A stretch of DNA of 64,000 nucleotides from an uncultured Planctomycetota bacterium. GTDB taxonomy: Bacteria > Planctomycetota > Planctomycetia > Gemmatales > Gemmataceae. Every line of letters begins with the position of its first letter. Positions within the stretch are counted from its first letter, which is position 1. This document shows positions 1-64,000 of the stretch, in pieces. The DNA is taken from assembly GCA_963849325.1 (NCBI GenBank), contig CAWKHF010000009.1:384001-448000 (forward strand), written 5' to 3'. Under the pieces are notes generated by a model. The model was not told where the DNA came from, did not search any database, and saw nothing but the letters and a program-made list of their open reading frames with translations. The position numbers and the translations under genes were made by a program.

Positions 1-1852
1 TCGAACATCGTCCGCGTCATGAACAGCGACGTGAACAGACTGATGATGAGGCCCATCGTCAAGCTGATGCCGAAGCCCTTCAGCTGATCGTTGCCGACGA
101 CGTACAGCACGATGGCGGTGAAGATGCTCGACAGGTGCGTGTCGATGATGGTCGGAAAAGCTCGGTCGTAGCCGTTGCGGATGGCCAGGGCGAGGCTGGC
201 GCCGCGTTCGCGCTCCTCGCGCAGACGTTCGTAAATGAGCACGTTGGCATCGACGGCCATGCCGAGCATGAGCACCAATCCGGCCAGGCCCGGCAGCGTG
301 AAGGTGGCGTTGACCAGCACCATGAACGCGACCGTCAGCACCAGGTTGGCCAGCAGCGCGACACAGGCCACGATGCCGGCGAAACGATAGTAGAACAGCA
401 TGAACACCAGCACCGCCACGAAGGCGATGCCGACCGACAGCGTGCCCTTGAAAATGGTGTCGCTGCCCAGGGTCGGTCCCATGCTGTTTTCGCTGACCGG
501 ATTGGGCTTGAGCGTCGCCGGCAGGGCGCCGGCGCGGAGGATGGTAACCAGCTCCTGCACGGTCTTCTGCGTGAAGCCGCCGGAGATTTCGCCACGGTCG
601 CGGATGGCGCTGCGCAGGCCGGGAGCGGCGCGGATCTGGCCGTCGAGGACGATGGCCAGCTGGCGCTCGAAGCTGCCCTCGGCCTTGGCCGGCCGATTGA
701 GGTTGGTCAGCTCGTAAAACAGGTTGGCGCCGTCGCTGTTGAAACCGAAGTGGACGGCCGGTTCGCCGCGCTGGCTGGGACCGGCGATGGCCTGCGACAG
801 GTAATCGCCGGTGATCTCCTTGCCCGGCTCGGGATTGCGGGTCAGGATGAAATACTCGTAGAGCTTGCCCTGCTGACGATCCTTGGGTGAGAGCCGATCC
901 GGATTGGGGATGGCTCGGCTGTACAGCAAGAAGCGTCCGCCTCCCAGCGGCGGAAAGCGGATCGCTTCCTTGTCGCGCACGTTGGCGACGGCCTGCCACT
1001 GTGGCGCATGCCCCGGAACCTTGGCGGCGTCGTTGTTCAGGTGGAGACTGTACAGCTCCTCCTTGCCGACCTCGACCCAGCTGTAGGACGGATTGATGGT
1101 TTCGCCGTTGAGGGTGACGGAAAAGTTCTTGCCGCCGTCCTCGGGCGCGGCGGCGGCGGCGGATCGCCGACGAACGCCAAATGCTGCAGCGTGTCCGCGT
1201 TGTCGGGGTTCTTCAAATAGTCCTCGGCCCGCTTGATGGCGTCGATGTCATCGACGGGGTTGGCGAGGATGCGGAACTCCAACCGGCCCTGCTGCTGGAT
1301 GAGGTTCTTGATGTTCTCGACTTCCTCGCTCGTCAGGGCGCGGCGGCCCTTGGCCACCTTGTAATGGCCCTCAACGAACTCGGAAATGTCCTTGATGTTC
1401 GCGTCGGGGTTGAGCTTGCTGATGCGATCGACGAGCACCTGCTTCTGTCCGAACGGTACACCGGTGTAGGGATTGTCTTCCTCCTTGGGTGGCCACTTGG
1501 CCTCGACGTCGTTGAGCAGGGCGTGCCAGGCTTCGATCTCGGCGTTCTGCTGGCCGGCGCCGCCGGTCGGCAGGATGATCTCGACGCGCGGCGTCTCGCC
1601 GCCGGCCGGACGGATGGTGACGTTGTACAGGTCGGCCGGGTCGATGCGCCGTTTCAGCGCCGCGGCCAATTCGTCGGCTTTGTACTCCTGGTCGCCCTGT
1701 TTGCTCTTGTCCACCTCGTAGACGAGGATGGTGCCGCCGACCAGATCGACGCCGAGGCGGAACTTGCCGGCGGTGTAGGCCCAGGCACACACGGCGACGG
1801 CCACCACGACCGGCACCACGCAAATCAGAATCCTACTGAGATACGATTTCAT
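1..1852 (-). CDS. secD: Protein translocase subunit SecD/SecDF; runs off the window's left edge; apparent frameshift near 1140-1165
   Basis: N-terminal 'LGVDLVGG' and 'LKRRIDP' motifs. The downstream minus frame reads TM segments such as 'FTLPGLAGLVLMLGMAVDANVLIYER'. Lies after yajC-tgt. Confidence 0.92.
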
Positions 1853-1882
1853 GATCGGACTTCATGCCTTTCGTCGCGCTCT

Positions 1883-1943
1883 GGCGAGCGGGGGCGTAAG
1901 CCCCCTGTTGCGCCCAACAGGGGGCTTACGCCCCCCGCTCGCC
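1883..1943. repeat. Palindromic REP-like element, family A
   Basis: GGCGAGCGGGGGCGTAAGCCCCCTGTT..AACAGGGGGCTTACGCCCCCCGCTCGCC; near-identical copy at 34254-34315. Confidence 0.9.
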
Positions 1944-1948
1944 GGCAT

Positions 1949-2311
1949 TTACGCCTTGGCTTCTTTCGCCGCCTTGGCCTGCTTGGCCGCCTCTTCGTTC
2001 GTCAGATTGCGGACGACGCTCGCCTTGGTCATCTTCAAGCGAACATTGTCGGCCACCTTCACGGTGATTCGGTCGTCGGTCTCGCTGATGTCTACCACGG
2101 TGCCGTAGATGCCGGCGCCGGTCAGCACTTCGTCGTTCTTCTTGAGGTTGCTGGCCATCGTCTGCCGTTCCTGTTCCTGCCGTTTGAGCGGGCGGATGAG
2201 CAGGAAATAGGCCAGGACCGCGATGAGGATGAGCGGCAGGAACCCCAACCCGCCGCCCATGCCTTGATTCTTGTTCTCTTCCTCGGCCAGCACGATCAAC
2301 GCTTGCAGCAT
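1949..2311 (-). CDS. yajC: Preprotein translocase subunit YajC
   Basis: TM followed by 'YFLLIRP', 'LKKNDEVLTGAGIYGTV'; lies between tgt and secD. Confidence 0.93.
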   Translation of the reverse strand: MLQALIVLAEEENKNQGMGGGLGFLPLILIAVLAYFLLIRPLKRQEQERQTMASNLKKNDEVLTGAGIYGTVVDISETDDRITVKVADNVRLKMTKASVVRNLTNEEAAKQAKAAKEAKA

Positions 2312-2357
2312 GAACAACCTCTCAGCCGACGCGGTATCCTGGATGAAAAGGGGTATT

Positions 2358-3467
2358 TTAAGACGAGCCGCCCCAGCGGGCAAGACGGACTGCGGCGAAG
2401 TCGTCGAACCGGCGTTCCTCGATGGCCTGGCGCACCCCGGCCATCAGCCGGCAGTAGAACGCCACGTTATGCAGCGACAGCAGCGTCGGTCCCAGCATCT
2501 CCCTGGCGAGGAAGAGGTGGTGCAGGTACGCTCGGCTGAAATGCCGGCACACGTAGCACGGACAACCGGACTCCAACGGTCGAGGATCTCGCTTGTGGCA
2601 GGTGTTGCGTAGCCGAATTTCGCCGTCGTCAGTGAAGGCCGAGGCGTTGCGGCCGTTGCGCGTCGGCAGGACGCAATCGAACATATCGATGCCGGCGCGA
2701 ACGCCGGCGACGAGATCGCAGGGCCGGCCGACGCCCATGAGGTAGCGCGGCTTGCCGGCCGGCAACAGCGCCGCCGTCGGTCCCAGGGCGGCGACCATCT
2801 GCGCTTCGGTCTCGCCGACGCTGAAGCCGCCCAGGGCGTAGCCGGGGAAGTCCAGGTCCGTCAGGGCACGGGCGCAGCGAGCGCGCAACTCCAGGTCCGT
2901 GCCGCCCTGGACGATGGCGAACAGCGCCTGATCGAGTCGCCGGTGCGCCGTCCGGCAGCGCTCGGCCCAGTGAATCGTTCGCTCGACGGCGACGCGCAGA
3001 TAGTCTGGTGGCGTGTCGTGCGGCGGGCATTCGTCCAGGCACATGGCGATGTCGGAGCCGAGGTTCTCCTGAATGGCGATGGCGCGCTCCGGCGTGAGGT
3101 CCACCAGGACGCCGTCGATGTGCGAGCGGAAGACGGCGGCGCGGTCGTCGATCTTGCGTGTCTGCGCCAGGCTGTAAACCTGGAAGCCGCCGCTGTCGGT
3201 GAGGATGGGCCGGTCCCAGGCCATGAAGCGATGCAGCCCACCCAGTTCCGCGACGACTTCGTCGCCGGGGCGCAGGCAGAGGTGGTAGGTGTTGCCGAGG
3301 AGAATTTGGGCGCCGGCGTCGCGGACCTGTTCGGGGGTCAGCCCCTTGACGGTGGCTTGCGTGCCGACCGGCATGAACACCGGCGTCTCGACGGAGCCGT
3401 GCGCCGTGTGCAGCCGCCCGCGCCGCGCCGCGCCGTCGCTGCCCAGCAGGTCAAAACGAAAAGCCAT
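2358..3467 (-). CDS. tgt: Queuine tRNA-ribosyltransferase
   Basis: 'TPVFMPVGT', 'NTYHL', 'TDSGGFQ', 'DMFDCVLPTRNGR' and the CxCxxC Zn site. Confidence 0.97.
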   Translation of the reverse strand: MAFRFDLLGSDGAARRGRLHTAHGSVETPVFMPVGTQATVKGLTPEQVRDAGAQILLGNTYHLCLRPGDEVVAELGGLHRFMAWDRPILTDSGGFQVYSLAQTRKIDDRAAVFRSHIDGVLVDLTPERAIAIQENLGSDIAMCLDECPPHDTPPDYLRVAVERTIHWAERCRTAHRRLDQALFAIVQGGTDLELRARCARALTDLDFPGYALGGFSVGETEAQMVAALGPTAALLPAGKPRYLMGVGRPCDLVAGVRAGIDMFDCVLPTRNGRNASAFTDDGEIRLRNTCHKRDPRPLESGCPCYVCRHFSRAYLHHLFLAREMLGPTLLSLHNVAFYCRLMAGVRQAIEERRFDDFAAVRLARWGGSS

Positions 3468-3487
3468 GTTTCGCTCGGAGCAACAAT

Positions 3488-3552
3488 GTTTAGCCGCGAC
3501 GCGCAGCGGAGCGTGGGAATCTCCCGCGCTCCGCTGCGCGTCGCGGCTAAAC
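3488..3552. repeat. Palindromic REP-like element, family B
   Basis: GTTTAGCCGCGACGCGCAGCGGAGCG..CGCTCCGCTGCGCGTCGCGGCTAAAC; copies at 15417 and (partial) 7006. Confidence 0.92.
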
Positions 3553-3558
3553 GAGGAA

Positions 3559-5142
3559 CTACTGAATGCGCAGACTGCGGACCCATTCCGCTTCGCGGGC
3601 GATCTCCTCGTCGGACAGACCGCTGGAGCGATGGATCTCGGCGCGGGCCATCTTGCCGCTAGTCATGTCCAGGGCCATGACGTCGATCAGGCCGTTGCTG
3701 CCGACGCCGCAGCGCACTTGCACCGGCGACGACTTGGGCAGGTTCGGCGGTAGTCCCTCGATCCAGCATTCGCCGATGTTGATGCAGGCGTCGGCCTGCG
3801 TCGCCTCGCCTTGCAGCACCTTGACGCGGACGCGCTGCTGATTCTCGCCGACGGTGCAGTAGACCCGACTCGCCGCCGTCGGCAGCTGCGTGTTCTTGGG
3901 AATGAGTACGTCGTTGACGCGCTCCGGGCCTTGCTTGACCTCGATGCCGAGGCTGTGGGCGTTGACGTTGATCTCGACCACCTTCGACAGCGCCTGGCGA
4001 GCGGCTTCTTCCATGAGCAGGTCTTCGCCGAAGTCCTGGGCGGCGACGATGCCGGCGTGCAGGGCGGCGCCGCGGGCAACGACCTCGCTGACGGCCAGCG
4101 AGTTGTCCGGCTCCTTGCCGCTCAACTCGTGGAGCATCTGCCGCGTCATCGGCATGTGCGTCGAGCCGCCCACCAGCAGGATGCGATCGACCTGCTCCCA
4201 GTTCAGTCCCGCCTGTCGCAGTAGTTGCTGCGTGGTCAAGCGTGTGCGCACCAGCAGATCGCGTGTCAGCGACTCGAAGTCGGCACGGCTCAGCGGCACG
4301 GTCAGCACTCGGCCGGCGTGCATGCAGGTGAGAGTGGTCTGCGGCAGCTTGCTCAGCGTGCGCTTGGCGCGTTCGGCGGCGCTTTGCAGGTTGACCAGGG
4401 CCTGCGCTTCGGAGCGCGGGTCGATGCCGGCCTGGCGCTTGAACAGGTTGGCGACGTGATCGACGATGCGGTCGTCCCAGTCCTTGCCGCCTAGGCGCAC
4501 ATCGCCCTCAATGGCGAGGGTCTGGAAGTGCTGCTGCGACAGGCGAACGAGGGTGACATCGAAGGTGCCGCCGCCGAGGTCGTAGACGAGGACGGTGCGC
4601 TGCTCCCAGGGCAGCAGGCCGGCCGGCTGCTCCGGCGTGCCGGGCTGGAGTTGCCGTAGCGAGTAGGCCAGGGCGGCGGCGGTCGGCTCGTCGAGGATGT
4701 CGAGTACGTCCAGCCCGGCGATACGGCCGGCGTCCTTGGTGGCCTTGCGGCGCGTGTCGTCGAAGTAGGCCGGAACCGTGATGACGGCCCGGCTGACCGG
4801 ACCGATGCGCAGCTCGGCGTCCTGGACGAGCTTGCGCAGGATGATGGCCGACAGCGTCTCGGGACGGAAATCTCGGCCGGCGACCACTCGGCCGAGGGTC
4901 GGATGGCCCATGCGCCGTTTGATGAGCGTGGCGACGCGATCGGGCTGCTCCAGGGCCACGTCGAGGGCGGCCTGACCGACGACCGCCGAGCCGTCGTCCA
5001 ACAGCAGCACGGCGCTGGGCGTCAGCATGTCGCCGTCGCGGTTGGGCAGTGTCACCGGCTGGCCGTGATCGTCCAGACTGGCGATGGCCGAAAACGTGGT
5101 GCCCAGATCGATGCCGACCAGCTTGGCTGTTCCGCCTGCCAT
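3559..5142 (-). CDS. Hsp70-family protein (short DnaK paralog without the C-terminal lid)
   Basis: 'GIDLGTT', 'VITVPAYF', 'DLGGGTFD', 'LVGGST'; about 527 aa. Confidence 0.9.
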   Translation of the reverse strand: MAGGTAKLVGIDLGTTFSAIASLDDHGQPVTLPNRDGDMLTPSAVLLLDDGSAVVGQAALDVALEQPDRVATLIKRRMGHPTLGRVVAGRDFRPETLSAIILRKLVQDAELRIGPVSRAVITVPAYFDDTRRKATKDAGRIAGLDVLDILDEPTAAALAYSLRQLQPGTPEQPAGLLPWEQRTVLVYDLGGGTFDVTLVRLSQQHFQTLAIEGDVRLGGKDWDDRIVDHVANLFKRQAGIDPRSEAQALVNLQSAAERAKRTLSKLPQTTLTCMHAGRVLTVPLSRADFESLTRDLLVRTRLTTQQLLRQAGLNWEQVDRILLVGGSTHMPMTRQMLHELSGKEPDNSLAVSEVVARGAALHAGIVAAQDFGEDLLMEEAARQALSKVVEINVNAHSLGIEVKQGPERVNDVLIPKNTQLPTAASRVYCTVGENQQRVRVKVLQGEATQADACINIGECWIEGLPPNLPKSSPVQVRCGVGSNGLIDVMALDMTSGKMARAEIHRSSGLSDEEIAREAEWVRSLRIQ

Positions 5143-5339
5143 GCCGTATCCCGTTGTCGGGGTGCAAGTTGAAAAACAAGACGAGCGGCGAGCCGCCTCG
5201 GCGCGTGCCGTCCCTGCGAAATTGTAACGGTCGGCCACGACGGACGGAAGAGGGAGAGTGGGGTTGCCTCCCGACGCTGGCTGTGCGACACTCCCTCGGG
5301 CCTATCGGATCGAATCGAGCCGGGGCAAGGATGCCGCGC

Positions 5340-6422
5340 ATGTTCGGACCAAGCCGACCTCCTCTGTTTGCCTGTTCCGCCGAACGGATCGCCCTGCTCA
5401 AGCCCAGTGCCCTGGGCGACATCATCCACAGTTTGCCGGTACTGACAGCCCTACGACAGCGTTTTCCGCACGCCCACATCACCTGGGTGGTCAACCGGGT
5501 CTATGAGCCGCTGCTGAGCGGTCACCGCGACCTGGACGACACGCTGCCGCTGGACCGGCGCGCATCGCGCAGCGGTTGGCGGACGGCGGCGCGGTCGTGG
5601 CTGGGCTTCCTGAGCGAGTTGCGTCGGCGACGCTTCGATCTGGTCATCGACTTGCAGGGTCTCTTTCGCACGGGCTTGATGGCAGCGGTGAGCGGAGCGA
5701 GGCGGCGCGTCGGCTTGAGTACGGCCCGCGAAGGCGCTACCTGGTCCTACACCGACGTTGTTGCCGTGGCCGACTTCAACGCCCTCCACGCCGTCGATCG
5801 CTGCTGGCGGATCGCCGAAGCGTTCGGCGTCGGCGACGTACCCAGGCAGTTCCACATCCCCATCCCGGACGAGGCGCGGCGCTGGGCCGACGAACGGACG
5901 CGGAGTTGTCCGCGTCCGTGGCTGATGATCGGTCCCGGAGCGCGCTGGCCGACCAAGCGCTGGCCGCCGGAGCACTTCGCCGCCCTGGCCCGGCGCGCCG
6001 GGGCCGAGTTCGGCGGCACGGTCTTCCTCGTCGGCGGCGATGACGAGACGCCCCTGGCCGAGGCGGTGCAAGCGCGGCTGAACAACGGTCCCTCGCACGA
6101 TTTGACCGGCCGCACCACGCTGCCGCGCCTGGCGGCGCTGCTGGAGCGCGCGGACGTGATGCTGGCCAACGACACCGGGCCGTTGCACCTGGCGGCGGCC
6201 CTGGGCCGGCCGGTCATCGCTCCCTATACTTGCACCAAGGTTCGGCTCAACGGCCCTTACCCGGCCGCGCGCGGGGCGGTCGAATCGACCGTCCGCTGCC
6301 AGGGCAGTTACGTCAAACGCTGCGGCCGGCTGGAGTGCATGAGGGAGCTGACGCCGGATCGTCTGTGGCTTCCACTGCGCGAGGTGTTGCGGTCATGGTC
6401 GAGTCGAACGCGATGCGGCTAA
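5340..6422 (+). CDS. GT9 ADP-heptose:LPS heptosyltransferase-like protein
   Basis: 'KPSALGDI', 'IDLQG', 'TKRWP', 'NDTGPLHLAAA'. Confidence 0.88.
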   Translation: MFGPSRPPLFACSAERIALLKPSALGDIIHSLPVLTALRQRFPHAHITWVVNRVYEPLLSGHRDLDDTLPLDRRASRSGWRTAARSWLGFLSELRRRRFDLVIDLQGLFRTGLMAAVSGARRRVGLSTAREGATWSYTDVVAVADFNALHAVDRCWRIAEAFGVGDVPRQFHIPIPDEARRWADERTRSCPRPWLMIGPGARWPTKRWPPEHFAALARRAGAEFGGTVFLVGGDDETPLAEAVQARLNNGPSHDLTGRTTLPRLAALLERADVMLANDTGPLHLAAALGRPVIAPYTCTKVRLNGPYPAARGAVESTVRCQGSYVKRCGRLECMRELTPDRLWLPLREVLRSWSSRTRCG

Positions 6423-7012
6423 TTCTGGCCAGCGCCTCGCCGGCCCGCCGTGAACTGCTGGCCCGCACCGGCTATCCCTTCGAGGTAATGCCCGCCGACA
6501 TCGACGAGCCGCAGAGCGGTTTCGACGATCCGCGCACGTTCGTGCAGACGGTGTCCTGGCTCAAGGCCTCCGCCGTGGCCCCGCGGATCGACGCCGGCCT
6601 GGTCCTGGCCGCCGACACCATCGCCTGGATCAACGATCACCCCATCCTCAAGCCGGCCGACGAGGCCGACGCCCGCCGCATCCTCCGTGAGATGGCCGGC
6701 CGCGAACATGACCTGTGGACCGGAGTCGTCCTGTGGCGTCGTCCCGATGACGTGCAGGTCGCCTGGCAGGAACAAACGCGCGTGGCCGTTGCCCCTCTTA
6801 GCGATGCCGAACTGGATGTTTATCTTGCCACTCGCTCGTGGCGGGGCCATTCGGGCGCCTATGCCATTCAAGAGAAGGATGACCCGTATGTCCGCGTAGT
6901 GCGCGGCAGCATCAACAACGTCATTGGCTTGCCGCTGGAAAGCCTGACGGCAACGCTGGCCTGGCTGCTTCCTCGGCAGGCGCCGTATTCCGACAAAGAA
7001 CCTCTCGTTTAG
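6413..7012 (+). CDS. maf: Maf-family nucleoside triphosphate pyrophosphatase
   Basis: 'LILASASPARRELL', 'AADT', 'GAYAIQ', 'NVIGLP'. Confidence 0.92.
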   Translation: MRLILASASPARRELLARTGYPFEVMPADIDEPQSGFDDPRTFVQTVSWLKASAVAPRIDAGLVLAADTIAWINDHPILKPADEADARRILREMAGREHDLWTGVVLWRRPDDVQVAWQEQTRVAVAPLSDAELDVYLATRSWRGHSGAYAIQEKDDPYVRVVRGSINNVIGLPLESLTATLAWLLPRQAPYSDKEPLV

Positions 7013-7048
7013 CCGCGAAGCGCGGCGGAGCGCGAGTCTGCTCCGCGT
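7006..7048. repeat. Degenerate family-B REP half element overlapping the maf stop codon
   Basis: CGTTTAGCCGCGAAGCGCGGCGGAGCG resembles the left arm at 3488. Confidence 0.65.
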
Positions 7049-7049
7049 T

Positions 7050-7286
7050 CTAACTGTTTGGCGGCATTACCTCGGTCACGACCTGGACGCGGTTGCGCAG
7101 CTCGCGTCCGTCCAGCAGCGGCAGGATGGTCTCCTGGGCCAACTGCTTGAGGTAGTAGCTGGACACCTTGCCCTGAAGGATGACGGCCGATTCGCTCTCT
7201 TCCAGCAAGAGCTTGCGCAGCGCCGGGATGGGGCTGTGCCGCAAGGCGAGAGCGAGCCGAGATTGTTCCAGGGTCGAAGTGGACAT
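7050..7286 (-). CDS. Small BON-domain-like protein
   Basis: 'VILQGKVSSYYLKQLAQE..LRNRVQV', typical of planctomycete BON-like proteins. Confidence 0.75.
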   Translation of the reverse strand: MSTSTLEQSRLALALRHSPIPALRKLLLEESESAVILQGKVSSYYLKQLAQETILPLLDGRELRNRVQVVTEVMPPNS

Positions 7287-7818
7287 GCGCACGAATCTCC
7301 TTGCAAACAGTGGCGAAGAAGCTTCTCGCCCAGCGCGGCCGATGTCCTGCGTAGCAGGAAGCACCAAAACGCCACGGGACGAGCGGCCCGGCGAGGCTCT
7401 AACGACGGCGATGTCGCGGATCGTGGTTCGACACTCCAGAGGCCGGGCCTTCAAAAAGCCCCCTACATCCCTGTCCTCGTTGGTGAGTCAAGGTAGATGT
7501 TTGGAAGAACCGGCCGACCGATCCCGATCGGCTCGCCCGGCGCAACCTTGTCTCTTCGTGGACGTCCTTCCGAGACCGCGTCGGACGAACGAGTTCTCAC
7601 GCGATCCATGCTAGACGAGCACCTCGGCGAGAGCAACCAAAATCCGGAGAAGATTTCCAGATTCTTTCACGTCCGAGCGAACCAGGCCCGAGACCCTTCC
7701 AGGTTCGGCAAACTATCTTACAGGGTAGGTCAAGGACATCCGCGCACTCTCCCCTCTTCGTCCGCTTCTGGTATAGGTAATGGAGAGGCCGGTCCCAGCG
7801 GCCGCGAGGAGGAGTCGT

Positions 7819-8986
7819 GTGAAGATCGTCGCACTGAACGCCTATCACGTCCGCATTCCCTTGCGCCGGCGCATCCGTCACGCCTCGCACACGCGCACGG
7901 AGACCGACAACCTTGTCGTCCGCTGCACGCTGGCGGATGGCTCCGAAGGATTCGGGGAAGGCGTGCCGCGCGACTACGTCACGGGTGAGACCATCGATTC
8001 GTCGCTGGATCTGCTGCGCCGTAGCGATCTCGCCGCGCAGGCGGAAGACTGCCGTGATTTCGAGCACGCCGTCGCCGTGGCCGAGCGGTTGCGGCTGGCC
8101 CCGGTCGCCGGCGACGAGCGCGGCTGCGAGGGCAACGCCTCTCGCTGCGCCGTCGAGTTGGCCGTCCTCGACGCCTACGGCCGACACTTCGGCCGGCCGC
8201 TGTCCGACGTCACACGCTTGCTCGCCCCGGAGATCGCATCAGCCGCAACCGCGCGTCCGCTATAGCGGGGCCATCACCACCGCGCGCGGCAACAAGACGC
8301 TGGTAGCCGCCCTCGCCTTCCGCATCTATCGCTTTCGCCAGGTCAAGCTAAAGGTCGGCATGGAAGGCTACGACGATCCGCGTCGCCTGGACGTCATCCG
8401 CCGCTGGGGCGGTCGAAAGATCGACGTGCGTCTGGACGCCAATGAGGCGTGGACGCCGGAGGAGGCGATTGAACGCATCCGCGTCCTGGAGCCGTTCGGC
8501 ATCAGCGCCGTCGAGCAGCCGGTGCCGCACGCCCGGGCCGCCGCCCTGCGCGACGTGCGCCGCCAGGTGCGGACGCCGATCATGCTCGACGAGTCGCTGT
8601 GCGGTCGCTTCGACGCCGAGCGCGCGGTCGAGGGACAGACCTGCGACCTGTTCAACCTGCGCCTGTCGAAGTGCGGCGGATTCATTCCGTCGCTGCGTCT
8701 GGCCGTGTTCGCCAAGCAGCACGGGCTGGGTTGTCAGCTCGGATGCCAGGTCGGCGAGACGGCGATCCTGTCGGCGGCGGGCCGGCACTTCGCCGCCAGC
8801 GTGGCGGGGCTGCGCTATCTCGAAGGCTCCTACGACCGCCACCTGGTGCGCGAAAGCCTGGCGACGACGGACCTGACGTTCGGCTGGGGCGGCTGGGCGC
8901 CGGCGCTGACGGGCGCGGGCCTGGGCATGAACGTCGATCCGCAGGCTCTGCGGCGCGTGACGATCCGCGAGGAAATGCTGTTTTAG
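7819..8986 (+). CDS. Enolase-superfamily (muconate cycloisomerase / L-Ala-D/L-Glu epimerase-like) protein; frameshift near 8240
   Basis: 'GFGEGVPR', 'KLKVG', 'RLDANEAW', 'EQP', 'LDES'; GTG start after GAGGAG. Confidence 0.85.
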
Positions 8987-8991
8987 ACATT

Positions 8992-9060
8992 ATGGCGAAC
9001 AGCCGGCGTAAGTCGGCTGGTGTGGCCCGCACCAGCCGGCTTACGCCGGCCGTTCGCCAT
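8992..9060. repeat. Palindromic REP-like element, family C
   Basis: ATGGCGAAC.GCCGGCGTAAGTCGGCTGGTG..CACCAGCCG.CTTACGCCGGCCGTTCGCCAT; copy at 27904. Confidence 0.92.
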
Positions 9061-9308
9061 TCGGTTATTTTTCTCTATTCGCGTGATTCCTGGATTTTTA
9101 TGGAGCATCGCCCATCTTCCGTATCTCCCCCGCCTCGAACAATCCATTCGGCCCTCGCCCGAAAAAGTTGATTCAAGAAAGTTCCCCTCAAGGGCCGATC
9201 CAATCGAACAGGGTGGGATTGTGCCGATTTTTCGGCGTTTGCCGAGGACGTTATTTCCTCGTAGGGTCTGCGTCGTTGTACACGTGCGGGATGGCAGGGA
9301 GGTTGGCC

Positions 9309-12064
9309 ATGTCTCTATTCGGGTGGGGAAGGAGCCGGACGGCCGCGCGGAAGCCGGCGCGGACGGTGCGGCCGCAGCTGGAAGCGCTGGAGGATCGCAC
9401 CGTGCCCGCAGTCTTCAACGTGGGGGCGGGCGATGTCACGACCCTGATCGCGGACATTGCGCAGGCCAACAGCAACGGCCAGAGCAATACCATCAACCTC
9501 ACCGACAGCACCTACAACCTGACCGCTGTCAACAATTCCTGGTACGGGCCGAATGGTCTGCCTGCCATCACAAGCAACCTCACCATCAACGGCAACGGCG
9601 CCGTCATCGAACGCGATCCATCGCTGGGTAATACAACGCCTTTCCGTCTCTTTTATGTCTCTGGAGACTTGTCGTCTGGTTCGGAGGCAGGCAACTTGAC
9701 GCTGGAGAACGTGACGCTGGCGGGCGGGTTGGCCGAGGGGGGCAGCAGTGATACGGGCGGCGGCGGCCTCGGTGCGGGCGGGGCCATCTTCAACCAGGGC
9801 CAGCTGACACTCAACGGCGTGTCGGTGACGCAGAACGTGGCGATGGGCGGCAGCAGCGGCACGGGCAGCAGCGGTGGAGGCGGCGGCATCGGCCAGGATG
9901 CGCAGGGAGATAATGGCGGAGGCTTTGGGGCGATTGTCACGGGCGGCGGCACGGGCGGCAGCGGTTCGGCCACGACCAGCGGCGGCAGCGGCGGAGGCGG
10001 CTTCAGTCAGAACGGCCAGAACGCGGCCAGCAATGTCGGAGCGGCGGGCGGCGGCAGCAGCGGCCTAGGCGGCGCGGGCGGCAATAGCTCCGATGGCGGA
10101 GGCGATGGCGGAGGCGGAGGCGGAGGCGGAGCCACGGGCGCGGGCGGCGTCGGCGGCAGCTTCGGCGCGGGCGGCGCGGGTTCGAGCACCGGCGGCGGCG
10201 GCGGGGGTGGGGTCGGCGGCGGTGGCGGCGACGGCACCGGCAATGCCGCGGCGGGAGGCGCCACCAGCGGCGGCGGCGGCGGCTTCGGCGGCGGCGGCGG
10301 TGGCGGCAGCTTCGTGGGCGGCGGCGGCGGCTTCGGCGGCGGCGGCGGAGCCAGCCTCGGCGGCACGGCCGGGACCGGAGGCTTCGGCGCCGGCAACGGC
10401 AATGGCACCGTCGGCGGCGGCGGTGCCGGACTCGGCGGCGCCATCTTCAACATGTATGGGACTACCACCCTCATCAACAGCACGCTCGCCGCCAACCTCG
10501 CTCAGGGCGGCAGCGCCGCCGCCGGCGCCGGCAACGGCTCTGGCTACGGCGGCGCCATCTTCAACCTCAACGGCACCGTCAACCTCACCATGAGCACTCT
10601 CGCCAGCAACGAGACCCTCGGCAGCGCCGCCGGCGCCACGACCGGCGGCGGCGCCGTCTACAACCTCTTCCTCGGCACCTCGCCGACCGGCCAGCCCACG
10701 CAGGCCGTCGTCAACCTCACCGACAGCATTCTGGCCGACTCGATCGGCGGCAGCGACCTGGTCAACGACCAGAACAATGCCAGCGGCACCCTGGCCGTGG
10801 TCAACGCCACGGCGCCCAACATCGTCATGGCGACGAACACCCTCAACGGGGCCACGACTAACGGCACGCCCATCACGGCCAACCCTCTCGTCGGCCTGCT
10901 CGGTTACTATGGCGGACCGACGCCGACGATGGCCCTCTTGCCCGGAAGTCCCGCCCTGGCGGCCGGCACCAGCGGCACGAACATTCCTCCCACCGACCAA
11001 CGCGGCCAGCCACGCGGCAATGCCATCGATCTGGGTGCGTTCCAGCAGACCTCCGCCACGTCCACGCCGACACCGACTCCGACACCCACGCCCACGCCCA
11101 CCTCAACCACGGCCACCACGACGACGCTCGCCTCCACCACTTCCCTTACCGCATCCGGCGGGCTGAATGTTACCTTGATGGCGATCGTGACGGCCAGCCC
11201 CGGCACCACGCCTACGGGTTCGGTCCAGTTCGTGGACACGACCACCGGCACGACCCTGGGCAGCGCCAACCTGATGGTCGTCAACGGCAAGTATCAGGCG
11301 AGCTTGACGACGTCCTTCAACTCCGCGCCCACAACATTACCGCCACGTACCAGAGCACGAACGGACTCACCTCCAGCAGCGGCAGCACGACGGTCAGCTC
11401 GGATGCGACGAATCAGGCCTCGAACCAGGCATGGCTGCAACAGGTCTACCAGCAGCTGCTCGGCCGCGCCGTCGATCCGTCCGGCCAGACCTTCTGGACC
11501 GGCCTGCTCAACAGCGGCACCTCGCGCGGCGAGGTGGCGTACCTGATCGCCTCGAGCACGGAGTATCGCGCCGACGAGATCGAGTCCGCCTTCCAGACGC
11601 TCTTGCACCGCGCCGCCGACGCGCCCAGCCTCACGTACTTCCTCAACATCATGTCCCAGGGTGCGTCGCTCCAGCAGATCGACGCCCTCATCGCCGGCTC
11701 CGATGAGTATTACCAGAACCGCGCCAGCGAGTCCGATCCCCAGTTCCTCGCCGCCGTCTATCAGGACTTCCTGCATCGCAATCTCGATCCGAGCGGTTTG
11801 CAGCAGTGGCAGCAAGCCCTGACGAGCGGCCAGAGCCGCACGCAAGTCGTCATGGACATCCTGAGCACCGCGGAATACCAGTCGGATTTGGTGCAGAATG
11901 ACTATCAGACGTACCTGAACCGTAACGCCGATCCCACGAGCCTTAATTCGTTCGTCACCTACCTGACGCAGGGCGGCAGCAACGACGCCGTGGTGGCGGC
12001 CCTGCTGGGATCGCAGGAGTATTTGAACAATGCTCTGGCTTCCTCGACGGCGTCCACGACTTGA
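9309..12064 (+). CDS. Gly-rich extracellular/surface protein (planctomycete extracellular motif, choice-of-anchor Q, PT linker, Ig-like, DUF4214-like); frameshift near 11330
   Basis: 'RPQLEALEDRTVPA', long GGxGG tract, 'ALLPGSPALAAG..TDQRG..DLGAF', TPTPTP, 'YQ.LL.R..D..G..W' repeats. Confidence 0.82.
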
Positions 12065-12073
12065 CAGCTTATC

Positions 12074-12127
12074 GGAGCCTGCAGCGTTAGCGAGAACAGA
12101 ACTTCCCTCGCTGACGCTGCGGGTTCC
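12074..12127. repeat. Palindromic REP-like element, family D
   Basis: GGAGCCTGCAGCGTTAGCGAG..CTCGCTGACGCTGCGGGTTCC; related to 43551 and 46019. Confidence 0.8.
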
Positions 12128-12207
12128 AAGGTCATATCATATCCCTCTAGCGATCTTTGTTTCGGCGCGAGCGGTCCCTGCAGACATCCCTCCTGAACGA
12201 GACCCCC

Positions 12208-14795
12208 ATGATGTGGCGTTGGTGTGTTTCGCTCGCCTCTCCGTTCGTCGTCCTTCTGGCCGGCGCCGTTCTCTTTTTGCGAGCCGACGAACAAGACCAG
12301 CTCAAGGTCGGGGTCCAGCCGGACGGGCGCATTGTGGTGCCGACCAACCAAATCCTTAAGCCGGCCGGCCGACAGATCACGTTCCCCGGCCGGCCGGTCG
12401 ATCTGGTCCTGACCGGCGACGGCCGCACGTTGGTCGTCAAGAACCAGCGCGACTTGATTTTCCTCGACGTGGCGACGGCCGCCATCCAGCAGACGCTCAA
12501 GTCGCCGACCGGCTTCAGTGCGGTCGGGCTGCTACTGCGCGACGGCGACGTGTACGTCAGCGATTCCGGCGATCGCGTCCGCGTGGCCCGGCGCCAGAAG
12601 GATGGTCGATTCACCTGGCTACCGTCCCTCGAACCGAGCAAGCCGAAAGGCGGAGGGTCCGTTTACCCGACCGGCCTGTGCCTCGGCGCCGACGGCCAAC
12701 TGTGGGTCGCCTCCAGCCGCGGCAACAACGTGCAGCTTCTCGACCTGGACGGCGCGACGGTGAAGCAAACCGTGCCGGTGGGCGTCGCTCCCTACGCGAT
12801 TTGCCGCCCGCGTCCGGAGCGCGTCTACGTCAGCAACTGGGGCGGCGATCCGCCGGGCGAAAAGCGAACTGCACGCGCCGTCGTCCGGCACGCCGGTTCG
12901 CATCGATCCTGCGCGGCGTCGCCAATCACGGCACCGTCTCCGTGCTCGAATCGGCGTCCGGACAATGGCGGCTGCGCAAGTCGATCCGCGTCGGTCTGCA
13001 TCCGAGCGGCCTGATCGCCAGCCGCGACGGCCGTCTGGTCTACGTCGCCAACGCCAACAGCGATACCGTCTCGGTCATCGATACGGGCACCGAAGAAGTC
13101 ATCGAGACGATCTCCTGCCGTCCCGAGGCGCGTCTGCCGTTCGGCAGCGGCGCCAACGCCCTGGCCCTCAGCCCCGACGGCGGCACCCTCTACGTCGCCA
13201 ACGGCACCAACAACTGCCTCGCCGTCGTTCGGCTCGAGCGCCGCGCTTCCACGGGCGGGACCGGCCGGCCGGCCCGCAGCGCCGTGGCGGGCCTGATCCC
13301 GACCGGCTGGTATCCCGGCGCCGTCCTCGTCTCGCCGGACGGCAAGAAACTGTTCGTCGCCAACGTCAAGGGTCACGGTTCCCTGAGCCAGCCGCGACCG
13401 GCCGACAAGGGCAAGAACTCGCACGATCATCTCGGTTCCGTGTCGATCCTCGACGTGCCCGACGACGCGCAGCTGGCCCGTTACACGGAAGAGGTCAACG
13501 CCAACAACCGCCTGGCGTACAGCCTGGCCGGCCTGGAAAAGCCGCGACCCGGCGCCGCGCCGGTGCCGGTGCCTCGCCGCCACGGCGAACCCTCGCTCTT
13601 CAAGCACGTTCTCTACGTCATCAAGGAGAACCGTACCTACGATCAGGTGTTCGGCGACATGAAGGAGGGCGACGGCGACGCCCGACTGGTCCTGTTCGGC
13701 GAAGAGGTGACGCCCAATCACCACGCCCTGGCTCGGCAGTTCACGCTGTTCGACAACTTCTATTGCAGCGGCGTCCTCAGCGCCGACGGCCATCAGTGGG
13801 TCAACGAAGCCTACGTCACCGATTACCTGGAAAAATCGTTCGGCGGCTTCACGCGCAGCTATCCCTACGAAGGCAGCGATCCCCTCGCCTTCGCCTCCAG
13901 CGGCTTCCTCTGGGACAACGCCCTGCTGCACCGCAAGACTTTCCGCAACTACGGCGAATTCGTCAAAACAACGCTGCCCGAAGGGCGCGACCTGGACCGA
14001 CGTGTACCGCGATTACCAGGGCCAGACCGGCGACGTGAAAATCACGATCAAGGCCAACGTCGCCGCCCTGGCGCCGTTCACGCGCTCCGGCTATCCGGGC
14101 TTTCCGCTCACGGTGCCGGACGTGTACCGGGCGCAGCCTGTTCCTCGAAGATCTGAAAGAGTACGAGCGAAAAGGCGAATTACCGAATCTGCTGTATCTC
14201 TATTTGCCTTGCGATCACACCAGCGGCACCACGCCGAACCTGCCGACGCCGGCGGCCATCGGTGGCCGACAACGACCTGGCCCTGGGGCAAGTGGTGGAA
14301 GCGGTCAGCAAAAGTCGATTCTGGAAGGACACGTGCATCTTCGTGGTCGAGGACGATCCGCAGAACGGCTTCGACCACATCGACGCTCACCGCACCGTCG
14401 CCCTGGTCATCAGCCCGTACACCCGGCGCAAGTACGTCGATCACACCAATTACAACCAGACCGGCATGGTCAAGACCATCGAGCTGATCCTCGGCCTGCC
14501 GCCGATGAACCAGCTCGACCTGTCCGCCACGCCGATGCGGCGCTGTTTCCAGGACGCGCCCGACCTGACGCCCTACCGGTGCCGGCCCAATCGCGTACCG
14601 CTGGACCAGATGAATCCGCCCTTGAAGAAGCTGAAGGGACAGGCCCGGCACTGGGCGGAGAAGTCGCTGGCCCTGGATCTCGACGACGCGGACCAGGCCG
14701 AGGAGGACACGCTCAATCGCATCCTGTGGCACGCCATGCGCGGCGACGCAGCGCCTTACCCCGAGAGGTACGCCGGCCGAAAGCCGGCGCCGTGA
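12208..14795 (+). CDS. Secreted YVTN/YncE beta-propeller fused to a phosphoesterase/alkaline-phosphatase-like domain; several frameshifts
   Basis: Signal peptide, 'YVANANSDTVSVIDT' repeats, 'YVIKENRTYDQVFGD', 'EDDPQNGFDH'. Confidence 0.85.
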
Positions 14796-14889
14796 CGGCT
14801 GCGCTTCCCGCACGGATGAAAGTAAGGTATAAAGGAAGAGTTAGGGCGGTGCGATCCACCCGCTATTTCGGATCGTGTCTGGAGTCCTC

Positions 14890-15372
14890 ATGCGTGCCCA
14901 GTTGCTGCCTCTGGACGGCGGCGCCCCGATCGAGATCACCAAGGACATGGTCGTGATCGGCCGTAAGGAAGACTGCGACGTGCGCCTGGAGCACAAGAGC
15001 GTCTCGAAGATGCATTGTGTGCTCGTCAAGACCGATGGCTTGCTGCTGCTGCGCGACCTGGGCAGCACCAACGGCACCCGTGTCAACGGCACGCGCGTCC
15101 GCCGCGCCGCCCTGCTGCCCAACGATCAACTCAGCATCGCCCACTACAGGTTCCGCGTCTTCCTCGGCCCCGACGCGGCGGAGGAACCTCCCGCCGACGA
15201 GCATACCCAGCACCTCAATTCCTTCGAGGTCGCCGACATGCTGCGGCAGGCCCGTCATCGTCAGGACAAGGACGGCGACAGCGATGAGGCGGACAAGCCC
15301 GGCGGCGAGTTGTTGCAGCGCAACCAACTGCCCGACGTCTATCCCGACGAGCCTTCCAGTTCCGCCGACTGA
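14890..15372 (+). CDS. FHA-domain protein
   Basis: 'IGR..DCD', 'SVSKMHC', 'DLGSTNGTRVNG'. Confidence 0.92.
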   Translation: MRAQLLPLDGGAPIEITKDMVVIGRKEDCDVRLEHKSVSKMHCVLVKTDGLLLLRDLGSTNGTRVNGTRVRRAALLPNDQLSIAHYRFRVFLGPDAAEEPPADEHTQHLNSFEVADMLRQARHRQDKDGDSDEADKPGGELLQRNQLPDVYPDEPSSSAD

Positions 15373-15416
15373 TCCACATGACCGTTTCCAACCCGGCGAG
15401 CGGCCGCATTCCTCTC

Positions 15417-15483
15417 CGTTTAGCCGCGACGCGCAGCGGAGCGCGGGAGCATCCCGCGCTCCGCTGCGCGTCGCGGCTAAACG
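15417..15483. repeat. Palindromic REP-like element, family B
   Basis: Arms nearly identical to 3488-3552. Confidence 0.92.
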
Positions 15484-15507
15484 AGATGTCATCAGCGAGC
15501 ACGTGTC

Positions 15508-15816
15508 TCAGAACGGGATGTCGTCCGTGGGTGCCGGCGCAGGCGCGGGGGAGCCGGACGCCTGGGCGCGGGCGTAGTCCTCGCTGACGCGCATGAGCCG
15601 CATGCGGCGCAGGTCGAGGATGGCCGGCCGCGCCTCGGCGTCGTTGAGCGGCTGGACCACCAGATAGGGCAGGTTGATCGCCTCGATGCGCAGGGCGACG
15701 CCCATGCCCCATTCGCGCCGATCGCGCCAGTGATAGATGGTGACCAGCTGCCCCCGCTGCAGGTCGTCCGCGGCCAGGAGCAGACCATTCCGCCGGCGAT
15801 CCTTTTTCACGATCAT
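15508..15816 (-). CDS. Small hypothetical protein ending in an SSB-like DDIPF tail
   Basis: Open frame with GC-rich codon pattern; C-terminus 'APAPAPTDDIPF*'. Confidence 0.6.
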   Translation of the reverse strand: MIVKKDRRRNGLLLAADDLQRGQLVTIYHWRDRREWGMGVALRIEAINLPYLVVQPLNDAEARPAILDLRRMRLMRVSEDYARAQASGSPAPAPAPTDDIPF

Positions 15817-15986
15817 CCCCCTTCCCACACTGGAGCCGAATCTCGCTGCGGAAGTATTACCGATGGACCTCCCATCATACTATCAATCCGGTCCCGTGTG
15901 CGAACGGAAAAGGGAAAAAAAGACTTCGCCCGGCGCCGATGACGCCGGACGGCCGGGGGGCCTTACACGAATTGGATCGAGGAGGT

Positions 15987-18276
<2,290 letters not shown>

Positions 18277-18298
18277 GGCTCACCTCGCCAGCGGGATC

Positions 18299-18891
18299 TC
18301 AACCCTCGTGGATGTGCTGAATCTGTTCGCGGATGCGAGCCAGGACGCGGCTGCGGGCGATGTAGACGGCCCCGACGGACAGTCCCAGCTCGGCGGCGAC
18401 GTCGCGCACGTCGCGGTGCTCGACGGCCGTCTGCCAGAATGCCTGCCAGGTGAGGGGGCGGAACGAGGATCGGACTTTCTCGGCCGCCCAGTCGAAGAGT
18501 CGCTGATGATACTCCCGGTCCCAGCACGCGACCTCCTCGGCGGGGGCCGGCTGCTCTTCGAGCACGCGCTGCCCTTCGTCGCTGCCGCTGCCGGTCGGCC
18601 GGCGCTTCTCGGCGTTGACCCACTTACGGACCTGGTTGCGCGCGACGGTAAGCAACCAACCGCGGAACGACCCGCGCGCCGGATCGTACTCGAAGTGGGG
18701 CCGCAGCGCACCATGGTCTTGAGGACCTCCTGGGTCAAGTCGGCGGCGTCGGCGTCCTGGATGCCGTGACGGCGGGCCAGCCCGTACACCAGCGGCGCGT
18801 AGATTTCGACGAACTGGTTCCACGCTTCCGCATCCTGGTTGTCGCGGATGCGGACGAGCAGGGTGACTCGCGTTGTTGGAGAGTCGGCCAT
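18299..18891 (-). CDS. ECF sigma-70 factor paired with the kinase; frameshift near 18712
   Basis: 'TRVTLLVRIRD..AWNQF', 'DAADLTQEV', 'SFRGWL', 'GAVYIARSRVL'. Confidence 0.9.
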
Positions 18892-19064
18892 GCCTGCGTC
18901 CCTCGGCGAAGGAATTCGTCTCCTACTAGCCCGGAGCGCTAGCGACGGGTTGTAGGGTACGAAGTCTCCATGAGGCAGCGTTCGACTCCCTAGTGTAAGA
19001 CATGGTGTCTGAAATGTCAACCGACTGATATGCTCATCTTCAGCACAACGCCGCGTGTTGACCG

Positions 19065-19316
19065 TCATGGCACCGCTTCAAGGTATTCGACCTCGGGCAC
19101 ACGGCGGCGCAGCTCGTCCTCGATCCCCATGACAACGGCATGCACGGTACTGGGACAGCAACCGCACAGGCCGTTCAGGCGCACCTGCACCACGCCGTCC
19201 TCGACCGTCAACACCTCAATGGTGCCGCCATCCATCTGCAACAGCGGGGCAACCTCCTCGGCCACGACCCGCGCCACGCGCTCGCGCAGAACGCCATCCT
19301 CGATCGATCCGGACAT
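19065..19316 (-). CDS. NifU-like Fe-S scaffold/carrier protein
   Basis: 'PLLQMDGG..E', 'GLCGCCPS', 'GIE..L'. Confidence 0.85.
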   Translation of the reverse strand: MSGSIEDGVLRERVARVVAEEVAPLLQMDGGTIEVLTVEDGVVQVRLNGLCGCCPSTVHAVVMGIEDELRRRVPEVEYLEAVP

Positions 19317-19379
19317 GCTCGCACCTCGCCCAACCACGGAGATTTCCTCGCACTCCGCCGTCATTGTAGCAGCGGCGCC

Positions 19380-21812
19380 TCAATCCGCGACGAGGCAGGG
19401 GGCAGGACGGTCGAGGACCTCGCGTACCTTCTCCGCCAAGGCAGAGGGAGTGAAGGGCTTGGACAGGCATTCGACCTCACCGGACACGATGCCGTGCCGG
19501 AACAGGGCGCTGTCGGTGAAACCGGACATGAAGAGAACCTTGAGGTCGGCTCGCTGAGCGACCAGGTGTTCGGCCAGGACGTTGCCGCCCATCTTCGGCA
19601 TAACCACGTCGCTGAGCAGCAGGTGAATACGCCCCGCGTGGCGGCGGCTGACTTCCATGCCTTCCTCGCCGTTGGACGCCTCCAGGATGTGATAACCGCG
19701 TTGCCGCAGCGTATGGCAAACCAGGGCGCGCAGCCCGTCTTCGTCCTCGACGACCAGCAGCGTTTCCACGCCGCCTGGTGGGACCGCCGCGCCGGCTGGC
19801 GTGCCCGGCTCGATGGCCGGCTCTTGTTGCCAGCAGGGCAGGTAAATGCGAAAGGTGGTGCCCCGGCCCAATTCGCTGGCGACCTCGATGTGGCCGCTGG
19901 ACTGCTTGACAATGCCGAAGATCGTCGCCAACCCCAGTCCGGTCCCCTTGCCCTGGCCCTTGGTCGTGAAAAACGGCTCGAAGAGATGACCCATCACTTC
20001 GCGGTCCATGCCGCAGCCGGTATCGCTCACCTCCAGGCGAACGAAGGCGCCCGGCAACACGTCGGGATTGTTCCGTAGGGCGGCGGCGTCCAGCTCGACG
20101 TTGGCGGTGGCGATGCGCAGGCGGCCGCCGCGCGGCATGGCGTCGCGCGCGTTGGCCGCCAGGTTCATCAGCACTTGCTCGACCTGGTTCTGGTCCGCCT
20201 TGACCCGATGCAGGTCGTGGCCGAGGGACAGGGCCAACTCAACGTCTTCGCCGAGGAGAGGGCGGAGCATCTTTTCCAGGTCGGCGAGCAGGGCGTTGAG
20301 GTCCAGCGGGCGCGGCACCAGCATCTGTTTACGGCTGAAGGCCAGTAGCTGCTGAGTGAGTGCCGTGGCCCGCTCGGCCGCCTTGGCGACCTCGCCGACG
20401 AAGTCGCGCAGCGGCTCGTCGGCCGGCAAACCCTCCGCCACCAGCGTGTTGTAGCCGGTGATGATGCACAGCAGATTGTTGAAGTCGTGGGCGATGCCGC
20501 CGGCCAGCCGGCCGACCGCCTCCATCTTCTGTGCCTGCCGCAACTGCCCTTCCAGGCGCTGGCGCTCTCTCATGTCGCGGGCGATGATCGAGAGAAACTC
20601 GAAGGCGCCCGCCGGCGACTTGTGGGCGAGCATGACCTGCGACACGGTGATTTCCGTGCCGGCCCGACTGAGGAGCGCCATTTCGCCGCTCCAGGTGCCG
20701 TCGCCAACCGCCCGCGCCACCGACTCGTCGAGGACGCGACTCAAGGCGGGCGGGTAGAAATCGCCCAACCGGCACGCGGATACGTCCTCCTCCGAACCGA
20801 TGCCGAGCAAGGTCCGTCCAGCCCGATTGAGGTACAGCAAGCGACGGTCGGGGCCCGTCATGGCGACGACGTCCGTGGTCGCTTCCAGGACGGCGACGAG
20901 GCGAGCCTGCGCTTCCTTGGCTTGTTTGCGTTCGGTCACGTCCACCAGAATGCCGATGGTGCCCGTGATGCGCTTCTCCGCGTTGCGCAGCGGATCGACG
21001 CGCACCTGGAACGTCCGTTCCTTCCACTCCATTTCGTAGCTGAGCGCTTCGCCGCGTAGCGCCTTCAAGTGGGCGCTGATCGGCGTACACTCAGGCCGAT
21101 CGCGTTCCAGGCATTCCAACATGCTCATGCCGATGACATCCTTGGCCTGGAGATTGACGGCGGCGAGTCCGGCCCCGACCGTGGACGTGATTTGCAGTCG
21201 GGTGTCGGTCGTCCACAGGATCGCCGGCATCTGCTCGACGACCAGGCGCAGGTACGTCTCGCGCGTGCTCAGCGTCTCGCGTGCCTTGCGGGTTGGCGTG
21301 ACGTTGCGCAGGACCAGCGTGGCCCCGGCCGCCTTCGAGCCGGCGGGGGAGGGTCGGATGCTCACTTCGAGGTGGATGTCGCCGCCGTCCTTGCGCCTGC
21401 CCAGGCATTCCTGGCCCGATTCCGGCAGTCCCCTGGGAAGCACGGTGTCCAGCGATTGACCAATCAGCTCCGCCGGTTCATGACCGAACAGCCGGCCCAT
21501 CGGCCCGTTGACGGCGACGATGTGCCGCCGCTCATCCACGACGACGACGCCCTCGGCGACATCTTCCAGCACGCCCCGGCCGTGCTCGGCGATTTGCTGC
21601 ATTCGCCGCATCTGCCGCCCGAGAACGGCCACGATGGCGAGGACGCCCAACAGCGAACCGAGACCCACGAAGTCCACGATTCGGAAGAAGGGCACAACCT
21701 CCAGGCGGAGAATGTCGCCGTCGAGCCAGCCGGTTTGAGCGAACCAATTGCCGGCCAAGAAAACCGCACAGAGAACGCCCAGGGGACGAAGGACAACACG
21801 GCCGGCATCCAT
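19380..21812 (-). CDS. PAS-domain hybrid sensor histidine kinase / receiver
   Basis: Three PAS-like segments, 'AGGIAHDFNN', 'FFTTK..GTGLGL', C-terminal REC 'LLSDVVMP'. Confidence 0.93.
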   Translation of the reverse strand: MDAGRVVLRPLGVLCAVFLAGNWFAQTGWLDGDILRLEVVPFFRIVDFVGLGSLLGVLAIVAVLGRQMRRMQQIAEHGRGVLEDVAEGVVVVDERRHIVAVNGPMGRLFGHEPAELIGQSLDTVLPRGLPESGQECLGRRKDGGDIHLEVSIRPSPAGSKAAGATLVLRNVTPTRKARETLSTRETYLRLVVEQMPAILWTTDTRLQITSTVGAGLAAVNLQAKDVIGMSMLECLERDRPECTPISAHLKALRGEALSYEMEWKERTFQVRVDPLRNAEKRITGTIGILVDVTERKQAKEAQARLVAVLEATTDVVAMTGPDRRLLYLNRAGRTLLGIGSEEDVSACRLGDFYPPALSRVLDESVARAVGDGTWSGEMALLSRAGTEITVSQVMLAHKSPAGAFEFLSIIARDMRERQRLEGQLRQAQKMEAVGRLAGGIAHDFNNLLCIITGYNTLVAEGLPADEPLRDFVGEVAKAAERATALTQQLLAFSRKQMLVPRPLDLNALLADLEKMLRPLLGEDVELALSLGHDLHRVKADQNQVEQVLMNLAANARDAMPRGGRLRIATANVELDAAALRNNPDVLPGAFVRLEVSDTGCGMDREVMGHLFEPFFTTKGQGKGTGLGLATIFGIVKQSSGHIEVASELGRGTTFRIYLPCWQQEPAIEPGTPAGAAVPPGGVETLLVVEDEDGLRALVCHTLRQRGYHILEASNGEEGMEVSRRHAGRIHLLLSDVVMPKMGGNVLAEHLVAQRADLKVLFMSGFTDSALFRHGIVSGEVECLSKPFTPSALAEKVREVLDRPAPCLVAD

Positions 21813-22035
21813 CGCGGACCTCCGAACCTTGTTCTCGATACCAAATCCATCCCTGGGGAAACGGTCCCAGAACGAGAGCGATACCTTCTCTCCCTCGGGG
21901 AGCGAGGAGGGTCAAACAAGCATAGGTGATAAAGTGTGCCGAGGCGGGCCCGTTCCGTTGCGTGAACGGGCGCACAGTCCAGCAGCGACGATTTTTTTTC
22001 AAGATGTGGAGTTGGACCTAGAATAACGATACAGT

Positions 22036-22180
22036 GCAGCCGAATCTCACGCTTCTCGGCGTGAGAACGGGGGAACCATCAGGTCGGCGAGGGCCGGCCT
22101 TCGGGGCGTAGACCGACTCGTGTGGGTCAGGATACTTTCCATCCCAGCCCGTCAGCTAACCTCGTAGGCAGCCTGGAAGC
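22036..22180 (+). ncRNA. c-di-AMP (ydaO/yuaA) riboswitch
   Basis: Conserved blocks in order: GCCGAATC, ACGGGGGAACC, GGGG, ATCCC..CCCGTCAGCTAACCTCGTAGGC. P2 is CTCACGC/GCGTGAG and the pseudoknot is TTCCA/TGGAA. Ends about 90 nt before the ATG at 22272. Confidence 0.9.
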
Positions 22181-22271
22181 GTTTTCCGGGCCTATGTGAA
22201 AGGCACACCCGTCTCGCTTTCCGGACGAAGAGCCTGCTCCTTATACCGGCATAGTCGCCACAGGTGTCACC

Positions 22272-24616
22272 ATGTCCGCTCTCCTTGTCTTCGCCAACGG
22301 CGGAGTCGCCGCGCCCTGGGAGTTATCTCTTCCAGGGCAAATCCTCGTGGGGTTCCTCGTCGTCGTGGGCATCCTGCTGCTGATCGCCTGGCTGACGGTG
22401 CGTTACATCCCGAACCAGCAGGCGGCCGTCGTCGAAAAGCTCTGGTCCAATCGCGGTTCGGTGCCGGAAGGCAGCATCCTCGCCCTGGACGGCGAGGCCG
22501 GCTTCCAGGCCGATCTGCTGCGCGGCGGCCTACATTTCGGACTTTGGAGATGGCAATATCGCCTCCACAAAATACCGCTCGTCACCATCCCCCAGGGCAA
22601 GATCGGTTACGTTTATGCCCGCGACGGCGAATCGCTGCCGCCCAGCCAGACGCTCGGCCGCGTCGTGACGTGCAACAATTTCCAGGACGCGCGGACCTTC
22701 CTCGGCCAAGCGCCGGAGGCGGGGGCCGAGAACGCGCGCGGCCAACGCGGCCGGCAGCGAGCCATCCTGCGCGAGGGCGTGTACGCCATCAATCCGGCCC
22801 TGTTCGTGGTCATCACCGAGGACGCCGTCTATCGACTGAGCATGGGAGGCGGAGCACGCGAGTTACAGGTACTGCTGAGTTGGCAGCAGCAGTTGCGCCG
22901 CATCGACGGCTTTAGCCCGGTCGTGGTTGGCGCCTCGATGCGGGTGCGCGAAACGATGGCGGACGCCGAAGCCTTGGACGAGGCCGAGGAGGAGAGAGCG
23001 TCGCTCCGCGCGAAGCGCGGACGCATCGTCGGTGCGCCGATCCCCGAGTCCCCCGTGCCGCTGGATGTGGAAGCACAGCGCGACGTGGACACCATCGCCA
23101 TCGTCACCGTCCAGGACGGCCCATCGCTGCTGCCCGGCGAGATCATCGCCCCCGGCGTCGGCAACGACAACAACGACCCCAACTACCATAACAACTATCA
23201 GGATCCCGAGGCGTTCCTGCGGGCCGGCGGCCGTCGCGGCCGCCAGTACGTGCCGCTGACCGACGGCACCTACTTCCTCAATCGCTGGTTCACCACGGTC
23301 GAGGTCGTCCCGAAAACGGTCGTGCCGATTGGCTACGTCGGCGTGGTCGTCAGTTATTACGGCCGAGTCGGACGCGACCTGTCCGGCGAGGCCTTCCGCC
23401 ACGGCGAGCGCGTCGCCGAGGGCGAGCGCGGCGTGTGGGAACGGCCGCTCGGCCCCGGCAAGTACCCCTTCAACACCTACGCCGGCCAGATCATCATGGT
23501 GCCGACGACCAACTTCGTCCTGCACTGGATCACCGGCCAATCCGAGGCGCATCGCTACGATGAGAGCCTGCGCTCCATTGACCTCGTGACCAAGGATGCT
23601 TACGAGCCGCTGTTGCCGCTGTCGGTCGTCGTTCACATCGACTACCAAAAAGCGCCCGGCGTCATCCAGCGCTTCGGCGACGTCAAGAAGCTCATCACGC
23701 AGACTCTCGACCCGATGCTGAGCGCCTACTTCCGCGACGTGGCCCACAAGAAGACGATGCTGGAGTTGCTGCACCAGCGCGATGCCATCCAGGCGGAGTC
23801 GCGCGAAGAGCTGCGCCGCAAGTTCCGCGATTTCGACATCGAGTGCGTGGACGTGCTCATCGGCAAGCCGGACACGGCCGAGGCCGGCGGCAAGATCGAG
23901 ACGCTGCTGGAACAACTCCGCGTCCGCCAACTGTCGATCGAGCAGCTGGAGACCTATGACCGTCAACGTGCCTCCGCCGACAGGCTGCGGATGCTGAACG
24001 AGGCGCAGGCGCAGGCGGCCATGCAGACGCAGCTGACCAACTCGCGCGTGCAGATCCAGATCGCCGAGAGCCAGGGCGAGGCCGACCTGGCGCGGCGCGC
24101 AAGCAGGCGGAGCAGACGGTCGTGAACGCCGACGCCGAGCTAGCCCGCGCCCGCCGCCAGGCCGAGCAGACGGTCGTGACCGCCGAGGCCGACGGCCGGC
24201 AGCGCGTCCTGGCCGGCCGCGGCGAGGCCCAGCGCGTCATGCAAGTCGGTCTATCCGAGGCATCCGTGCTCCTGCGCAAGATCGCCTCGTTCGGCGATCC
24301 ACGTCTGTACGCCCTGTCGATCATCACGGAGCAGCTGACACACAGTAGTCAGCCGCTGGTGCCCGAGCGCGTGTTCATGGCCGGCGCCAACGGCGACAGC
24401 AGCGGCAGTTCGTCCGGCGCCTCCGGCATGTTGGGGCTGCTGCTCAATCTGCTGGTCGCCGAAAAATCCGGCTTCCAGCCAGTGGACGTGGGCGAGATGA
24501 GCGGTTTGAAGGAGATCAGCGAGCGTCTGACGCGCGACGCCCTGGAGTCGCTGCGCCAGGCATCGCTGGCGCCGCCGCCGGAATCGAAGCCCGCCGCCAA
24601 CGGCCCGACGAAGTAG
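22272..24616 (+). CDS. SPFH/flotillin-like membrane protein (~780 aa); frameshift near 24098
   Basis: N-terminal TM, two 'G.RGRQ..L..G.Y..N' repeats, SPFH 'IDLVTKD..LSVVVHID', Ala/Glu-rich coiled coil. Confidence 0.85.
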
Positions 24617-24628
24617 CGAGAGTGTCAG

Positions 24629-24668
24629 AGGGCCGCTGGCGGCACAGCGCGAAGCCGCCAGCGGCCCT
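24629..24668. repeat. Palindromic element, family F
   Basis: AGGGCCGCTGGCGGC..GCCGCCAGCGGCCCT; related copy at 42631. Confidence 0.75.
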
Positions 24669-24691
24669 TCGCCTCTACGGAGAACCAACCG

Positions 24692-25408
24692 ATGTCTCCC
24701 CTCGCCGAGGGCATGCCGGACGTGATGCAGGTCTGCCGCAACGGCCACGTCATCACGGACCTGTTGCACAGCTACCCCGAGCGCGGCCTGTCGCACTGCG
24801 ACCGCTGCGGGGCCGATACCATCGAGCACTGCCTGACCTGCGGCCAGGAGCTGCCGGGCGCCATCGCCGTCCCCGGCCTGCAACCTGTCGGCGCACGGCA
24901 GCCGCCGCGCTACTGCTCGACATGCGGGGCCGCCTTCCCCTGGACCGAGCGCCCCCGTCCGCCGGCGACGACACCGCTCGCGGTCCTCGAACACCTGCTG
25001 CGCCGTCTGCCGCGCACCATCCGCGAATTGCGGACACGCCAGGGCGAGCGTCCGCCCTTCCGCGTTGAGGACGAGAGAGACCTGGAAGACCTGATGCGGG
25101 CGCTGCTGCCGCTCCACTTCGACGATGTCCGACCGGAACGTCGCACGCCGCGCTACGCCGCCGGCACGCGCACGGATTTCTTGCTGGCGCCGGAAGGTAT
25201 CGCCCTCACCCTCAAACTCGCCGTGCCGAACATCACCGAGCAACTTCCTGAGGATGCGGCATATTACCGGCGCGAGCGGAAGTATCGCATTCTCGTGGTG
25301 TTCGTCCACGATCCGGAAGCCTTGCTCCGCGAGTTGTGCCTGCCGCAAACGATCGGCGCGGAATGCGGGGAAGGCCCGGAAGTGCGGTGCGTGGTCGGCT
25401 CCAGGTAA
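24692..25408 (+). CDS. DUF2321-like Zn-ribbon domain fused to a DpnII/MboI-like PD-(D/E)XK domain
   Basis: 'QVCRNGH..CDRCG..CLTC..YCSTCGAAFPW', then 'DERDLEDL..FDDVRPE..RTDFLL..VFVHDP'. Confidence 0.7.
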   Translation: MSPLAEGMPDVMQVCRNGHVITDLLHSYPERGLSHCDRCGADTIEHCLTCGQELPGAIAVPGLQPVGARQPPRYCSTCGAAFPWTERPRPPATTPLAVLEHLLRRLPRTIRELRTRQGERPPFRVEDERDLEDLMRALLPLHFDDVRPERRTPRYAAGTRTDFLLAPEGIALTLKLAVPNITEQLPEDAAYYRRERKYRILVVFVHDPEALLRELCLPQTIGAECGEGPEVRCVVGSR

Positions 25409-25617
25409 ATCGCTCGTTTCGCTCGTCCACTGGCTCAGGGGACAAACGATCCGTTGCCCGGTCGAATCGTACTTCCCTCCGTTCCCTACTGCTGGACGGG
25501 CGTGCAACGAGACGGTTCGGGTTTTGGGGCTGTGAAGGACGAGCCAGAGTGCTACAATTGCTCCGCTGCCAACGTCGTCGGCACGGTTATTCTTCCTCGG
25601 TCAACGAAGCCGACAAC

Positions 25618-27876
25618 ATGGGTATCAACATCCTGCTCGTGGACGATCAGGAGCGCAATCTGCTGGCCCTGGAAGCGGCCCTCGAACCGCTGGGTCAGAA
25701 CCTGGTCAAGTCCCACTCCGGCGAAGAGGCGCTGCGTCTGCTGCTCCAGGACGACTTCGCGGTGGTCCTGCTCGACGTGCGCCTGGGCGACATGGACGGC
25801 TTCGAGGTCGCTCGGGCCATTCGCGCCGCGGAGAGGTCCAAGCACACCCCCATCATTTTCATCACGGCCTACGACAGCGACGACCTGGCGCCGGCGCGAG
25901 CCTACACGCTGGGCGCGGTGGATTACCTCGTCAAACCGTTGGTGCCGGAAATCCTTCGCGCCAAGGTGGCCGTCTTCATCGACCTCTTTCAGAACGTCCG
26001 CCTGCGCCAGAGCGAGCGACGGCTGCGTGCCCTTTTGGAGAACGCCTGGGACGGCATCTCCTTGGTGGGCGCCGATGGCAGCATCCTCGACAACATCCCC
26101 GACAATCTGCACCGCCTCGGCTACAGCTCCGAGGAGTTCGTCGGCCACAACGGCTTCGAGTTCGTCCACCCCGACGACCTCCCGGCCGTGGGGGGTGCGC
26201 TGGCCCAAGTTCTGCAAACAGCCGGCGCCAAGGCAACGATGCAGTATCGCCTGCGCCGCAAGGACGGCTCCTGGTGCTGGGTCGAGGGCACCGGCACCAA
26301 TCTCTTGCACGACCCGGACGTGCGGGCCATTGTCGTCAACTACCGCGACATCAGCGGGCAGAAGGAGGCGGAACGGGCCGGGGCGGAATTGGCAGCCATC
26401 GTCGAGTCGTCGGAAGACGCCATCATCGGCAAGGATCTGCACGGCGTCATCACCAGCTGGAACAAGGGAGCGGAAAGTCTCTACGGCTACACCGCCGCGG
26501 AAGTGCTGGGCAAGCCGGTCTCGCTCCTCGCCCCGCCGGAGCAGCCGGACGAGCTACCGGGCCTGCTGGAGCGACTCCAGCGCGGCGAGCGCATCCAGCC
26601 TTACCAAACGGTGCGCGTGCGCAAGGACGGCACGCGGATGGACGTATCGCTGAGTGTCTCTCCCATCCGGGACAGTCAGGGCCAGATCATCGGGGCCGCC
26701 AAGATCGCCCGCGACATCGGGCCGCAGAAGCGACTGGAGGAAGAGCTGCGCCGCGCGCGGAGGCGTTGGCGGAAGCGGATCGGCAGAAGGACCAGTTCCT
26801 GGCGATGCTCGCTCATGAGCTGCGCAACCCGCTGGCCCCTCTCGTCAGCGGCTTGCACGTCCTTCGCCAGTCACAGACGCCGCCCCAGACGCGGCAGCAG
26901 ACGCGCGACATGATGGAACGGCAATTGCGCCACCTGGCCCGGCTGATCGATGATCTGCTCGACGTGTCCCGCATCCTGCGCGGCAAGGTCCAGCTGCGTC
27001 CGGAGCGGCTGGACCTGGGACAACTGGCCCGTCGGGCGGCCGAGGACCAGCGTGCGGTCCTCCAGCGGGCGGGGCTGTCCCTTCGGCTCGACATCCCGCC
27101 ATCGCCCGTCTGGGTGCTGGGAGATGCGACCCGCTTGATCCAGTTGCTCAACAACCTGCTCGACAACGCGGCCAAGTTCGCCGCGGAGGGACGCCACGTC
27201 ACCGTCCGGGTGCGCATAGATGAAGGGCGACAGCAGGCGGTCCTGTCGGTCCAGGATGAGGGCATCGGCATTGAGACGGAGATGCTGCCGCACCTGTTCA
27301 ACGTCTTCGCCCAGGCCGACCGCAGCCTGGACCGTTCGCGCGGGGGCCTCGGCCTGGGCCTACCGCTGGTGAAAGGGCTGGCGGAGTTGCACGGCGGCAG
27401 CGCGGAGGCGTTCAGCGCGGGACCAGGGCATGGCGCCGAGTTCACCATCCGCCTGCCGAGGGGACCGGAGCCGGCGGCGTTATTGCAAAGTACCGCCGCA
27501 CCGCAGCCGTCCGGGAAACACCAACGCATTCTCGTCGTCGAAGACAACCAGGACGCGGCGAACAGCCTGTCCCTCTTGCTGGAACTGCTGGGCCACGAGG
27601 TCCGCGTCGCCTATTCGGGACCGGAGGGCGTGACGTTGGCCCAGGAGTGGCGGCCGGACATCGTGCTGTGCGACATTGGTTTGCCCGGCCTGGATGGCTA
27701 CGGCGTGGCGCGGCAACTTCGCCTCAACCCGACGACGGCGCGCGTGCGCCTGTCTGGCGCTGACGGGTTACGGCGCGGACGAAGACAAGCGTCGTTCCCG
27801 CGAGGCGGGCTTCGATTACCATCTGGTCAAACCCGCTGACCCAGAGGAATTGCAACGGCTGCTGGCCTCGGGATGA
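25618..27876 (+). CDS. Hybrid kinase REC-PAS-PAS-HisKA-HATPase-REC; frameshifts near 26755 and 27750
   Basis: 'ILLVDDQ', 'AHELRNPL', 'GGLGLGL', '[10 protein letters not shown]'. Confidence 0.9.
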
Positions 27877-27903
27877 GAGAGCACACGTCACCTTTACGAA
27901 GGA

Positions 27904-27994
27904 CCACTAACTCAATGGCGAACGGCCGGCGTAAGTCGGCTGGTGGGAGCCCCACCAGCCGACTTACGCCGGCCGTTCGCCATTGAGTTAGTGG
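27904..27994. repeat. Palindromic REP-like element, family C, with extended stem
   Basis: CCACTAACTCAATGGCGAAC..GTTCGCCATTGAGTTAGTGG between convergent genes. Confidence 0.92.
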
Positions 27995-27997
27995 CTC

Positions 27998-28921
27998 TCA
28001 GTAGTTGCTGGGATTGATGTCGCCGGCGTTGTGGGTCATGAGGGCTTTGATATAGCCATTGCCCGTGGGACTGCCGCCGTTGACGCTGCCATCGAACGTC
28101 ACCATGCGGACGCTGCCATCGTACATGCAGATGGGAAAACCGCCGGAATAGGGACCGCCCCACATGGCTCCGCCGTCATAGTCCCCACTGCCCCCGCCGT
28201 TGGCAAGCGCGTTGAGCGCGGAATCCTGGAAACTATAAATGCCGTCGCGCATACAGCTGCCGACCAAGTAAGTGGGGTCGTTCCACCACCCCGAGGTGGC
28301 GTTGTATTGGTTGGCAGCGAGAGCTCCCATGCCGGCGAAGAGCGTGTTGGAGGTGCCGTCCGTGATGCCCACCAAGGTCAACGCGGTCGGCGTGGAGGGC
28401 CATGTGGTGCTGTCAAAACCGGTGCTGACGCTGCCGCCATTGAACGGGTAGATGTTGAGGGCATAGTCGCAGTGCGAGATACCGCTGCTATCGACGAGGG
28501 GACGCCCGCGGCCGGGATCCATGTAGGTTTTTACTCCCGGAGTTTTTTGTGCCGTAGTACCGCCGATCCAATACGCCGCTGTCGCCCACAGGTTCTGCTG
28601 CTCGATGAACGGCAGGATCTGGTAGGTCCACGGTCCCTGCTGCGCCGTGCCCACGAGTTGAGACTTCGGCCAGTTCAAATGGCCAAATCCGGCGCTGGGC
28701 AGGAGATTGTAGGTGTCGTGGTGGTTCTGCATGCCCAAGCCCAGCTGCTTGAGGTTGTTGATGCTTTGGCTGCGGGCGGCAGCTTCACGCACCTTCTGCA
28801 CCGCCGGCAGCAGCAGACCGATGAGAATGGCAATGATGGCAATCACCACCAACAGCTCAATCAGCGTGAAGGCGGGCTTACCCCTTCCGGACCACTTGTC
28901 TACTTCAGGAGGTCTTATCAC
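27998..28921 (-). CDS. DUF1559 prepilin-type N-terminal cleavage/methylation protein
   Basis: '[34 protein letters not shown]', 'ITDGTSNT', 'DGSVR'. Confidence 0.95.
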
Positions 28922-29067
28922 GAGTAATTCTCCACCGGGAAAAACACCAACCCTTGTTGGAAGATAAGAAAACCCCGTAAAGGTTAATTCGTAGCGGAAA
29001 TTAAGGAGCAGTCAATAGAAACCAAGAAATTCTCGAAAACGAAAACGGCAGTCGCTTGCGCTCCGGG

Positions 29068-29831
29068 CTAAACTTCCTTTCGCATCGTGAGCACCACGTA
29101 ACGGCACCAACGCGACAGCGCCGGCGCCAATCGCAGCAATGTCGCATCGCACCAGTCCAGCCCGACCACGACCCGACTCGGCCGCAGCACGCGGCGGACC
29201 ATCGACAGCAGCTGATGGCCGTCGATTTCCAGCGACGGGAACACCTCGCGCAGCACGCCCAGATGACGCCGGCGCAACGGCTGTTCGTCCGCCGTGCGTT
29301 CCTTGCCGGGATAGGGCAGGCGCCGCCGCGCCCAGTTGAGCAAGGGGTTCTCACCCCACGGCTCACAGAAGACGGCGATTCCGCCCGGTCGCAGCACGCG
29401 CCGCAGTTCGCCGGCCGCGATCCGCACATCGAGATGATGCAGGATCGCGTTGCCCCAAACGCGGGCGAAGCTGCCGTCCGCGAAGGGCAGACGCTCGGCA
29501 TCGGCATGGACGAACTCGACCGCCACGTCGTTGACGAACGCTCGCCGCCGCGCCTCGGCCAGGTAGCCCGGCGACAGGTCGAACGCCGTCACCCGCGCTC
29601 GCGCCGCGCCAACACAACGGAGGCCATGCCGTGACCGCAGCCGTAGTCCAGCACGGGTAGACCGTCCACCGCACCGAGACGCTCGATCGCGGGACGAACC
29701 CACGTTTCATGATCGAGATAGTCGCCGTCCGCAAAGCGCAGGGTGTCGGCATGGGGAAAGGAGGGGGCGCGTTCCGCAGCCTGGCGATCGTGGAAGGCTT
29801 GCTCGGCGAGGAGACGATCCGTCGTGGACAT
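29068..29831 (-). CDS. Class I SAM-dependent methyltransferase; frameshift near 29600
   Basis: 'VLDYGCGHG', 'DAERLPFADGSF', 'LRPGG'. Confidence 0.85.
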
Positions 29832-29872
29832 GAGAGCAATCCGTTTGGCACACCGTTCGCCGGAGGGCCGAC

Positions 29873-30187
29873 TCAAAACTCCAGCGCGTCGGGCCAGGCG
29901 ACCGGCACGACGAAGATTTTGCCGTCACCGATACGGCCGGTACGGGCGGCGCGGACGATGTGGTCGGCCGCTTCTTCCGCCCGGTCATCGCGGACGCAGA
30001 CGCTGATCTCGATCTTGGGCAGAAACGCCATGCTGTACTCGCTGCCGAGGTAGCGGTCGAGGTAGCCCTTCTGTCGGCTGTAGCCCTTGGCCTCGCGGAC
30101 CACGACCGAGGCAACGTCCAACTCGGCGATGGCCCGCAGCACCGCCTCGGCCCGGAACGGCTTGACGACGATGGTGAGCTGGTTCAT
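29873..30187 (-). CDS. P-II family nitrogen regulator (C-terminally shortened)
   Basis: 'KPF', 'GYSRQKG', T-loop 'YLGSEY', 'FLPK', '[11 protein letters not shown]'. Confidence 0.9.
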
Positions 30188-30340
30188 GTCACGTCCTCGC
30201 GCAGCGGTAAGCCGTTTGACCGTCGGCGAACGAACTCCTCTCCTGCCTTTCATGGTACGAACCGGCCGTTGTTTCCGCGAGCGCAAAGACCTACACTGAA
30301 CACTTTCGCCCAGCCGCGTTCGCAGGAACCGAGGTCAGTT

Positions 30341-31821
30341 ATGACGGACCTTCCCTATCGCATCGTCATCGGCCTGGAAGTCCACGTCCAGCTGCTCACC
30401 CGGACGAAGCTGTTCTGCGGATGCAGTACGCAATTCGGCCTGCCGCCCAACTCGGCCACCTGTCCGGTGTGCATCGGCATGCCGGGCGTGCTGCCGGTCA
30501 TGAACCGCCGCGCCTTCGACCTCGCCCTTCGCGCCGCCCTGGCCCTCAACTGCCGGATCGCCCCGTTCACCAAGTGGGACCGCAAGAACTATTACTATCC
30601 CGACCTGCCGAAGAACTACCAGATCAGCCAGTACGATTTGCCCTTCAGCCACGACGGTTGGCTGGAGATCAACCGCGGCATCCGGGAGTAAGCGTATCGG
30701 CATCATCCGCGTCCATCTGGAAGAGGACGCCGGCAAGATGCTGCACGACGAGCACGGCACCGGCAAGGACAGCCTCGTGGATCTCAACCGCACCGGCACG
30801 CCGCTGCTGGAGATCGTCAGCCAGCCGGACTTGTCGTCGCCGGAGGAGGCCAAGGCCTATCTCGAAGAGGTCCGCCTGCTGCTGCGCGAGATCGGCGTAT
30901 CCGACTGCGAGATGCAGGAGGGCAGCCTGCGCTGCGACGCCAACGTCAACGTCCACATCCCACAAGCCGATGGCTCGGTCGCTCAAGACGCCGATCGTCG
31001 AGGTCAAGAACCTCAACAGCTTCCGCGCCGTCGAGCGGGCCATGAAGTACGAGGCCCAGCGGCAGTACGAAGAAGCGTTACGCGATGGCAATTATCGTCT
31101 GGGACAGGTGTCGAAGGCGACGGCCGGCTGGGACGAGGACCGCGGCGTGACCGTGGTGCAGCGCCGCAAGGAAGAGGCGTCGGATTATCGCTATTTCCCC
31201 GAGCCGGACCTGGTGCCGGTCGTGGTCGATGCGGCCTGGCTGGAGCGCGTGCGGGCCGAGATGGGCGAATTGCCGTCGGCGCAGCGCGTGCGGCTGGTCG
31301 AGCAATACGGGCTGTCGCCCTACGATGCCGGCGTGCTGATGCAACAGGGGCGGGCGCTGGTCGCCTACTTCGAGGAGGTGGCCCGCCGCAGCGGCGACGC
31401 CCGGGCGGCGTGCAACTGGGTCACCAATCAGGTGCTGGCCACGCTCAAGGAGCAGAAAGTCGAAATCGAGGATTTCTCCCTGACGGCCGAGCGCCTGGCG
31501 GAGCTGATCGCGGAGCAGAAGGCGATTGGCCTGAACAAGCAGATGGCCGGCGAGGTCTACAACCGCATGTTGGAGGGCGACTGCGGCGCCCGGCAAGCGA
31601 TGGACGAACTGGGGATCAAGCCGCCGGCCGACGCCGGCCAACTGGCCGAGATCGTCCGGCGAGCCATCGCCGCCAACGCCAAGGCGGTCGCCGATTTCAA
31701 GGCCGGCAAGACCAAGGCGGCCCAGGCGATCAAGGGCGCCGTCATGCGCGAGACCAAGGGGACGGCGCGGCCGGAGGTCGTGGAGCAGCTGATTCTGGAG
31801 GAAATCGGAAAGTCGGCGTGA
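30341..31821 (+). CDS. gatB: Asp/Glu-tRNA amidotransferase subunit B; frameshifts near 30675 and 30983
   Basis: 'IGLEVHVQL', '[11 protein letters not shown]', 'HLEEDAGK', 'EVKNLNS', '[10 protein letters not shown]'. Confidence 0.96.
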
Positions 31822-31829
31822 ACACCGTT

Positions 31830-34211
31830 TCACGGTCGCAATTCCTCGAACGTCTTGTTCAGGATGGGATACTTCTGCCAGTCCTTGTAATCGAAGTGCC
31901 ACCACTCCGCCTCATACACCGTGAATCCTTCCTCCTGCATCGCTCGCCGCAAGAGGTCGCGGTGATAACGCTGCAACGACGTGCCGCCAAGGTAATCCGC
32001 ATAAGAACGATCCGACATCTCATCGTAGCCGCCGACCATCTCGACCGCCGTGCCGGTCTTGCGGTCGTACAACGTCAGATCGACAGCGCAGCCGCGGTTG
32101 TGCCGCGATCCCTGGCGCGGGTCGGCCACGAACACGCGCAGCTTCTCCGGCGTCGCGTCCCAGAACATCTTCGTCACCGACCACGGCCGATAGCCGTCGT
32201 AAACGAGCAGGCCGTAACCCTGTTCGGCCAGCTTTTTGTGGACGCGCACCAGCGCCTCGGCCGCCGGCCTCTGCATGTACGCCTTCGCCGACGTGTAGAA
32301 CGGCGTCGAGAGGAAGTTGTTCGTCGTCGCATAGCGAATGTCGAGCTTGATCGTGTCGTCGAGGCGCAGTCAGTTCGACCAACTCCGGCTTGCGGAAGTC
32401 GCCCTTCTCCTCGGGCGGTTGGGCCTGCAAGGCGGCGCGGCGCAACTCTTCGACGGAGCGCTGCGGCTTGATCTTGAAGATTTCGCCGTTCTCGCCGTCG
32501 ATCTTTCGGCGCTCGAAGACGACGTTGGCCGCCTCGACGCGGGTGGCCTTGCTGGGGCCGTCCCGCGTGAAGATCAGCTTCTCGCCGAGATAAAGGCCGT
32601 AGTCGGGAAACCGAAACTCGTTGGCCGACACTTCCTCCAGCGGATACAGGAAGAACCACTCGATGAGCGCGTTCAGCTTGCCGTCGTGCTCGAGGATGAC
32701 CAGCGTGTTATGGTCCCAGCCGTACTCGCCGAGCAGACCGCGCCATTTCTCCGGGCATGGTTTCGGCTTCGTCACCGCGACACGTTCGTAGGTGTTATCG
32801 CGGATGTGCAGCTTGCCATCCTTCACGTCGATCTTCAGGCCGTAATCCATGCGGTCATCGACGACGAGTTGATCGCCCAGCGCCCGCAGTTCCAGTCGAT
32901 AGCCGCCGCGATCGGGCAGTGCCCACAGGTGGCCATCGCGCTCCAGCAGGTCGAGCCAACGGTCGCCGTTCTGGTAGCGCCCGGCCAGCTTGCGGGCCTT
33001 CTCGACGGAGAGCGGCGTCGTTTCCTCGATGTCCGGTAGAGGCCTGTCTTCCTTGACGGCGAGCATCTGCCGCAAGGCGACACTGGCGATGTGACTGGTC
33101 ACACCATTGGCCACGTCGCGGGAGGCGACGACAACTACGCCGAGCTTTTCCTTCGGCAGCGCCCGCAGTTCCGTGGCAAAGCCGTACATGGCGCCGCCGT
33201 GGCCGATGCTCTTGTGGCCGTCCAGATCCGACAGGTAGAAGCCAAGTCCGAAACCTTCCTTCGTCTCCTCTTTTTTGGCATCCTTCTTGACGAATTGCAG
33301 CGCCCACATTTGTTCAAGTGTTTCCGGTTTGATGATCGGGCCATGCGGCCCTTTGCCGCCGGCGAAAAGGACGTAGAGGAAGCGTCCCAGGTCGAGGACG
33401 TTGGTGTACATGCTGCCGGCCGGGGCCATGCCCAGCTCGAACGTCGGCGCCGCAAACTCGCGGCCGCCGTAGGTCCACATGATCGCCCTGGCCAGGTCTT
33501 TCGTGACGGCGGGGTCCGGCTCGAAGCGGCTGTGTTTCATGCCCAGCGGGTCGAGCAGCGTTCGCCACAGGTAACGAGCAAACGACTGTTTCTGCGTCTG
33601 TTCCAGCACGAAACCGACTGTGGCGACGGCCGCGTTGCTGTACTTGGTTTTCGTCTCCGGTTCGTAGACCAGCTGCGTCTGGTTGAGACTTTGCACCATC
33701 TTTGCCAGCGACGGGCCGGTGGGGTCGAAGTAGTTGCCGACAGGCGGCTCGCGTACGAGTCCCGAACGGTGGGCCATCATCTGCCGCAGTGTAATCGGTT
33801 TATCGTAGGGGTTGCCGGGTTTGAAGTCGGGAAGATACTTCGTGATCGGCGCATCGAGGTCGAGGACGCCGCGCTCGACGAGCTGCATGATGGCGAGGTC
33901 GGTGAACAACTTCGACACCGAGCCGACGCGATAGACTGTGTCGGCCGTGGCCGGCACTTTCGCCTTGGGATCGGCGAAGCCGAACCCGCGCGCCAGACGA
34001 TGGTCTGATCGTCCACCAAGGCGATGGACACGGCCGGCAGCTTCTTGTCGCGGACCTCCCGCGCGATGAACTCCGACAACCGCGCGGCGACGGCCTCGTA
34101 TTTCTTCGCTGGCCGGACGACCGGCTCAGCATGGACTGTCATCCCGCCGGGAAGAAACACCAGGACCAGCAGCCCGAACCAACGCAATCGCTTCACGCTC
34201 CCACAGTGCAT
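31830..34211 (-). CDS. Secreted beta-lactamase-family serine hydrolase fused to a VanX-like D-Ala-D-Ala dipeptidase; frameshifts near 33990 and 32367
   Basis: SxxK 'GSVSK', 'YSN', 'HGG'; C-terminal 'YDGYRP', '[10 protein letters not shown]', 'EWWH'. Confidence 0.87.
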
Positions 34212-34253
34212 GAGTGGACTCCTGAACAAAACCATGATGCGCTTACTGTATGT

Positions 34254-34315
34254 GGCGAGCGGGGGGCGTCAGCCCCCTGTTACTTCTAACAGGGGGCTGA
34301 CGCCCCCCGCTCGCC
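34254..34315. repeat. Palindromic REP-like element, family A
   Basis: Near-identical to 1883-1943. Confidence 0.9.
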
Positions 34316-34412
34316 CAGGGCATTGGAATGAGCCTCCGGATCGTGAAGTGGTCTTGTCGGGAGGGCGGGGGACGACCCAAGATGGACGCATCGGGAGGCA
34401 TCGCTGCAAGTC

Positions 34413-35151
34413 ATGCGCAACATCAAGCTCACCCTCAGCTACGACGGCACGGACTTCCACGGCTGGCAGACGCAGCCGGGATTGCGCACCGTGCAGGAGA
34501 CGCTGGAGCACGCCCTGGCCGCGTTGACGGGCGAGCGTCTTCGCGTCAACGCCAGCGGCCGTACCGACACCGGCGTTCACGCCGTCGGACAGGTCGTCAA
34601 CTTCCGCAGCGAGACGAAGCTGCCAGCCGATGTGCTCGTGCGCACGATCAATGCTCATCTGCCCGCCGACGTCGTGGTGCGCGAGGCGGCCGACGTGCCG
34701 GAGGCGTTCGACGCCAACCGCGATGCCAAGCGCAAGCTATACCGCTACGTCATCCACGATGGGTCGGTGCCGGACCTGTTTCTGCGGCGCTACTGTCATC
34801 ACACGCGGCTACCGGCTCGACGCGGCGGCCATGGCGCGAGCGGCGGCGTGTCTGCGCGGCCGGCACGACTTCCGCTGCTTCGAGACGGAATGGCCCAACC
34901 GCGCCTCCAGCGTCCGCACCATCACGCACTTGGCCGTCAACCGCATGGGCGATTGGATCTGGCTGGATGTGGAGGCGGACGGCTTCCTGTACAATATGGT
35001 GCGGGCCATCGCCGGCACGTTGATTAACGTCGGCCGCGGCTACTGGCCTGAATGGCGCGTCGCCGACATCCTGAACGCACAGGACCGCACGCAGGCGGGA
35101 CCAACGGCGCCGGCGCAGGGGCTGTTCTTGATGCGCGTTAGGTATGAATGA
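34413..35151 (+). CDS. truA: tRNA pseudouridine(38-40) synthase; frameshift near 34805
   Basis: 'YDGTDFHGWQ', 'SGRTDTGVHA', 'FLYNMVR', 'APAQGL'. Confidence 0.95.
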
Positions 35152-35164
35152 TTGAGCAACCGAC

Positions 35165-36598
35165 ATGTCGAGCGCGAACCCATCCTACCCGGAGCAATGG
35201 ATCATCGAGCCGCTGTCACGGCCGCCACGGGCGACTATCCGAGTGCCGGGTTCCAAGAGCATCACCAACCGGGCCTTGGTATTGGCGGCGCTGACGGCAA
35301 AGGGCTTTGCCTGCGCCTTGCGGGGTGCTTTGCAAAGTGAAGACACCGAAGTAATGGTCCAGGGTCTTCGCGGTCTCGGTTTTCGCGTGCTTACCGACTG
35401 GCCGGAGTTAGCGATCTTCGTCAGCTCCGAGGAGGAGGAGCCGCGCATTCCCGCGACGCAGGCAGACCTGTATGTGGCCAACTCCGGCACGACCATGCGT
35501 TTTCTGACGGCGTTGGTGAGCCTGGGTCACGGCCGATTTCGGCTCGATGGGACACCGCGGATGCGCGAGCGCCCAATCGAGGATCTGTTGAACGCCTTGC
35601 GGCAGCTCGGCGTCCGAGCGTACAGTGAAAGGGACAACGGCTGTCCTCCGGTCCTTGTGGAGGCAGATGGGCTTCGAGGCGGCGAAGTGCATGTCAAGGG
35701 CGACGTGAGCAGCCAGTTCCTCAGCGCGCTTCTCCTGGTAGCTCCCTTCGCTCAGGACGAAGTGAAGATCATCGTGGACGGCCCGCTGGTATCTGAACCC
35801 TATGTGCGAATGACTGTGAAGATGATCGACCAGTTTCACTGCGGTCCCATCTTTTCGGGTTCGTCGGACTTCCGCGTTCGGGGTTGGCCGGGTCCAAGGC
35901 GCGATCCCGAGAGGATGATTGCGTCCGCGGCCTTTCATGAAGGATTCGACCCGCGTAGGCACACGCTTCTGGAGGATTATTCCATCGAACCCGATGCCTC
36001 GGCCGCAAGCTACTTCTTTGCGGCGGCGGCGATCACCGGCGGTCGCGTCACCGTCCTCGACATCCCGGAGAAGGGCCTGCAGGGTGACGTTGCTTTCCTG
36101 GACGTGCTCGCGGACATGGGCTGTAGCATCGAACGCGGCGAATCGGGCGCCACGGTCCAGGGCGGCCCGCTGCGCGGCATCGACGTGGACATGAACGACA
36201 TCAGTGACACCGTCATGACACTCGCCGCCGTCGCCTGCTTCGCCAACGGGCCGACCACCATCCGCAACGTCGCCCACATCCGCCACAAGGAGACCGACCG
36301 CCTCGCCGCCCTGGCCGCCGAACTGCGCCGCGTCGGCGCCGGCGTCGAGGAATTCGCCGACGGCCTGACCATCACGCCGCGGCCGCTGCACGGGGCCGAA
36401 ATCGAAACGTACAACGATCACCGCATGGCCATGAGCATGGCCCTGATCGGCCTGCGCGTGCCGGGCGTCGTCATCAAAAAGCCCGGTTGCGTCGCCAAAA
36501 CGTATCCGCATTTCTTCACCGACCTCGAACGACTCCGCCGAGAAGATTCACCACAAAGACACAAAGAACACAAAGAAGAAAAAGAGGAAAAACCATGA
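35165..36598 (+). CDS. aroA: 3-phosphoshikimate 1-carboxyvinyltransferase (EPSP synthase)
   Basis: 'PGSKSITNR', 'NSGTTMRF', 'SSQFLS', 'KETDR', 'DHRMAM', 'KTYP'. Confidence 0.96.
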   Translation: MSSANPSYPEQWIIEPLSRPPRATIRVPGSKSITNRALVLAALTAKGFACALRGALQSEDTEVMVQGLRGLGFRVLTDWPELAIFVSSEEEEPRIPATQADLYVANSGTTMRFLTALVSLGHGRFRLDGTPRMRERPIEDLLNALRQLGVRAYSERDNGCPPVLVEADGLRGGEVHVKGDVSSQFLSALLLVAPFAQDEVKIIVDGPLVSEPYVRMTVKMIDQFHCGPIFSGSSDFRVRGWPGPRRDPERMIASAAFHEGFDPRRHTLLEDYSIEPDASAASYFFAAAAITGGRVTVLDIPEKGLQGDVAFLDVLADMGCSIERGESGATVQGGPLRGIDVDMNDISDTVMTLAAVACFANGPTTIRNVAHIRHKETDRLAALAAELRRVGAGVEEFADGLTITPRPLHGAEIETYNDHRMAMSMALIGLRVPGVVIKKPGCVAKTYPHFFTDLERLRREDSPQRHKEHKEEKEEKP

Positions 36599-36684
36599 TG
36601 CCAAAGCAACTCGGTGCCTCTGATGCGCCGTCCGGTCTTGTCGTTCTGTTTTCTTTGTGCTCTTTGTGTCTTTGTGGTGAATCT
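36544..36684. repeat. Inverted repeat (family G) spanning the aroA/next-gene junction
   Basis: AGATTCACCACAAAGACACAAAGAACACAAAG .. CTTTGTGCTCTTTGTGTCTTTGTGGTGAATCT. Confidence 0.85.
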
Positions 36685-38527
36685 CCGACGTACGCGCAGA
36701 GCGAGCTGAACAAACCCTACGAATTGCACATCGTCGTTCACGTCGCCCAGAACCGTCTGCTGACCGACGTGTTCCGCGAGCGCATCGAGCGCGAACTGCA
36801 CGACGGCTTCCAGGCCGCCCTCGGCGACGTGGGGCACGTCCGCGTCATGCACGAGCACCCGCGCTTGCCGGACGTGATGGCGCGGGGGTTGAAGCAGTCG
36901 CTCGACGGCTGGAAGGACCGTTCCAACGTCAAGACACACTTCGTGCTCATCGATTTCTCCGGCGTGCATTACGAGATCCAGGCGCGGCAGTACGATGGCC
37001 CGACAGGGCGCGCCAGTCCGGTGGTGCGGCGCGACCGCACGCGCGACCGCGATTTCGTGGCCAAGTCGGCGGCCCTGCTCCTCAAGCAGGACTTCGGCCT
37101 GCTCGGCACGGTGCTGTCCGGGCCGGACGGGCCGCAACAGTCGGTGAAAGTCGAACTGCGCGGCGGCGGCCTGGGCAACCTGTCGCGCTGGGTGCAGAAG
37201 GACGAGGTCTTCGCCCTGGCGCCCCCGGAGGGCGGATTGCCGAAAGTGCTGAATTGGGCGCTGTTGCAGGTGCAGGAGTCGCCCGGCGAAGCGTCCCGCA
37301 ACGGCGTGTGTACGTGCCGCTTCTTCCACCGCTACAAAGTGACGAGCATCGTCGGTTATCGCTGCATCAAGCTCGGCACCGTGCGGGCGCCGCTGCGGCT
37401 ACGCTGGATGCAGGAGATGCCGGGCGGCGGCCTGAAGCCGCTGGATGCCTCGCTGAGTCTGATCGTGGACATCCGACGCCACGGCTTTCAGGGCGAGGAG
37501 GCCACCAAGATGATGAAGCCGGTCGGACGCAACGGTGTCCTCGATACCACCCCGGATGACGGCAAGGGGGTATTCCACCACGTCGCGTTTGTCAGCGTCA
37601 TCAATGGCATGAAGGACCCGAAGCCGCAGATCCCGGTGGCTCTCTATGACGATCAGCCCCTCGTTATCGAGGTCAACGCGACCCGAGATCCCCATGTCCT
37701 CTTCACCGTCCGCCAGGCCGCCTGGAAGAGCGACGTGCTGGATAGTCTGCTCGTGCAGGTCAATCTCTTCAAGGAACTCGAGGGTCTGTCCGCCCAGACG
37801 GAACAGCGCGGCGAGATCATCAAGGAAGCGGAAAGCGGCCTGAAGCGCTGCCAGACCGACCGCGCCGGCCTGATGGACGAAAAGACGGCGCTGCAGCAGG
37901 AGTCCGGAGATATCGGCGCAGCCGCTGGACACGACGCGCGAGGACCAGCGCCTCAAGGACATGGAGAAGGGCGAGAGTTTGTTGCAGGAGTTCATCGTCC
38001 AGCAGAAAAAGATCGAGGCGTCGGAGAACGATCCGAAAGTAAAGAAGTGGCGCTCCGAGGTCGAGCGGGCGAAGTTGCTGGAGAATGACCTAGAGATCGG
38101 CAAGGCCATCGCCATCTACGACAACATCAAAAGCGAGGGCTTCCAGGATGCGGAACTGGACCGCCATTTGAAGGAATTGCAGAAACTGTGGAAGACCGCG
38201 AACGCCGAGCACCAGGATGCACGGAACTTCATCTATCGCGTCTGGCCGACGCTCGATACGGCGCGGATGAAGGACAACTTACCCAAGGCCCAAAAGGCGT
38301 TCCAAACGTGTGAGGCGGCTGGCGACGTCCTTTCCATCCGCAAGCTGCTCAAGGGCATCGAGATCCACGCCGACCGCCTGACGCAGGAACTGAGCGAACT
38401 GCATCCCGAGACGAACCCCGATGAAGAGAAACCGGCCCGGCTCATCAAGGAGGTGAGCACCGATCTGGTCAACTTGGGCAAGGAGATCCAGGAGTATCTG
38501 TTAAAGACCCAGTCGCCCGATAAATGA
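36595..38527 (+). CDS. Exported hypothetical protein with helical C-terminal region; frameshift near 37915
   Basis: ATGA overlap with the aroA stop; long ORFs 36487-38088 and 37961-38527 with coding-like codon bias. Confidence 0.7.
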
Positions 38528-38538
38528 GAGCGCCGCGT

Positions 38539-38730
38539 CTATCCGAGACGTGGCGGCGGCGTGGCCTTGGAGCTGCGCAGCGGCGGGGCGCCTCCGCCGA
38601 CGCGGATGGGCGTCTTGCACAGCAGGCACGGCACGACCTTGTTGCGATCGTGCTCCTCGACGAGCATGAACTTGCGGCACCTTGGATTGGGACACTGAAC
38701 GGCGAAGACGCCGGGCACGTTGGAAGGCAT
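38539..38730 (-). CDS. Small Zn-ribbon protein
   Basis: 'CPNPRC..CLLC'; GAGGG upstream of the ATG. Confidence 0.65.
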   Translation of the reverse strand: MPSNVPGVFAVQCPNPRCRKFMLVEEHDRNKVVPCLLCKTPIRVGGGAPPLRSSKATPPPRLG

Positions 38731-38831
38731 GGCGATCCCTCGTGAATCGAACGGACACGATTCCCGACATTATAGCGGAGCCCGCCAATCGGGGTTAGGT
38801 TCTCGCCAATCAGAAGGTAAGATAAGACGCC

Positions 38832-38890
38832 GTTCCGCAAGCCGCTTGCGGCTTAGCGGCCAGCGCTAAGCCGCAAGCGGCTTGCGGAAC
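38832..38890. repeat. Palindromic element, family E
   Basis: GTTCCGCAAGCCGCTTGCGGCTTAGCG-GCCAG-CGCTAAGCCGCAAGCGGCTTGCGGAAC (perfect arms). Confidence 0.85.
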
Positions 38891-38924
38891 AGACTCGGAT
38901 CGTTCTCAATCCCAAGGAGACGCG

Positions 38925-40481
38925 ATGAAACGATATCTCGTGTGGTGCGGAGTGGTCCTGCTCGCCATTTCTCCGGTGCGTGCCCGGGAAGCGCGCCGGC
39001 CGCGAAGGTCGTCCTCGACCTGTGGGACGCCGCCTACCTCGACGGCGCCAAGATGGGCTATCAGCACGTCACCGTCGAAGAGACTCGAGCGCGACGGCCA
39101 AAAAATCTTCCACACCACCAAGCTCATGCACCTGACCCTGAAGCGCTACGACGGCGTCATCACGCAGCGCATGGCCATGACCACCGACGAGACGGCCGAC
39201 GGCAAGGTCGTCGGCGTGTCCATGACGCACTACCTCGATAAGGGGCGGAAGGTCGTGCAGAGCGGCCGCGTCGAGGGCGATAAGCTGATCGTGACGACGC
39301 CGAGCGATCCCGACGGTCGGGCCGTGCCGTGGAAGGACGGCGTCATCGGTTTCTACGGCCAGGAGTTGATCTTCCAGATCGCACAAGGCCAAGTCCGGCG
39401 ACCGTTTTCGCTTCCTCGACTACCAACTGCCGCTTCTGAGTGCGGTGCCCACGCAGGTTGTAATCAAGGAGCCGGAGGAGACGGACTCGCTCGTGACTCG
39501 CAAAGAGGGCGACGAGGTGCGAGGCGGAGCGCGTGCGGAAACGTCTGCTGCGCGCCGAAATCCAGCCGCAAAAGGTCACCGTCGGCGAGAACACCATCGC
39601 CCTGCCGCGACTGATCGTGTGGCTGGACGACAAGCTGCGCGTGGTGCGCTCGGAGTCGAACATTCCGGGCCTGGGCCGCATGACCCTGTATCGCACCTCG
39701 CGCACGCGTGGCCGAGAAGGAAGGGGCTGCGCCGGCGCTGATGGCCGACCTCGGCCTGAAGTCGCTCATTCCGCTCAACGTCGCCATCGAGAAACCGCAC
39801 CAGGCCCGCGAAATCGTCTATCGCATCACCGTCCAGGACGACGACGATCCGACGACGACATTCAGCCGCGATGCCCGGCAGACGGTCGAGAACGTCAACG
39901 GCAACACGTTCGACCTGCGGATTCGGCCGATCCGCGCGCCGGCCGAGGAAGAGAAAGCCGGCAAGGTCAAGGAGGACTTTCTGAAAGCCAGTTACTTCCT
40001 GGATAGCGGCGACGAGAAGGTCCGCGCGGAGGCGGCCCGCATCGTCGGCGACGAGACGGACCCGTGGCGAAAGGCGCAACGCATCGAGAAGTGGGTGCAT
40101 GAACACATGAAGCAAAATGCCGAGGTCAATTTCGCGCCGGCCAGCCAGGTATTGCGCGACCTGCAAGGCGACTGCCGCCAGCACGCCATGCTGGCGGCGG
40201 CCCTGTGCCGCGCCGCCGGCGTACCGGCGCGCACGGCGGTCGGGTTGGTGTACGTCGATGACCCCGATCGCGGCCCGGTGCTCGGCTTCCACATGTGGAC
40301 CGAGGTTTGGGTGCGGGGACAGTGGCTCATGCTCGACGCCGTGCTCGGTCAGGGCAGCGTGGGAGCGGGTCATCTCAAGATCGCCGACCACAGCTGGCAG
40401 GACATTCAGACGCTGGCCCCGTTGCTGCCGGTCACGCGCGTCACCGGCAAGGTCCGTGTCGAGGTCGTGCGTGTGAAGTAA
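38925..40481 (+). CDS. Secreted transglutaminase-like protein; multiple frameshifts
   Basis: Signal peptide; catalytic triad motifs 'GDCRQHA', 'FHMWTEV', 'LDA'. Confidence 0.82.
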
Positions 40482-40485
40482 GAAT

Positions 40486-40544
40486 CCGAGCCGCGAGCGT
40501 CAGCGAGCGTGTTTTCCAACCGCTCCCTGACGGTCGCGGCTCGG
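40486..40544. repeat. Palindromic REP-like element, family D-related
   Basis: CCGAGCCGCGA.CGTCAG.GAGCG..CGCTCCCTGACGGTCGCGGCTCGG; copy at 48899. Confidence 0.85.
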
Positions 40545-40557
40545 TGCGCACGATGCA

Positions 40558-41650
40558 CTACGCCGCCATCGGCCTGGACGGAGGAATGAACAGGGCGCCC
40601 TGAGTTGCAGGCAGGTGCCAGGGACCGGCCGGGCCGGCCGTCCCATCCCAGGCGTGCGCGTGCAGACTATCGAGGATGCGGCCGGCCAGCGCGAGCGCGT
40701 CGCGTCCGGCTGTCGCCATCGACACGCGGCCGCTGGCCCGTTCGGACACTGTCGAACGAACTCTTGCAACTCCTTCGTCAATTGATCGCCGGCGTTGCAA
40801 TCCAGTTCCTGGACCTGCAAGTGCCGGCCGAATAGCTCCGACTTCAATGTGGCCAGCGTGGCGGGGTCGAGACGGCGCGAATCGAGCTGCCGTTGCCGCA
40901 GATGCTCGGCCGGCTGCATGAGCGTCAGGTGGCGGCGCGCGAAATCGACGCCGGCGAAGCCCTCCGGCCCGAACACCTGCATGCAGCGAACCGGCGTCGG
41001 ATGGACGCGGCTGGCCTTCAAGTCGGCGACGCAGCCGTTGGCGAACGTCACCCGTGCCTGGGCCAGGTCCTCGTTGCCGCCGAGCACGGACACGCCCAGC
41101 GCCTCGACGGTGCGCACGGGAGCTTGCACCAGGGCCAGCACCAGGTCGAGGTCGTGGATCATCAAATCGAGGACGACGCCGATGTCGGTCGAGCGTCCCG
41201 AAAAGCCGCTGTAGCGTTCGCAGGTGATGAACTTCGGCTGCAAGGGGTGAAGCAGCAACTCCTCGAAGGCGGGGTTGAAGCGCTCGATGTGGCCGACCTG
41301 CAAGAGCGCACCCTGTCGCTGGGCCAACTCGATCATCTGCTCGGCTTGCCGCGACCGTCTGCCGCCATCGGCTTCTCGACCAGCACCGGCAGGCCGCGCG
41401 TCAGGAAATCGCCGGCGACGGCGTGATGGTGGGTGGTCGGCACGACGATGACGGCGGCGTCCACCAGCGGCAGCAGATCGTGATGATCGGCGAACGCGCG
41501 CGTGCCGCAGCGCCGGGCGACGGCCTCGGCCTGGGCGGCGTTGGGGTCGGCGACGCCGACCAGTTCGACGTCCGGCAGCGCCGCCAGGATGCGGGCGTGT
41601 TCCTTGCCCAGATGTCCGACGCCGACCACTCCCACGCGCAGACGCGACAT
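40558..41650 (-). CDS. Gfo/Idh/MocA oxidoreductase (GnnA-like, in the lipid A cluster); frameshifts
   Basis: 'VVGVGHLGKEH', 'EKP', 'VGHIERFNP', 'DLMIHDLD'. Confidence 0.85.
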
Positions 41651-41677
41651 ACAGGTTCCTTCTTTCCTCTCCGTCCA

Positions 41678-42603
41678 TTAGGCGGCTCGTCGCTCGTGCA
41701 GGACGGCCTCGGCCCGCCATTGCTGACGTAGGCGGCGGACCAGCTCGACGTTGAGCGGATGCCCGGAACGATAGGCGACGACGTGGCCGCACAGGTCGGC
41801 GCCCAGCAGGGACAGGTCGCCGACCAGATCGAGTACCTTGTGCCGGGCCGGCTCGTTGGCATAGCGCAGCGTGTTGTCCACCGGACCGCGCGGACCGAAG
41901 ACGAGCAGGTCGGCCGCGGTGGTGCGCGTTCCCAGTCCCTGGCGGCGCAGCTCGGCGGCCTCCGTTTCCAGGATGAACGTGCGGCACGAGGCCAACTCCT
42001 GAGCGAACAGCCCCGGCGTGAATGCCTGCGTGTGGACTTGCCGGCCGATGGGCGAATCAGGCCGTAATCGAGGAAGTAGCTCAGACACAGACCATGATCC
42101 GGTCGGCCACGCTCGGTTCGGCGGACAGCGGGCCGGACGCGGACGGATGGAGGGCCAGCGTGGCGCCGCGGGCCGACAGAACGAGGGATTGCTCGACGCA
42201 CAGGATCGGGACGGCGCGCTCCCTGCCGGCAGATGCCGGCGTCGAGCAGGGCCGTCACGAAATCGCGGGCCGAGCCGTCCAGGCCGGGCGGCTCCGGAGC
42301 GTTCAGCTCGACCTGGCAGTTATCGATGCGCAGACCGGCCAGGGCCGCCAGGACGTGCTCGACCAGACCGACCTGGCCAGGCGGATGGCCCAGCGTCGTC
42401 CGCCGCTGCGTGCCGGTGACGTTATCGATGTGGGCCGACAGGTGCAGGCGCGGCCGAAGGTCGGTGCGGACGAAGACGATGCCGCTGGACGGCGGCGCCG
42501 GCAGGAAGCGCAGACGGACCGTCGCCCCGGTCAGATACCCGACGCCCCGCACCTCGGCCGGCCGCGCGAGGGTGCGTTGATAGCGATAAGTGAGCCTTCT
42601 CAC
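41678..42603 (-). CDS. lpxC: UDP-3-O-acyl-GlcNAc deacetylase; frameshifts near 42060-42220
   Basis: 'QRTL', 'VEHVLAAL', 'DGSA', 'EPARHKVLDLVGD', 'SGH..N'. Confidence 0.92.
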
Positions 42604-42630
42604 GTTCGCGTCATCCTTCCCAGTTCGGTG

Positions 42631-42676
42631 AGCCGCTGGCGGCTTCACGCCGATCTGCGCTAAGCCGCCAGCGGCT
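42631..42676. repeat. Palindromic element, family F
   Basis: AGCCGCTGGCGGCTT..AAGCCGCCAGCGGCT. Confidence 0.75.
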
Positions 42677-42692
42677 TTTTCGACGTGCGCCC

Positions 42693-43382
42693 TTACTGCT
42701 GGGTGGGCGTCGCGGCGGCACCGGCCGGCGTGCCCGGCGGTGTGCCGGGACGCAGGTTGTAGTTGAGCATGTTCACGACTTCCGTGCTGATGTCCATGCC
42801 CGGAGCGGCGTACAGCGGCATCAGCGCCCCGGTTTGCACCTTGCGGGCGATGTTATTCGGACTGAAATAGTCCTCCTTGGTCACAGCGTCGTTGTAGTGC
42901 AGCACCAGGTCGAACTCGTGCGAGATGGCGTAGCGCTGGGCGGCCTCCTGCACGTCCATGTACAGGATCTTCATCTGGTCCTCGCTCTTCTTGCCGAGCA
43001 CCAGCTTGGCCTCGGCGTTGTTGTCCTCGACCTTGCGCTGGATGTCCTTGAGCTTGCGCTCGTATCTCGGCGCGCTTGTCGGCCGGGGTCGTGGGCGAGG
43101 CCTGCTTGGCCAACTCCTCCCCCTGCTTGCGATACTGCGCGTCGGTCTCCTGGAAAGGCTTGACGATGCCCTTGATCTCCTCCTGGAAGGTGAGGTACTT
43201 CTGTAATTCTTGATGACGTAAGTGAGGTTGAGCAGGGCGATGCGGGTGCGCGGTTCGTGGCCGCCGGGGCGGCGTGGGTCGGAGCCGAGGGCGGCGTTTG
43301 GACCTGGCCCCACGATCGGCCGACGTAGCCCAGCACGCCCAGGGCGAGGACGATCGCCTGCCGTCATTACCGTCTTCTTCAC
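42693..43382 (-). CDS. OmpH/Skp-family periplasmic chaperone; frameshifts
   Basis: 'RIALLNLTYVIKNY', coiled coil, 'FDLVL', 'MDISTEVV'; upstream of lpxC. Confidence 0.78.
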   Translation of the reverse strand: MKKTVMTAGDRPRPGRAGLRRPIVGPGPNAALGSDPRRPGGHEPRTRIALLNLTYVIKNYRSTSPSRRRSRASSSLSRRPTRSIASRGRSWPSRPRPRPRPTSAPRYERKLKDIQRKVEDNNAEAKLVLGKKSEDQMKILYMDVQEAAQRYAISHEFDLVLHYNDAVTKEDYFSPNNIARKVQTGALMPLYAAPGMDISTEVVNMLNYNLRPGTPPGTPAGAAATPTQQ

Positions 43383-43550
43383 TGTTCGGTTCTCCTGTTC
43401 CGAGATGGCCGACAGTCCGCGGTCTCGACACCGCCTTCCGGAGGATCACTGTCGGTCGAAGCACTTCCGGTTCCGCCGGTTGCCTCTCCGTGTGAGCGCT
43501 GGGTTCTACTCCAGGCGCCGGCGCGGGTCAAGGGGAACCAAAACGCCTCG

Positions 43551-43600
43551 GAGCCTGAAGCGTTAGCGAAGGAACATCCCTTCGCTAACGCTTCAGGCTC
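43551..43600. repeat. Palindromic REP-like element, family D
   Basis: GAGCCTGAAGCGTTAGCGAAGG..CCTTCGCTAACGCTTCAGGCTC. Confidence 0.88.
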
Positions 43601-43716
43601 GGAGTAGTGCAGCATTGCACTCCGCTGCCCCGTCCTGCTATACTCGCCCGCCGCGCCGCTCCGAGGGAGCGGAGGACGCCCCGCGACGAGTTGCCCCGAA
43701 GGATTGGGGAGTGAGA

Positions 43717-44137
43717 GTGAACGCGCCACGCAAGCCGCTCCGCTGCGGTATTGTCCTGCTGGGCCTGGCTGTCGCTCGGCTGTGGTCGGGGCGACAAGCT
43801 GACGCCGGTCCACGGTCACGTTTTCTACCGCGGCCAACCGCTGGCCGGTGGCACCATCGTCTTCACGCCCGACGCGGAGCGCGGCGGACGCGGCCCGTTA
43901 GCCTGCGGCGAAATCGGAGCCGACGGCGGCTTCACGCTCCACACCGGCGAGACCATCGGGACCGTCGCCGGATGGCATCGCGTCACGGTGGCTCCCCCTT
44001 CTCCCGCCGCCTCGCCCGGCCCCGCGACGACGCCGGTGCTCGAGCTGCCCCGCAAATACAGCGATCCCGAACAGTCCGGCCTGCTCCGCGAGGTCAAGGC
44101 GGGAACGGCCGTCGAGCAGGATTTTCACCTGGAGTAG
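43717..44137 (+). CDS. Planctomycete lipoprotein (carboxypeptidase-regulatory-like fold); frameshift in the signal peptide
   Basis: 'LGCG..PVHGHVFYRGQPL.GG.IVF.P', 'LPRKYSDP..SGL'. Confidence 0.75.
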
Positions 44138-44152
44138 AGGAGGAGCGCGACC

Positions 44153-44837
44153 ATGAACACCATCATGCGCGGCCTGGTGCGATCCGTGGCCGAGACGTTC
44201 ACGCTGCCCGGCCCGATCCTGGAGATCGGCTCGTACCAGGTGGCGGGGCAGGAGTCCGTCGCCGACCTGCGCGGATCTGTTTCCCGGCCGTCGCTACCTG
44301 GGCATGGACGTTCGGCCCGGACGCGGCGTCGATGTGCTGGCCAGCGTCGAGCAACTGCCGTATGCCGACGGTTCGATCGGCACCATCCTGGCCGTCAGCA
44401 CGTTGGAGCACGTGCCGCGTTTCTGGCGTGCCTTCGAGGAGATGCACCGCGTCCTTCGGCCCGACGGCGCCCTGCTGTTGGCCTGCCCGTTTTACTTCCA
44501 CCTGCATGCGCATCCGTGCGATTACTGGCGCTTCACGCCGGAGGCGCTGGAACTGCTGTTGGCGTCGTATCCCAGCAAGATCATCGGCTGGCACGGCCCC
44601 CAGGCGCGTCCGGCCAACGTCTGGGCGCTGGCCTTCCGCGAAGGGAGGCCGGCAATCGCCGCCGACGACTTTCGCCTCTACCAGACGCGCCTGCATCACC
44701 ATGCCCGCATGCCGCTGTCCTGGGGTCGTTACCTGCGCCTCCAGCTCGGCCGGCTGCTGTTCGGCGCTGGACACTTCGCCCCTTACCTCCAGCGCGAACG
44801 CCTGGACAACCGCTGCGTCAATCGGCCGGCCGCCTGA
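44153..44837 (+). CDS. SAM-dependent methyltransferase (glycan-associated); frameshift near 44278
   Basis: 'ILEIGSYQV', 'GMD..PGRGVD', 'LEHV', 'DYWRFT'. Confidence 0.8.
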
Positions 44838-45916
<1,079 letters not shown>

Positions 45917-46018
45917 TCCCCTCCGGTACGGGAGAAGTTCCTTGCCACTTCGCCACCTATGGGGTACAGACGGGCGGCGACAGACGGACAGCAACGATTC
46001 CAAACGATGCACGCACCC

Positions 46019-46072
46019 CCGAGCCGGAAGCGGCAGCGAAGGGGTCTTCCTTCGCTGCCGCTTCCGGCTCGG
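46019..46072. repeat. Palindromic REP-like element, family D-related
   Basis: CCGAGCCGGAAGCGGCAGCGAAGG..CCTTCGCTGCCGCTTCCGGCTCGG. Confidence 0.85.
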
Positions 46073-46216
46073 AAAGAGGGGACTGCCGACCTCGCCGCCT
46101 TTTATGACCTAGACTCCAACGGGGGAAAATGGGCGCCGCGGAAGTCGGGACCGCTGGCGAAGGAGACGCGAAATCCATCGTCGCATTGACATCTTCGTGT
46201 GGAAGAGAGGCTTGTT

Positions 46217-48880
46217 ATGAGGGTGCGCTGGTCTGGTGCCTTGGTCCTGGTGATGCTGCTCGGCCTCGCCGGCTGCGGCCCCAAGGGGGCGGTCGTCGAG
46301 GAGGAAGTGGTGCCCGAGGACACGACGACTCATCTGGGCGACAAGATCGATCTGGCGCTGGCCGACTGGCTCAAGCTGCCGCGAGCGGATCTGGCCAAGC
46401 TGGTCGAGGAATGGAAGGAGACGGTTCGCAAACAGCAGGAGAAGGCGCGCGGCAACATCGAATCGGTGCAGCTGCTGCCGCAGCTGCGGCCGCCGGCCGT
46501 GGCCGACGTCTTCGCCGAGGCGCACTTCGCGCCGGAGGCCGGCTTCAGCCTGCCGCCCTACCTGAACGCAGGGCAGAAGGACGCCGCGGTGGCTCTGCAC
46601 CTGGCTCGCTTCGGCGATGGCGAGGCAGCCCGGAAAGTCGCCGACGCCGCCGACACGGACCTGCTGGCCCGAATCGATGCCTGCCGGACGGAACGCAATT
46701 ACCCGCTCGAATGGACGCGGTTGGTCGGTCTGGTCCTGCAACACGCTCAGATACGGTTGGCCAACGGCGAGCCGGACGGAGCGACCGAGTTGGTGTTGCT
46801 GCACCGCGAGCTGCGCTCTGTCCTCGATCCGAAAGCAGCGGCGGGACCGCTGGGCGCAATGCTGCTGCCGCGCGGACGGCAGGCGCTGACGCAGGCTGCC
46901 GTCGCCTGGCGTGAGCCGCGCCAAAACAAGACCGCCCTGGCCGGCGACATCGAGGCGGCCCTGGCCGACTGGGGTACGGCGCCGGACCCGTTGCCCACCG
47001 TTGTCGCCGGCGCCAAACCGGACGAAGTGGCTCGCCTGTTCAACGACCGGATCGTTGGCCGAACGATAACGGCCCGCACTCCGCCCGCCGTGCAACGCGC
47101 CCTCGATCTGCTCGCTCTGCCGCTGCCGGCCGAAGGCGTCGAGAGCGTCGTCGCTTTCCTCGACGACAAGCAGGGCTTGATGGAACTGATCGTCCTCTAT
47201 CGGCCCAAGATCAACGAATTGCTTCCCGAGCCGAGGCACCTGGCCTTCGCGCTGGCCGAACACGGCTACCCGGACCCGGAGACCGTTGCCGGACCCGGAC
47301 TCCATCGCCAGACCTGGACGGTCGGCGGCGTGTCCTACGACGTCACCCTGCTGACGCGCGGCAACGTCGGCGGAGCGCTGGTCCGCGTCGGCAAGGCCGG
47401 GACGCCGGCGCCGACCGACGACTTCGCGCGCAATCCGCGCGACTTCGGCGCCGTCAACTTCGATCGCTCCTTCGAGCAGAATCGCCTGGGACTGGCTCCC
47501 GAACAAAACGGGACCGTCGTGGAGGTCAAGGACAAGGAGGAACTCTCCCACATCGCCCAGCCGGCGGCGGAGTTCGCCCTCGCCGACGCCCTGCTGCGGC
47601 GCGAGCCGAGCGAAGACTTGCTGGCCCGGCTGACGCTGCACTGGCCGGTGAATCAGAACGCCAACGCCCTGAACCGCCTGGCCCTGCCGCTGTGGTCGGC
47701 GTTCGGCCCCTCGCGCTTTGAGGGCGTGGAGGATTCCTCGGGCGGACGGTTCGTCCTCTCCTGGGAGGACGGCACCACCCGCCTGCGTCTGCGACTGCCG
47801 TTTGACGAACAAGCGCCGGAGTTGATGGCCGAGGATAGCCGGGGACCGGCCGCGCTCAAGGCCCGCGCCGAGGTCGCCGTCCAGGTGGACCGCCGCGAAC
47901 GCCAGCAGAGAATCGCCGCCGGCAAGCCGCGGACACGCCTGGCCCGCGTCATCGAGTTGTCCTCGCACGGCATCGACGCCCTGAAGCTGGGCATGACCCG
48001 CGAGGAAGTGCGGGCCGCCCTGCCCGGTTCGCGTTCGATCCGTGTCCAGCCCCTATCCGACGGATTAAACATCCTGTTCCTCAACGAGCCGCCGGCGTCG
48101 GCGACGTACTGGCCGCGCCAGCTGTTCGTCCGCTTCGGCGCCGACAACCGCGTGGCCGAGGTCCGCGTCCGCTACCAGGAGGGACCGCACGCCCCCGGCC
48201 CGAACGCCCCCTCGTTGTTGGACACACTCAAAAAGAAGACCAACGCCGCCCCCGATACGCAGCCGGCGCCGTGGGCCGGTTTGTGGACCGACCTGCCAAC
48301 CCGCAAGCCGCCGGTCCTGCATCGCTGGATCGATGACGAGACGGTCTGGACTTACCAGCACGACCAGGGCGGCAGCGAGGTGGTGCTGCGCGATTGTCCG
48401 GCCGATCAGCCCTTGGGCGTCGAGTTGCCGCCGCTGTTGTTCTGCAGCCGGGGCGTCGAGGGCTGTACACTGGGCGATAGCCGCGCCGACGTGCGCAAGC
48501 GCTGGAACCTCGGCAAACCACCGCTGGCGGCCAACGGCGCCGAGGTGATGGCTCTGCCGGCGACGAGTCCCTACGATGTCCTGCTCGTCTGGTACGACAA
48601 CGACAAGGTGTCGCGCCTGATCGCCCGCCACCGCGAACCGAAGAACCTGAAGTTCGAGGAGGTCGGCGCCGCGTTGCAGCGGGCCTGGAGCGCGGATTTC
48701 GACCATCTCGGTTACGTGCGGCGTCAGGACAGCGCACGCGGCCAGGTTCTAGGAGCGTACAGCTGGAACGACGACCGCACGCGCGTCCGTATCTTCGCCC
48801 AGGATACCGAGGAGGCCATGCGCCTGTTCACGGAATGGCGTGAATGGCCCATTCCAGCGAAGACGCTGGCGGCCAAGTAG
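46217..48880 (+). CDS. Large hypothetical lipoprotein (~887 aa)
   Basis: Lipobox 'LAGC' after a hydrophobic stretch; uninterrupted ORF. Confidence 0.8.
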   Translation: MRVRWSGALVLVMLLGLAGCGPKGAVVEEEVVPEDTTTHLGDKIDLALADWLKLPRADLAKLVEEWKETVRKQQEKARGNIESVQLLPQLRPPAVADVFAEAHFAPEAGFSLPPYLNAGQKDAAVALHLARFGDGEAARKVADAADTDLLARIDACRTERNYPLEWTRLVGLVLQHAQIRLANGEPDGATELVLLHRELRSVLDPKAAAGPLGAMLLPRGRQALTQAAVAWREPRQNKTALAGDIEAALADWGTAPDPLPTVVAGAKPDEVARLFNDRIVGRTITARTPPAVQRALDLLALPLPAEGVESVVAFLDDKQGLMELIVLYRPKINELLPEPRHLAFALAEHGYPDPETVAGPGLHRQTWTVGGVSYDVTLLTRGNVGGALVRVGKAGTPAPTDDFARNPRDFGAVNFDRSFEQNRLGLAPEQNGTVVEVKDKEELSHIAQPAAEFALADALLRREPSEDLLARLTLHWPVNQNANALNRLALPLWSAFGPSRFEGVEDSSGGRFVLSWEDGTTRLRLRLPFDEQAPELMAEDSRGPAALKARAEVAVQVDRRERQQRIAAGKPRTRLARVIELSSHGIDALKLGMTREEVRAALPGSRSIRVQPLSDGLNILFLNEPPASATYWPRQLFVRFGADNRVAEVRVRYQEGPHAPGPNAPSLLDTLKKKTNAAPDTQPAPWAGLWTDLPTRKPPVLHRWIDDETVWTYQHDQGGSEVVLRDCPADQPLGVELPPLLFCSRGVEGCTLGDSRADVRKRWNLGKPPLAANGAEVMALPATSPYDVLLVWYDNDKVSRLIARHREPKNLKFEEVGAALQRAWSADFDHLGYVRRQDSARGQVLGAYSWNDDRTRVRIFAQDTEEAMRLFTEWREWPIPAKTLAAK

Positions 48881-48898
48881 ACAACCTCCGGATGCCGT

Positions 48899-48956
48899 CC
48901 GAGCCGCGACTGTTAGGGAGCGGGGCTTTCTCCGCTCCCTAACGGTCGCGGCTCGG
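48899..48956. repeat. Palindromic REP-like element (as 40486)
   Basis: CCGAGCCGCGAC.GTTAGGGAGCGG..CCGCTCCCTAACGGTCGCGGCTCGG. Confidence 0.85.
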
Positions 48957-49031
48957 TTTGCTACGTCTCGTCTTTGCCATCGCCTTTCGGTAGACCAACA
49001 GCGGCCAGCCCCCCGATGTCCTGGAGCCGCG

Positions 49032-49685
49032 ATGGCCGAGTATTTCCTGTGCCTGGACGGGGAGACGTTCACCCGGCATATCCGTCCGGCCCTGGCGGCA
49101 AGCTGGCGACAGCGCAGCTTCGACCCGTGCCGCGCCCTGTGTGTCGAGCTTCTCCCCGCCGCCCTGGATTACGCCCGGCGCTACCACACTGGAGACGAAG
49201 AAACTCTCGTCTCTTGCGTCGCTCGTGGTCTGTCGTTCGATCGCGCCAGCTGGCGCCTGCTGGTCGGCGAGGTGTTGCTGTTCGCGGCGGCCGAGATCCC
49301 GGAGTTTCCCAGCAACGCCGAAACGCTGTGCTGCCTGCTCGCTCCCGAGTCGTACCGCGACGGTACCACGATCCGCGAACCGTTCGCTCCCATCCAGCAA
49401 GCCTTGCACGGCAGCCGCGATTTGACCTTCGGCACGGCTGTCTATCGTCCGGAGCAGGCCGGTTACAACGATGCCGGCGACGTGGCTCGCCTCGCTGCCT
49501 ACCTCGCCGCGGTTCGACCGGAGAGTTGGACGGTGGATGATCTGCGCGAACTGCGCGGCGTGGACGATGAGGACGACAGGGCGGACGAGCTGGCCTTTGT
49601 CCGCGAGTGGTTTCCGGTGCTGGTCGAGCTGTATCAACGGGCGCAGACACGGAGATGGGTGCTGGTTATCGAGAGCATCTATTGA
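49032..49685 (+). CDS. Hypothetical protein
   Basis: GGAG RBS and ATG; 217-aa ORF with coding-like codon bias. Confidence 0.7.
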   Translation: MAEYFLCLDGETFTRHIRPALAASWRQRSFDPCRALCVELLPAALDYARRYHTGDEETLVSCVARGLSFDRASWRLLVGEVLLFAAAEIPEFPSNAETLCCLLAPESYRDGTTIREPFAPIQQALHGSRDLTFGTAVYRPEQAGYNDAGDVARLAAYLAAVRPESWTVDDLRELRGVDDEDDRADELAFVREWFPVLVELYQRAQTRRWVLVIESIY

Positions 49686-49860
49686 CTTCCACAGTCCTCC
49701 GGAGAGCGAGGAAGTGGCGTTACGGAGGACGGCTTGGGTAAAGACCATGAGGTCGGCGCAAGGAAAAATCCAAAAAATCAGACCTATTTGCCGCCGAGCG
49801 GACAGTATAATAGGGAGCAAGTCGCCCAGAGGAAAGTCGAAAGACTCCTGGAGTGCAAGG

Positions 49861-50515
49861 TTGCGGCTCTCTCCGTCTCAGCAACTGAGCGACAGACTCG
49901 CGGTCCGAGAACGAACTGACGGCGAATTGCTGTCGTGCTTTATCGGCAGCCGTGACGAAGCGGCCTTCGCCGCACTCTTCGCACGGTACGCGCGGATGGT
50001 GTTGACTGTGTGTCGGGACGTGCTGCACCATCCGCAGGACGCCGAGGACGCTCGCCAAGAGACCTTCCTCGTATTGACGCGGAAAGCGAATAGCCTGGGC
50101 ACAGAGGAGATGATTGGCGGCTGGCTGCGAGGCGTCGCTTACCACGTCGCCATGAATGCTCGTAAGAGCAAGAAACGCCGACAAGGTCACGAGGAACGGT
50201 TCGCGATTCGCCCGCAGCCGCAGCCGCAGCCGCAGCCGCAGCCGCAGCCGCAGCCGCAGCCGCAGCCGCAGCCGCAGCCGCAGCCGCAGCCTTTAGCTGA
50301 AGTAGAGTTTCACGAGTTCCAAACTCTCCTAATTACGGCAATCTCGCGCTTGCCGGAGAAATACCGTACTCTATTTATTTTATGCCGCTTGGAGGGCAAC
50401 AGCAAGGCGGAAGCGGCCCAGAAACTCGGTTGGAAGGAAGGTACAGTATCGAGCCGGTTGGCGCAGGCGCAAATTGGTGCAGCGATACTTGACCCATCAT
50501 GGCGTCACCCCATAA
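49861..50515 (+). CDS. ECF sigma factor with a (PQ)13 linker; start uncertain (TTG); probable frameshift near 50470 giving the ending KLVQRYLTHHGVTP*
   Basis: 'TDGELL..RDEAAFAALF', 'DAEDARQETFLVL', 'LPEKYR', 'LGWKEGTVSSRL'; TATAAT at 49806. Confidence 0.82.
50212..50289 (+). repeat. Perfect hexanucleotide microsatellite (CCGCAG)13
   Basis: Directly visible; in frame, encodes PQ x13. Confidence 0.97.
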
Positions 50516-50561
50516 CGAGCATGTTTGCTAAGTTTCGGCGAAGGCAATAGCTGACGGGAGG

Positions 50562-51686
50562 ATGGCAATGGTCTTTCGATGGCTGTTTGCGATTGCCCTT
50601 CTCGCTTCCTCCTTCGCGGTCGCCTTCTGGGGCGGTTTGGCCGCCAGGCAATGGAAGCAGGTTACCCAGGCCCAAGAAGAGAAACTTGTTGGCGGCTTGG
50701 CTGTCTCCGCCGCGGATCTCGATATGGCGGAGGTCTGGGAAGAGAAAGGTGTCGTTTGGCGATTGCCGATTCGCAACCGGACGACCACCTCGATTGACAT
50801 CCGCGAGTTCAAGACTTCGTGTGGCTGCACGGCCATCAAGCCGCGGAGTTTATCGATCCCAGCCGGGGAGACGGCGACGGTCCAGTTGACCATCGACCTG
50901 ACGCATCGCTCTCTGTCGGAATATGGCATGGAGCGTCGTCCGTTCGCCGTATCGATTCAGCCGATTGCGCCCGGTATCCGCTGTGGTGGAGGGAGCTGGC
51001 AACTGCATGGGATCGTCCGCAGTCGCGTGACACTCGATAGGCAGAACGTCCATTTCGGCGATCAACCGATTCACGGACAACCAGCGGCGGCGCTCCAGGC
51101 GCGAGCGACCGTTCATGTACCGTGTCAGCGACTGGAAGTGGTGGTGAATCCTCTCGTGGCCGCCGCAACCGTCAAGCAGCGTGGGGACGAAACGCAGTTT
51201 GACATCACCATCGCCGCGAACCCGGATTTTCCACCGGGTTCCTTCCAGACCAATGCCGAGATCTACGCCGTGGCACCGAGCGGCAAGCGAGCACTGGCGG
51301 CCACTCTGCCCATTGCCGGAGACATGCAGCCGGAGGTTCGTTTACTGCCGTCGCGGGTTCTTCTGGGGCCAACGTCTGTGGGTGAAATGTCGGAAGCGGT
51401 GATAACATTACAAAATCCGTCGGTTGCCGGAGTAGAGGTCGATCACATCGAGATCGATGATCCCGAGTTGCACATAGAGCCTGCGAGGATCGAGGGCATT
51501 TCCTCCGAACGTACTTATCGTCTTCGACAGCGGGCGGCGAAGGAGGGCGAGCAGACAAGCACAGTTCGGTTCATCATCCGTAAGCCGGGCCACAAAATCG
51601 TCACGCTGCCAGTTGAGGTATCGTATCGGGGTGAAGCAGCCAAGAAAACTTCGGCCAAAAGGACCGAAGGGGGGAGGCAGCCATGA
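50562..51686 (+). CDS. DUF1573-domain membrane-anchored protein with Ig/PapD-like domains
   Basis: N-terminal TM, 'IRNRT..I..FKTSCGCT..IPAGE'. Confidence 0.8.
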   Translation: MAMVFRWLFAIALLASSFAVAFWGGLAARQWKQVTQAQEEKLVGGLAVSAADLDMAEVWEEKGVVWRLPIRNRTTTSIDIREFKTSCGCTAIKPRSLSIPAGETATVQLTIDLTHRSLSEYGMERRPFAVSIQPIAPGIRCGGGSWQLHGIVRSRVTLDRQNVHFGDQPIHGQPAAALQARATVHVPCQRLEVVVNPLVAAATVKQRGDETQFDITIAANPDFPPGSFQTNAEIYAVAPSGKRALAATLPIAGDMQPEVRLLPSRVLLGPTSVGEMSEAVITLQNPSVAGVEVDHIEIDDPELHIEPARIEGISSERTYRLRQRAAKEGEQTSTVRFIIRKPGHKIVTLPVEVSYRGEAAKKTSAKRTEGGRQP

Positions 51687-52873
51687 GACGAATTGTTCTT
51701 CTTGCGTATGTCTTTGGGTGGGCGAGTTGGCTCCTCTTGTGCGTTCCTCAGACGGTGCGGGGTGCTGATCCGCAATTGGAGAAGGTGTTGGCCGCCTGGC
51801 AAGAGCGTCAGAATTGGTTCCAAGCTATTGAATATCAAGTCAGCGGGACACATAAAGTGCCGCGAGGGGCTTACACCAACATCGATCCATCGCTTCGCGC
51901 GGCACCTAACAACCGAGTGAATCCTCCGCAAGACGTGGAGGGTCCGGAGAGTTTCACGATACTTCTCGACTTCGTAAAGGGGCGTCATCGCCGGGACATC
52001 CGGGATCAGCAGTTCGATGCCGGCGCCGGCAAACTCGGCCTTGTGGCGATGAAGGACGCCTTCAACGGTACGGTGATGAAATGTCTCATTCCCAAAGAAC
52101 AAAACCCTGGGCAGCAAGTTGGCATTACACAACCGGAAATGACGATCGTTTCTGGCAACATGAAGAACGGTGAATTCCGAAGCAATTATTACCCCATTTT
52201 CTTCGCTCATGGCCGCATTTACACGGCGATAGAGCCAATCCTTCCCGGGGGCTTAAAAAATAAGCCTGACCCGAATTATCTCCACATTCACGGTCGAGGC
52301 GTGTACGAGGACCGAGCCTGCTTGATCTTACGCACCCAAACTTTGCAGATGATGACGACCAGTTTCGATGAATATTGGGTAGACACGGAGAGGGAATGTG
52401 CAATCGTTCGTTATCTCGCCTACAGCGGCAAAAATCCATCCCAGGAAATTGGAATTCGCTACCAGAAATTCCATGAACACTGGCTTCCTGAAACTTGGCG
52501 CTGGATTGTTTATCTTCGAGGTAAAACGCTCTATTACGAGGACATGCGCGTGAAGCACATCGCCATCAATCCGCCAATAACCGATGCGGATTTTGAACTG
52601 GAAGATGTTAAACCGGGAATGCTTGTTACGAAACGAACCGACCTGCCAACAAATAACCCAATAACTGCTCCGAAAAGCGAATCATCTGTTTACCGAGTGA
52701 AGGACGATGGTGGGTGGGAACAGATTCCGGATCCCGCCCATGGGATTGGCGATCAGTACAGGAAGCTTGAGTCCCATCGATGGGCTTGGGTGATTCTCGC
52801 GGTTCTCCTTGTGGCGGGTCTCGGGTTCGGGACCGCCTTTTGGGTAAGAAGGCGGAGAAGGCAATTGCAATAA
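51683..52873 (+). CDS. Exported hypothetical protein with C-terminal TM anchor and basic tail
   Basis: Signal peptide, 'YWVD', 'INPPITDADF' (LolA-like flavour), TM followed by RRRRR; ATGA overlap with the DUF1573 gene. Confidence 0.72.
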   Translation: MRRIVLLAYVFGWASWLLLCVPQTVRGADPQLEKVLAAWQERQNWFQAIEYQVSGTHKVPRGAYTNIDPSLRAAPNNRVNPPQDVEGPESFTILLDFVKGRHRRDIRDQQFDAGAGKLGLVAMKDAFNGTVMKCLIPKEQNPGQQVGITQPEMTIVSGNMKNGEFRSNYYPIFFAHGRIYTAIEPILPGGLKNKPDPNYLHIHGRGVYEDRACLILRTQTLQMMTTSFDEYWVDTERECAIVRYLAYSGKNPSQEIGIRYQKFHEHWLPETWRWIVYLRGKTLYYEDMRVKHIAINPPITDADFELEDVKPGMLVTKRTDLPTNNPITAPKSESSVYRVKDDGGWEQIPDPAHGIGDQYRKLESHRWAWVILAVLLVAGLGFGTAFWVRRRRRQLQ

Positions 52874-53026
52874 GGGCGGCTTGCGTTCTTCCTCCAAGGG
52901 AAAATTGGAACGCCTTCCGAGCCTCATGGCTTCCACCTCTTGCGCTTGCAAGAGATGCGGCATGCGGCTGACGTTACTGTCCGTTGCCCCGCATCTCCAC
53001 CATTCACGGTTGAAAGGAGCCTGGAC

Positions 53027-53500
53027 ATGAAAGCTTCGTGTAAAGCGCTGTTGCTCTTCCTCGCGGTCTGGTTGGTTATGGTTGGGGCGGGTTATTGGTT
53101 TGGCCTCGATCGGGCTTATGCCCAATCGGGTAGTTGCGGCGATTGTGCTACGTGTGCCCAATATACCCAGTATTACTCTGGAGGGGCAGGAATGAGTATA
53201 ACGTTTACACTGCAGGGAACGACCCAAAACTATTATCCGCAGGCGTTCGACGGCCTCTCAGGCTGTGCGACTAAATCGCTCGATCTGTATTACGTCACGG
53301 CCCAATGCTTTGACAGTGCCGGATCTTCCGCTGCTAACCCGCCCGTTATTCTCTCCAGTTGGACCTTCGACAATGCCACGCCCGCTTGTACCATTGGTAG
53401 CCCACCCTCCTCATATATACAAGAAATTACGGATGGTATCGGGCAAGCATTATTGTCTAACAATGTTACCCAATATACTTGCGACGGAAGTTGTTCTTGA
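53027..53500 (+). CDS. Secreted Cys-rich small protein (8 Cys in the mature part)
   Basis: AAGGAG RBS; signal peptide ending AYA|Q; 'CGDCATC..C..C..C..CDGSC'. Confidence 0.75.
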   Translation: MKASCKALLLFLAVWLVMVGAGYWFGLDRAYAQSGSCGDCATCAQYTQYYSGGAGMSITFTLQGTTQNYYPQAFDGLSGCATKSLDLYYVTAQCFDSAGSSAANPPVILSSWTFDNATPACTIGSPPSSYIQEITDGIGQALLSNNVTQYTCDGSCS

Positions 53501-53547
53501 GTGTTTCTTTGAGCGGCATTACGGAGTCCCGCATGGAGAAAGGGTCT

Positions 53548-53612
53548 GGGGAGCGGGGTTGCGTCAGCGCCCCGAGAGAGTCCCTCGGGGCGCTGACGCA
53601 ACCCCGCTCGCC
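53548..53612. repeat. Palindromic REP-like element, family A-related
   Basis: GAGCGGGGTTGCGTCAGCGCCCCGAG..CTCGGGGCGCTGACGCAACCCCGCTC. Confidence 0.85.
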
Positions 53613-53641
53613 GCAGAGTGACACCGGAGCCTCAGCCTGCC

Positions 53642-54868
53642 ATGTCTTCCCAGTATGCTTGGCTCGGCGATTTCCGCACCGGGTTCCTGACCTATCTGCT
53701 GACCTCGATCCCTCTCTGGCTGGGCCTTAGCTTTGGCCACGACTTCGTTCCCTTCAACCGGAATTGCCCTGACAAATCCGCACCCGATTTCCTGACAGCC
53801 TGCTCGCGCTTCGACGGCATTCACTATGCTTCGATCGCCGAATGCGGTTATTCCTATGAGCCGCAGCGGCGCTCCACGGTCGCCTTCTTTCCGGCTTATC
53901 CCCTGGCGGGACGGTTTGTCATGATGCTGACGGGATGGGATGCTCGCCTGGCGCTGCTCGTGGTATCGAACCTGATGCTGCTGGGCGCGTTCATCGTCTT
54001 CTCGGCCTACCTCCGCTCGCGTTGGCCCGATGCTGACCGGCGCAGCCGGCTTGTTGTGTTGGCCGTGTTCGGCCTGTGGCCCGCGGGGTTTTTCTTCCGC
54101 ATGGCCTATTCGGAAAGTACCTTTCTATTGGTCATGCTCCTGGTCCTGCTTGGCATGGTCCGCCGCTGGCCGCTGCCGATCCTCGCCGGCTTGAGCGGCC
54201 TCGTCACGGCCGTGCGGCCGGTCGGCGTCGCCGTCACGGCGGCCTTGCTCTGGCACGTCCTTACCGATGTCCAGCGCGGCCCCATCTCCCGCCGCCTGTA
54301 TCTGGGGCTTTTGTGTTTGCCGCTCGCCCTGTGGGGCTTATTGGCTTACATGACGTACCAAGGCTATCAATTTAACACTCCTCTCGCCTTCGCCCAGACC
54401 CAGGAGCACTGGAGTCACCCGAGATCCTCCAAACGCGACTTCGACGGCAAAGTTGAATCGCTGCTGACGGCGGAGCCGGTCTGGGGCGTCTATGTGCCGG
54501 ACTCGATTCGGAACTGGAAGCGACTCGACCGTCACGACAACCTGTTCTTCAACCTGTTCTTCTGGAACCCAATCCTTTTCGTCGGGATGGTCGTTCTGGT
54601 CCTGGTCGGCGCCGGCAAGTCTTGGTTGTCGGGTCCGGAAGTCGTAGTTGGTCTCGGCTTGCTCGGCATCCCTTACGTCACACGAGCCTACGAGATGTCG
54701 ATGGCTTCGCATGCGCGTTTCGCCGCCATCGTCGTCCCCGCCTATCTCGTGATGGGTCGCATCCTTGCGAATCGGGCGGAGTGGCTAACGTGGTGCGTCG
54801 TCAGCCTTCTATCCGTTCTGCTCATGGCATGGACCGCTCTCTTCTCCTCAGGGTTTTTTTTGTTTTGA
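53642..54868 (+). CDS. PIG-V-like (GT-C) mannosyltransferase-family membrane protein
   Basis: 'RFDGIHYASIA..GY..AFFPAYP', 'AYSES.FL', multiple TMs. Confidence 0.8.
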   Translation: MSSQYAWLGDFRTGFLTYLLTSIPLWLGLSFGHDFVPFNRNCPDKSAPDFLTACSRFDGIHYASIAECGYSYEPQRRSTVAFFPAYPLAGRFVMMLTGWDARLALLVVSNLMLLGAFIVFSAYLRSRWPDADRRSRLVVLAVFGLWPAGFFFRMAYSESTFLLVMLLVLLGMVRRWPLPILAGLSGLVTAVRPVGVAVTAALLWHVLTDVQRGPISRRLYLGLLCLPLALWGLLAYMTYQGYQFNTPLAFAQTQEHWSHPRSSKRDFDGKVESLLTAEPVWGVYVPDSIRNWKRLDRHDNLFFNLFFWNPILFVGMVVLVLVGAGKSWLSGPEVVVGLGLLGIPYVTRAYEMSMASHARFAAIVVPAYLVMGRILANRAEWLTWCVVSLLSVLLMAWTALFSSGFFLF

Positions 54869-55003
54869 TTCATCTCCGATGCCATCGACCTTGCCCTCTA
54901 TCGCGCCCTCGCCACGGCCGCGAGGGGAGAGCGCAGTCTCGCCGCCTTGACGATTCGACTTTTTCTTTCCCCTGGAGCGCGGTTGCCCTTATCATAGAAC
55001 CTC

Positions 55004-56398
55004 ATGGGCACCCTCTCGACTTTCGGAGCACCGCCGCGCCCCACGCGGGTACGTTTCGGCGTGCTGGGCTTCGCGTGCAGCCTGTCGCTGCTGACCTACC
55101 TCGACCGCATTTGCGTCATGCGGGCCAAGGAGAACATGCAGCACGATCTCGGCTTCAGTAACGTCGAGATGGGCTGGATCTTCTCGGCGTTCACCCTGGG
55201 GTACATGCTCTTCGAGGTGCCGGGCGGCTGGATGGGCGACATCTGGGGTCCACGGCGCGTCATCGCGCGCATCGTCGTGTGCTGGTCGCTGTTCACCGCC
55301 CTGACCGGCTGCGTCTGGAGCTTTTCGCTCGGCAGTGGTTCGCTGGTGCTCAACAGCCTGGCGGCGCTGCTGCTGATCCGTTTCCTGTTCGGCGTCGGCG
55401 AGGCGGGGGCCTACCCTAACCTGACGCGCGTCGTGGGCCACTGGTTCCCCTTCCACGAACGCGCCTTCGCCCAGGGTGCGATCTGGATGTGTGCTCGCCT
55501 TGGCGGCGCCTTCGCCCCGTTCTTCATCGGCCGATTATCGGCGGCGCTGGGTTGGCGGCAAGCCTTCTGGGTGCTCGGCGCGGCCGGCGTGTGCTGGTGT
55601 ACTGTCTTCTGGTGGTGGTTCCGTGACCGACCCGACGAGAAACCTGAGTGCAACGAGGCCGAGCGCGATCTCATCCAGGGTGACGCCCTGGATCGGGGAG
55701 AGTGCCGGGAGAACTCGCCGTCTCCCGACGAGTCGGGACATGCCTGGCCGCCGTGGCGCCGCCTGGTGTTCAGTCTCACGATCTGGTCGTTCTGTGCCGC
55801 TTCTTGTTTCGTCTGCTTCGGCTGGTATTTCTATCCCACCTGGCAGCCGCAGTACCTCCAGGACGTTTACGGCATTAGCTACGAGGGTTCGGAGTTGCTG
55901 ACGGGGGCGCCGTTCCTGTGCGGCGCGGTCGGTTCGCTGTTGGGCGGACGACTGTCCGATTCCCTGGTGCGGCGAACGGGCAATCGACGCTGGGGGCGTA
56001 GTGTGCTGGGCGTGGTCGGCTTCACCGCGGCGGGGCTGTGCGTACTTGGCACCGGCTTCACGACCACGGCCTGGCAAGCGGTCACTTTGCTTTGCCTGGC
56101 GTTCCTGGTCAACGATCTGGCCATCCCGGTCATCTGGGCTGCCTGTGCCGACGTCGGTGGTCGCTACGCCGGCACCGTGGCCGGCATCATGAACATGGCC
56201 GGCGGCGTCGGCGCCATCCTCAGCCCGATCCTGATTCCGCCCGTCTTCGCCCGTCTTCCGGCCGCGTACAGTCCCGCCGAGCGTTGGCGGATCATCTTCG
56301 CCGGCCTGGCCGTCTCCTGGTTCCTCGGCGCCCTGTCCTGGGTCTTCATCGACGCCAGCAAACCACTCTTCCCGGAAGAGTCCGCGGCTCCCAAATGA
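55004..56398 (+). CDS. MFS transporter (ACS / glucarate-galactarate-like)
   Basis: 'TYLDR', 'EVPGGWMGDIWGPRR', 'RFLFGVGEAG', 'WFP..ER'. Confidence 0.9.
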   Translation: MGTLSTFGAPPRPTRVRFGVLGFACSLSLLTYLDRICVMRAKENMQHDLGFSNVEMGWIFSAFTLGYMLFEVPGGWMGDIWGPRRVIARIVVCWSLFTALTGCVWSFSLGSGSLVLNSLAALLLIRFLFGVGEAGAYPNLTRVVGHWFPFHERAFAQGAIWMCARLGGAFAPFFIGRLSAALGWRQAFWVLGAAGVCWCTVFWWWFRDRPDEKPECNEAERDLIQGDALDRGECRENSPSPDESGHAWPPWRRLVFSLTIWSFCAASCFVCFGWYFYPTWQPQYLQDVYGISYEGSELLTGAPFLCGAVGSLLGGRLSDSLVRRTGNRRWGRSVLGVVGFTAAGLCVLGTGFTTTAWQAVTLLCLAFLVNDLAIPVIWAACADVGGRYAGTVAGIMNMAGGVGAILSPILIPPVFARLPAAYSPAERWRIIFAGLAVSWFLGALSWVFIDASKPLFPEESAAPK

Positions 56399-56449
56399 AA
56401 CCCTCCCCTCCGATCCATTGTTGCTCGCAATTCGTACTACTAACTGCGG

Positions 56450-58318
56450 ATGGCAGAGAATGGACCACGGACTACGAACGTGCTGGGACCTATTTTCAAT
56501 CGAGAATTCCTGACAGTGCCACGCCGCTGGCGTCACTACGTTACGCGGGTGGCCTACCTGGGTGCGCTGTGGATCATCGGCGTGACGGCCTGGCTGGCGA
56601 CAGGCGGCTGGCTGCGGCCGGCGACGCTCGGCGACACGGCGCGGTTCGGCCCGCTGCTGTTTCAGGTTCTCACCTTCGTCGAGCTGGCCCTGTTGCTGTT
56701 TTTCTCCGCCCTGTCCGCCGCCAGCGCCGTCGCCCTGGAGAAGGATCGTCGCACGTTCCTCTTGCTCCTGTTGACCGACCTACGCAACAGCGAGATTGTG
56801 CTCGGCAAACTGCTGGGCAGCGTGCTGCCGATCGGCCTGCTACTGGCGGCGACGGTGCCGCTGCTCATGCTGTTGCTGCTGCTGGGCGGCATCGATCCGC
56901 GTCAGGTTCTGCAAGCCCTCGTGATCGTGGCGGCGGCGGCGTTGGCGGCCGGTTCCCTGGGAGGGCTGGTCGCCCTGTGGCGCGACCGCACCTTCCAATC
57001 GCTGGCGCTGACGGTGCTGTTGCTGGTCCTCTACCTCTGCCTGGTGCGCGGCCTATCCGTGCTGCCGGCCTGGAGCGACCGGTTTTCCGCGGCGGACGTG
57101 CAGCGCTGGCAGGAGTGGCTCGATCCGTTCCTGGCCCTTCGTAGCGTGCAGGATCCGACGGCGCTGCTCGAGCCGGGATTGTCTCCGGCATACGGTTTCG
57201 CCCTGGTCATGGTTTTGCTCAGCGCTGTGCTCAACGGTTGGGGCTTGCTGCGTCTGCGTGTCTGGAACCCCAGCGGCGAGCCGATCATGCAGCGCGAGCA
57301 GCCCGAGGACGTCGATGACCGGGACCATGCGCCGGCCGGCGACTCGAAGACGCGGGCCAGCGTCCACGCCGCTCCCGGTGTGCTGCGCCCGGTCGGGCCG
57401 AACCCGATCCTGTGGCGCGAGATGGCCACGCGGGCCTACGGTCGTCGGCCGCTGCTGGTCAAGACGGCTTATTTCGTGGTGCTGGCCTTCATCTGCTGGT
57501 ACGCGCTGACGCCCTTGATCGTGCAGCGAGAACATTTGCCGTTCGTGGCCGCCTATGGCCTGATCCCGGTGGGTGTGCTCAGCCTGCTGCTGGTGTCGGC
57601 GCAGGCGGCCACGGCCATCACCTCGGAGCGCGACACGGGAGCGCTGGACCTGCTCCTGGTCACGGACCTGACGCCCAGGGAGTTCATCTTCGGCAAGCTG
57701 GGCGGCATCGCCTACAACACGAAGGAGTATCTGCTGCCGCCGCTGTTGCTGGCGGGGGTGTACGCCTTCCACGGCTGCCTGGCCACGCCGCCGTCGGGCC
57801 ATCCGGAGATGCGCGGCTCAATGAATGCCCTGTCGTTGTTGTGTGTGGCCGGCTCGGGTCTGGTGTTGTTGGCCTTCGCGATGGTGCTGGGCATTCACGT
57901 GGCCCTGCGCACGCCCAACAGCCGCCTCGCCATTCTCAACACGCTGAGCACGATCTTCTTTTTGACGGTGGGCACGCTGGTGTGCATCGCCTTGATCCTC
58001 ATCAACGGCCGATTCGAATATCAATGGGGCAGTTTCGTCTTTTTCCTGGTGGCGGGCGTGGGCGGCTTGTGGTGGGTGCTGTCGGGCGATCGGCCGTCAG
58101 CGGCACTGACGTGGGCGAGTTGGTTCTGTCCTCTGAGCGTGCTGTACACGGTGATGAACCTGCTCGTCGCCAAGCCCGGCTCGATGGAGTCGGCCGACCC
58201 GCTCATCCCGTTCGGCGTGATTGTCGGCGCCTTCGGCTTCACGGTGGCGGCCATGCTGGTGCCGCTGGTCAGCGAGTTCGACGTCGCCATGGGCCGTACC
58301 TCCAGCGGGGCCGACTGA
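56450..58318 (+). CDS. ABC-2-type transporter permease (duplicated permease modules)
   Basis: 'GPIFNRE', 'EKDRRT..LLLLTDL..IVLGK', 'NPILWRE', 'ERDTGALDLLLVT'. Confidence 0.85.
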   Translation: MAENGPRTTNVLGPIFNREFLTVPRRWRHYVTRVAYLGALWIIGVTAWLATGGWLRPATLGDTARFGPLLFQVLTFVELALLLFFSALSAASAVALEKDRRTFLLLLLTDLRNSEIVLGKLLGSVLPIGLLLAATVPLLMLLLLLGGIDPRQVLQALVIVAAAALAAGSLGGLVALWRDRTFQSLALTVLLLVLYLCLVRGLSVLPAWSDRFSAADVQRWQEWLDPFLALRSVQDPTALLEPGLSPAYGFALVMVLLSAVLNGWGLLRLRVWNPSGEPIMQREQPEDVDDRDHAPAGDSKTRASVHAAPGVLRPVGPNPILWREMATRAYGRRPLLVKTAYFVVLAFICWYALTPLIVQREHLPFVAAYGLIPVGVLSLLLVSAQAATAITSERDTGALDLLLVTDLTPREFIFGKLGGIAYNTKEYLLPPLLLAGVYAFHGCLATPPSGHPEMRGSMNALSLLCVAGSGLVLLAFAMVLGIHVALRTPNSRLAILNTLSTIFFLTVGTLVCIALILINGRFEYQWGSFVFFLVAGVGGLWWVLSGDRPSAALTWASWFCPLSVLYTVMNLLVAKPGSMESADPLIPFGVIVGAFGFTVAAMLVPLVSEFDVAMGRTSSGAD

Positions 58319-58336
58319 AGGGCTCTGATTTTGCCC

Positions 58337-58367
58337 TTGTCAGCCGACGCGGGATTTGCCATATATT
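58337..58367 (+). promoter_or_regulatory. Candidate sigma70-type promoter of the tRNA gene
   Basis: TTGTCA..TATATT immediately upstream of the tRNA; spacing is long (19 nt). Confidence 0.4.
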
Positions 58368-58381
58368 CGGAGTGGCACAAC

Positions 58382-58419
<38 letters not shown>

Positions 58420-58614
58420 GAAGACCAAATGACTCCAAGTCAGCAATGACGCACCCGCCGATAAACTCACAAAACGGCTAGAAATACGAGAAAAATAGCA
58501 AGATTTTGCAAATCGACCTACAGAAAAACATGCACGCTTGTTGATGCGTGTGTCAAAAATGTGTCTTTTTCGCCCGTACTTAACGAAAAAGGCATCCATG
58601 CCCTTTTCATAAGA

Positions 58615-59802
58615 TCAGACCTCCGGTATCAGCTTCTCGGCAAACTCAGCAAACTTCTTGCCGCTGTCGATCTTGTCCATGTCGAGGTAGTACCGCCGCG
58701 CCGTCTGCGCGTCCATGCCCAGCATCCTCGCCGCTACCTCAGCCGAAATACCCTCCGCGAATAGCAGCGTGATCGCCCGCTTCCGCAGCATGTGCGACTT
58801 GAGCTTCTTCCCGGTCGTCTTCTGGAAAAGACGAAACAGGCTCCGCACGAACGTAGCGAGCGCTTTCGGCGAAAACACCGTCAACAGCCGACCGACCCGT
58901 CTGCCTTGTGCCTCCCGGCATTGCCGGTACTGCTCAGGAAATCGCTCCCACAGGTACTCTGTGCCCTTCAACTCGTCGAGGGCGCGGTACAGCTTGGGAG
59001 GCAACTCAACGCGGCGAAAGTCGCGTGCCTTGAGTTGCTCTGGGTCAAGATGAATGGCCCCGTTCCGAAGCTGGTCGCTGCGCACCGAGCACAAGTCCAT
59101 CAAGCGACAGCCCAGTAGGCACTTGGTCTGGAGGTACAGGATCGGCATCTCCCAGTTCGGGTAACGGTCCTTCACGAACTGGAAGAATTGAAGCAGCACA
59201 TCCTCATCTGGGGCTTCAGGACGCTTCCGGTCCACCTTGGCGTAAGCCACCGCCAGCCACGGGTTGTCCTTCACCATCTTGAGTTCCTTGAGCCATTTGC
59301 TCCAGATGGCCCGCGTCTGCCGCAGATAGGTGTTGAAACTCTGCGTGCTCCGTCTGTAGACCTTGGCGTCTGCGGCCTTGCCACGCTTGAAGCTGCCGCT
59401 CAGGTACTCGTCCTTGAAACGCTGGGCCTCATACGGCCCGATGTCCAGCGGCCCGGTCGTGTCTGGCAAGACGGTTTGGACCACGCGGATCGTCGAGGCG
59501 TAGTTGGCGTAGCTGATCGGGCGATTGCCATTCGCCGTCATGGCCGATTGCAATTTTTGGAGCATCTCGTCCCACGAGATGTGGACGGGCCTCTGGAACT
59601 GCATCGGACAGTAGACGCGCTCGACGATCTTGGCCGCTTCGTTGCGGGCTTCGCCCTGCTCACGCATCCCAGTGCTGATCCGCTCGTAGTCACCCTTCGG
59701 CCCGTAGAAGCGGACGAAGTAAAACTTGCCGCGCTTCGAGAGGGTATAGCCGACCTTTCCGTGGTCAGGGATCTCGAAGAACTCCTTGAACCGCCTACCC
59801 AT
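58615..59802 (-). CDS. Tyrosine recombinase/integrase
   Basis: Arm-binding N-terminus 'ISTG', catalytic 'GCR..DL', 'HMLRK', 'LGM', 'RRYY'. Confidence 0.9.
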   Translation of the reverse strand: MGRRFKEFFEIPDHGKVGYTLSKRGKFYFVRFYGPKGDYERISTGMREQGEARNEAAKIVERVYCPMQFQRPVHISWDEMLQKLQSAMTANGNRPISYANYASTIRVVQTVLPDTTGPLDIGPYEAQRFKDEYLSGSFKRGKAADAKVYRRSTQSFNTYLRQTRAIWSKWLKELKMVKDNPWLAVAYAKVDRKRPEAPDEDVLLQFFQFVKDRYPNWEMPILYLQTKCLLGCRLMDLCSVRSDQLRNGAIHLDPEQLKARDFRRVELPPKLYRALDELKGTEYLWERFPEQYRQCREAQGRRVGRLLTVFSPKALATFVRSLFRLFQKTTGKKLKSHMLRKRAITLLFAEGISAEVAARMLGMDAQTARRYYLDMDKIDSGKKFAEFAEKLIPEV

Positions 59803-59887
59803 AGGGTCGCCCCTTTCAACAGGGGACGGGTCGGCTAGAATGCAAGTGCCAAGAGCATCTGGGGCCGACACGCCCCGGTGTTTCTGC

Positions 59888-59928
59888 CCCGCAGCACCGC
59901 GCCAACGGTGCTGCGGGTTTTCTTTCTT
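59888..59928 (+). terminator. Rho-independent terminator
   Basis: 12-bp stem CCCGCAGCACCG/CGGTGCTGCGGG followed by TTTTCTTTCTT. Confidence 0.75.
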
Positions 59929-59980
59929 GCCGGGGACCGTCCCCAGCACCGCTGCATCGTAACCTGAACGCGAAGCCGCG

Positions 59981-60009
59981 TTCAAGGATAGTTGTGCCAC
60001 AATTATTCT
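59981..60009 (+). promoter_or_regulatory. Promoter TTCAAG-N17-TATTCT with palindrome TTGTG-C-CACAA in the spacer
   Basis: 17-nt spacing; 20 nt upstream of the ATG at 60030. Confidence 0.55.
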
Positions 60010-60029
60010 GAATGGTTTAGGAAGAGGGC

Positions 60030-60215
60030 ATGGGTCGGAAGAAGCTGCCGCCCGGTGTGGGCCGCGAGAACACGCTCCGCATTCGCCTGACGGTGGCCGA
60101 GCGTGCCGTTGTGGATCGAGCCGCTCGCCAGAGAGGGTTCCGCAGCACGTCCGCATGGGCGCGGCAAGAGTTGCTTCGGCTGGCCCGTCGCGCTGGTGCT
60201 GGAGAAGGTTCTTGA
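60030..60215 (+). CDS. Small ribbon-helix-helix-like DNA-binding protein
   Basis: 'MGR..P..RENTLRIRLT.AER..DRAA..STSAWAR..LL'. Confidence 0.75.
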   Translation: MGRKKLPPGVGRENTLRIRLTVAERAVVDRAARQRGFRSTSAWARQELLRLARRAGAGEGS

Positions 60216-60384
60216 GACCGCGATGGCGGTGCTGATGGAAAAGCGAGACGTGCATAGCACAACCCTCTGAACGTACCTTCTACGGCTCAGCCGCGTGGAG
60301 GCGGTCCCAAGCGGGTTGTGTAACTCCTAGATTATTTGGTGTTCTTGGAAAAGGAAAGAGGCTTGGTCGAGGAAAGACTATCCG

Positions 60385-61116
60385 TCACAAGAACGTGACG
60401 TGAGGCAAGGTCTTGTGACTTCCCTGTCGCCTGCTGTTGTCCTGCCCTGCCAGCTTACATATTTCACTCGGCGAACCGGCATGACGAAAAGCCTGCTGGA
60501 TGGCAACGTATCCCCGTCCGATTTGTTCCCACTTATCCCGGTTCCATTCTGCGGTCAAGCTGCACGTCATACCGTCTGCCATCGACTTTCTGTGGTCGGG
60601 CGCGAAGTACCTCACGAGGTACTGGTGTCCCCTGTCCGAAAGGGCATAGGCCCAAGCGCCGTCACCCTCGTTGTCGCCCTGAACGACGTACTCGTTGACT
60701 TGTCTTCGGTGTCGGAACGTCTCGTCGAGGATCGTCTGAGGGTGATTAACCCCAAGGTGGATGATCGCCCAGTCGGGAGGCACGTTCGTCATGACGCCCG
60801 CGAGGATCTCATTGGCGTTGGCGTTGACAAGGATGTCGTCTTCAAGCAGAAGGACTGACTTGTAACCCGAGGTCAGGCAATGCTTCCAGCAATTGTAGTG
60901 GGTCAGGCCGTTGCCGAGGTCGCCGCGATGCCTCATTTTGGGATAGTGAGCAAGTTCCTCAATGGCGAAGTCACCACCGTCAACGCCGAAGAACAACGAG
61001 ACATCCATATTGAGCTTCTTGACCTCTTCTCTGATATGCCGATGCCTCGACAAAAAGGAAGAGGCTGTGAGGACATAGGCGGCGTCAAAGTACGCATTGA
61101 GGCTGTTCGATTTCAT
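60385..61116 (-). CDS. GT25-family glycosyltransferase (prophage cargo)
   Basis: 'FFGVDG', 'THYNCW', 'LLLEDD', 'DWAIIHLG', 'AYALS..G'. Confidence 0.75.
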   Translation of the reverse strand: MKSNSLNAYFDAAYVLTASSFLSRHRHIREEVKKLNMDVSLFFGVDGGDFAIEELAHYPKMRHRGDLGNGLTHYNCWKHCLTSGYKSVLLLEDDILVNANANEILAGVMTNVPPDWAIIHLGVNHPQTILDETFRHRRQVNEYVVQGDNEGDGAWAYALSDRGHQYLVRYFAPDHRKSMADGMTCSLTAEWNRDKWEQIGRGYVAIQQAFRHAGSPSEICKLAGQDNSRRQGSHKTLPHVTFL

Positions 61117-61205
61117 GGAGTAGATACGCCTCACTTCGCGTCTTTCTCTTCCTTCCTCTTGCCCGCCGCTCGCTCTTCTCCATCCTGAACTTGCTGGGAA
61201 CTGGC

Positions 61206-61541
61206 TCAGCAAGAGGCCAATTGAGCCGCCGCGTTCATCAGGTTCATGTAGTACACTTCGGCGAGCGCCATAGCCGTGCCGAACGGGACCAGATCACGCT
61301 CGTTCCAAAGACCGTTAAATGTGTCCACATACAGAACCCGATTCACCCCGCGCGTCCGTCTGGATGTGACGGCCCTGATCGACTTGATCATCACCTTCTC
61401 CAGCACGCCACGGCGCGCCTTCTGGACGTTGTAAACGGTGTCGCCGATGCCGAACGTCGTGACCGATGGATGCAGCATCCCGACAACGATGCAGCCTGCT
61501 GCTGTTGAGCCACCGCTACCTACTTCGTCATAAATCATCAT
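61206..61541 (-). CDS. Phage hypothetical protein
   Basis: GAGG RBS; tightly packed operon; 'FGIGDTVY' motif. Confidence 0.7.
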   Translation of the reverse strand: MMIYDEVGSGGSTAAGCIVVGMLHPSVTTFGIGDTVYNVQKARRGVLEKVMIKSIRAVTSRRTRGVNRVLYVDTFNGLWNERDLVPFGTAMALAEVYYMNLMNAAAQLASC

Positions 61542-61552
61542 TTACCTCACAT

Positions 61553-63142
61553 TCAAGGCTGGGTCACTGGAAGACTTTGCAGGTGACTGAGTTTCCGAGC
61601 CGCTCTCCTTTGAATCCATGCCGCTGTTCCGTTGAGTTGTGCCCGATACTCCTCAATGGACAGTAGGTACTGCTCCGCTACATAGCGTCCGCTTTTGAGG
61701 TAATAGTAGACGAAGGTGTTGAAGTAGTAGATGGCCATCACTTGATCGCGGATATACCGTAGTTGTGTGAACGACTGCACAAATACCACATCGTCGATGC
61801 TGAAGCGGTGATAGGTCAAGCGAGTCTGGTTCGTGTAGTCGATAGACTGGTCGGCAGAGCCGCCGCAGGACGAACCGCTGTTTGGAGACGGGCTGAATAC
61901 GAACTTGGTTGCTGCTGTGCCGCTGCCCATCGCGCCACTAGTCGTAGGCACAAGGTAGTCATCGACGATGGCGGCAATGCCAGCAGCGAGAATGCCGCCT
62001 GTTCCCTGCTGGCCGAAGATCACCGTGTTGGGAGCCGAACCAGAAACATCTACTCCCGCCGAGGACACGATCTGGTTCGCAATCATCGTGTCCGTCGCGG
62101 AGCCAGCCGCCCAATCACCGGCAGTGATGATGGTCTGGTTTTCGACCTCGCTGTAAGTTGCCGAGCCAGCAGCAAGGAGGCCAGTGGTGGCGAGGTTAAG
62201 GTTGTAGCTGGCTGTACTCGTCGTGGTTCCAGTCATCCAGACGCCAGCCTGAGCAGGTGATTGGCTGAAAACTGCCCCGTAACTCGCAGATCCAGCATCG
62301 AGAATGCCAGCCGACACGATACTTGAGTTGTGGATCGTCTGGATCATAGCCGCAGAGCCAGCCAAGATCTCACCACTCATCACTTCGTTGTAAACGCTGG
62401 GAAGAAGACCCGCTATTCTCTTCGTCTGGTTCAGCAACCGTGGATAACCAAGTCTGCTGTTCACATATAGGTCGTAGACCTCGACGGCAGTGAGCGCACG
62501 ATTGTAAATCCGCACGTCGTCCTGCCAACCAGTGTAAGGATCAGCTCCAGTAGCATTAAGTCGCTGTCCGAAGGCGATTCTGCTCGTCACAGAGGCACTG
62601 GTGCCCGTTACCGACGCCTGCGAGACACCATTGATATAGATGCTCGCGGTCGTACCATCATACGTCCCAGTGACCAAGGCCCAAGTGTTGAGCGGAATGG
62701 CAGTAGGTGAGGTAATAGCCGAGCCACCATTGTAGAGGTATTCCGGTTGTCCTGAATTGAAATTCAGACGCAACTCATCGCCAGTAGAACCGCGTGAGAT
62801 AAACATGGGAAAGACGCCATAAGCATTGATGTTCACCCAACAGGAATAGGTGCGAGGCTGCGTGGCCGAGGTAAACGCAAGCGACGGCGAGGACGGCACA
62901 GCAACATAACCCGTGGAACCGGAGTAATACATCGCCCCTTGACCCTCTGCTCGGGTCGTACCCGTCCAGCCCTGTCCGCTGCCCATGTTGGTGAGCGTAC
63001 CGTGGTTGAGGCCCATGAGGTCGTACCACATGGGACCACCATCCAGTCCGGGCAACACCATCCACCATCCCACCAGCCCTCGTGCAAGCGAGTGGTTCAG
63101 GTTCACAGGTTCAGGCAGATAGACACGAGACGGCAGGGACAT
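61553..63142 (-). CDS. LamG/concanavalin-like domain phage structural protein with ~21-aa repeats
   Basis: 'GLVGWW', 'TYSCWV', 'W.LVTGTYDG..IYING', 'DDVRIYNRAL..EV'. Confidence 0.82.
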   Translation of the reverse strand: MSLPSRVYLPEPVNLNHSLARGLVGWWMVLPGLDGGPMWYDLMGLNHGTLTNMGSGQGWTGTTRAEGQGAMYYSGSTGYVAVPSSPSLAFTSATQPRTYSCWVNINAYGVFPMFISRGSTGDELRLNFNSGQPEYLYNGGSAITSPTAIPLNTWALVTGTYDGTTASIYINGVSQASVTGTSASVTSRIAFGQRLNATGADPYTGWQDDVRIYNRALTAVEVYDLYVNSRLGYPRLLNQTKRIAGLLPSVYNEVMSGEILAGSAAMIQTIHNSSIVSAGILDAGSASYGAVFSQSPAQAGVWMTGTTTSTASYNLNLATTGLLAAGSATYSEVENQTIITAGDWAAGSATDTMIANQIVSSAGVDVSGSAPNTVIFGQQGTGGILAAGIAAIVDDYLVPTTSGAMGSGTAATKFVFSPSPNSGSSCGGSADQSIDYTNQTRLTYHRFSIDDVVFVQSFTQLRYIRDQVMAIYYFNTFVYYYLKSGRYVAEQYLLSIEEYRAQLNGTAAWIQRRAARKLSHLQSLPVTQP

Positions 63143-63639
63143 TAGACTCCAACATCAGTTGCAGGAACCAGACTGAGGGTCGAGCCAGTCGGAATGGTCT
63201 GACCTGAGCTATTGTTCTTGGCGAGTACCTTGAACGGGCAGGCGGGCAGGAAGCAGGCCACCGTGACCTTGTTGTCGGCGGCAGCGGTCGAGGTCGAGTT
63301 GAGCGGCAGAACGGCGTCAGGACGACGTGCAGGCAAGACACTGGACGAGCCGCCCTCGAAGGTGGTCCCGCCGTCCATGCTCTTGAGGAAGTACACGTCG
63401 ATAGACGTATTGGCGCTTGGTGCAGAAGCAAATGCCCCGCCCGGTACGAAGGTGACGTAACCACGCTCGTAGCCGTCGCCCGTGGTGCTGCTGGAACCAG
63501 AGCCAGCCGTGTTGTTGTAGACGCCAGTGCCGCCGAGTGCGGAGCCGACGACGCTGGAGTTGTTGGCCAAGCCGCCGAGTTCCGTGCTGGCAAGAATGGT
63601 CGCTGAAGTGCCGAGGACTTCTTTAATCGTTGTGCTCAT
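63142..63639 (-). CDS. Phage hypothetical (probable virion) protein
   Basis: AGGAGG RBS; 1-nt overlap with the LamG gene; beta-rich S/T/G composition. Confidence 0.75.
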   Translation of the reverse strand: MSTTIKEVLGTSATILASTELGGLANNSSVVGSALGGTGVYNNTAGSGSSSTTGDGYERGYVTFVPGGAFASAPSANTSIDVYFLKSMDGGTTFEGGSSSVLPARRPDAVLPLNSTSTAAADNKVTVACFLPACPFKVLAKNNSSGQTIPTGSTLSLVPATDVGV

Positions 63640-63647
63640 TTACCTCC

Positions 63648-64000
63648 TTAATGAACGCCACGCAGGGCGAAAGAAACGTCGCTGTTCGAGATGACCGTCC
63701 CGGCCCCGAATAAGAACTCGGCCCTGCTGCCTGTCTTCTGAGTCACGGCATTGATCTCTGCTTGGGTGATGAGGCCGTCCGATACACCTTGAGCGAGCAA
63801 TGCTTGGACGTTGCTGGTGCTCAAGTCCACGGCGGTTGCGCCATTGATGATGTTGAGGATGTCGCGCCACTGTTGCTGCTTGGTGGTGGATAGTGTGGAC
63901 AGGTTGGTGTAGATCGCTGGCGCGAAGCCGAGAACGAACTCGTCCTTGGTGAGTGAGGTCAGACCCACCGTGGCCGCACCGGAGCCGGTCGTGGCGTTCA
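63648..64000 (-). CDS. Phage hypothetical protein (5' end outside the window)
   Basis: Open frame to the window edge; same operon. Confidence 0.65.
   Translation of the reverse strand, partial: NATTGSGAATVGLTSLTKDEFVLGFAPAIYTNLSTLSTTKQQQWRDILNIINGATAVDLSTSNVQALLAQGVSDGLITQAEINAVTQKTGSRAEFLFGAGTVISNSDVSFALRGVH

Follow-up and report, generated by a model that had tools for sequence, protein, structure and literature searches.

A c-di-AMP riboswitch family member in the leader of an SPFH/Band 7 membrane protein gene of a soil planctomycete

What bacterial SPFH and flotillin-like proteins do is a long-standing question. For c-di-AMP, it is in Firmicutes and Actinobacteria that the targets are known best. 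To our knowledge, c-di-AMP has hardly been studied in Planctomycetota. Both subjects meet in a stretch of 64,000 nucleotides (the window) from a soil planctomycete, in which a c-di-AMP riboswitch-like element stands before a gene for an SPFH protein. The locus raises the question whether this element is a genuine riboswitch, whether its pairing with the SPFH gene is found beyond this one genome and in which direction it would act. The best explanation, and in our judgement a likely one, is that a c-di-AMP riboswitch heads an mRNA of two genes, the SPFH gene followed by a gene for a DUF2321 and nuclease-fold protein, and that it works as an OFF switch, most plausibly by termination. A planctomycete host, already proposed in an earlier annotation made from the letters only (the sequence-only reading), is in accordance with the nearest homologues, which are labelled Gemmataceae.

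Aptamer, pseudoknot and promoter of the leader

The leader contains the following elements:

21996..22024, + strand: sigma-70-type promoter-like site (TTTTCA, 17 nt, TAGAAT), from scan and conservation
22028..22185, + strand: c-di-AMP riboswitch aptamer, from Rfam RF00379 and compensatory changes; P1 starts at 22038, the P7 hairpin spans 22129-22145 and its loop, CUUUCCAU, 22135-22142
22171..22191, + strand: hairpin H1 of 8 pairs, inserted after the 3' strand of P1 and before the pseudoknot strand
22193..22202, + strand: pseudoknot 3' strand UAUGUGAAAG, partner of the P7 loop, from a comparison of 34 sequences
22202-22234, + strand: hairpin H2 (GGC...CGUC/GACG...GCC), candidate intrinsic terminator or expression platform
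22235-22246, + strand: U-richer tail after H2, part of the candidate terminator
22262..22274, + strand: Shine-Dalgarno-like AGGUG with the SPFH start codon ATG, read from the sequence

The element at 22028-22185 matches RF00379 over the full length of the model (positions 1-134 of 134; 63.4 bits against a gathering cut-off of 38, E 2.3e-12), and no other Rfam family exceeds its gathering score in the window. The aptamer with ydaO/yuaA consensus that had been read from the sequence is a strong member of the family by the very covariance model that had been suggested for checking it. Its core nucleotides agree with the RF00379 consensus, and the core blocks show no variation across sets of 7 and 13 aligned leaders. 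In the RNAalifold analysis of 13 leaders compensatory changes were found in 16 of 50 pairs. In the comparison of 34 sequences, three of the four pairs of the P7 stem changed on both sides. Single-sequence folding of the window leader did not rise above shuffled sequences (z -0.5 and -1.0). Judged by family match and compensatory changes, the element is a genuine member of the c-di-AMP riboswitch family, and the RNA would very probably respond to c-di-AMP. A DAC-domain cyclase, the presence of which had been named as a further check, is represented in the genome by two matches to PF02457 (71.9 and 56.4 bits). The genes concerned encode a 188-aa DAC protein and a protein with CdaA_N and DAC domains, the latter gene (cdaA) being split into two frames in an assembly that is 84.7% complete and consists of 14 contigs.

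The pseudoknot noted in the sequence-only reading does exist, but the comparison of leaders puts its 3' strand at 22193-22202, behind an inserted hairpin, and not at 22174-22180 where the Rfam alignment had placed the pseudoknot tail. In a comparison of the window's leader with 33 others, the seven pairs of the pseudoknot are formed in 95.8% of the cells, versus 60-62% when the strand is shifted by one column. Pair 19-84 occurs as A-U in 23 sequences and as C-G in six, and more matched variants occur in L028, L029 and the L076 group, the covariation coming largely from one six-sequence clade. The inserted hairpin H1 shows changes on both sides in all three inner pairs tested and is paired in 91% of the cells; the leaders L126 and L123 lack it and carry UUGAAAG directly after P1. 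The aptamer of this leader is a variant with H1 between P1 and the strand of the pseudoknot, and the 3' end of this variant is misaligned by the Rfam model.

The founding c-di-AMP riboswitches of RF00379, the kimA (ydaO) and ktrAB (yuaA) leaders of B. subtilis, resemble this leader in aptamer family, core blocks, position in the 5' leader and the pseudoknot between P7 loop and 3' tail, the complementarity of which is visible in the construct of PMC5393176. A hairpin and a U-rich tract follow the aptamer in both and, as with kimA, the source genome has a copy of the aptamer before a KimA-like permease. Unlike the B. subtilis leaders, the leader described here belongs to Planctomycetota, precedes an SPFH gene instead of a gene for a transporter or cell-wall enzyme, contains an inserted hairpin (about 21 nt) that separates P1 from the pseudoknot strand, and has a terminator-like hairpin that is weak and interrupted.

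Upstream of the aptamer, the promoter scan returned one site against 0.1 expected in shuffled sequences, and its -35/-10 region ends 4 nt before the RF00379 match. A -10 box (TAGAAT, TATAAT or TAAAAT) 11-14 nt before P1 as well as a TTGCAA/TTGACA-like -35 box are present in nearly all of 31 leaders, and transcription would start near 22031. At the other end, the SPFH ATG at 22272 lies 86 nt downstream of the Rfam match on the same strand, close to the distance of about 90 nt given before, which places the riboswitch in the 5' leader; ACAGGTGT...ATG is kept in 10 of 13 close leaders.

The SPFH gene and its neighbour

The leader is followed by three features:

22272..24616, + strand: gene for an SPFH/Band 7 membrane protein of 781 aa when read through, split by a 1-nt deletion at 24094-24095
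24628..24669, + strand: strong intergenic hairpin with a 16-pair stem and a 10-nt loop, from folding
24692..25408, + strand: gene for a 238-aa protein with a DUF2321 zinc-ribbon-like N-terminal half and a C-terminal half of DpnII/MboI restriction-endonuclease fold, from Pfam

The SPFH protein carries a hydrophobic anchor at its N-terminus, some 300 N-terminal residues without assigned family, the Band_7/SPFH domain (PF01145; residues 350-551, 59.4 bits against a cut-off of 23.6) and, in its C-terminal part, a long helix in which AEQTVV motifs recur. For the intact orthologue P0003 the Band_7 score is 53.8 bits. Of the earlier designation "flotillin/SPFH" only the second half is supported, Band_7 being the sole Pfam match even at E <= 5, and NCBIfam gave no match. 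Homologues are labelled "uncharacterized membrane protein YqiK" at JGI. The protein resembles SPFH proteins of the YqiK/FloT type (COG2268) in Band_7, membrane anchor and C-terminal helix with AEQTVV repeats; it differs from them in its length of about 780 aa, in the additional 300 aa or so before Band_7 and in the absence of a sequence match to solved structures (phmmer against PDB sequences, 0 matches). Searches of the ESM Atlas with residues 44-345 led to unnamed or "Band 7 fragment" clusters only. An AlphaFold2 model of P0003, of low confidence (37 close homologues, mean pLDDT 43.8, pTM 0.23), places helices at 19-42 and 533-669.

In the assembly the gene is broken into an ORF of 617 aa (22272-24125) and one of 164 aa in another frame (24122-24616), so that the gene of about 780 aa described before is obtained, at 781 aa, only if it is read through. 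In homologues of about 770 aa the frame is uninterrupted across ...GEADLARARKQAEQTVV..., and one G is absent from the G run at 24094-24095 when compared to a soil contig and to contigs of relatives. In detail, a 151-nt contig from a public soil run (X1) covers 24013-24162 and carries the extra G, being otherwise identical, and the G is also present in contigs of relatives from X2, X7 and X11, of which X7 and X11 are RNA libraries. Of the words sampled from 21950-24700, no public run contained more than 13%. Since the identical soil contig has the missing G, the frameshift is probably an assembly artefact and the gene intact. That the locus is decaying instead, with the SPFH gene a true pseudogene and the riboswitch a functionless relic, we consider very improbable. 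The broken frame would fit such decay, as would a P7 loop one base short of that of the closest relatives (CUUUCCAU versus CUUUCGCAU) and the H2 and H3 stems, which are the weakest of the set. Against it stand the soil contig, the two halves of the gene, which are 87-88% identical to an intact orthologue and free of stops, and the likewise split cdaA, which together with the completeness and contig number of the assembly is as expected of indel errors.

The second gene starts at 24692, 75 nt after the SPFH stop at 24616 and on the same strand, just as the sequence-only reading had it. Residues 10-87 match DUF2321 (PF10083, 74.2 bits against 24) and residues 98-213 the DpnII-MboI nuclease fold (PF18742, 74.6 bits against 27). 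Of 80 loci, 15 have a DUF2321 gene behind the SPFH gene, and in three of these 15 the two genes overlap by 2-13 nt. The 75-nt intergenic region folds at -44.9 kcal/mol; among 12 relatives with a spacer, all 11 spacers of at least 69 nt contain hairpins as strong as that of the window (-31 to -81), though of other sequence. A reading as a defence system was rejected: the PADLOC models match neither SPFH protein and give the second gene a domain-level nuclease match only (Aga_Helical-REase, E 6.9e-14).

Distribution of the riboswitch-SPFH pairing

Of 80 orthologous loci, 32 have a match to our own model R1 at 88-159 bits, in every case shortly upstream and on the same strand, the next best match reaching 14.6 bits; this corresponds to 32 of the 76 loci with upstream DNA. 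Of 18 loci, Rfam's own model detected the aptamer in six, which are also those found with R1. In the remaining 44 loci upstream DNA is available and no aptamer is present (three of them keep the SPFH-DUF2321 pair), and the switch is therefore dispensable for the SPFH gene. Six aptamer-free loci that stand among aptamer-bearing ones gave nothing above 11.5 bits with the filters switched off. In the protein tree (FastTree, midpoint root, no bootstrap; L041 and L050 dropped because their best HSP was below 450 aa) one clade is free of the aptamer, and of the 42 rows outside it 32 carry one.

The survey of downstream genes that had been proposed was carried out on unselected samples: an SPFH gene follows three of 20 aptamers in genomes across the phylum and 12 of 31 in relatives. 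In aptamer-bearing genomes of the same genus it lies downstream in nine of nine. In one relative (G152) an aptamer precedes a gene for an Rpf-like transglycosylase, as in actinobacteria.

A second SPFH family, represented by a 408-aa Band_7 protein without similarity to the first, is also preceded by the aptamer (G167, and genome locus L135). Among metagenome loci of this family the aptamer stands before seven of 10, which are all seven with enough upstream DNA, the other three having at most 518 nt. With a protein of this family as query, none was found in the source genome (completeness 84.7%). In this lineage the SPFH gene is a conserved regulon member, and the second SPFH family stands under the same riboswitch. 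The sequence-only reading had regarded control of such a gene in a planctomycete as unusual. This holds insofar as no SPFH target was named for a c-di-AMP riboswitch in the literature searched, outside the scope of which lie the gene lists and supplements of the original surveys; it does not hold in the sense of a one-off case, as the same-genus genomes show.

Switch mechanism and biological meaning

All 34 leaders contain hairpin H2, closed by GGGC/GCCC pairs and with an inner stem differing from clade to clade. The stability of the hairpin ranges up to -19 kcal/mol, the window having the weakest of the 34 (-7.6 kcal/mol) and a tail with five U in 12 and without a U run. A terminator scan of the + strand from 21800 to 22400 called no terminator. 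The pseudoknot strand, the GGGC...GCCC hairpin and a U-rich tail are common to leaders of KimA-like genes (L002, L128-L132) and likewise found in those of KdpA (L118) and the second SPFH family. PMC9960051 and PMC7266159 describe that c-di-AMP shuts down potassium-uptake genes, and PMC9960051 presents the c-di-AMP riboswitches as OFF switches that act by termination in B. subtilis. Because the platform is shared with the KimA-like and KdpA leaders, the element can be read as a c-di-AMP OFF switch. This polarity is rather likely; termination as the mechanism we propose with somewhat less than even confidence.

If the pseudoknot is left out, the closing pairs of H2 have a probability of at most 0.10 in 17 of 22 leaders, and a competing fold is therefore possible. 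No conserved anti-terminator was found in these leaders, the partners of GGGC varying between the aptamer core, the 5' strand of P1 and its own 3' strand (11 of 22 leaders). The lowest-energy closed segments after the pseudoknot strand were always long multi-branch folds and uninformative. Mimicry of the H2 5' strand by the CCCGUC of the aptamer core was considered and dropped, the inner stem of H2 being different in other clades.

According to the mechanism that we propose, an RNA starting near 22031 from the conserved promoter would fold into a ydaO-type aptamer, the pseudoknot of which would be closed by the strand at 22193-22202 behind the extra hairpin, with the GGGC...GCCC hairpin directly adjoining. 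Bound c-di-AMP would fix P1 and the pseudoknot, the GGGC...GCCC hairpin would close and expression would stop, most likely by premature termination; without ligand, the base of the hairpin would pair elsewhere and the genes would be read. As the KimA-like and KdpA leaders are of the same design, expression of the SPFH gene would be turned on at low c-di-AMP along with that of the potassium importers, i.e. under potassium shortage or after osmotic upshift.

The same riboswitch might act on translation or mRNA stability instead of termination, the ligand-bound fold hiding the ribosome-binding region or exposing the leader to RNases or Rho, and the GGGC...GCCC hairpin being a structural part of the aptamer. 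To this alternative we assign a minor but appreciable probability. It would account for the absence of a canonical terminator call in the window and for a conserved hairpin immediately ahead of the start region (GUGGCG/CGCCAC in one group, UGACC/GGUCA in another), and the tails of two other planctomycete leaders (L087, L089) form hairpins that hide AGGAGG. It also has precedents, since the actinobacterial riboswitches of this class lack canonical terminators or are translational, as described in PMC9960051. The nlpC riboswitch of C. glutamicum and the rpfA riboswitch of S. coelicolor, given there among those without canonical terminators and with OFF polarity, share with the present leader a host of high G+C content and the lack of a textbook terminator; they differ in having cell-wall hydrolases as targets, whereas the platform described here is distinct, conserved and used for several target classes. 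In the window and some relatives ACACC (22205-22210) can pair with the Shine-Dalgarno-like GGUGU (22263-22267), but sequestration by this pairing was dropped as it is not conserved: close relatives lack it, with AUCUU in L007 and CUUCUU in L023 at this place, and three close leaders have no Shine-Dalgarno-like sequence at all. The U-rich tails that follow the hairpin in most leaders, in all target classes, also speak for termination.

A further alternative, that the aptamer is real but acts as an ON switch or binds a related ligand, so that SPFH expression would rise with c-di-AMP, is improbable. In leader L029 the pseudoknot can extend into the GGG at the base of the hairpin (CCCUUUCAA with UUGAAAGGG), and binding could open the hairpin there; this extension is however restricted to one of the 34 leaders. 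The fit of the core nucleotides to RF00379 and the sharing of the platform with genes that c-di-AMP shuts down argue against this alternative.

This well-characterised sensor RNA marks two unrelated SPFH families as co-regulon members with the KimA, Kdp, Trk and Kup potassium importers, and the pairing ties SPFH proteins to potassium and turgor signalling. That the SPFH protein takes part in the physiology of potassium or turgor is suggested only tentatively, and a link to membrane remodelling may also be considered. It is conceivable, although we would not yet favour it, that the c-di-AMP regulon of Planctomycetota has recruited SPFH scaffolds repeatedly and contains them regularly. They would be made together with the potassium importers at low c-di-AMP and, in times of potassium shortage or osmotic upshift, would give order or protection to the membrane or to the importers, with the co-transcribed zinc-ribbon and nuclease-fold protein as a further arm.

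The riboswitch and the genes it precedes

In a scan of the whole window, the only Rfam family above its gathering score was the c-di-AMP riboswitch (RF00379, the ydaO/yuaA class), which matched at 22028-22185 on the plus strand with 63.4 bits (gathering score 38 bits), an E-value of 2.3e-12 and 134 of 134 model positions. The riboswitch proposed by the sequence-only reading is thereby confirmed, and its coordinates and description of the locus were correct: the SPFH gene starts 86 nt after the match and the second gene 75 nt after the SPFH stop. The window RNA is a real, full-length c-di-AMP riboswitch with a variant architecture.

Features of the locus (window positions)
19380-21812, minus strand: hybrid PAS histidine kinase/receiver gene, the upstream neighbour; CckA-like by NCBIfam, below the cut-off
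ending at 22024, upstream of the aptamer: sigma-70-like site, TTTTCA / 17 nt / TAGAAT
22171-22191, plus strand: hairpin H1, variable in sequence, 3' of helix P1
22193-22202, plus strand: conserved pseudoknot strand of the UUGAAAG type, here UAUGUGAAAG
directly 3' of the pseudoknot strand, plus strand: opening of hairpin H2 (GGGCAC in the leaders, GGC at 22202-22204 in the window)
ATG 22272 to stop 24616, plus strand: Band_7/SPFH gene (Band_7 59.4 bits)
24628-24669, plus strand: intergenic hairpin with a 16-pair stem
24692-25408, plus strand: second gene, DUF2321 fused to a DpnII/MboI nuclease fold (238 aa)
25336-27839, plus strand: receiver-PAS protein ORFs, the downstream flank

No link was found between the riboswitch and the flanking kinase or receiver-PAS ORFs. 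We infer that the riboswitch controls the SPFH gene, and probably the second gene as well.

The SPFH gene had been described as a single reading frame of about 780 aa. In the assembly the frame changes within it, giving one ORF of 617 aa (22272-24125) and another of 164 aa (24122-24616); without the frameshift it would encode 781 aa. Each of the best 120 homologues listed is one uninterrupted protein, 625-840 aa long and in nearly all cases over 730 aa, the named ones being labelled Gemmataceae, SPFH domain-containing or YqiK (JGI). Three close homologues give ...GEADLARARKQAEQTVV... across the frame-change point, and GCGCGGCGCGC at 24090-24100 is one base short in the window. Three contigs of 151 nt in a public soil sequencing run (X1) agree fully with the window, except that one of them, spanning 24013-24162, has an extra G behind 24093 as its sole difference. 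The extra G is also present in relatives' contigs from the runs X2 (3), X7 (3) and X11 (5); the comparison used contigs rather than source reads, as at most 13% of the sampled words occurred in any run. Moreover, a cdaA-like gene of the same genome (CdaA_N plus DAC; C1:84770-85128, locus L004) is likewise split in two frames, which together with a completeness of 84.7% in 14 contigs indicates indel errors in the assembly. The frameshift probably reflects an error of the assembly, or else a rare variant. The genome holds a single copy of this SPFH family, and three further Band_7 genes lie in tandem on another contig.

Leader architecture and expression platform

In all 31 leaders compared for this a -10 box lies 11-14 nt before P1, mostly with a TTGCAA- or TTGACA-like -35 box, which would put the aptamer right at the start of the transcript. 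Behind the 3' strand of P1, 34 of 34 leaders show H1, then the UUGAAAG strand, then GGGCAC opening H2. The loop of helix P7, CUUUCAA, complements UUGAAAG, and in the alignment of the 34 leaders the seven pairs of this pseudoknot are formed in 95.8% of cells, as compared with 60-62% after a one-column slide. At pair 19-84, 23 sequences have A-U and 6 have C-G; at the adjacent pair 18-85, 24 have A-U and 6 have G-U. This covariation comes largely from one clade and thus counts as few events. Matched variants of loop and tail occur in L028 (CUUUCGCGU with ACGUGAAAG), in L076, L066 and L059 (CUUUCCA with UGGAAGG) and in L029 (CCCUUUCAA with UUGAAAGGG). The leaders of L126 and L123 lack H1 and continue from P1 directly with UUGAAAG, like classical members of the class; the construct given in PMC5393176 has the same loop-tail complementarity immediately after P1. 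This complementarity, and the classical order in leaders without H1, argue that the tail aligned by Rfam (22171-22185) is not the real pseudoknot. The pseudoknot of the sequence-only reading is thus retained, but with 22193-22202 as the partner.

The P7 loop of the window (22135-22142) has one base fewer than its closest relatives (CUUUCCAU versus CUUUCGCAU), and GAAAGGGC of the relatives reads GAAAGGC in the window (22202-22204). No identical read covers either site, and each may be another indel error or a genuine change.

H2 is closed by GGGC/GCCC pairs, while its inner stem varies by clade (CGUCU/AGACG, CGCUCC/GGAGCG, GUCCGA/UCGGAC, UCGCC/GGCGA) and its energy ranges from -7.6 kcal/mol in the window, the weakest, to -19 kcal/mol. 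The next 12 nt contain 1-7 U, at least five in most leaders, in runs such as CUCUUUUG, CUCUUUUUCG and GAUGUUUUUCG; L124, a close SPFH leader, has seven consecutive U. We read H2 as a candidate weak intrinsic terminator. Against this reading, the terminator scan did not call H2 in the window, the window's copy is the weakest of the set, and no conserved anti-terminator for it could be named. In folds computed without the pseudoknot the closing-pair probability is at most 0.10 in 17 of 22 leaders, and the predicted alternative partners of the closing strand vary among 11 leaders.

The element recurs in the leaders of KimA-like genes, of KdpA and of the second SPFH family. The window's own genome has a second RF00379 aptamer (C6:205910-206063; L002 1501-1654; 48.1 bits) in front of a KimA-kind APC permease, and its leader follows the same design of hairpin, UUGAAAG and GGGC...GCCC hairpin. 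For the window riboswitch we infer the ligand response, polarity and mechanism; OFF polarity is suggested by a platform shared with genes for potassium uptake and by the OFF behaviour of published class members (PMC9960051, PMC7266159), an argument which is indirect yet the strongest one given. By contrast, leaders of other Planctomycetota (L087, L089, L091) have a different expression platform: the classical tail, GAGAGG or GGAGG, adjoins P1 directly, and the CUCCUC...AGGAGG hairpins behind it would mask the ribosome-binding site of TrkH genes.

Conservation of the operon and its second gene

From contigs of one genome per species, 80 orthologue loci (59-85% identity) were fetched. Of 18 orthologue loci scanned with the Rfam model, 6 have RF00379 immediately upstream in the same orientation. 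A model made from seven aptamers gave one match of 88-159 bits in each of 32 of the 80 loci, the next best match reaching 14.6 bits; as four loci have no upstream DNA, the count becomes 32 of 76. The distance from aptamer end to gene start is 73 to about 373 nt, with likely ATG codons chosen by us. In a FastTree tree of 79 rows, one clade of 37 (support 98; labelled Gemmataceae, Isosphaeraceae, Tepidisphaeraceae and Phycisphaerae) is entirely aptamer-free, and outside it the aptamer is present in 32 of 42 rows. The other ten comprise the four without upstream DNA and six in which, with filters off, nothing exceeded 11.5 bits. The link between riboswitch and SPFH gene is conserved. Some loci carry the labels Rhizobiaceae, Deltaproteobacteria, Alcaligenaceae, Sumerlaeota or Kuenenia, which we take as binning errors because these loci nest among planctomycete rows. 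An Acido-Lenti-1 RNA (RF01687, 41.5 bits) occupies positions 397-448 of L019, some 2.5 kb ahead of an SPFH orthologue that has no aptamer.

In 15 of the 80 loci (12 with aptamer, 3 without) the gene behind the SPFH gene encodes a homologue of the 238-aa protein, so that both genes form a unit conserved in a subset of the family. They overlap by 2-13 nt in three loci and are separated by a spacer in 12. All 11 spacers of at least 69 nt (L007, L008, L009, L012, L014, L023, L026, L028, L030, L032, L055) contain a very strong hairpin of -31 to -81 kcal/mol with unrelated sequences, structure being kept across loci and sequence not; the 27-nt spacer of L027 has none. The hairpin may lower read-through or shield the upstream mRNA at its 3' end. 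PADLOC matched the second-gene protein to a nuclease-domain model only. In another planctomycete genome (G171; L136 119-1893) some 360 nt separate an aptamer of the window's design from the gene for a stand-alone 168-aa DpnII/MboI-fold protein, which shares 40% identity with the nuclease-fold half of the second gene's product. Genes for a SAM methyltransferase and a DDE transposase come next, and the arrangement may be what is left of the operon after rearrangement.

Targets across Planctomycetota and a second SPFH family

The survey of downstream genes suggested by the earlier reading returned SPFH genes in both samples not chosen by the protein.

Genes downstream of RF00379 matches
Phylum-wide (17 of 151 genomes, 20 matches): KimA-kind APC permeases 7 (one of them behind the second copy of the window's genome); TrkH 3; Kup 1; methyltransferase-domain ORF 1; SPFH orthologues 3 (the window; L099 and L104 at 50-52% identity); ORFs without a family, or no clear ORF, 5
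Relatives (20 of 41 genomes, 31 matches, one left out as its locus was not fetched): window's SPFH family 12 (including 9 of 9 aptamer-bearing genomes of the same genus); APC permeases 13; KdpA, Rpf-like transglycosylase, nuclease-fold gene, different Band_7 gene and unknown ORF, one each

The Rpf-like transglycosylase (L111, G152), which carries a PcsB-type coiled coil, and KdpA (L118, G168) are classical target types, here in planctomycetes. Targets of the class named in reviews (PMC7266159) are transporters for potassium and amino acids and genes of cell-wall remodelling and osmotic shock. In the window's genome the expected cyclase is represented by two DAC domains (71.9 and 56.4 bits), one in a 188-aa protein and the other behind the CdaA_N membrane domain of the split gene.

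Among the papers searched we found none on c-di-AMP riboswitches in Planctomycetes, none joining the ydaO riboswitch with SPFH (the gene tables of the founding papers may have an SPFH entry), none containing c-di-AMP among those listed for SPFH, YqiK, stomatin or band 7 and nothing related on DUF2321. Searches for the riboswitch with flotillin gave other subjects only, by titles and abstract openings, and c-di-AMP with planctomycet* nothing on topic, by title and listing. As far as searched, the riboswitch class is known, and the SPFH target and the architecture are new.

In G167 (L135 95-1965) the aptamer precedes a 104-aa ORF and a 408-aa Band_7 protein without detectable similarity to the window's SPFH family; the small ORF (about 104 aa) matched no family. 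A metagenome scan for this second family yielded 12 loci, two of which begin at the gene. Of the 10 scanned with Rfam, 7 (L137, L138, L140, L141, L142, L144, L147) carry RF00379 in front of the gene in the same orientation, the other three having only 377, 142 and 518 nt of upstream DNA where about 600 nt are needed. The riboswitch has thus been recruited for two SPFH families, and the occurrence of two unrelated families under one riboswitch class favours a functional link over an accident of gene order.

Follow-up and report, generated by a model that had tools for sequence, protein, structure and literature searches.

What might five co-oriented genes in the genome of an uncultured planctomycete do together? 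We analysed them within a stretch of 64,000 nt (hereafter the window), in which they lie at positions 49747-54868, all on the + strand, as the first-pass annotation had placed them. In order, they encode an ECF sigma factor, a DUF1573 protein, a 396-aa anchored protein, a 157-aa Cys-rich exported protein and a PIG-V-like GT-C glycosyltransferase. The same annotation had described the cassette as low in GC. This holds for the first four genes, whose GC3 values are, in order, 0.68, 0.66, 0.56 and 0.52, and not for the GT-C gene, which at 0.76 does not fall below the window mean (0.763, sd 0.077, 45 other ORF calls); the flanking genes have a GC3 of 0.85 and 0.83-0.86. In same-genus genomes, the orthologues of the left-flank 893-aa gene and of the right-flank MFS gene lie on different contigs, so that flank synteny is not conserved and an empty insertion site was not demonstrable there. 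A hairpin with a 26-bp perfect stem (53548..53612, assigned to neither strand; RNA fold -85.8 kcal/mol, z -9.8) separates the Cys-rich gene from the GT-C gene. This hairpin represents a REP-like palindromic repeat that is dispersed through the genome, with 48 matches, both strands counted, on at least 10 contigs.

The DUF1573 protein (374 aa; 50562..51686, +), whose ATG is preceded by a GGGAGG ribosome-binding site, matches PF07610 over residues 51-116 with 33.2 bits against a gathering cut-off of 26.1, and also matches PF22544. The protein combines a membrane anchor at its N-terminus with an Ig-like domain and the previously noted S-C-G-C motif at residues 86-89; both cysteines of the Cys-x-Cys, C87 and C89, are invariant in the 14 distinct module-linked DUF1573 sequences that we aligned (14/14). 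More than one Ig-like domain had been proposed. The first is backed by the family match, and residues 120-374 resemble planctomycete DUF1573-bearing clusters by language-model features only. Profile searching of PDB sequences gave nothing meaningful for this protein (best E 0.15), and a full-text literature search on DUF1573 returned no paper on function. Selenocysteine, where it occupies the U-G-C site of DUF1573, is typical of redox sites. The tables of two selenoprotein reviews list DUF1573 selenoproteins with this U-G-C motif (PMC9312934, PMC13188914), and such variants point to redox chemistry. At one locus (L015) the module comes after cytochrome oxidase genes.

Translational coupling of the DUF1573 gene to the gene for the anchored protein, as suggested earlier, is supported by an ATGA overlap of stop and start in the window. 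The pair is conserved, and the two ORF calls also overlap in L013, L022, L014 and L041. The anchored protein (396 aa; 51683..52873, +) indeed has a signal peptide at the N-terminus and a transmembrane helix at the C-terminus, with RRRRR after the helix; neither Pfam nor NCBIfam matched it at E <= 0.01. Its AlphaFold2 model (pLDDT 89.8, pTM 0.81) contains an open beta-barrel at about residues 30-320. Foldseek matched this model to 4z48 (E 6.8e-10) and also to LolA3 (9tp6) and RseB (3m4w, E 2.4e-6), and VIA-align gave a Z of 14.5 to LolB (9tpm; rmsd 4.6 over 220 residues) and of 6.4 to MucB (6jau). We are confident from these comparisons that the predicted fold is of the LolA/LolB/RseB type, an open barrel with a helical lid. 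The earlier annotation had missed this fold. LolA-like genes also occur in tandem, with three copies in a row in L026/L035 and two in L014, L019 and L039. LolA-like relatives in another family do not invariably follow a DUF1573 gene; in L025, the ORF ahead of such a relative has no Pfam match.

The gene for the small exported protein (157 aa, mature part about 125 aa; 53027..53500, +) has a strong AAGGAG ribosome-binding site 8 nt ahead of its ATG, which we take as a signal of expression. The protein contains nine cysteines, eight of them in the 125-aa mature part, and its Ser+Thr content is 24.8%, so the description of a strongly RBS-led, Ser/Thr-rich secreted protein with eight cysteines was accurate. 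Only C37, C43, C121 and C152 are invariant across the family (86 aligned sequences). The family comprises 119 representatives (clusters) at E <= 1e-3, and 111 of 114 members have C-x(3-6)-C after the signal peptide. The window protein has no Pfam, NCBIfam, Atlas or PDB fold match; its model reached a pLDDT of only 69 and had no PDB match at E <= 0.001. By eye we found no lipobox, the first invariant cysteine being preceded by AYAQSGSC in the window and by A-x-A and then P-x-C-P in most family members. We also considered whether the string FGLGE, which closes the signal peptide, might be a special cleavage tag, and dropped this because only 34 of 114 members have it. When the DUF1573, LolA-fold and Cys-rich proteins were modelled as a three-chain complex, the score was 0.01, the fold of the Cys-rich partner itself being uncertain, and this counts neither for nor against contacts among them.

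We read the neighbourhoods of 13 loci, which come from 11 genomes or records. What is conserved is a core triad: a DUF1573 protein with an invariant CxC, a C-terminally anchored LolA-fold protein and a small exported Cys-rich protein. At 12 of 13 loci the gene immediately upstream of the LolA-like one is of the DUF1573 type; at the thirteenth (L019) this place is taken by a short ORF, and the contig end cuts the locus. The last LolA-like gene is followed by a small Cys-rich exported ORF at every locus (13/13). Searched with the Cys-family profile, 7 of 61 relatives contained the family, all seven also contained the LolA-like family, and all 13 matches lay on the same strand as a LolA-like match and just downstream of it. 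The idea that a divergent Cys-rich ORF always occupies this slot is thereby borne out for the loci read. Sequence divergence was unevenly spread over the triad. In five of six locus pairs the Cys-rich protein was the most diverged gene product (BLASTP alignment >30 residues); between the window and L013, for example, it scored 29% against 52-53% for the other genes, and in two further pairs only 13-24 of its residues aligned. The LolA-like protein was more diverged than DUF1573 in all six pairs. It diverges almost as fast as the Cys-rich protein. The distribution is patchy (11 of 61 relatives, and 9 of 401 in a phylum sample), and among the genomes searched the cassette was seen only in planctomycete-like ones. 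Searching genome contigs with a closer 16-row alignment gave three loci. No triad module is mentioned in the titles and abstract starts of the literature on Planctomycetes with LolA, lipoprotein or outer membrane.

Two further genes accompany the triad at many loci. One is the polytopic GT-C-type glycosyltransferase (416 aa; 53618..54868, +), which is remotely PIG-V-like: PF04188 matches the window protein with E 1.5e-4 and 21.7 bits, just under the cut-off of 22.4, and its homologue in L014 (42-44% identical) with 34.7 bits, over the cut-off. PF04188 matches two of the four aligned members, and D66, in the motif RFDGIHY of the predicted first loop, is invariant in all four. Nothing meaningful was found by profile searching of PDB sequences with this protein (best E 1.4). 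A GT-C gene adjoins the module at 7 of 13 loci, and homologues of the window GT-C lie beside it in L013, L014, L022, L039 and L041. The linkage claimed from the window is thus frequent and not constant, and the GT-C family is also present in G001, G002, G003 and G005, genomes in which we found no triad. Next to a frameshifted GT-C gene (L043) this genome has a further candidate, which would have been its third pair; we rejected it because the profile comparison matched membrane helices only. The other gene encodes a DUF1559 pilin-like protein and adjoins the module at 7 of 13 loci, or 7 of the 10 with a readable downstream side, against a background of 75 DUF1559 matches in the 8.16 Mb of this genome. 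This usual further partner was overlooked in the first-pass annotation. Neither a DUF1559 nor an N_methyl gene belongs to the window cassette; the closest one lies at window positions 28283-28870 on the - strand.

On the observed gene order, conservation, motifs and relative divergence rates, together with the LolA-type fold, we propose with a probability of about 35% that this is a private periplasmic maturation and display cassette serving a pilin-like envelope apparatus. The frequent adjacency of GT-C and DUF1559 genes and the U-G-C selenoproteins also favour this reading. The activities of the cassette proteins and every contact between them are what we infer. The cassette would be a mobile, fast-evolving accessory unit of the planctomycete envelope, with a core of two inner-membrane-anchored periplasmic proteins made together. 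The gene after theirs would encode the probable client, which is about 125 residues long, is exported by Sec and varies strongly except at four cysteines. The CxC of DUF1573 may act as a thiol-disulfide active site that forms or shuffles the client's two disulfides, while the LolA-fold protein would keep the client, or a hydrophobic portion of it, at the membrane and provide specificity. On the periplasmic face, the GT-C could then use a lipid-linked sugar donor to glycosylate either the client, which is rich in Ser/Thr, or a pilin-like protein. Once mature, the client would act together with a DUF1559 pilin-like protein, at the outer membrane or beyond it. The cassette of this genome does not include the pilin-like gene, and the ECF sigma gene would have been placed in front of the cassette. 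Several observations count against maturation and display: the putative client has no recognisable fold or lipobox, LolA-fold proteins usually bind lipid tails and not folded proteins, a CxC motif can also bind metal, the GT-C family also occurs in genomes in which we found no triad, the window's own cassette is without a DUF1559 gene, and LolA-like relatives in another family do not always come after DUF1573. Tandem and orphan LolA-like copies fit the pattern of immunity genes at least as well as they fit maturation and display. It is decidedly unlikely, in our estimate, that the triad, the GT-C and DUF1559 form an undescribed variable surface system, in which a CxC redox Ig-like protein and a membrane-anchored LolA-fold receptor would equip a pilin-like fibre with a glycosylated, hypervariable protein of two disulfides, carried either at the tip or as cargo.

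The first gene of the cassette invites a different explanation, in which the LolA/RseB-like protein would sense stress and regulate the ECF sigma factor as RseB does sigma-E. The sigma gene (49747..50550, +) matches TIGR02937 with 73.6 bits against a cut-off of 42.9, as well as PF04542 (Sigma70_r2, region 2) and PF08281 (Sigma70_r4_2, region 4). The open frame begins already at 49471, which leaves the start uncertain; the ATG at 49747 is the likely one. Regions 2 and 4 are joined by a Pro-Gln linker encoded by an array of 13.3 perfect copies of CCGCAG (50212..50291, +; Tandem Repeats Finder, 100% matches, score 160). In the window the gene is operonic with the DUF1573 gene, only 11 nt upstream of it, and RseB and MucB are among the fold matches of the anchored protein, as a sensor of this kind would have it. 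However, a same-strand sigma gene upstream of the module was found at the window alone (1/13) and is absent from the other 12 loci; L017 has a sigma-like fragment at the module, and it is divergent. The sigma family of the window has 29 paralogues in this genome, and no better match than 53% identity turned up in the relatives searched, so the proposal of a dedicated sigma factor is not supported by the comparison. Pfam and NCBIfam scans found no anti-sigma domain in the cassette, and neither the small ORFs upstream of DUF1573 at six other loci nor a 281-aa ORF of the window gave a Pfam family at E <= 1 when sigma and anti-sigma domains were sought. DUF1573 has few cytoplasmic residues with which to take that role. 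Regulation of this type is already weakened by the neighbourhood data, and we regard it as extremely improbable.

Could the small protein be a toxin? It would then be a bacteriocin-like protein acting in the periplasm, with the LolA-fold protein as its cognate immunity protein, DUF1573 oxidising it and the pilin-like apparatus exporting it. Such a pair would agree with a hypervariable small protein and a co-diverging LolA-like gene, with the tandem arrays and surplus copies of the latter (14 LolA-like against 7 Cys-family matches in G025), with the patchy distribution and with a GC3 below the host context at every locus read. It would also suit the IS genes, two transposase gene copies flanking the module in L022 and an IS5-type gene lying inside it in L041. 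We nevertheless consider a toxin unlikely, as the Cys-rich protein has no toxin domain or fold match, the cassette has no dedicated exporter or lysis gene, and bacteriocin loci are not typically linked so steadily to a GT-C gene and a gene for a pilin-like structural protein. A decayed Cys copy that still lies beside a LolA-like gene (G025:C226) fits the toxin and maturation readings alike. Similarly unlikely is the handling of a glycolipid or lipoglycan, where the GT-C would build a lipid-anchored glycan and the LolA-fold protein would carry its lipid tail across the periplasm, with DUF1573 and the small protein as accessories. Lipid carriers are indeed among the fold matches (LolA, LolB and PIM-bound LprG, 3mha), the GT-C gene is adjacent at 7 of 13 loci, with two GT-C genes together in L014, and a MacB/FtsX-type ABC permease and ATPase lie downstream of the module in L039. 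Yet it is the Cys-rich gene (13/13), and not the GT-C gene (7/13), that accompanies the LolA-like gene without exception, divergence as fast as that observed is unexpected for a lipid carrier, and further genes for sugar or lipid biosynthesis do not recur among the loci. The adjacency of DUF1559 at 7 of 13 loci and the hydrophobic pocket of known LolA-fold members would also be consistent with ligand capture, the secreted small protein or the LolA-fold pocket binding a hydrophobic compound that DUF1559 relays inward. This is very unlikely, given that transporters, riboswitches and metabolic genes do not recur next to the module and that a hypervariable small protein is unexpected for the binder of one fixed ligand.

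DUF1559 pilin-like and DUF1573 proteins are among the largest unexplained planctomycete families, and the cassette gives both of them fixed partners and a small, bench-testable putative client. It would also add a membrane-anchored branch to the LolA fold, and it defines a family of small exported proteins of 119 clusters that has no family name in the libraries searched. If the redox role is true, DUF1573 would catalyse disulfide chemistry in the envelope from an Ig-like scaffold. If the variable surface system is real, strains that exchange cassettes would end up with surface or effector specificities particular to their lineage.

The cassette shares single features with several known systems. 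As in RseB/MucB with sigma-E and RseA, a predicted LolA-type fold is encoded next to an ECF sigma factor in the window, but there is no anti-sigma partner in the cassette and the other 12 loci do not have the sigma link. We know of no DUF1573, LolA-fold or Cys-rich partner at TfpW loci for pilin glycosylation. As outlined in the preprint on Pseudomonas aeruginosa group IV strains (bioRxiv 10.1101/2020.04.19.049825), TfpW loci combine a membrane glycosyltransferase with a pilin-type gene and accessory genes, and in L013, L022 and L039 a pilin-type gene likewise lies next to the glycosyltransferase gene; the pilin-like gene is here of the DUF1559 type and is absent from the window cassette. LolA, LolB, LolA3 and DUF1329 (9tpm, 9tp6, 4z48, 3bk5) have the same open antiparallel beta-barrel and N-terminal helices as the model of the anchored protein, with a Z of 14.0-14.5 over 206-220 residues. 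Unlike these carriers, which are soluble or lipid-anchored, the window protein has a C-terminal transmembrane helix and a basic tail and is without a sequence-family match, and proteins of its type are paired with DUF1573 (12/13 loci) and a Cys-rich protein (13/13), diverge fast and are tandemly duplicated. Mia40 (CPC) and the Erv2 tail (CGC) are CxC disulfide donors, and in the cassette, too, a Cys-x-Cys stands beside a small putative client with fixed cysteines, although the Ig-like fold and the compartment of DUF1573 differ and there is no sequence relation. Finally, the lipase-specific foldase Lif is a private, membrane-anchored helper that is encoded next to its secreted client. As with Lif, genes for inner-membrane-anchored periplasmic proteins adjoin the gene for an exported candidate client; the cassette differs in having two putative helpers of unrelated folds and a client that is tiny and hypervariable.

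Five genes on the forward strand make up the cassette. It opens with an ECF sigma factor gene (open frame from 49471, likely ATG at 49747; TIGR02937, 73.6 bits; Pfam regions 2 and 4), in which a CCGCAG array of 13.3 perfect copies (50212–50291, same strand) encodes the Pro-Gln linker joining regions 2 and 4. The length of this array could change by slippage. An 11-base gap separates the sigma stop codon from the DUF1573 gene (50562–51686), which is preceded by GGGAGG and whose product scores 33.2 bits for PF07610, where the cut-off is 26.1, and has S-C-G-C at residues 86–89. The start of the next gene, encoding a 396-aa LolA-like protein (51683–52873), overlaps the DUF1573 stop codon as ATGA. 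It is followed by the gene for a 157-aa Cys-rich protein (53027–53500), with AAGGAG 8 nt 5′ of its ATG. A hairpin with a 26-bp stem comes after it (53548–53612). Its sequence belongs to a REP-like family of palindromic repeats dispersed over the genome, with 48 matches (both strands) on at least 10 contigs at 77–100% identity. The last gene (53618–54868) encodes a 416-aa polytopic protein, a putative glycosyltransferase (GT-C), that scores just below the cut-off for the PIG-V mannosyltransferase family (21.7 versus 22.4 bits).

The first-pass annotation described all five genes as a lower-GC cassette. This holds for the first four, with GC3 of 0.68 (sigma), 0.66 (DUF1573), 0.56 (396-aa gene), and 0.52 (small Cys-rich gene) against 0.85 for the left flanking gene, 0.83–0.86 for the two right ones, and a window background of 0.763 (sd 0.077; 45 other ORF calls, some of which may be spurious), but not for the GT-C gene, which at 0.76 lies outside the dip. 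Since the core three genes fall below their neighbors in every related locus with listed GC3 values, the dip is a property of the module and not of an insertion in the window alone. A second lower-GC region (0.55–0.60 versus about 0.66) occupies the right end of the window (58001–64000).

The comparison covered 13 loci, drawn from 11 genomes or records, namely the window, L013, L041, L014, L015, L016, L017, L018, L019, L020, L022, L026/L035 (a single locus), and L039. Several genomes are incomplete, so that an absence means not found in the sequences searched. The question at the outset was whether a divergent Cys-rich secreted ORF is always present in this slot; at all 13 loci, a small Cys-rich exported ORF comes after the last LolA-like gene. 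At 12 of them, the gene immediately 5′ of the LolA-like gene is of the DUF1573 type; the exception, L019, is cut by a contig end and has a short ORF in that position. Pfam DUF1573 was matched by 9 of the 10 upstream proteins scanned together and also by those of L039 and L041, and the CxC motif is present without exception in the 14 distinct sequences aligned. The LolA-like gene of L017 (6235–7460) seems to be split: a 74-aa ORF carries the signal peptide and first helix, and the rest is in another ORF, of 348 aa, pointing to a frameshift or an error in the sequencing. At a further locus, L037 (96–2788), the start of a DUF1559 gene comes directly after a tandem pair of LolA-like genes, and no Cys-rich ORF intervenes; a contig end cuts the locus.

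The small Cys-rich protein represents a family. A profile built for it recovered 119 representatives at E ≤ 1e-3 among 1.84 billion proteins; full-length members have 124–184 aa, and five shorter fragments go down to 77 aa. Cys37, Cys43, Cys121, and Cys152 are invariant in the 86 sequences aligned, and 111 of 114 family members carry C-x(3–6)-C after the signal peptide. The LolA-like family was found in 11 of the 61 relative genomes searched, and all 7 relatives matched by the small-protein profile are among these 11; each of the 13 profile matches lies just downstream of a LolA-like match on the same strand. Homology could not be demonstrated for the Cys-rich slot ORFs of L041 and L039 (hhalign probability 0.6% and 25%), and that of L020 reached 91% over its C-terminal 46 columns. 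No reliable structure model of the small protein was obtained.

The 396-aa protein had no family match in Pfam or NCBIfam. AlphaFold2, run on an alignment of 24 relatives, gave a confident model (pLDDT 89.8, pTM 0.81) with a helix at the signal peptide, a long antiparallel sheet, and a helix at the C-terminus (residues 358–395). Foldseek matched it to the DUF1329 protein 4z48 (E = 6.8e-10), with further matches to Porphyromonas gingivalis LolA3 and LolB, other LolA/LolB proteins, RseB, and LprG. A second, independent search, against 48,161 chains, returned LolB 9tpm (Z = 14.5, rmsd 4.6, 220 residues) and Z = 14.0 for 3bk5, 9tp6, and 4z48. The protein as modeled therefore has a LolA/LolB/RseB fold, with a predicted inner-membrane anchor formed by the C-terminal helix and its basic tail. 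This fold was beyond the reach of the first-pass annotation.

The remaining genes are looser partners. GT-C genes adjoin the module at 7 of the 13 loci, PIG-V-like in the window, L013, L014, L022, L039, and L041, and PMT_2-like in L014 and in L026, where the gene is cut by the contig end. The PIG-V-like family is present in 12 of the 61 relatives, including four in which the triad was not found. At 7 of 13 loci (L013, L015, L016, L017, L019, L022, and L039), the module is followed by a DUF1559 gene that has a prepilin-type N-terminal methylation motif. Of these, L015, L016, and L017 are closely alike and represent about one event. At L014, L018, and L026, the contig edge is reached before any such gene could appear. 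None was seen by the module in the fetched stretches of the window, L020, and L041. With 75 DUF1559 matches in the 8.16 Mb of the window's genome, the frequent adjacency is unlikely to arise by chance. At L039 (22–13225), a secretin gene (five Secretin_N domains and Secretin) and a small lipoprotein ORF lie on one side of the module, and genes for a MacB/FtsX-type ABC permease and its ATPase lie on the other. The proposal of a dedicated sigma factor was not borne out: Only the window has a same-strand upstream sigma gene, and its family numbers 29 paralogues in the window's genome. Among the relatives searched, the best match to this sigma shares 53% identity, and L017 has a divergent sigma-like fragment.

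A second, diverged set lies on another contig of the window's genome (L038, 9723–14506), in the order GT-C paralogue, DUF1573-like gene (read in two frames, 9723–10136 and 10075–10833), 201-aa protein with 13 Cys, 383-aa protein remotely matching the LolA-like profile (probability 82%), and DUF1559 gene. This DUF1559 gene and its counterpart next to the L013 module share 80.5% identity. In a small tree, the L013 GT-C also groups with the L038 paralogue (65% identity, support 98/98) and not with the window GT-C (51%), so the window cassette is a distinct copy that has a GT-C of its own and lacks the pilin-like gene.

In 6 locus pairs BLASTP aligned more than 30 residues, and in 5 of these the small protein diverges fastest; another two pairs gave just 13–24 aligned residues. 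Identity between the window and L013 is 29% for the small protein, compared with 52% (DUF1573) and 53% (LolA-like protein). Across the 6 pairs, the LolA-like protein diverges more than DUF1573. Module flanks differ at every locus (cytochrome oxidase at L015, URO-D at L016, BamA at L020, hybrid kinase at L013). DDE_Tnp_1 transposase gene copies (3193–4416 and 12588–13124) flank the full five-gene module of L022, which resembles a composite transposon, and at L041 the small ORF is separated from the GT-C gene by one of IS5 type. The L022 genes are of planctomycete type (DUF1559, DUF1573), although the record title names Alcaligenaceae. LolA-like genes are repeated in tandem at L014, L019, L026/L035, and L039, and G025, a relative placed in the same taxonomic family and carrying L018 and L019, has 14 LolA-like versus 7 Cys-family matches. 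The G025 matches are on short contigs of ~38% GC, compared with 58–64% at the other loci, and one Cys copy (C226) carries five stop codons. In a phylum-wide sample of 401 genomes, 9 carried the LolA-like family; a single other taxonomic family accounts for 7 of the 9.

Gene order, translational coupling, fold, motifs, and divergence rates are established by these comparisons, and from them we propose a tentative reading, to which as a whole we give a probability of about 0.35. DUF1573 and the LolA-fold protein would form an anchored periplasmic pair acting on the small Cys-rich protein as client. The DUF1573 CxC is a good candidate thiol-disulfide site because selenoprotein forms with U-G-C at this motif appear in tables of two reviews (PMC9312934 and PMC13188914) and because the client keeps exactly four cysteines. 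The LolA-fold protein may serve to hold the client, or a hydrophobic segment, and this would explain why the two diverge together. The GT-C would glycosylate the client, whose Ser+Thr content is 24.8%, or a pilin-like protein, and the DUF1559 link and the secretin gene upstream of the L039 module point to a pilin-like export or fibre apparatus as a possible destination.

The hypervariability of the small protein, together with the mobility and the LolA-like genes in tandem or in surplus, could instead mark a toxin–immunity pair, which we regard as unlikely given that no toxin signature accompanies it. A role in glycolipid handling, to which the LolA-type fold and the GT-C would be suited, seems just as unlikely, as the constant partner of the LolA-like gene is the Cys-rich protein and not the GT-C. 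Ligand capture in conjunction with DUF1559, with which the module is often adjacent, appears more doubtful still, and an RseB-like sigma sensor, though it would fit the fold, is contradicted by the neighborhoods and is very improbable.

We found no description of the triad in the available portions of the literature on DUF1573, DUF1559, or Planctomycetes LolA, lipoproteins, or the outer membrane, and none of the DUF1573 literature searched addresses function. The parts of the module are known folds or families, namely DUF1573, GT-C, ECF sigma, and the LolA superfamily, to which the 396-aa protein belongs by fold only. For the proposed action of the GT-C on the client or a pilin-like protein, the TfpW pilin glycosylation locus, as far as described in the accessible part of bioRxiv 10.1101/2020.04.19.049825, offers a parallel.
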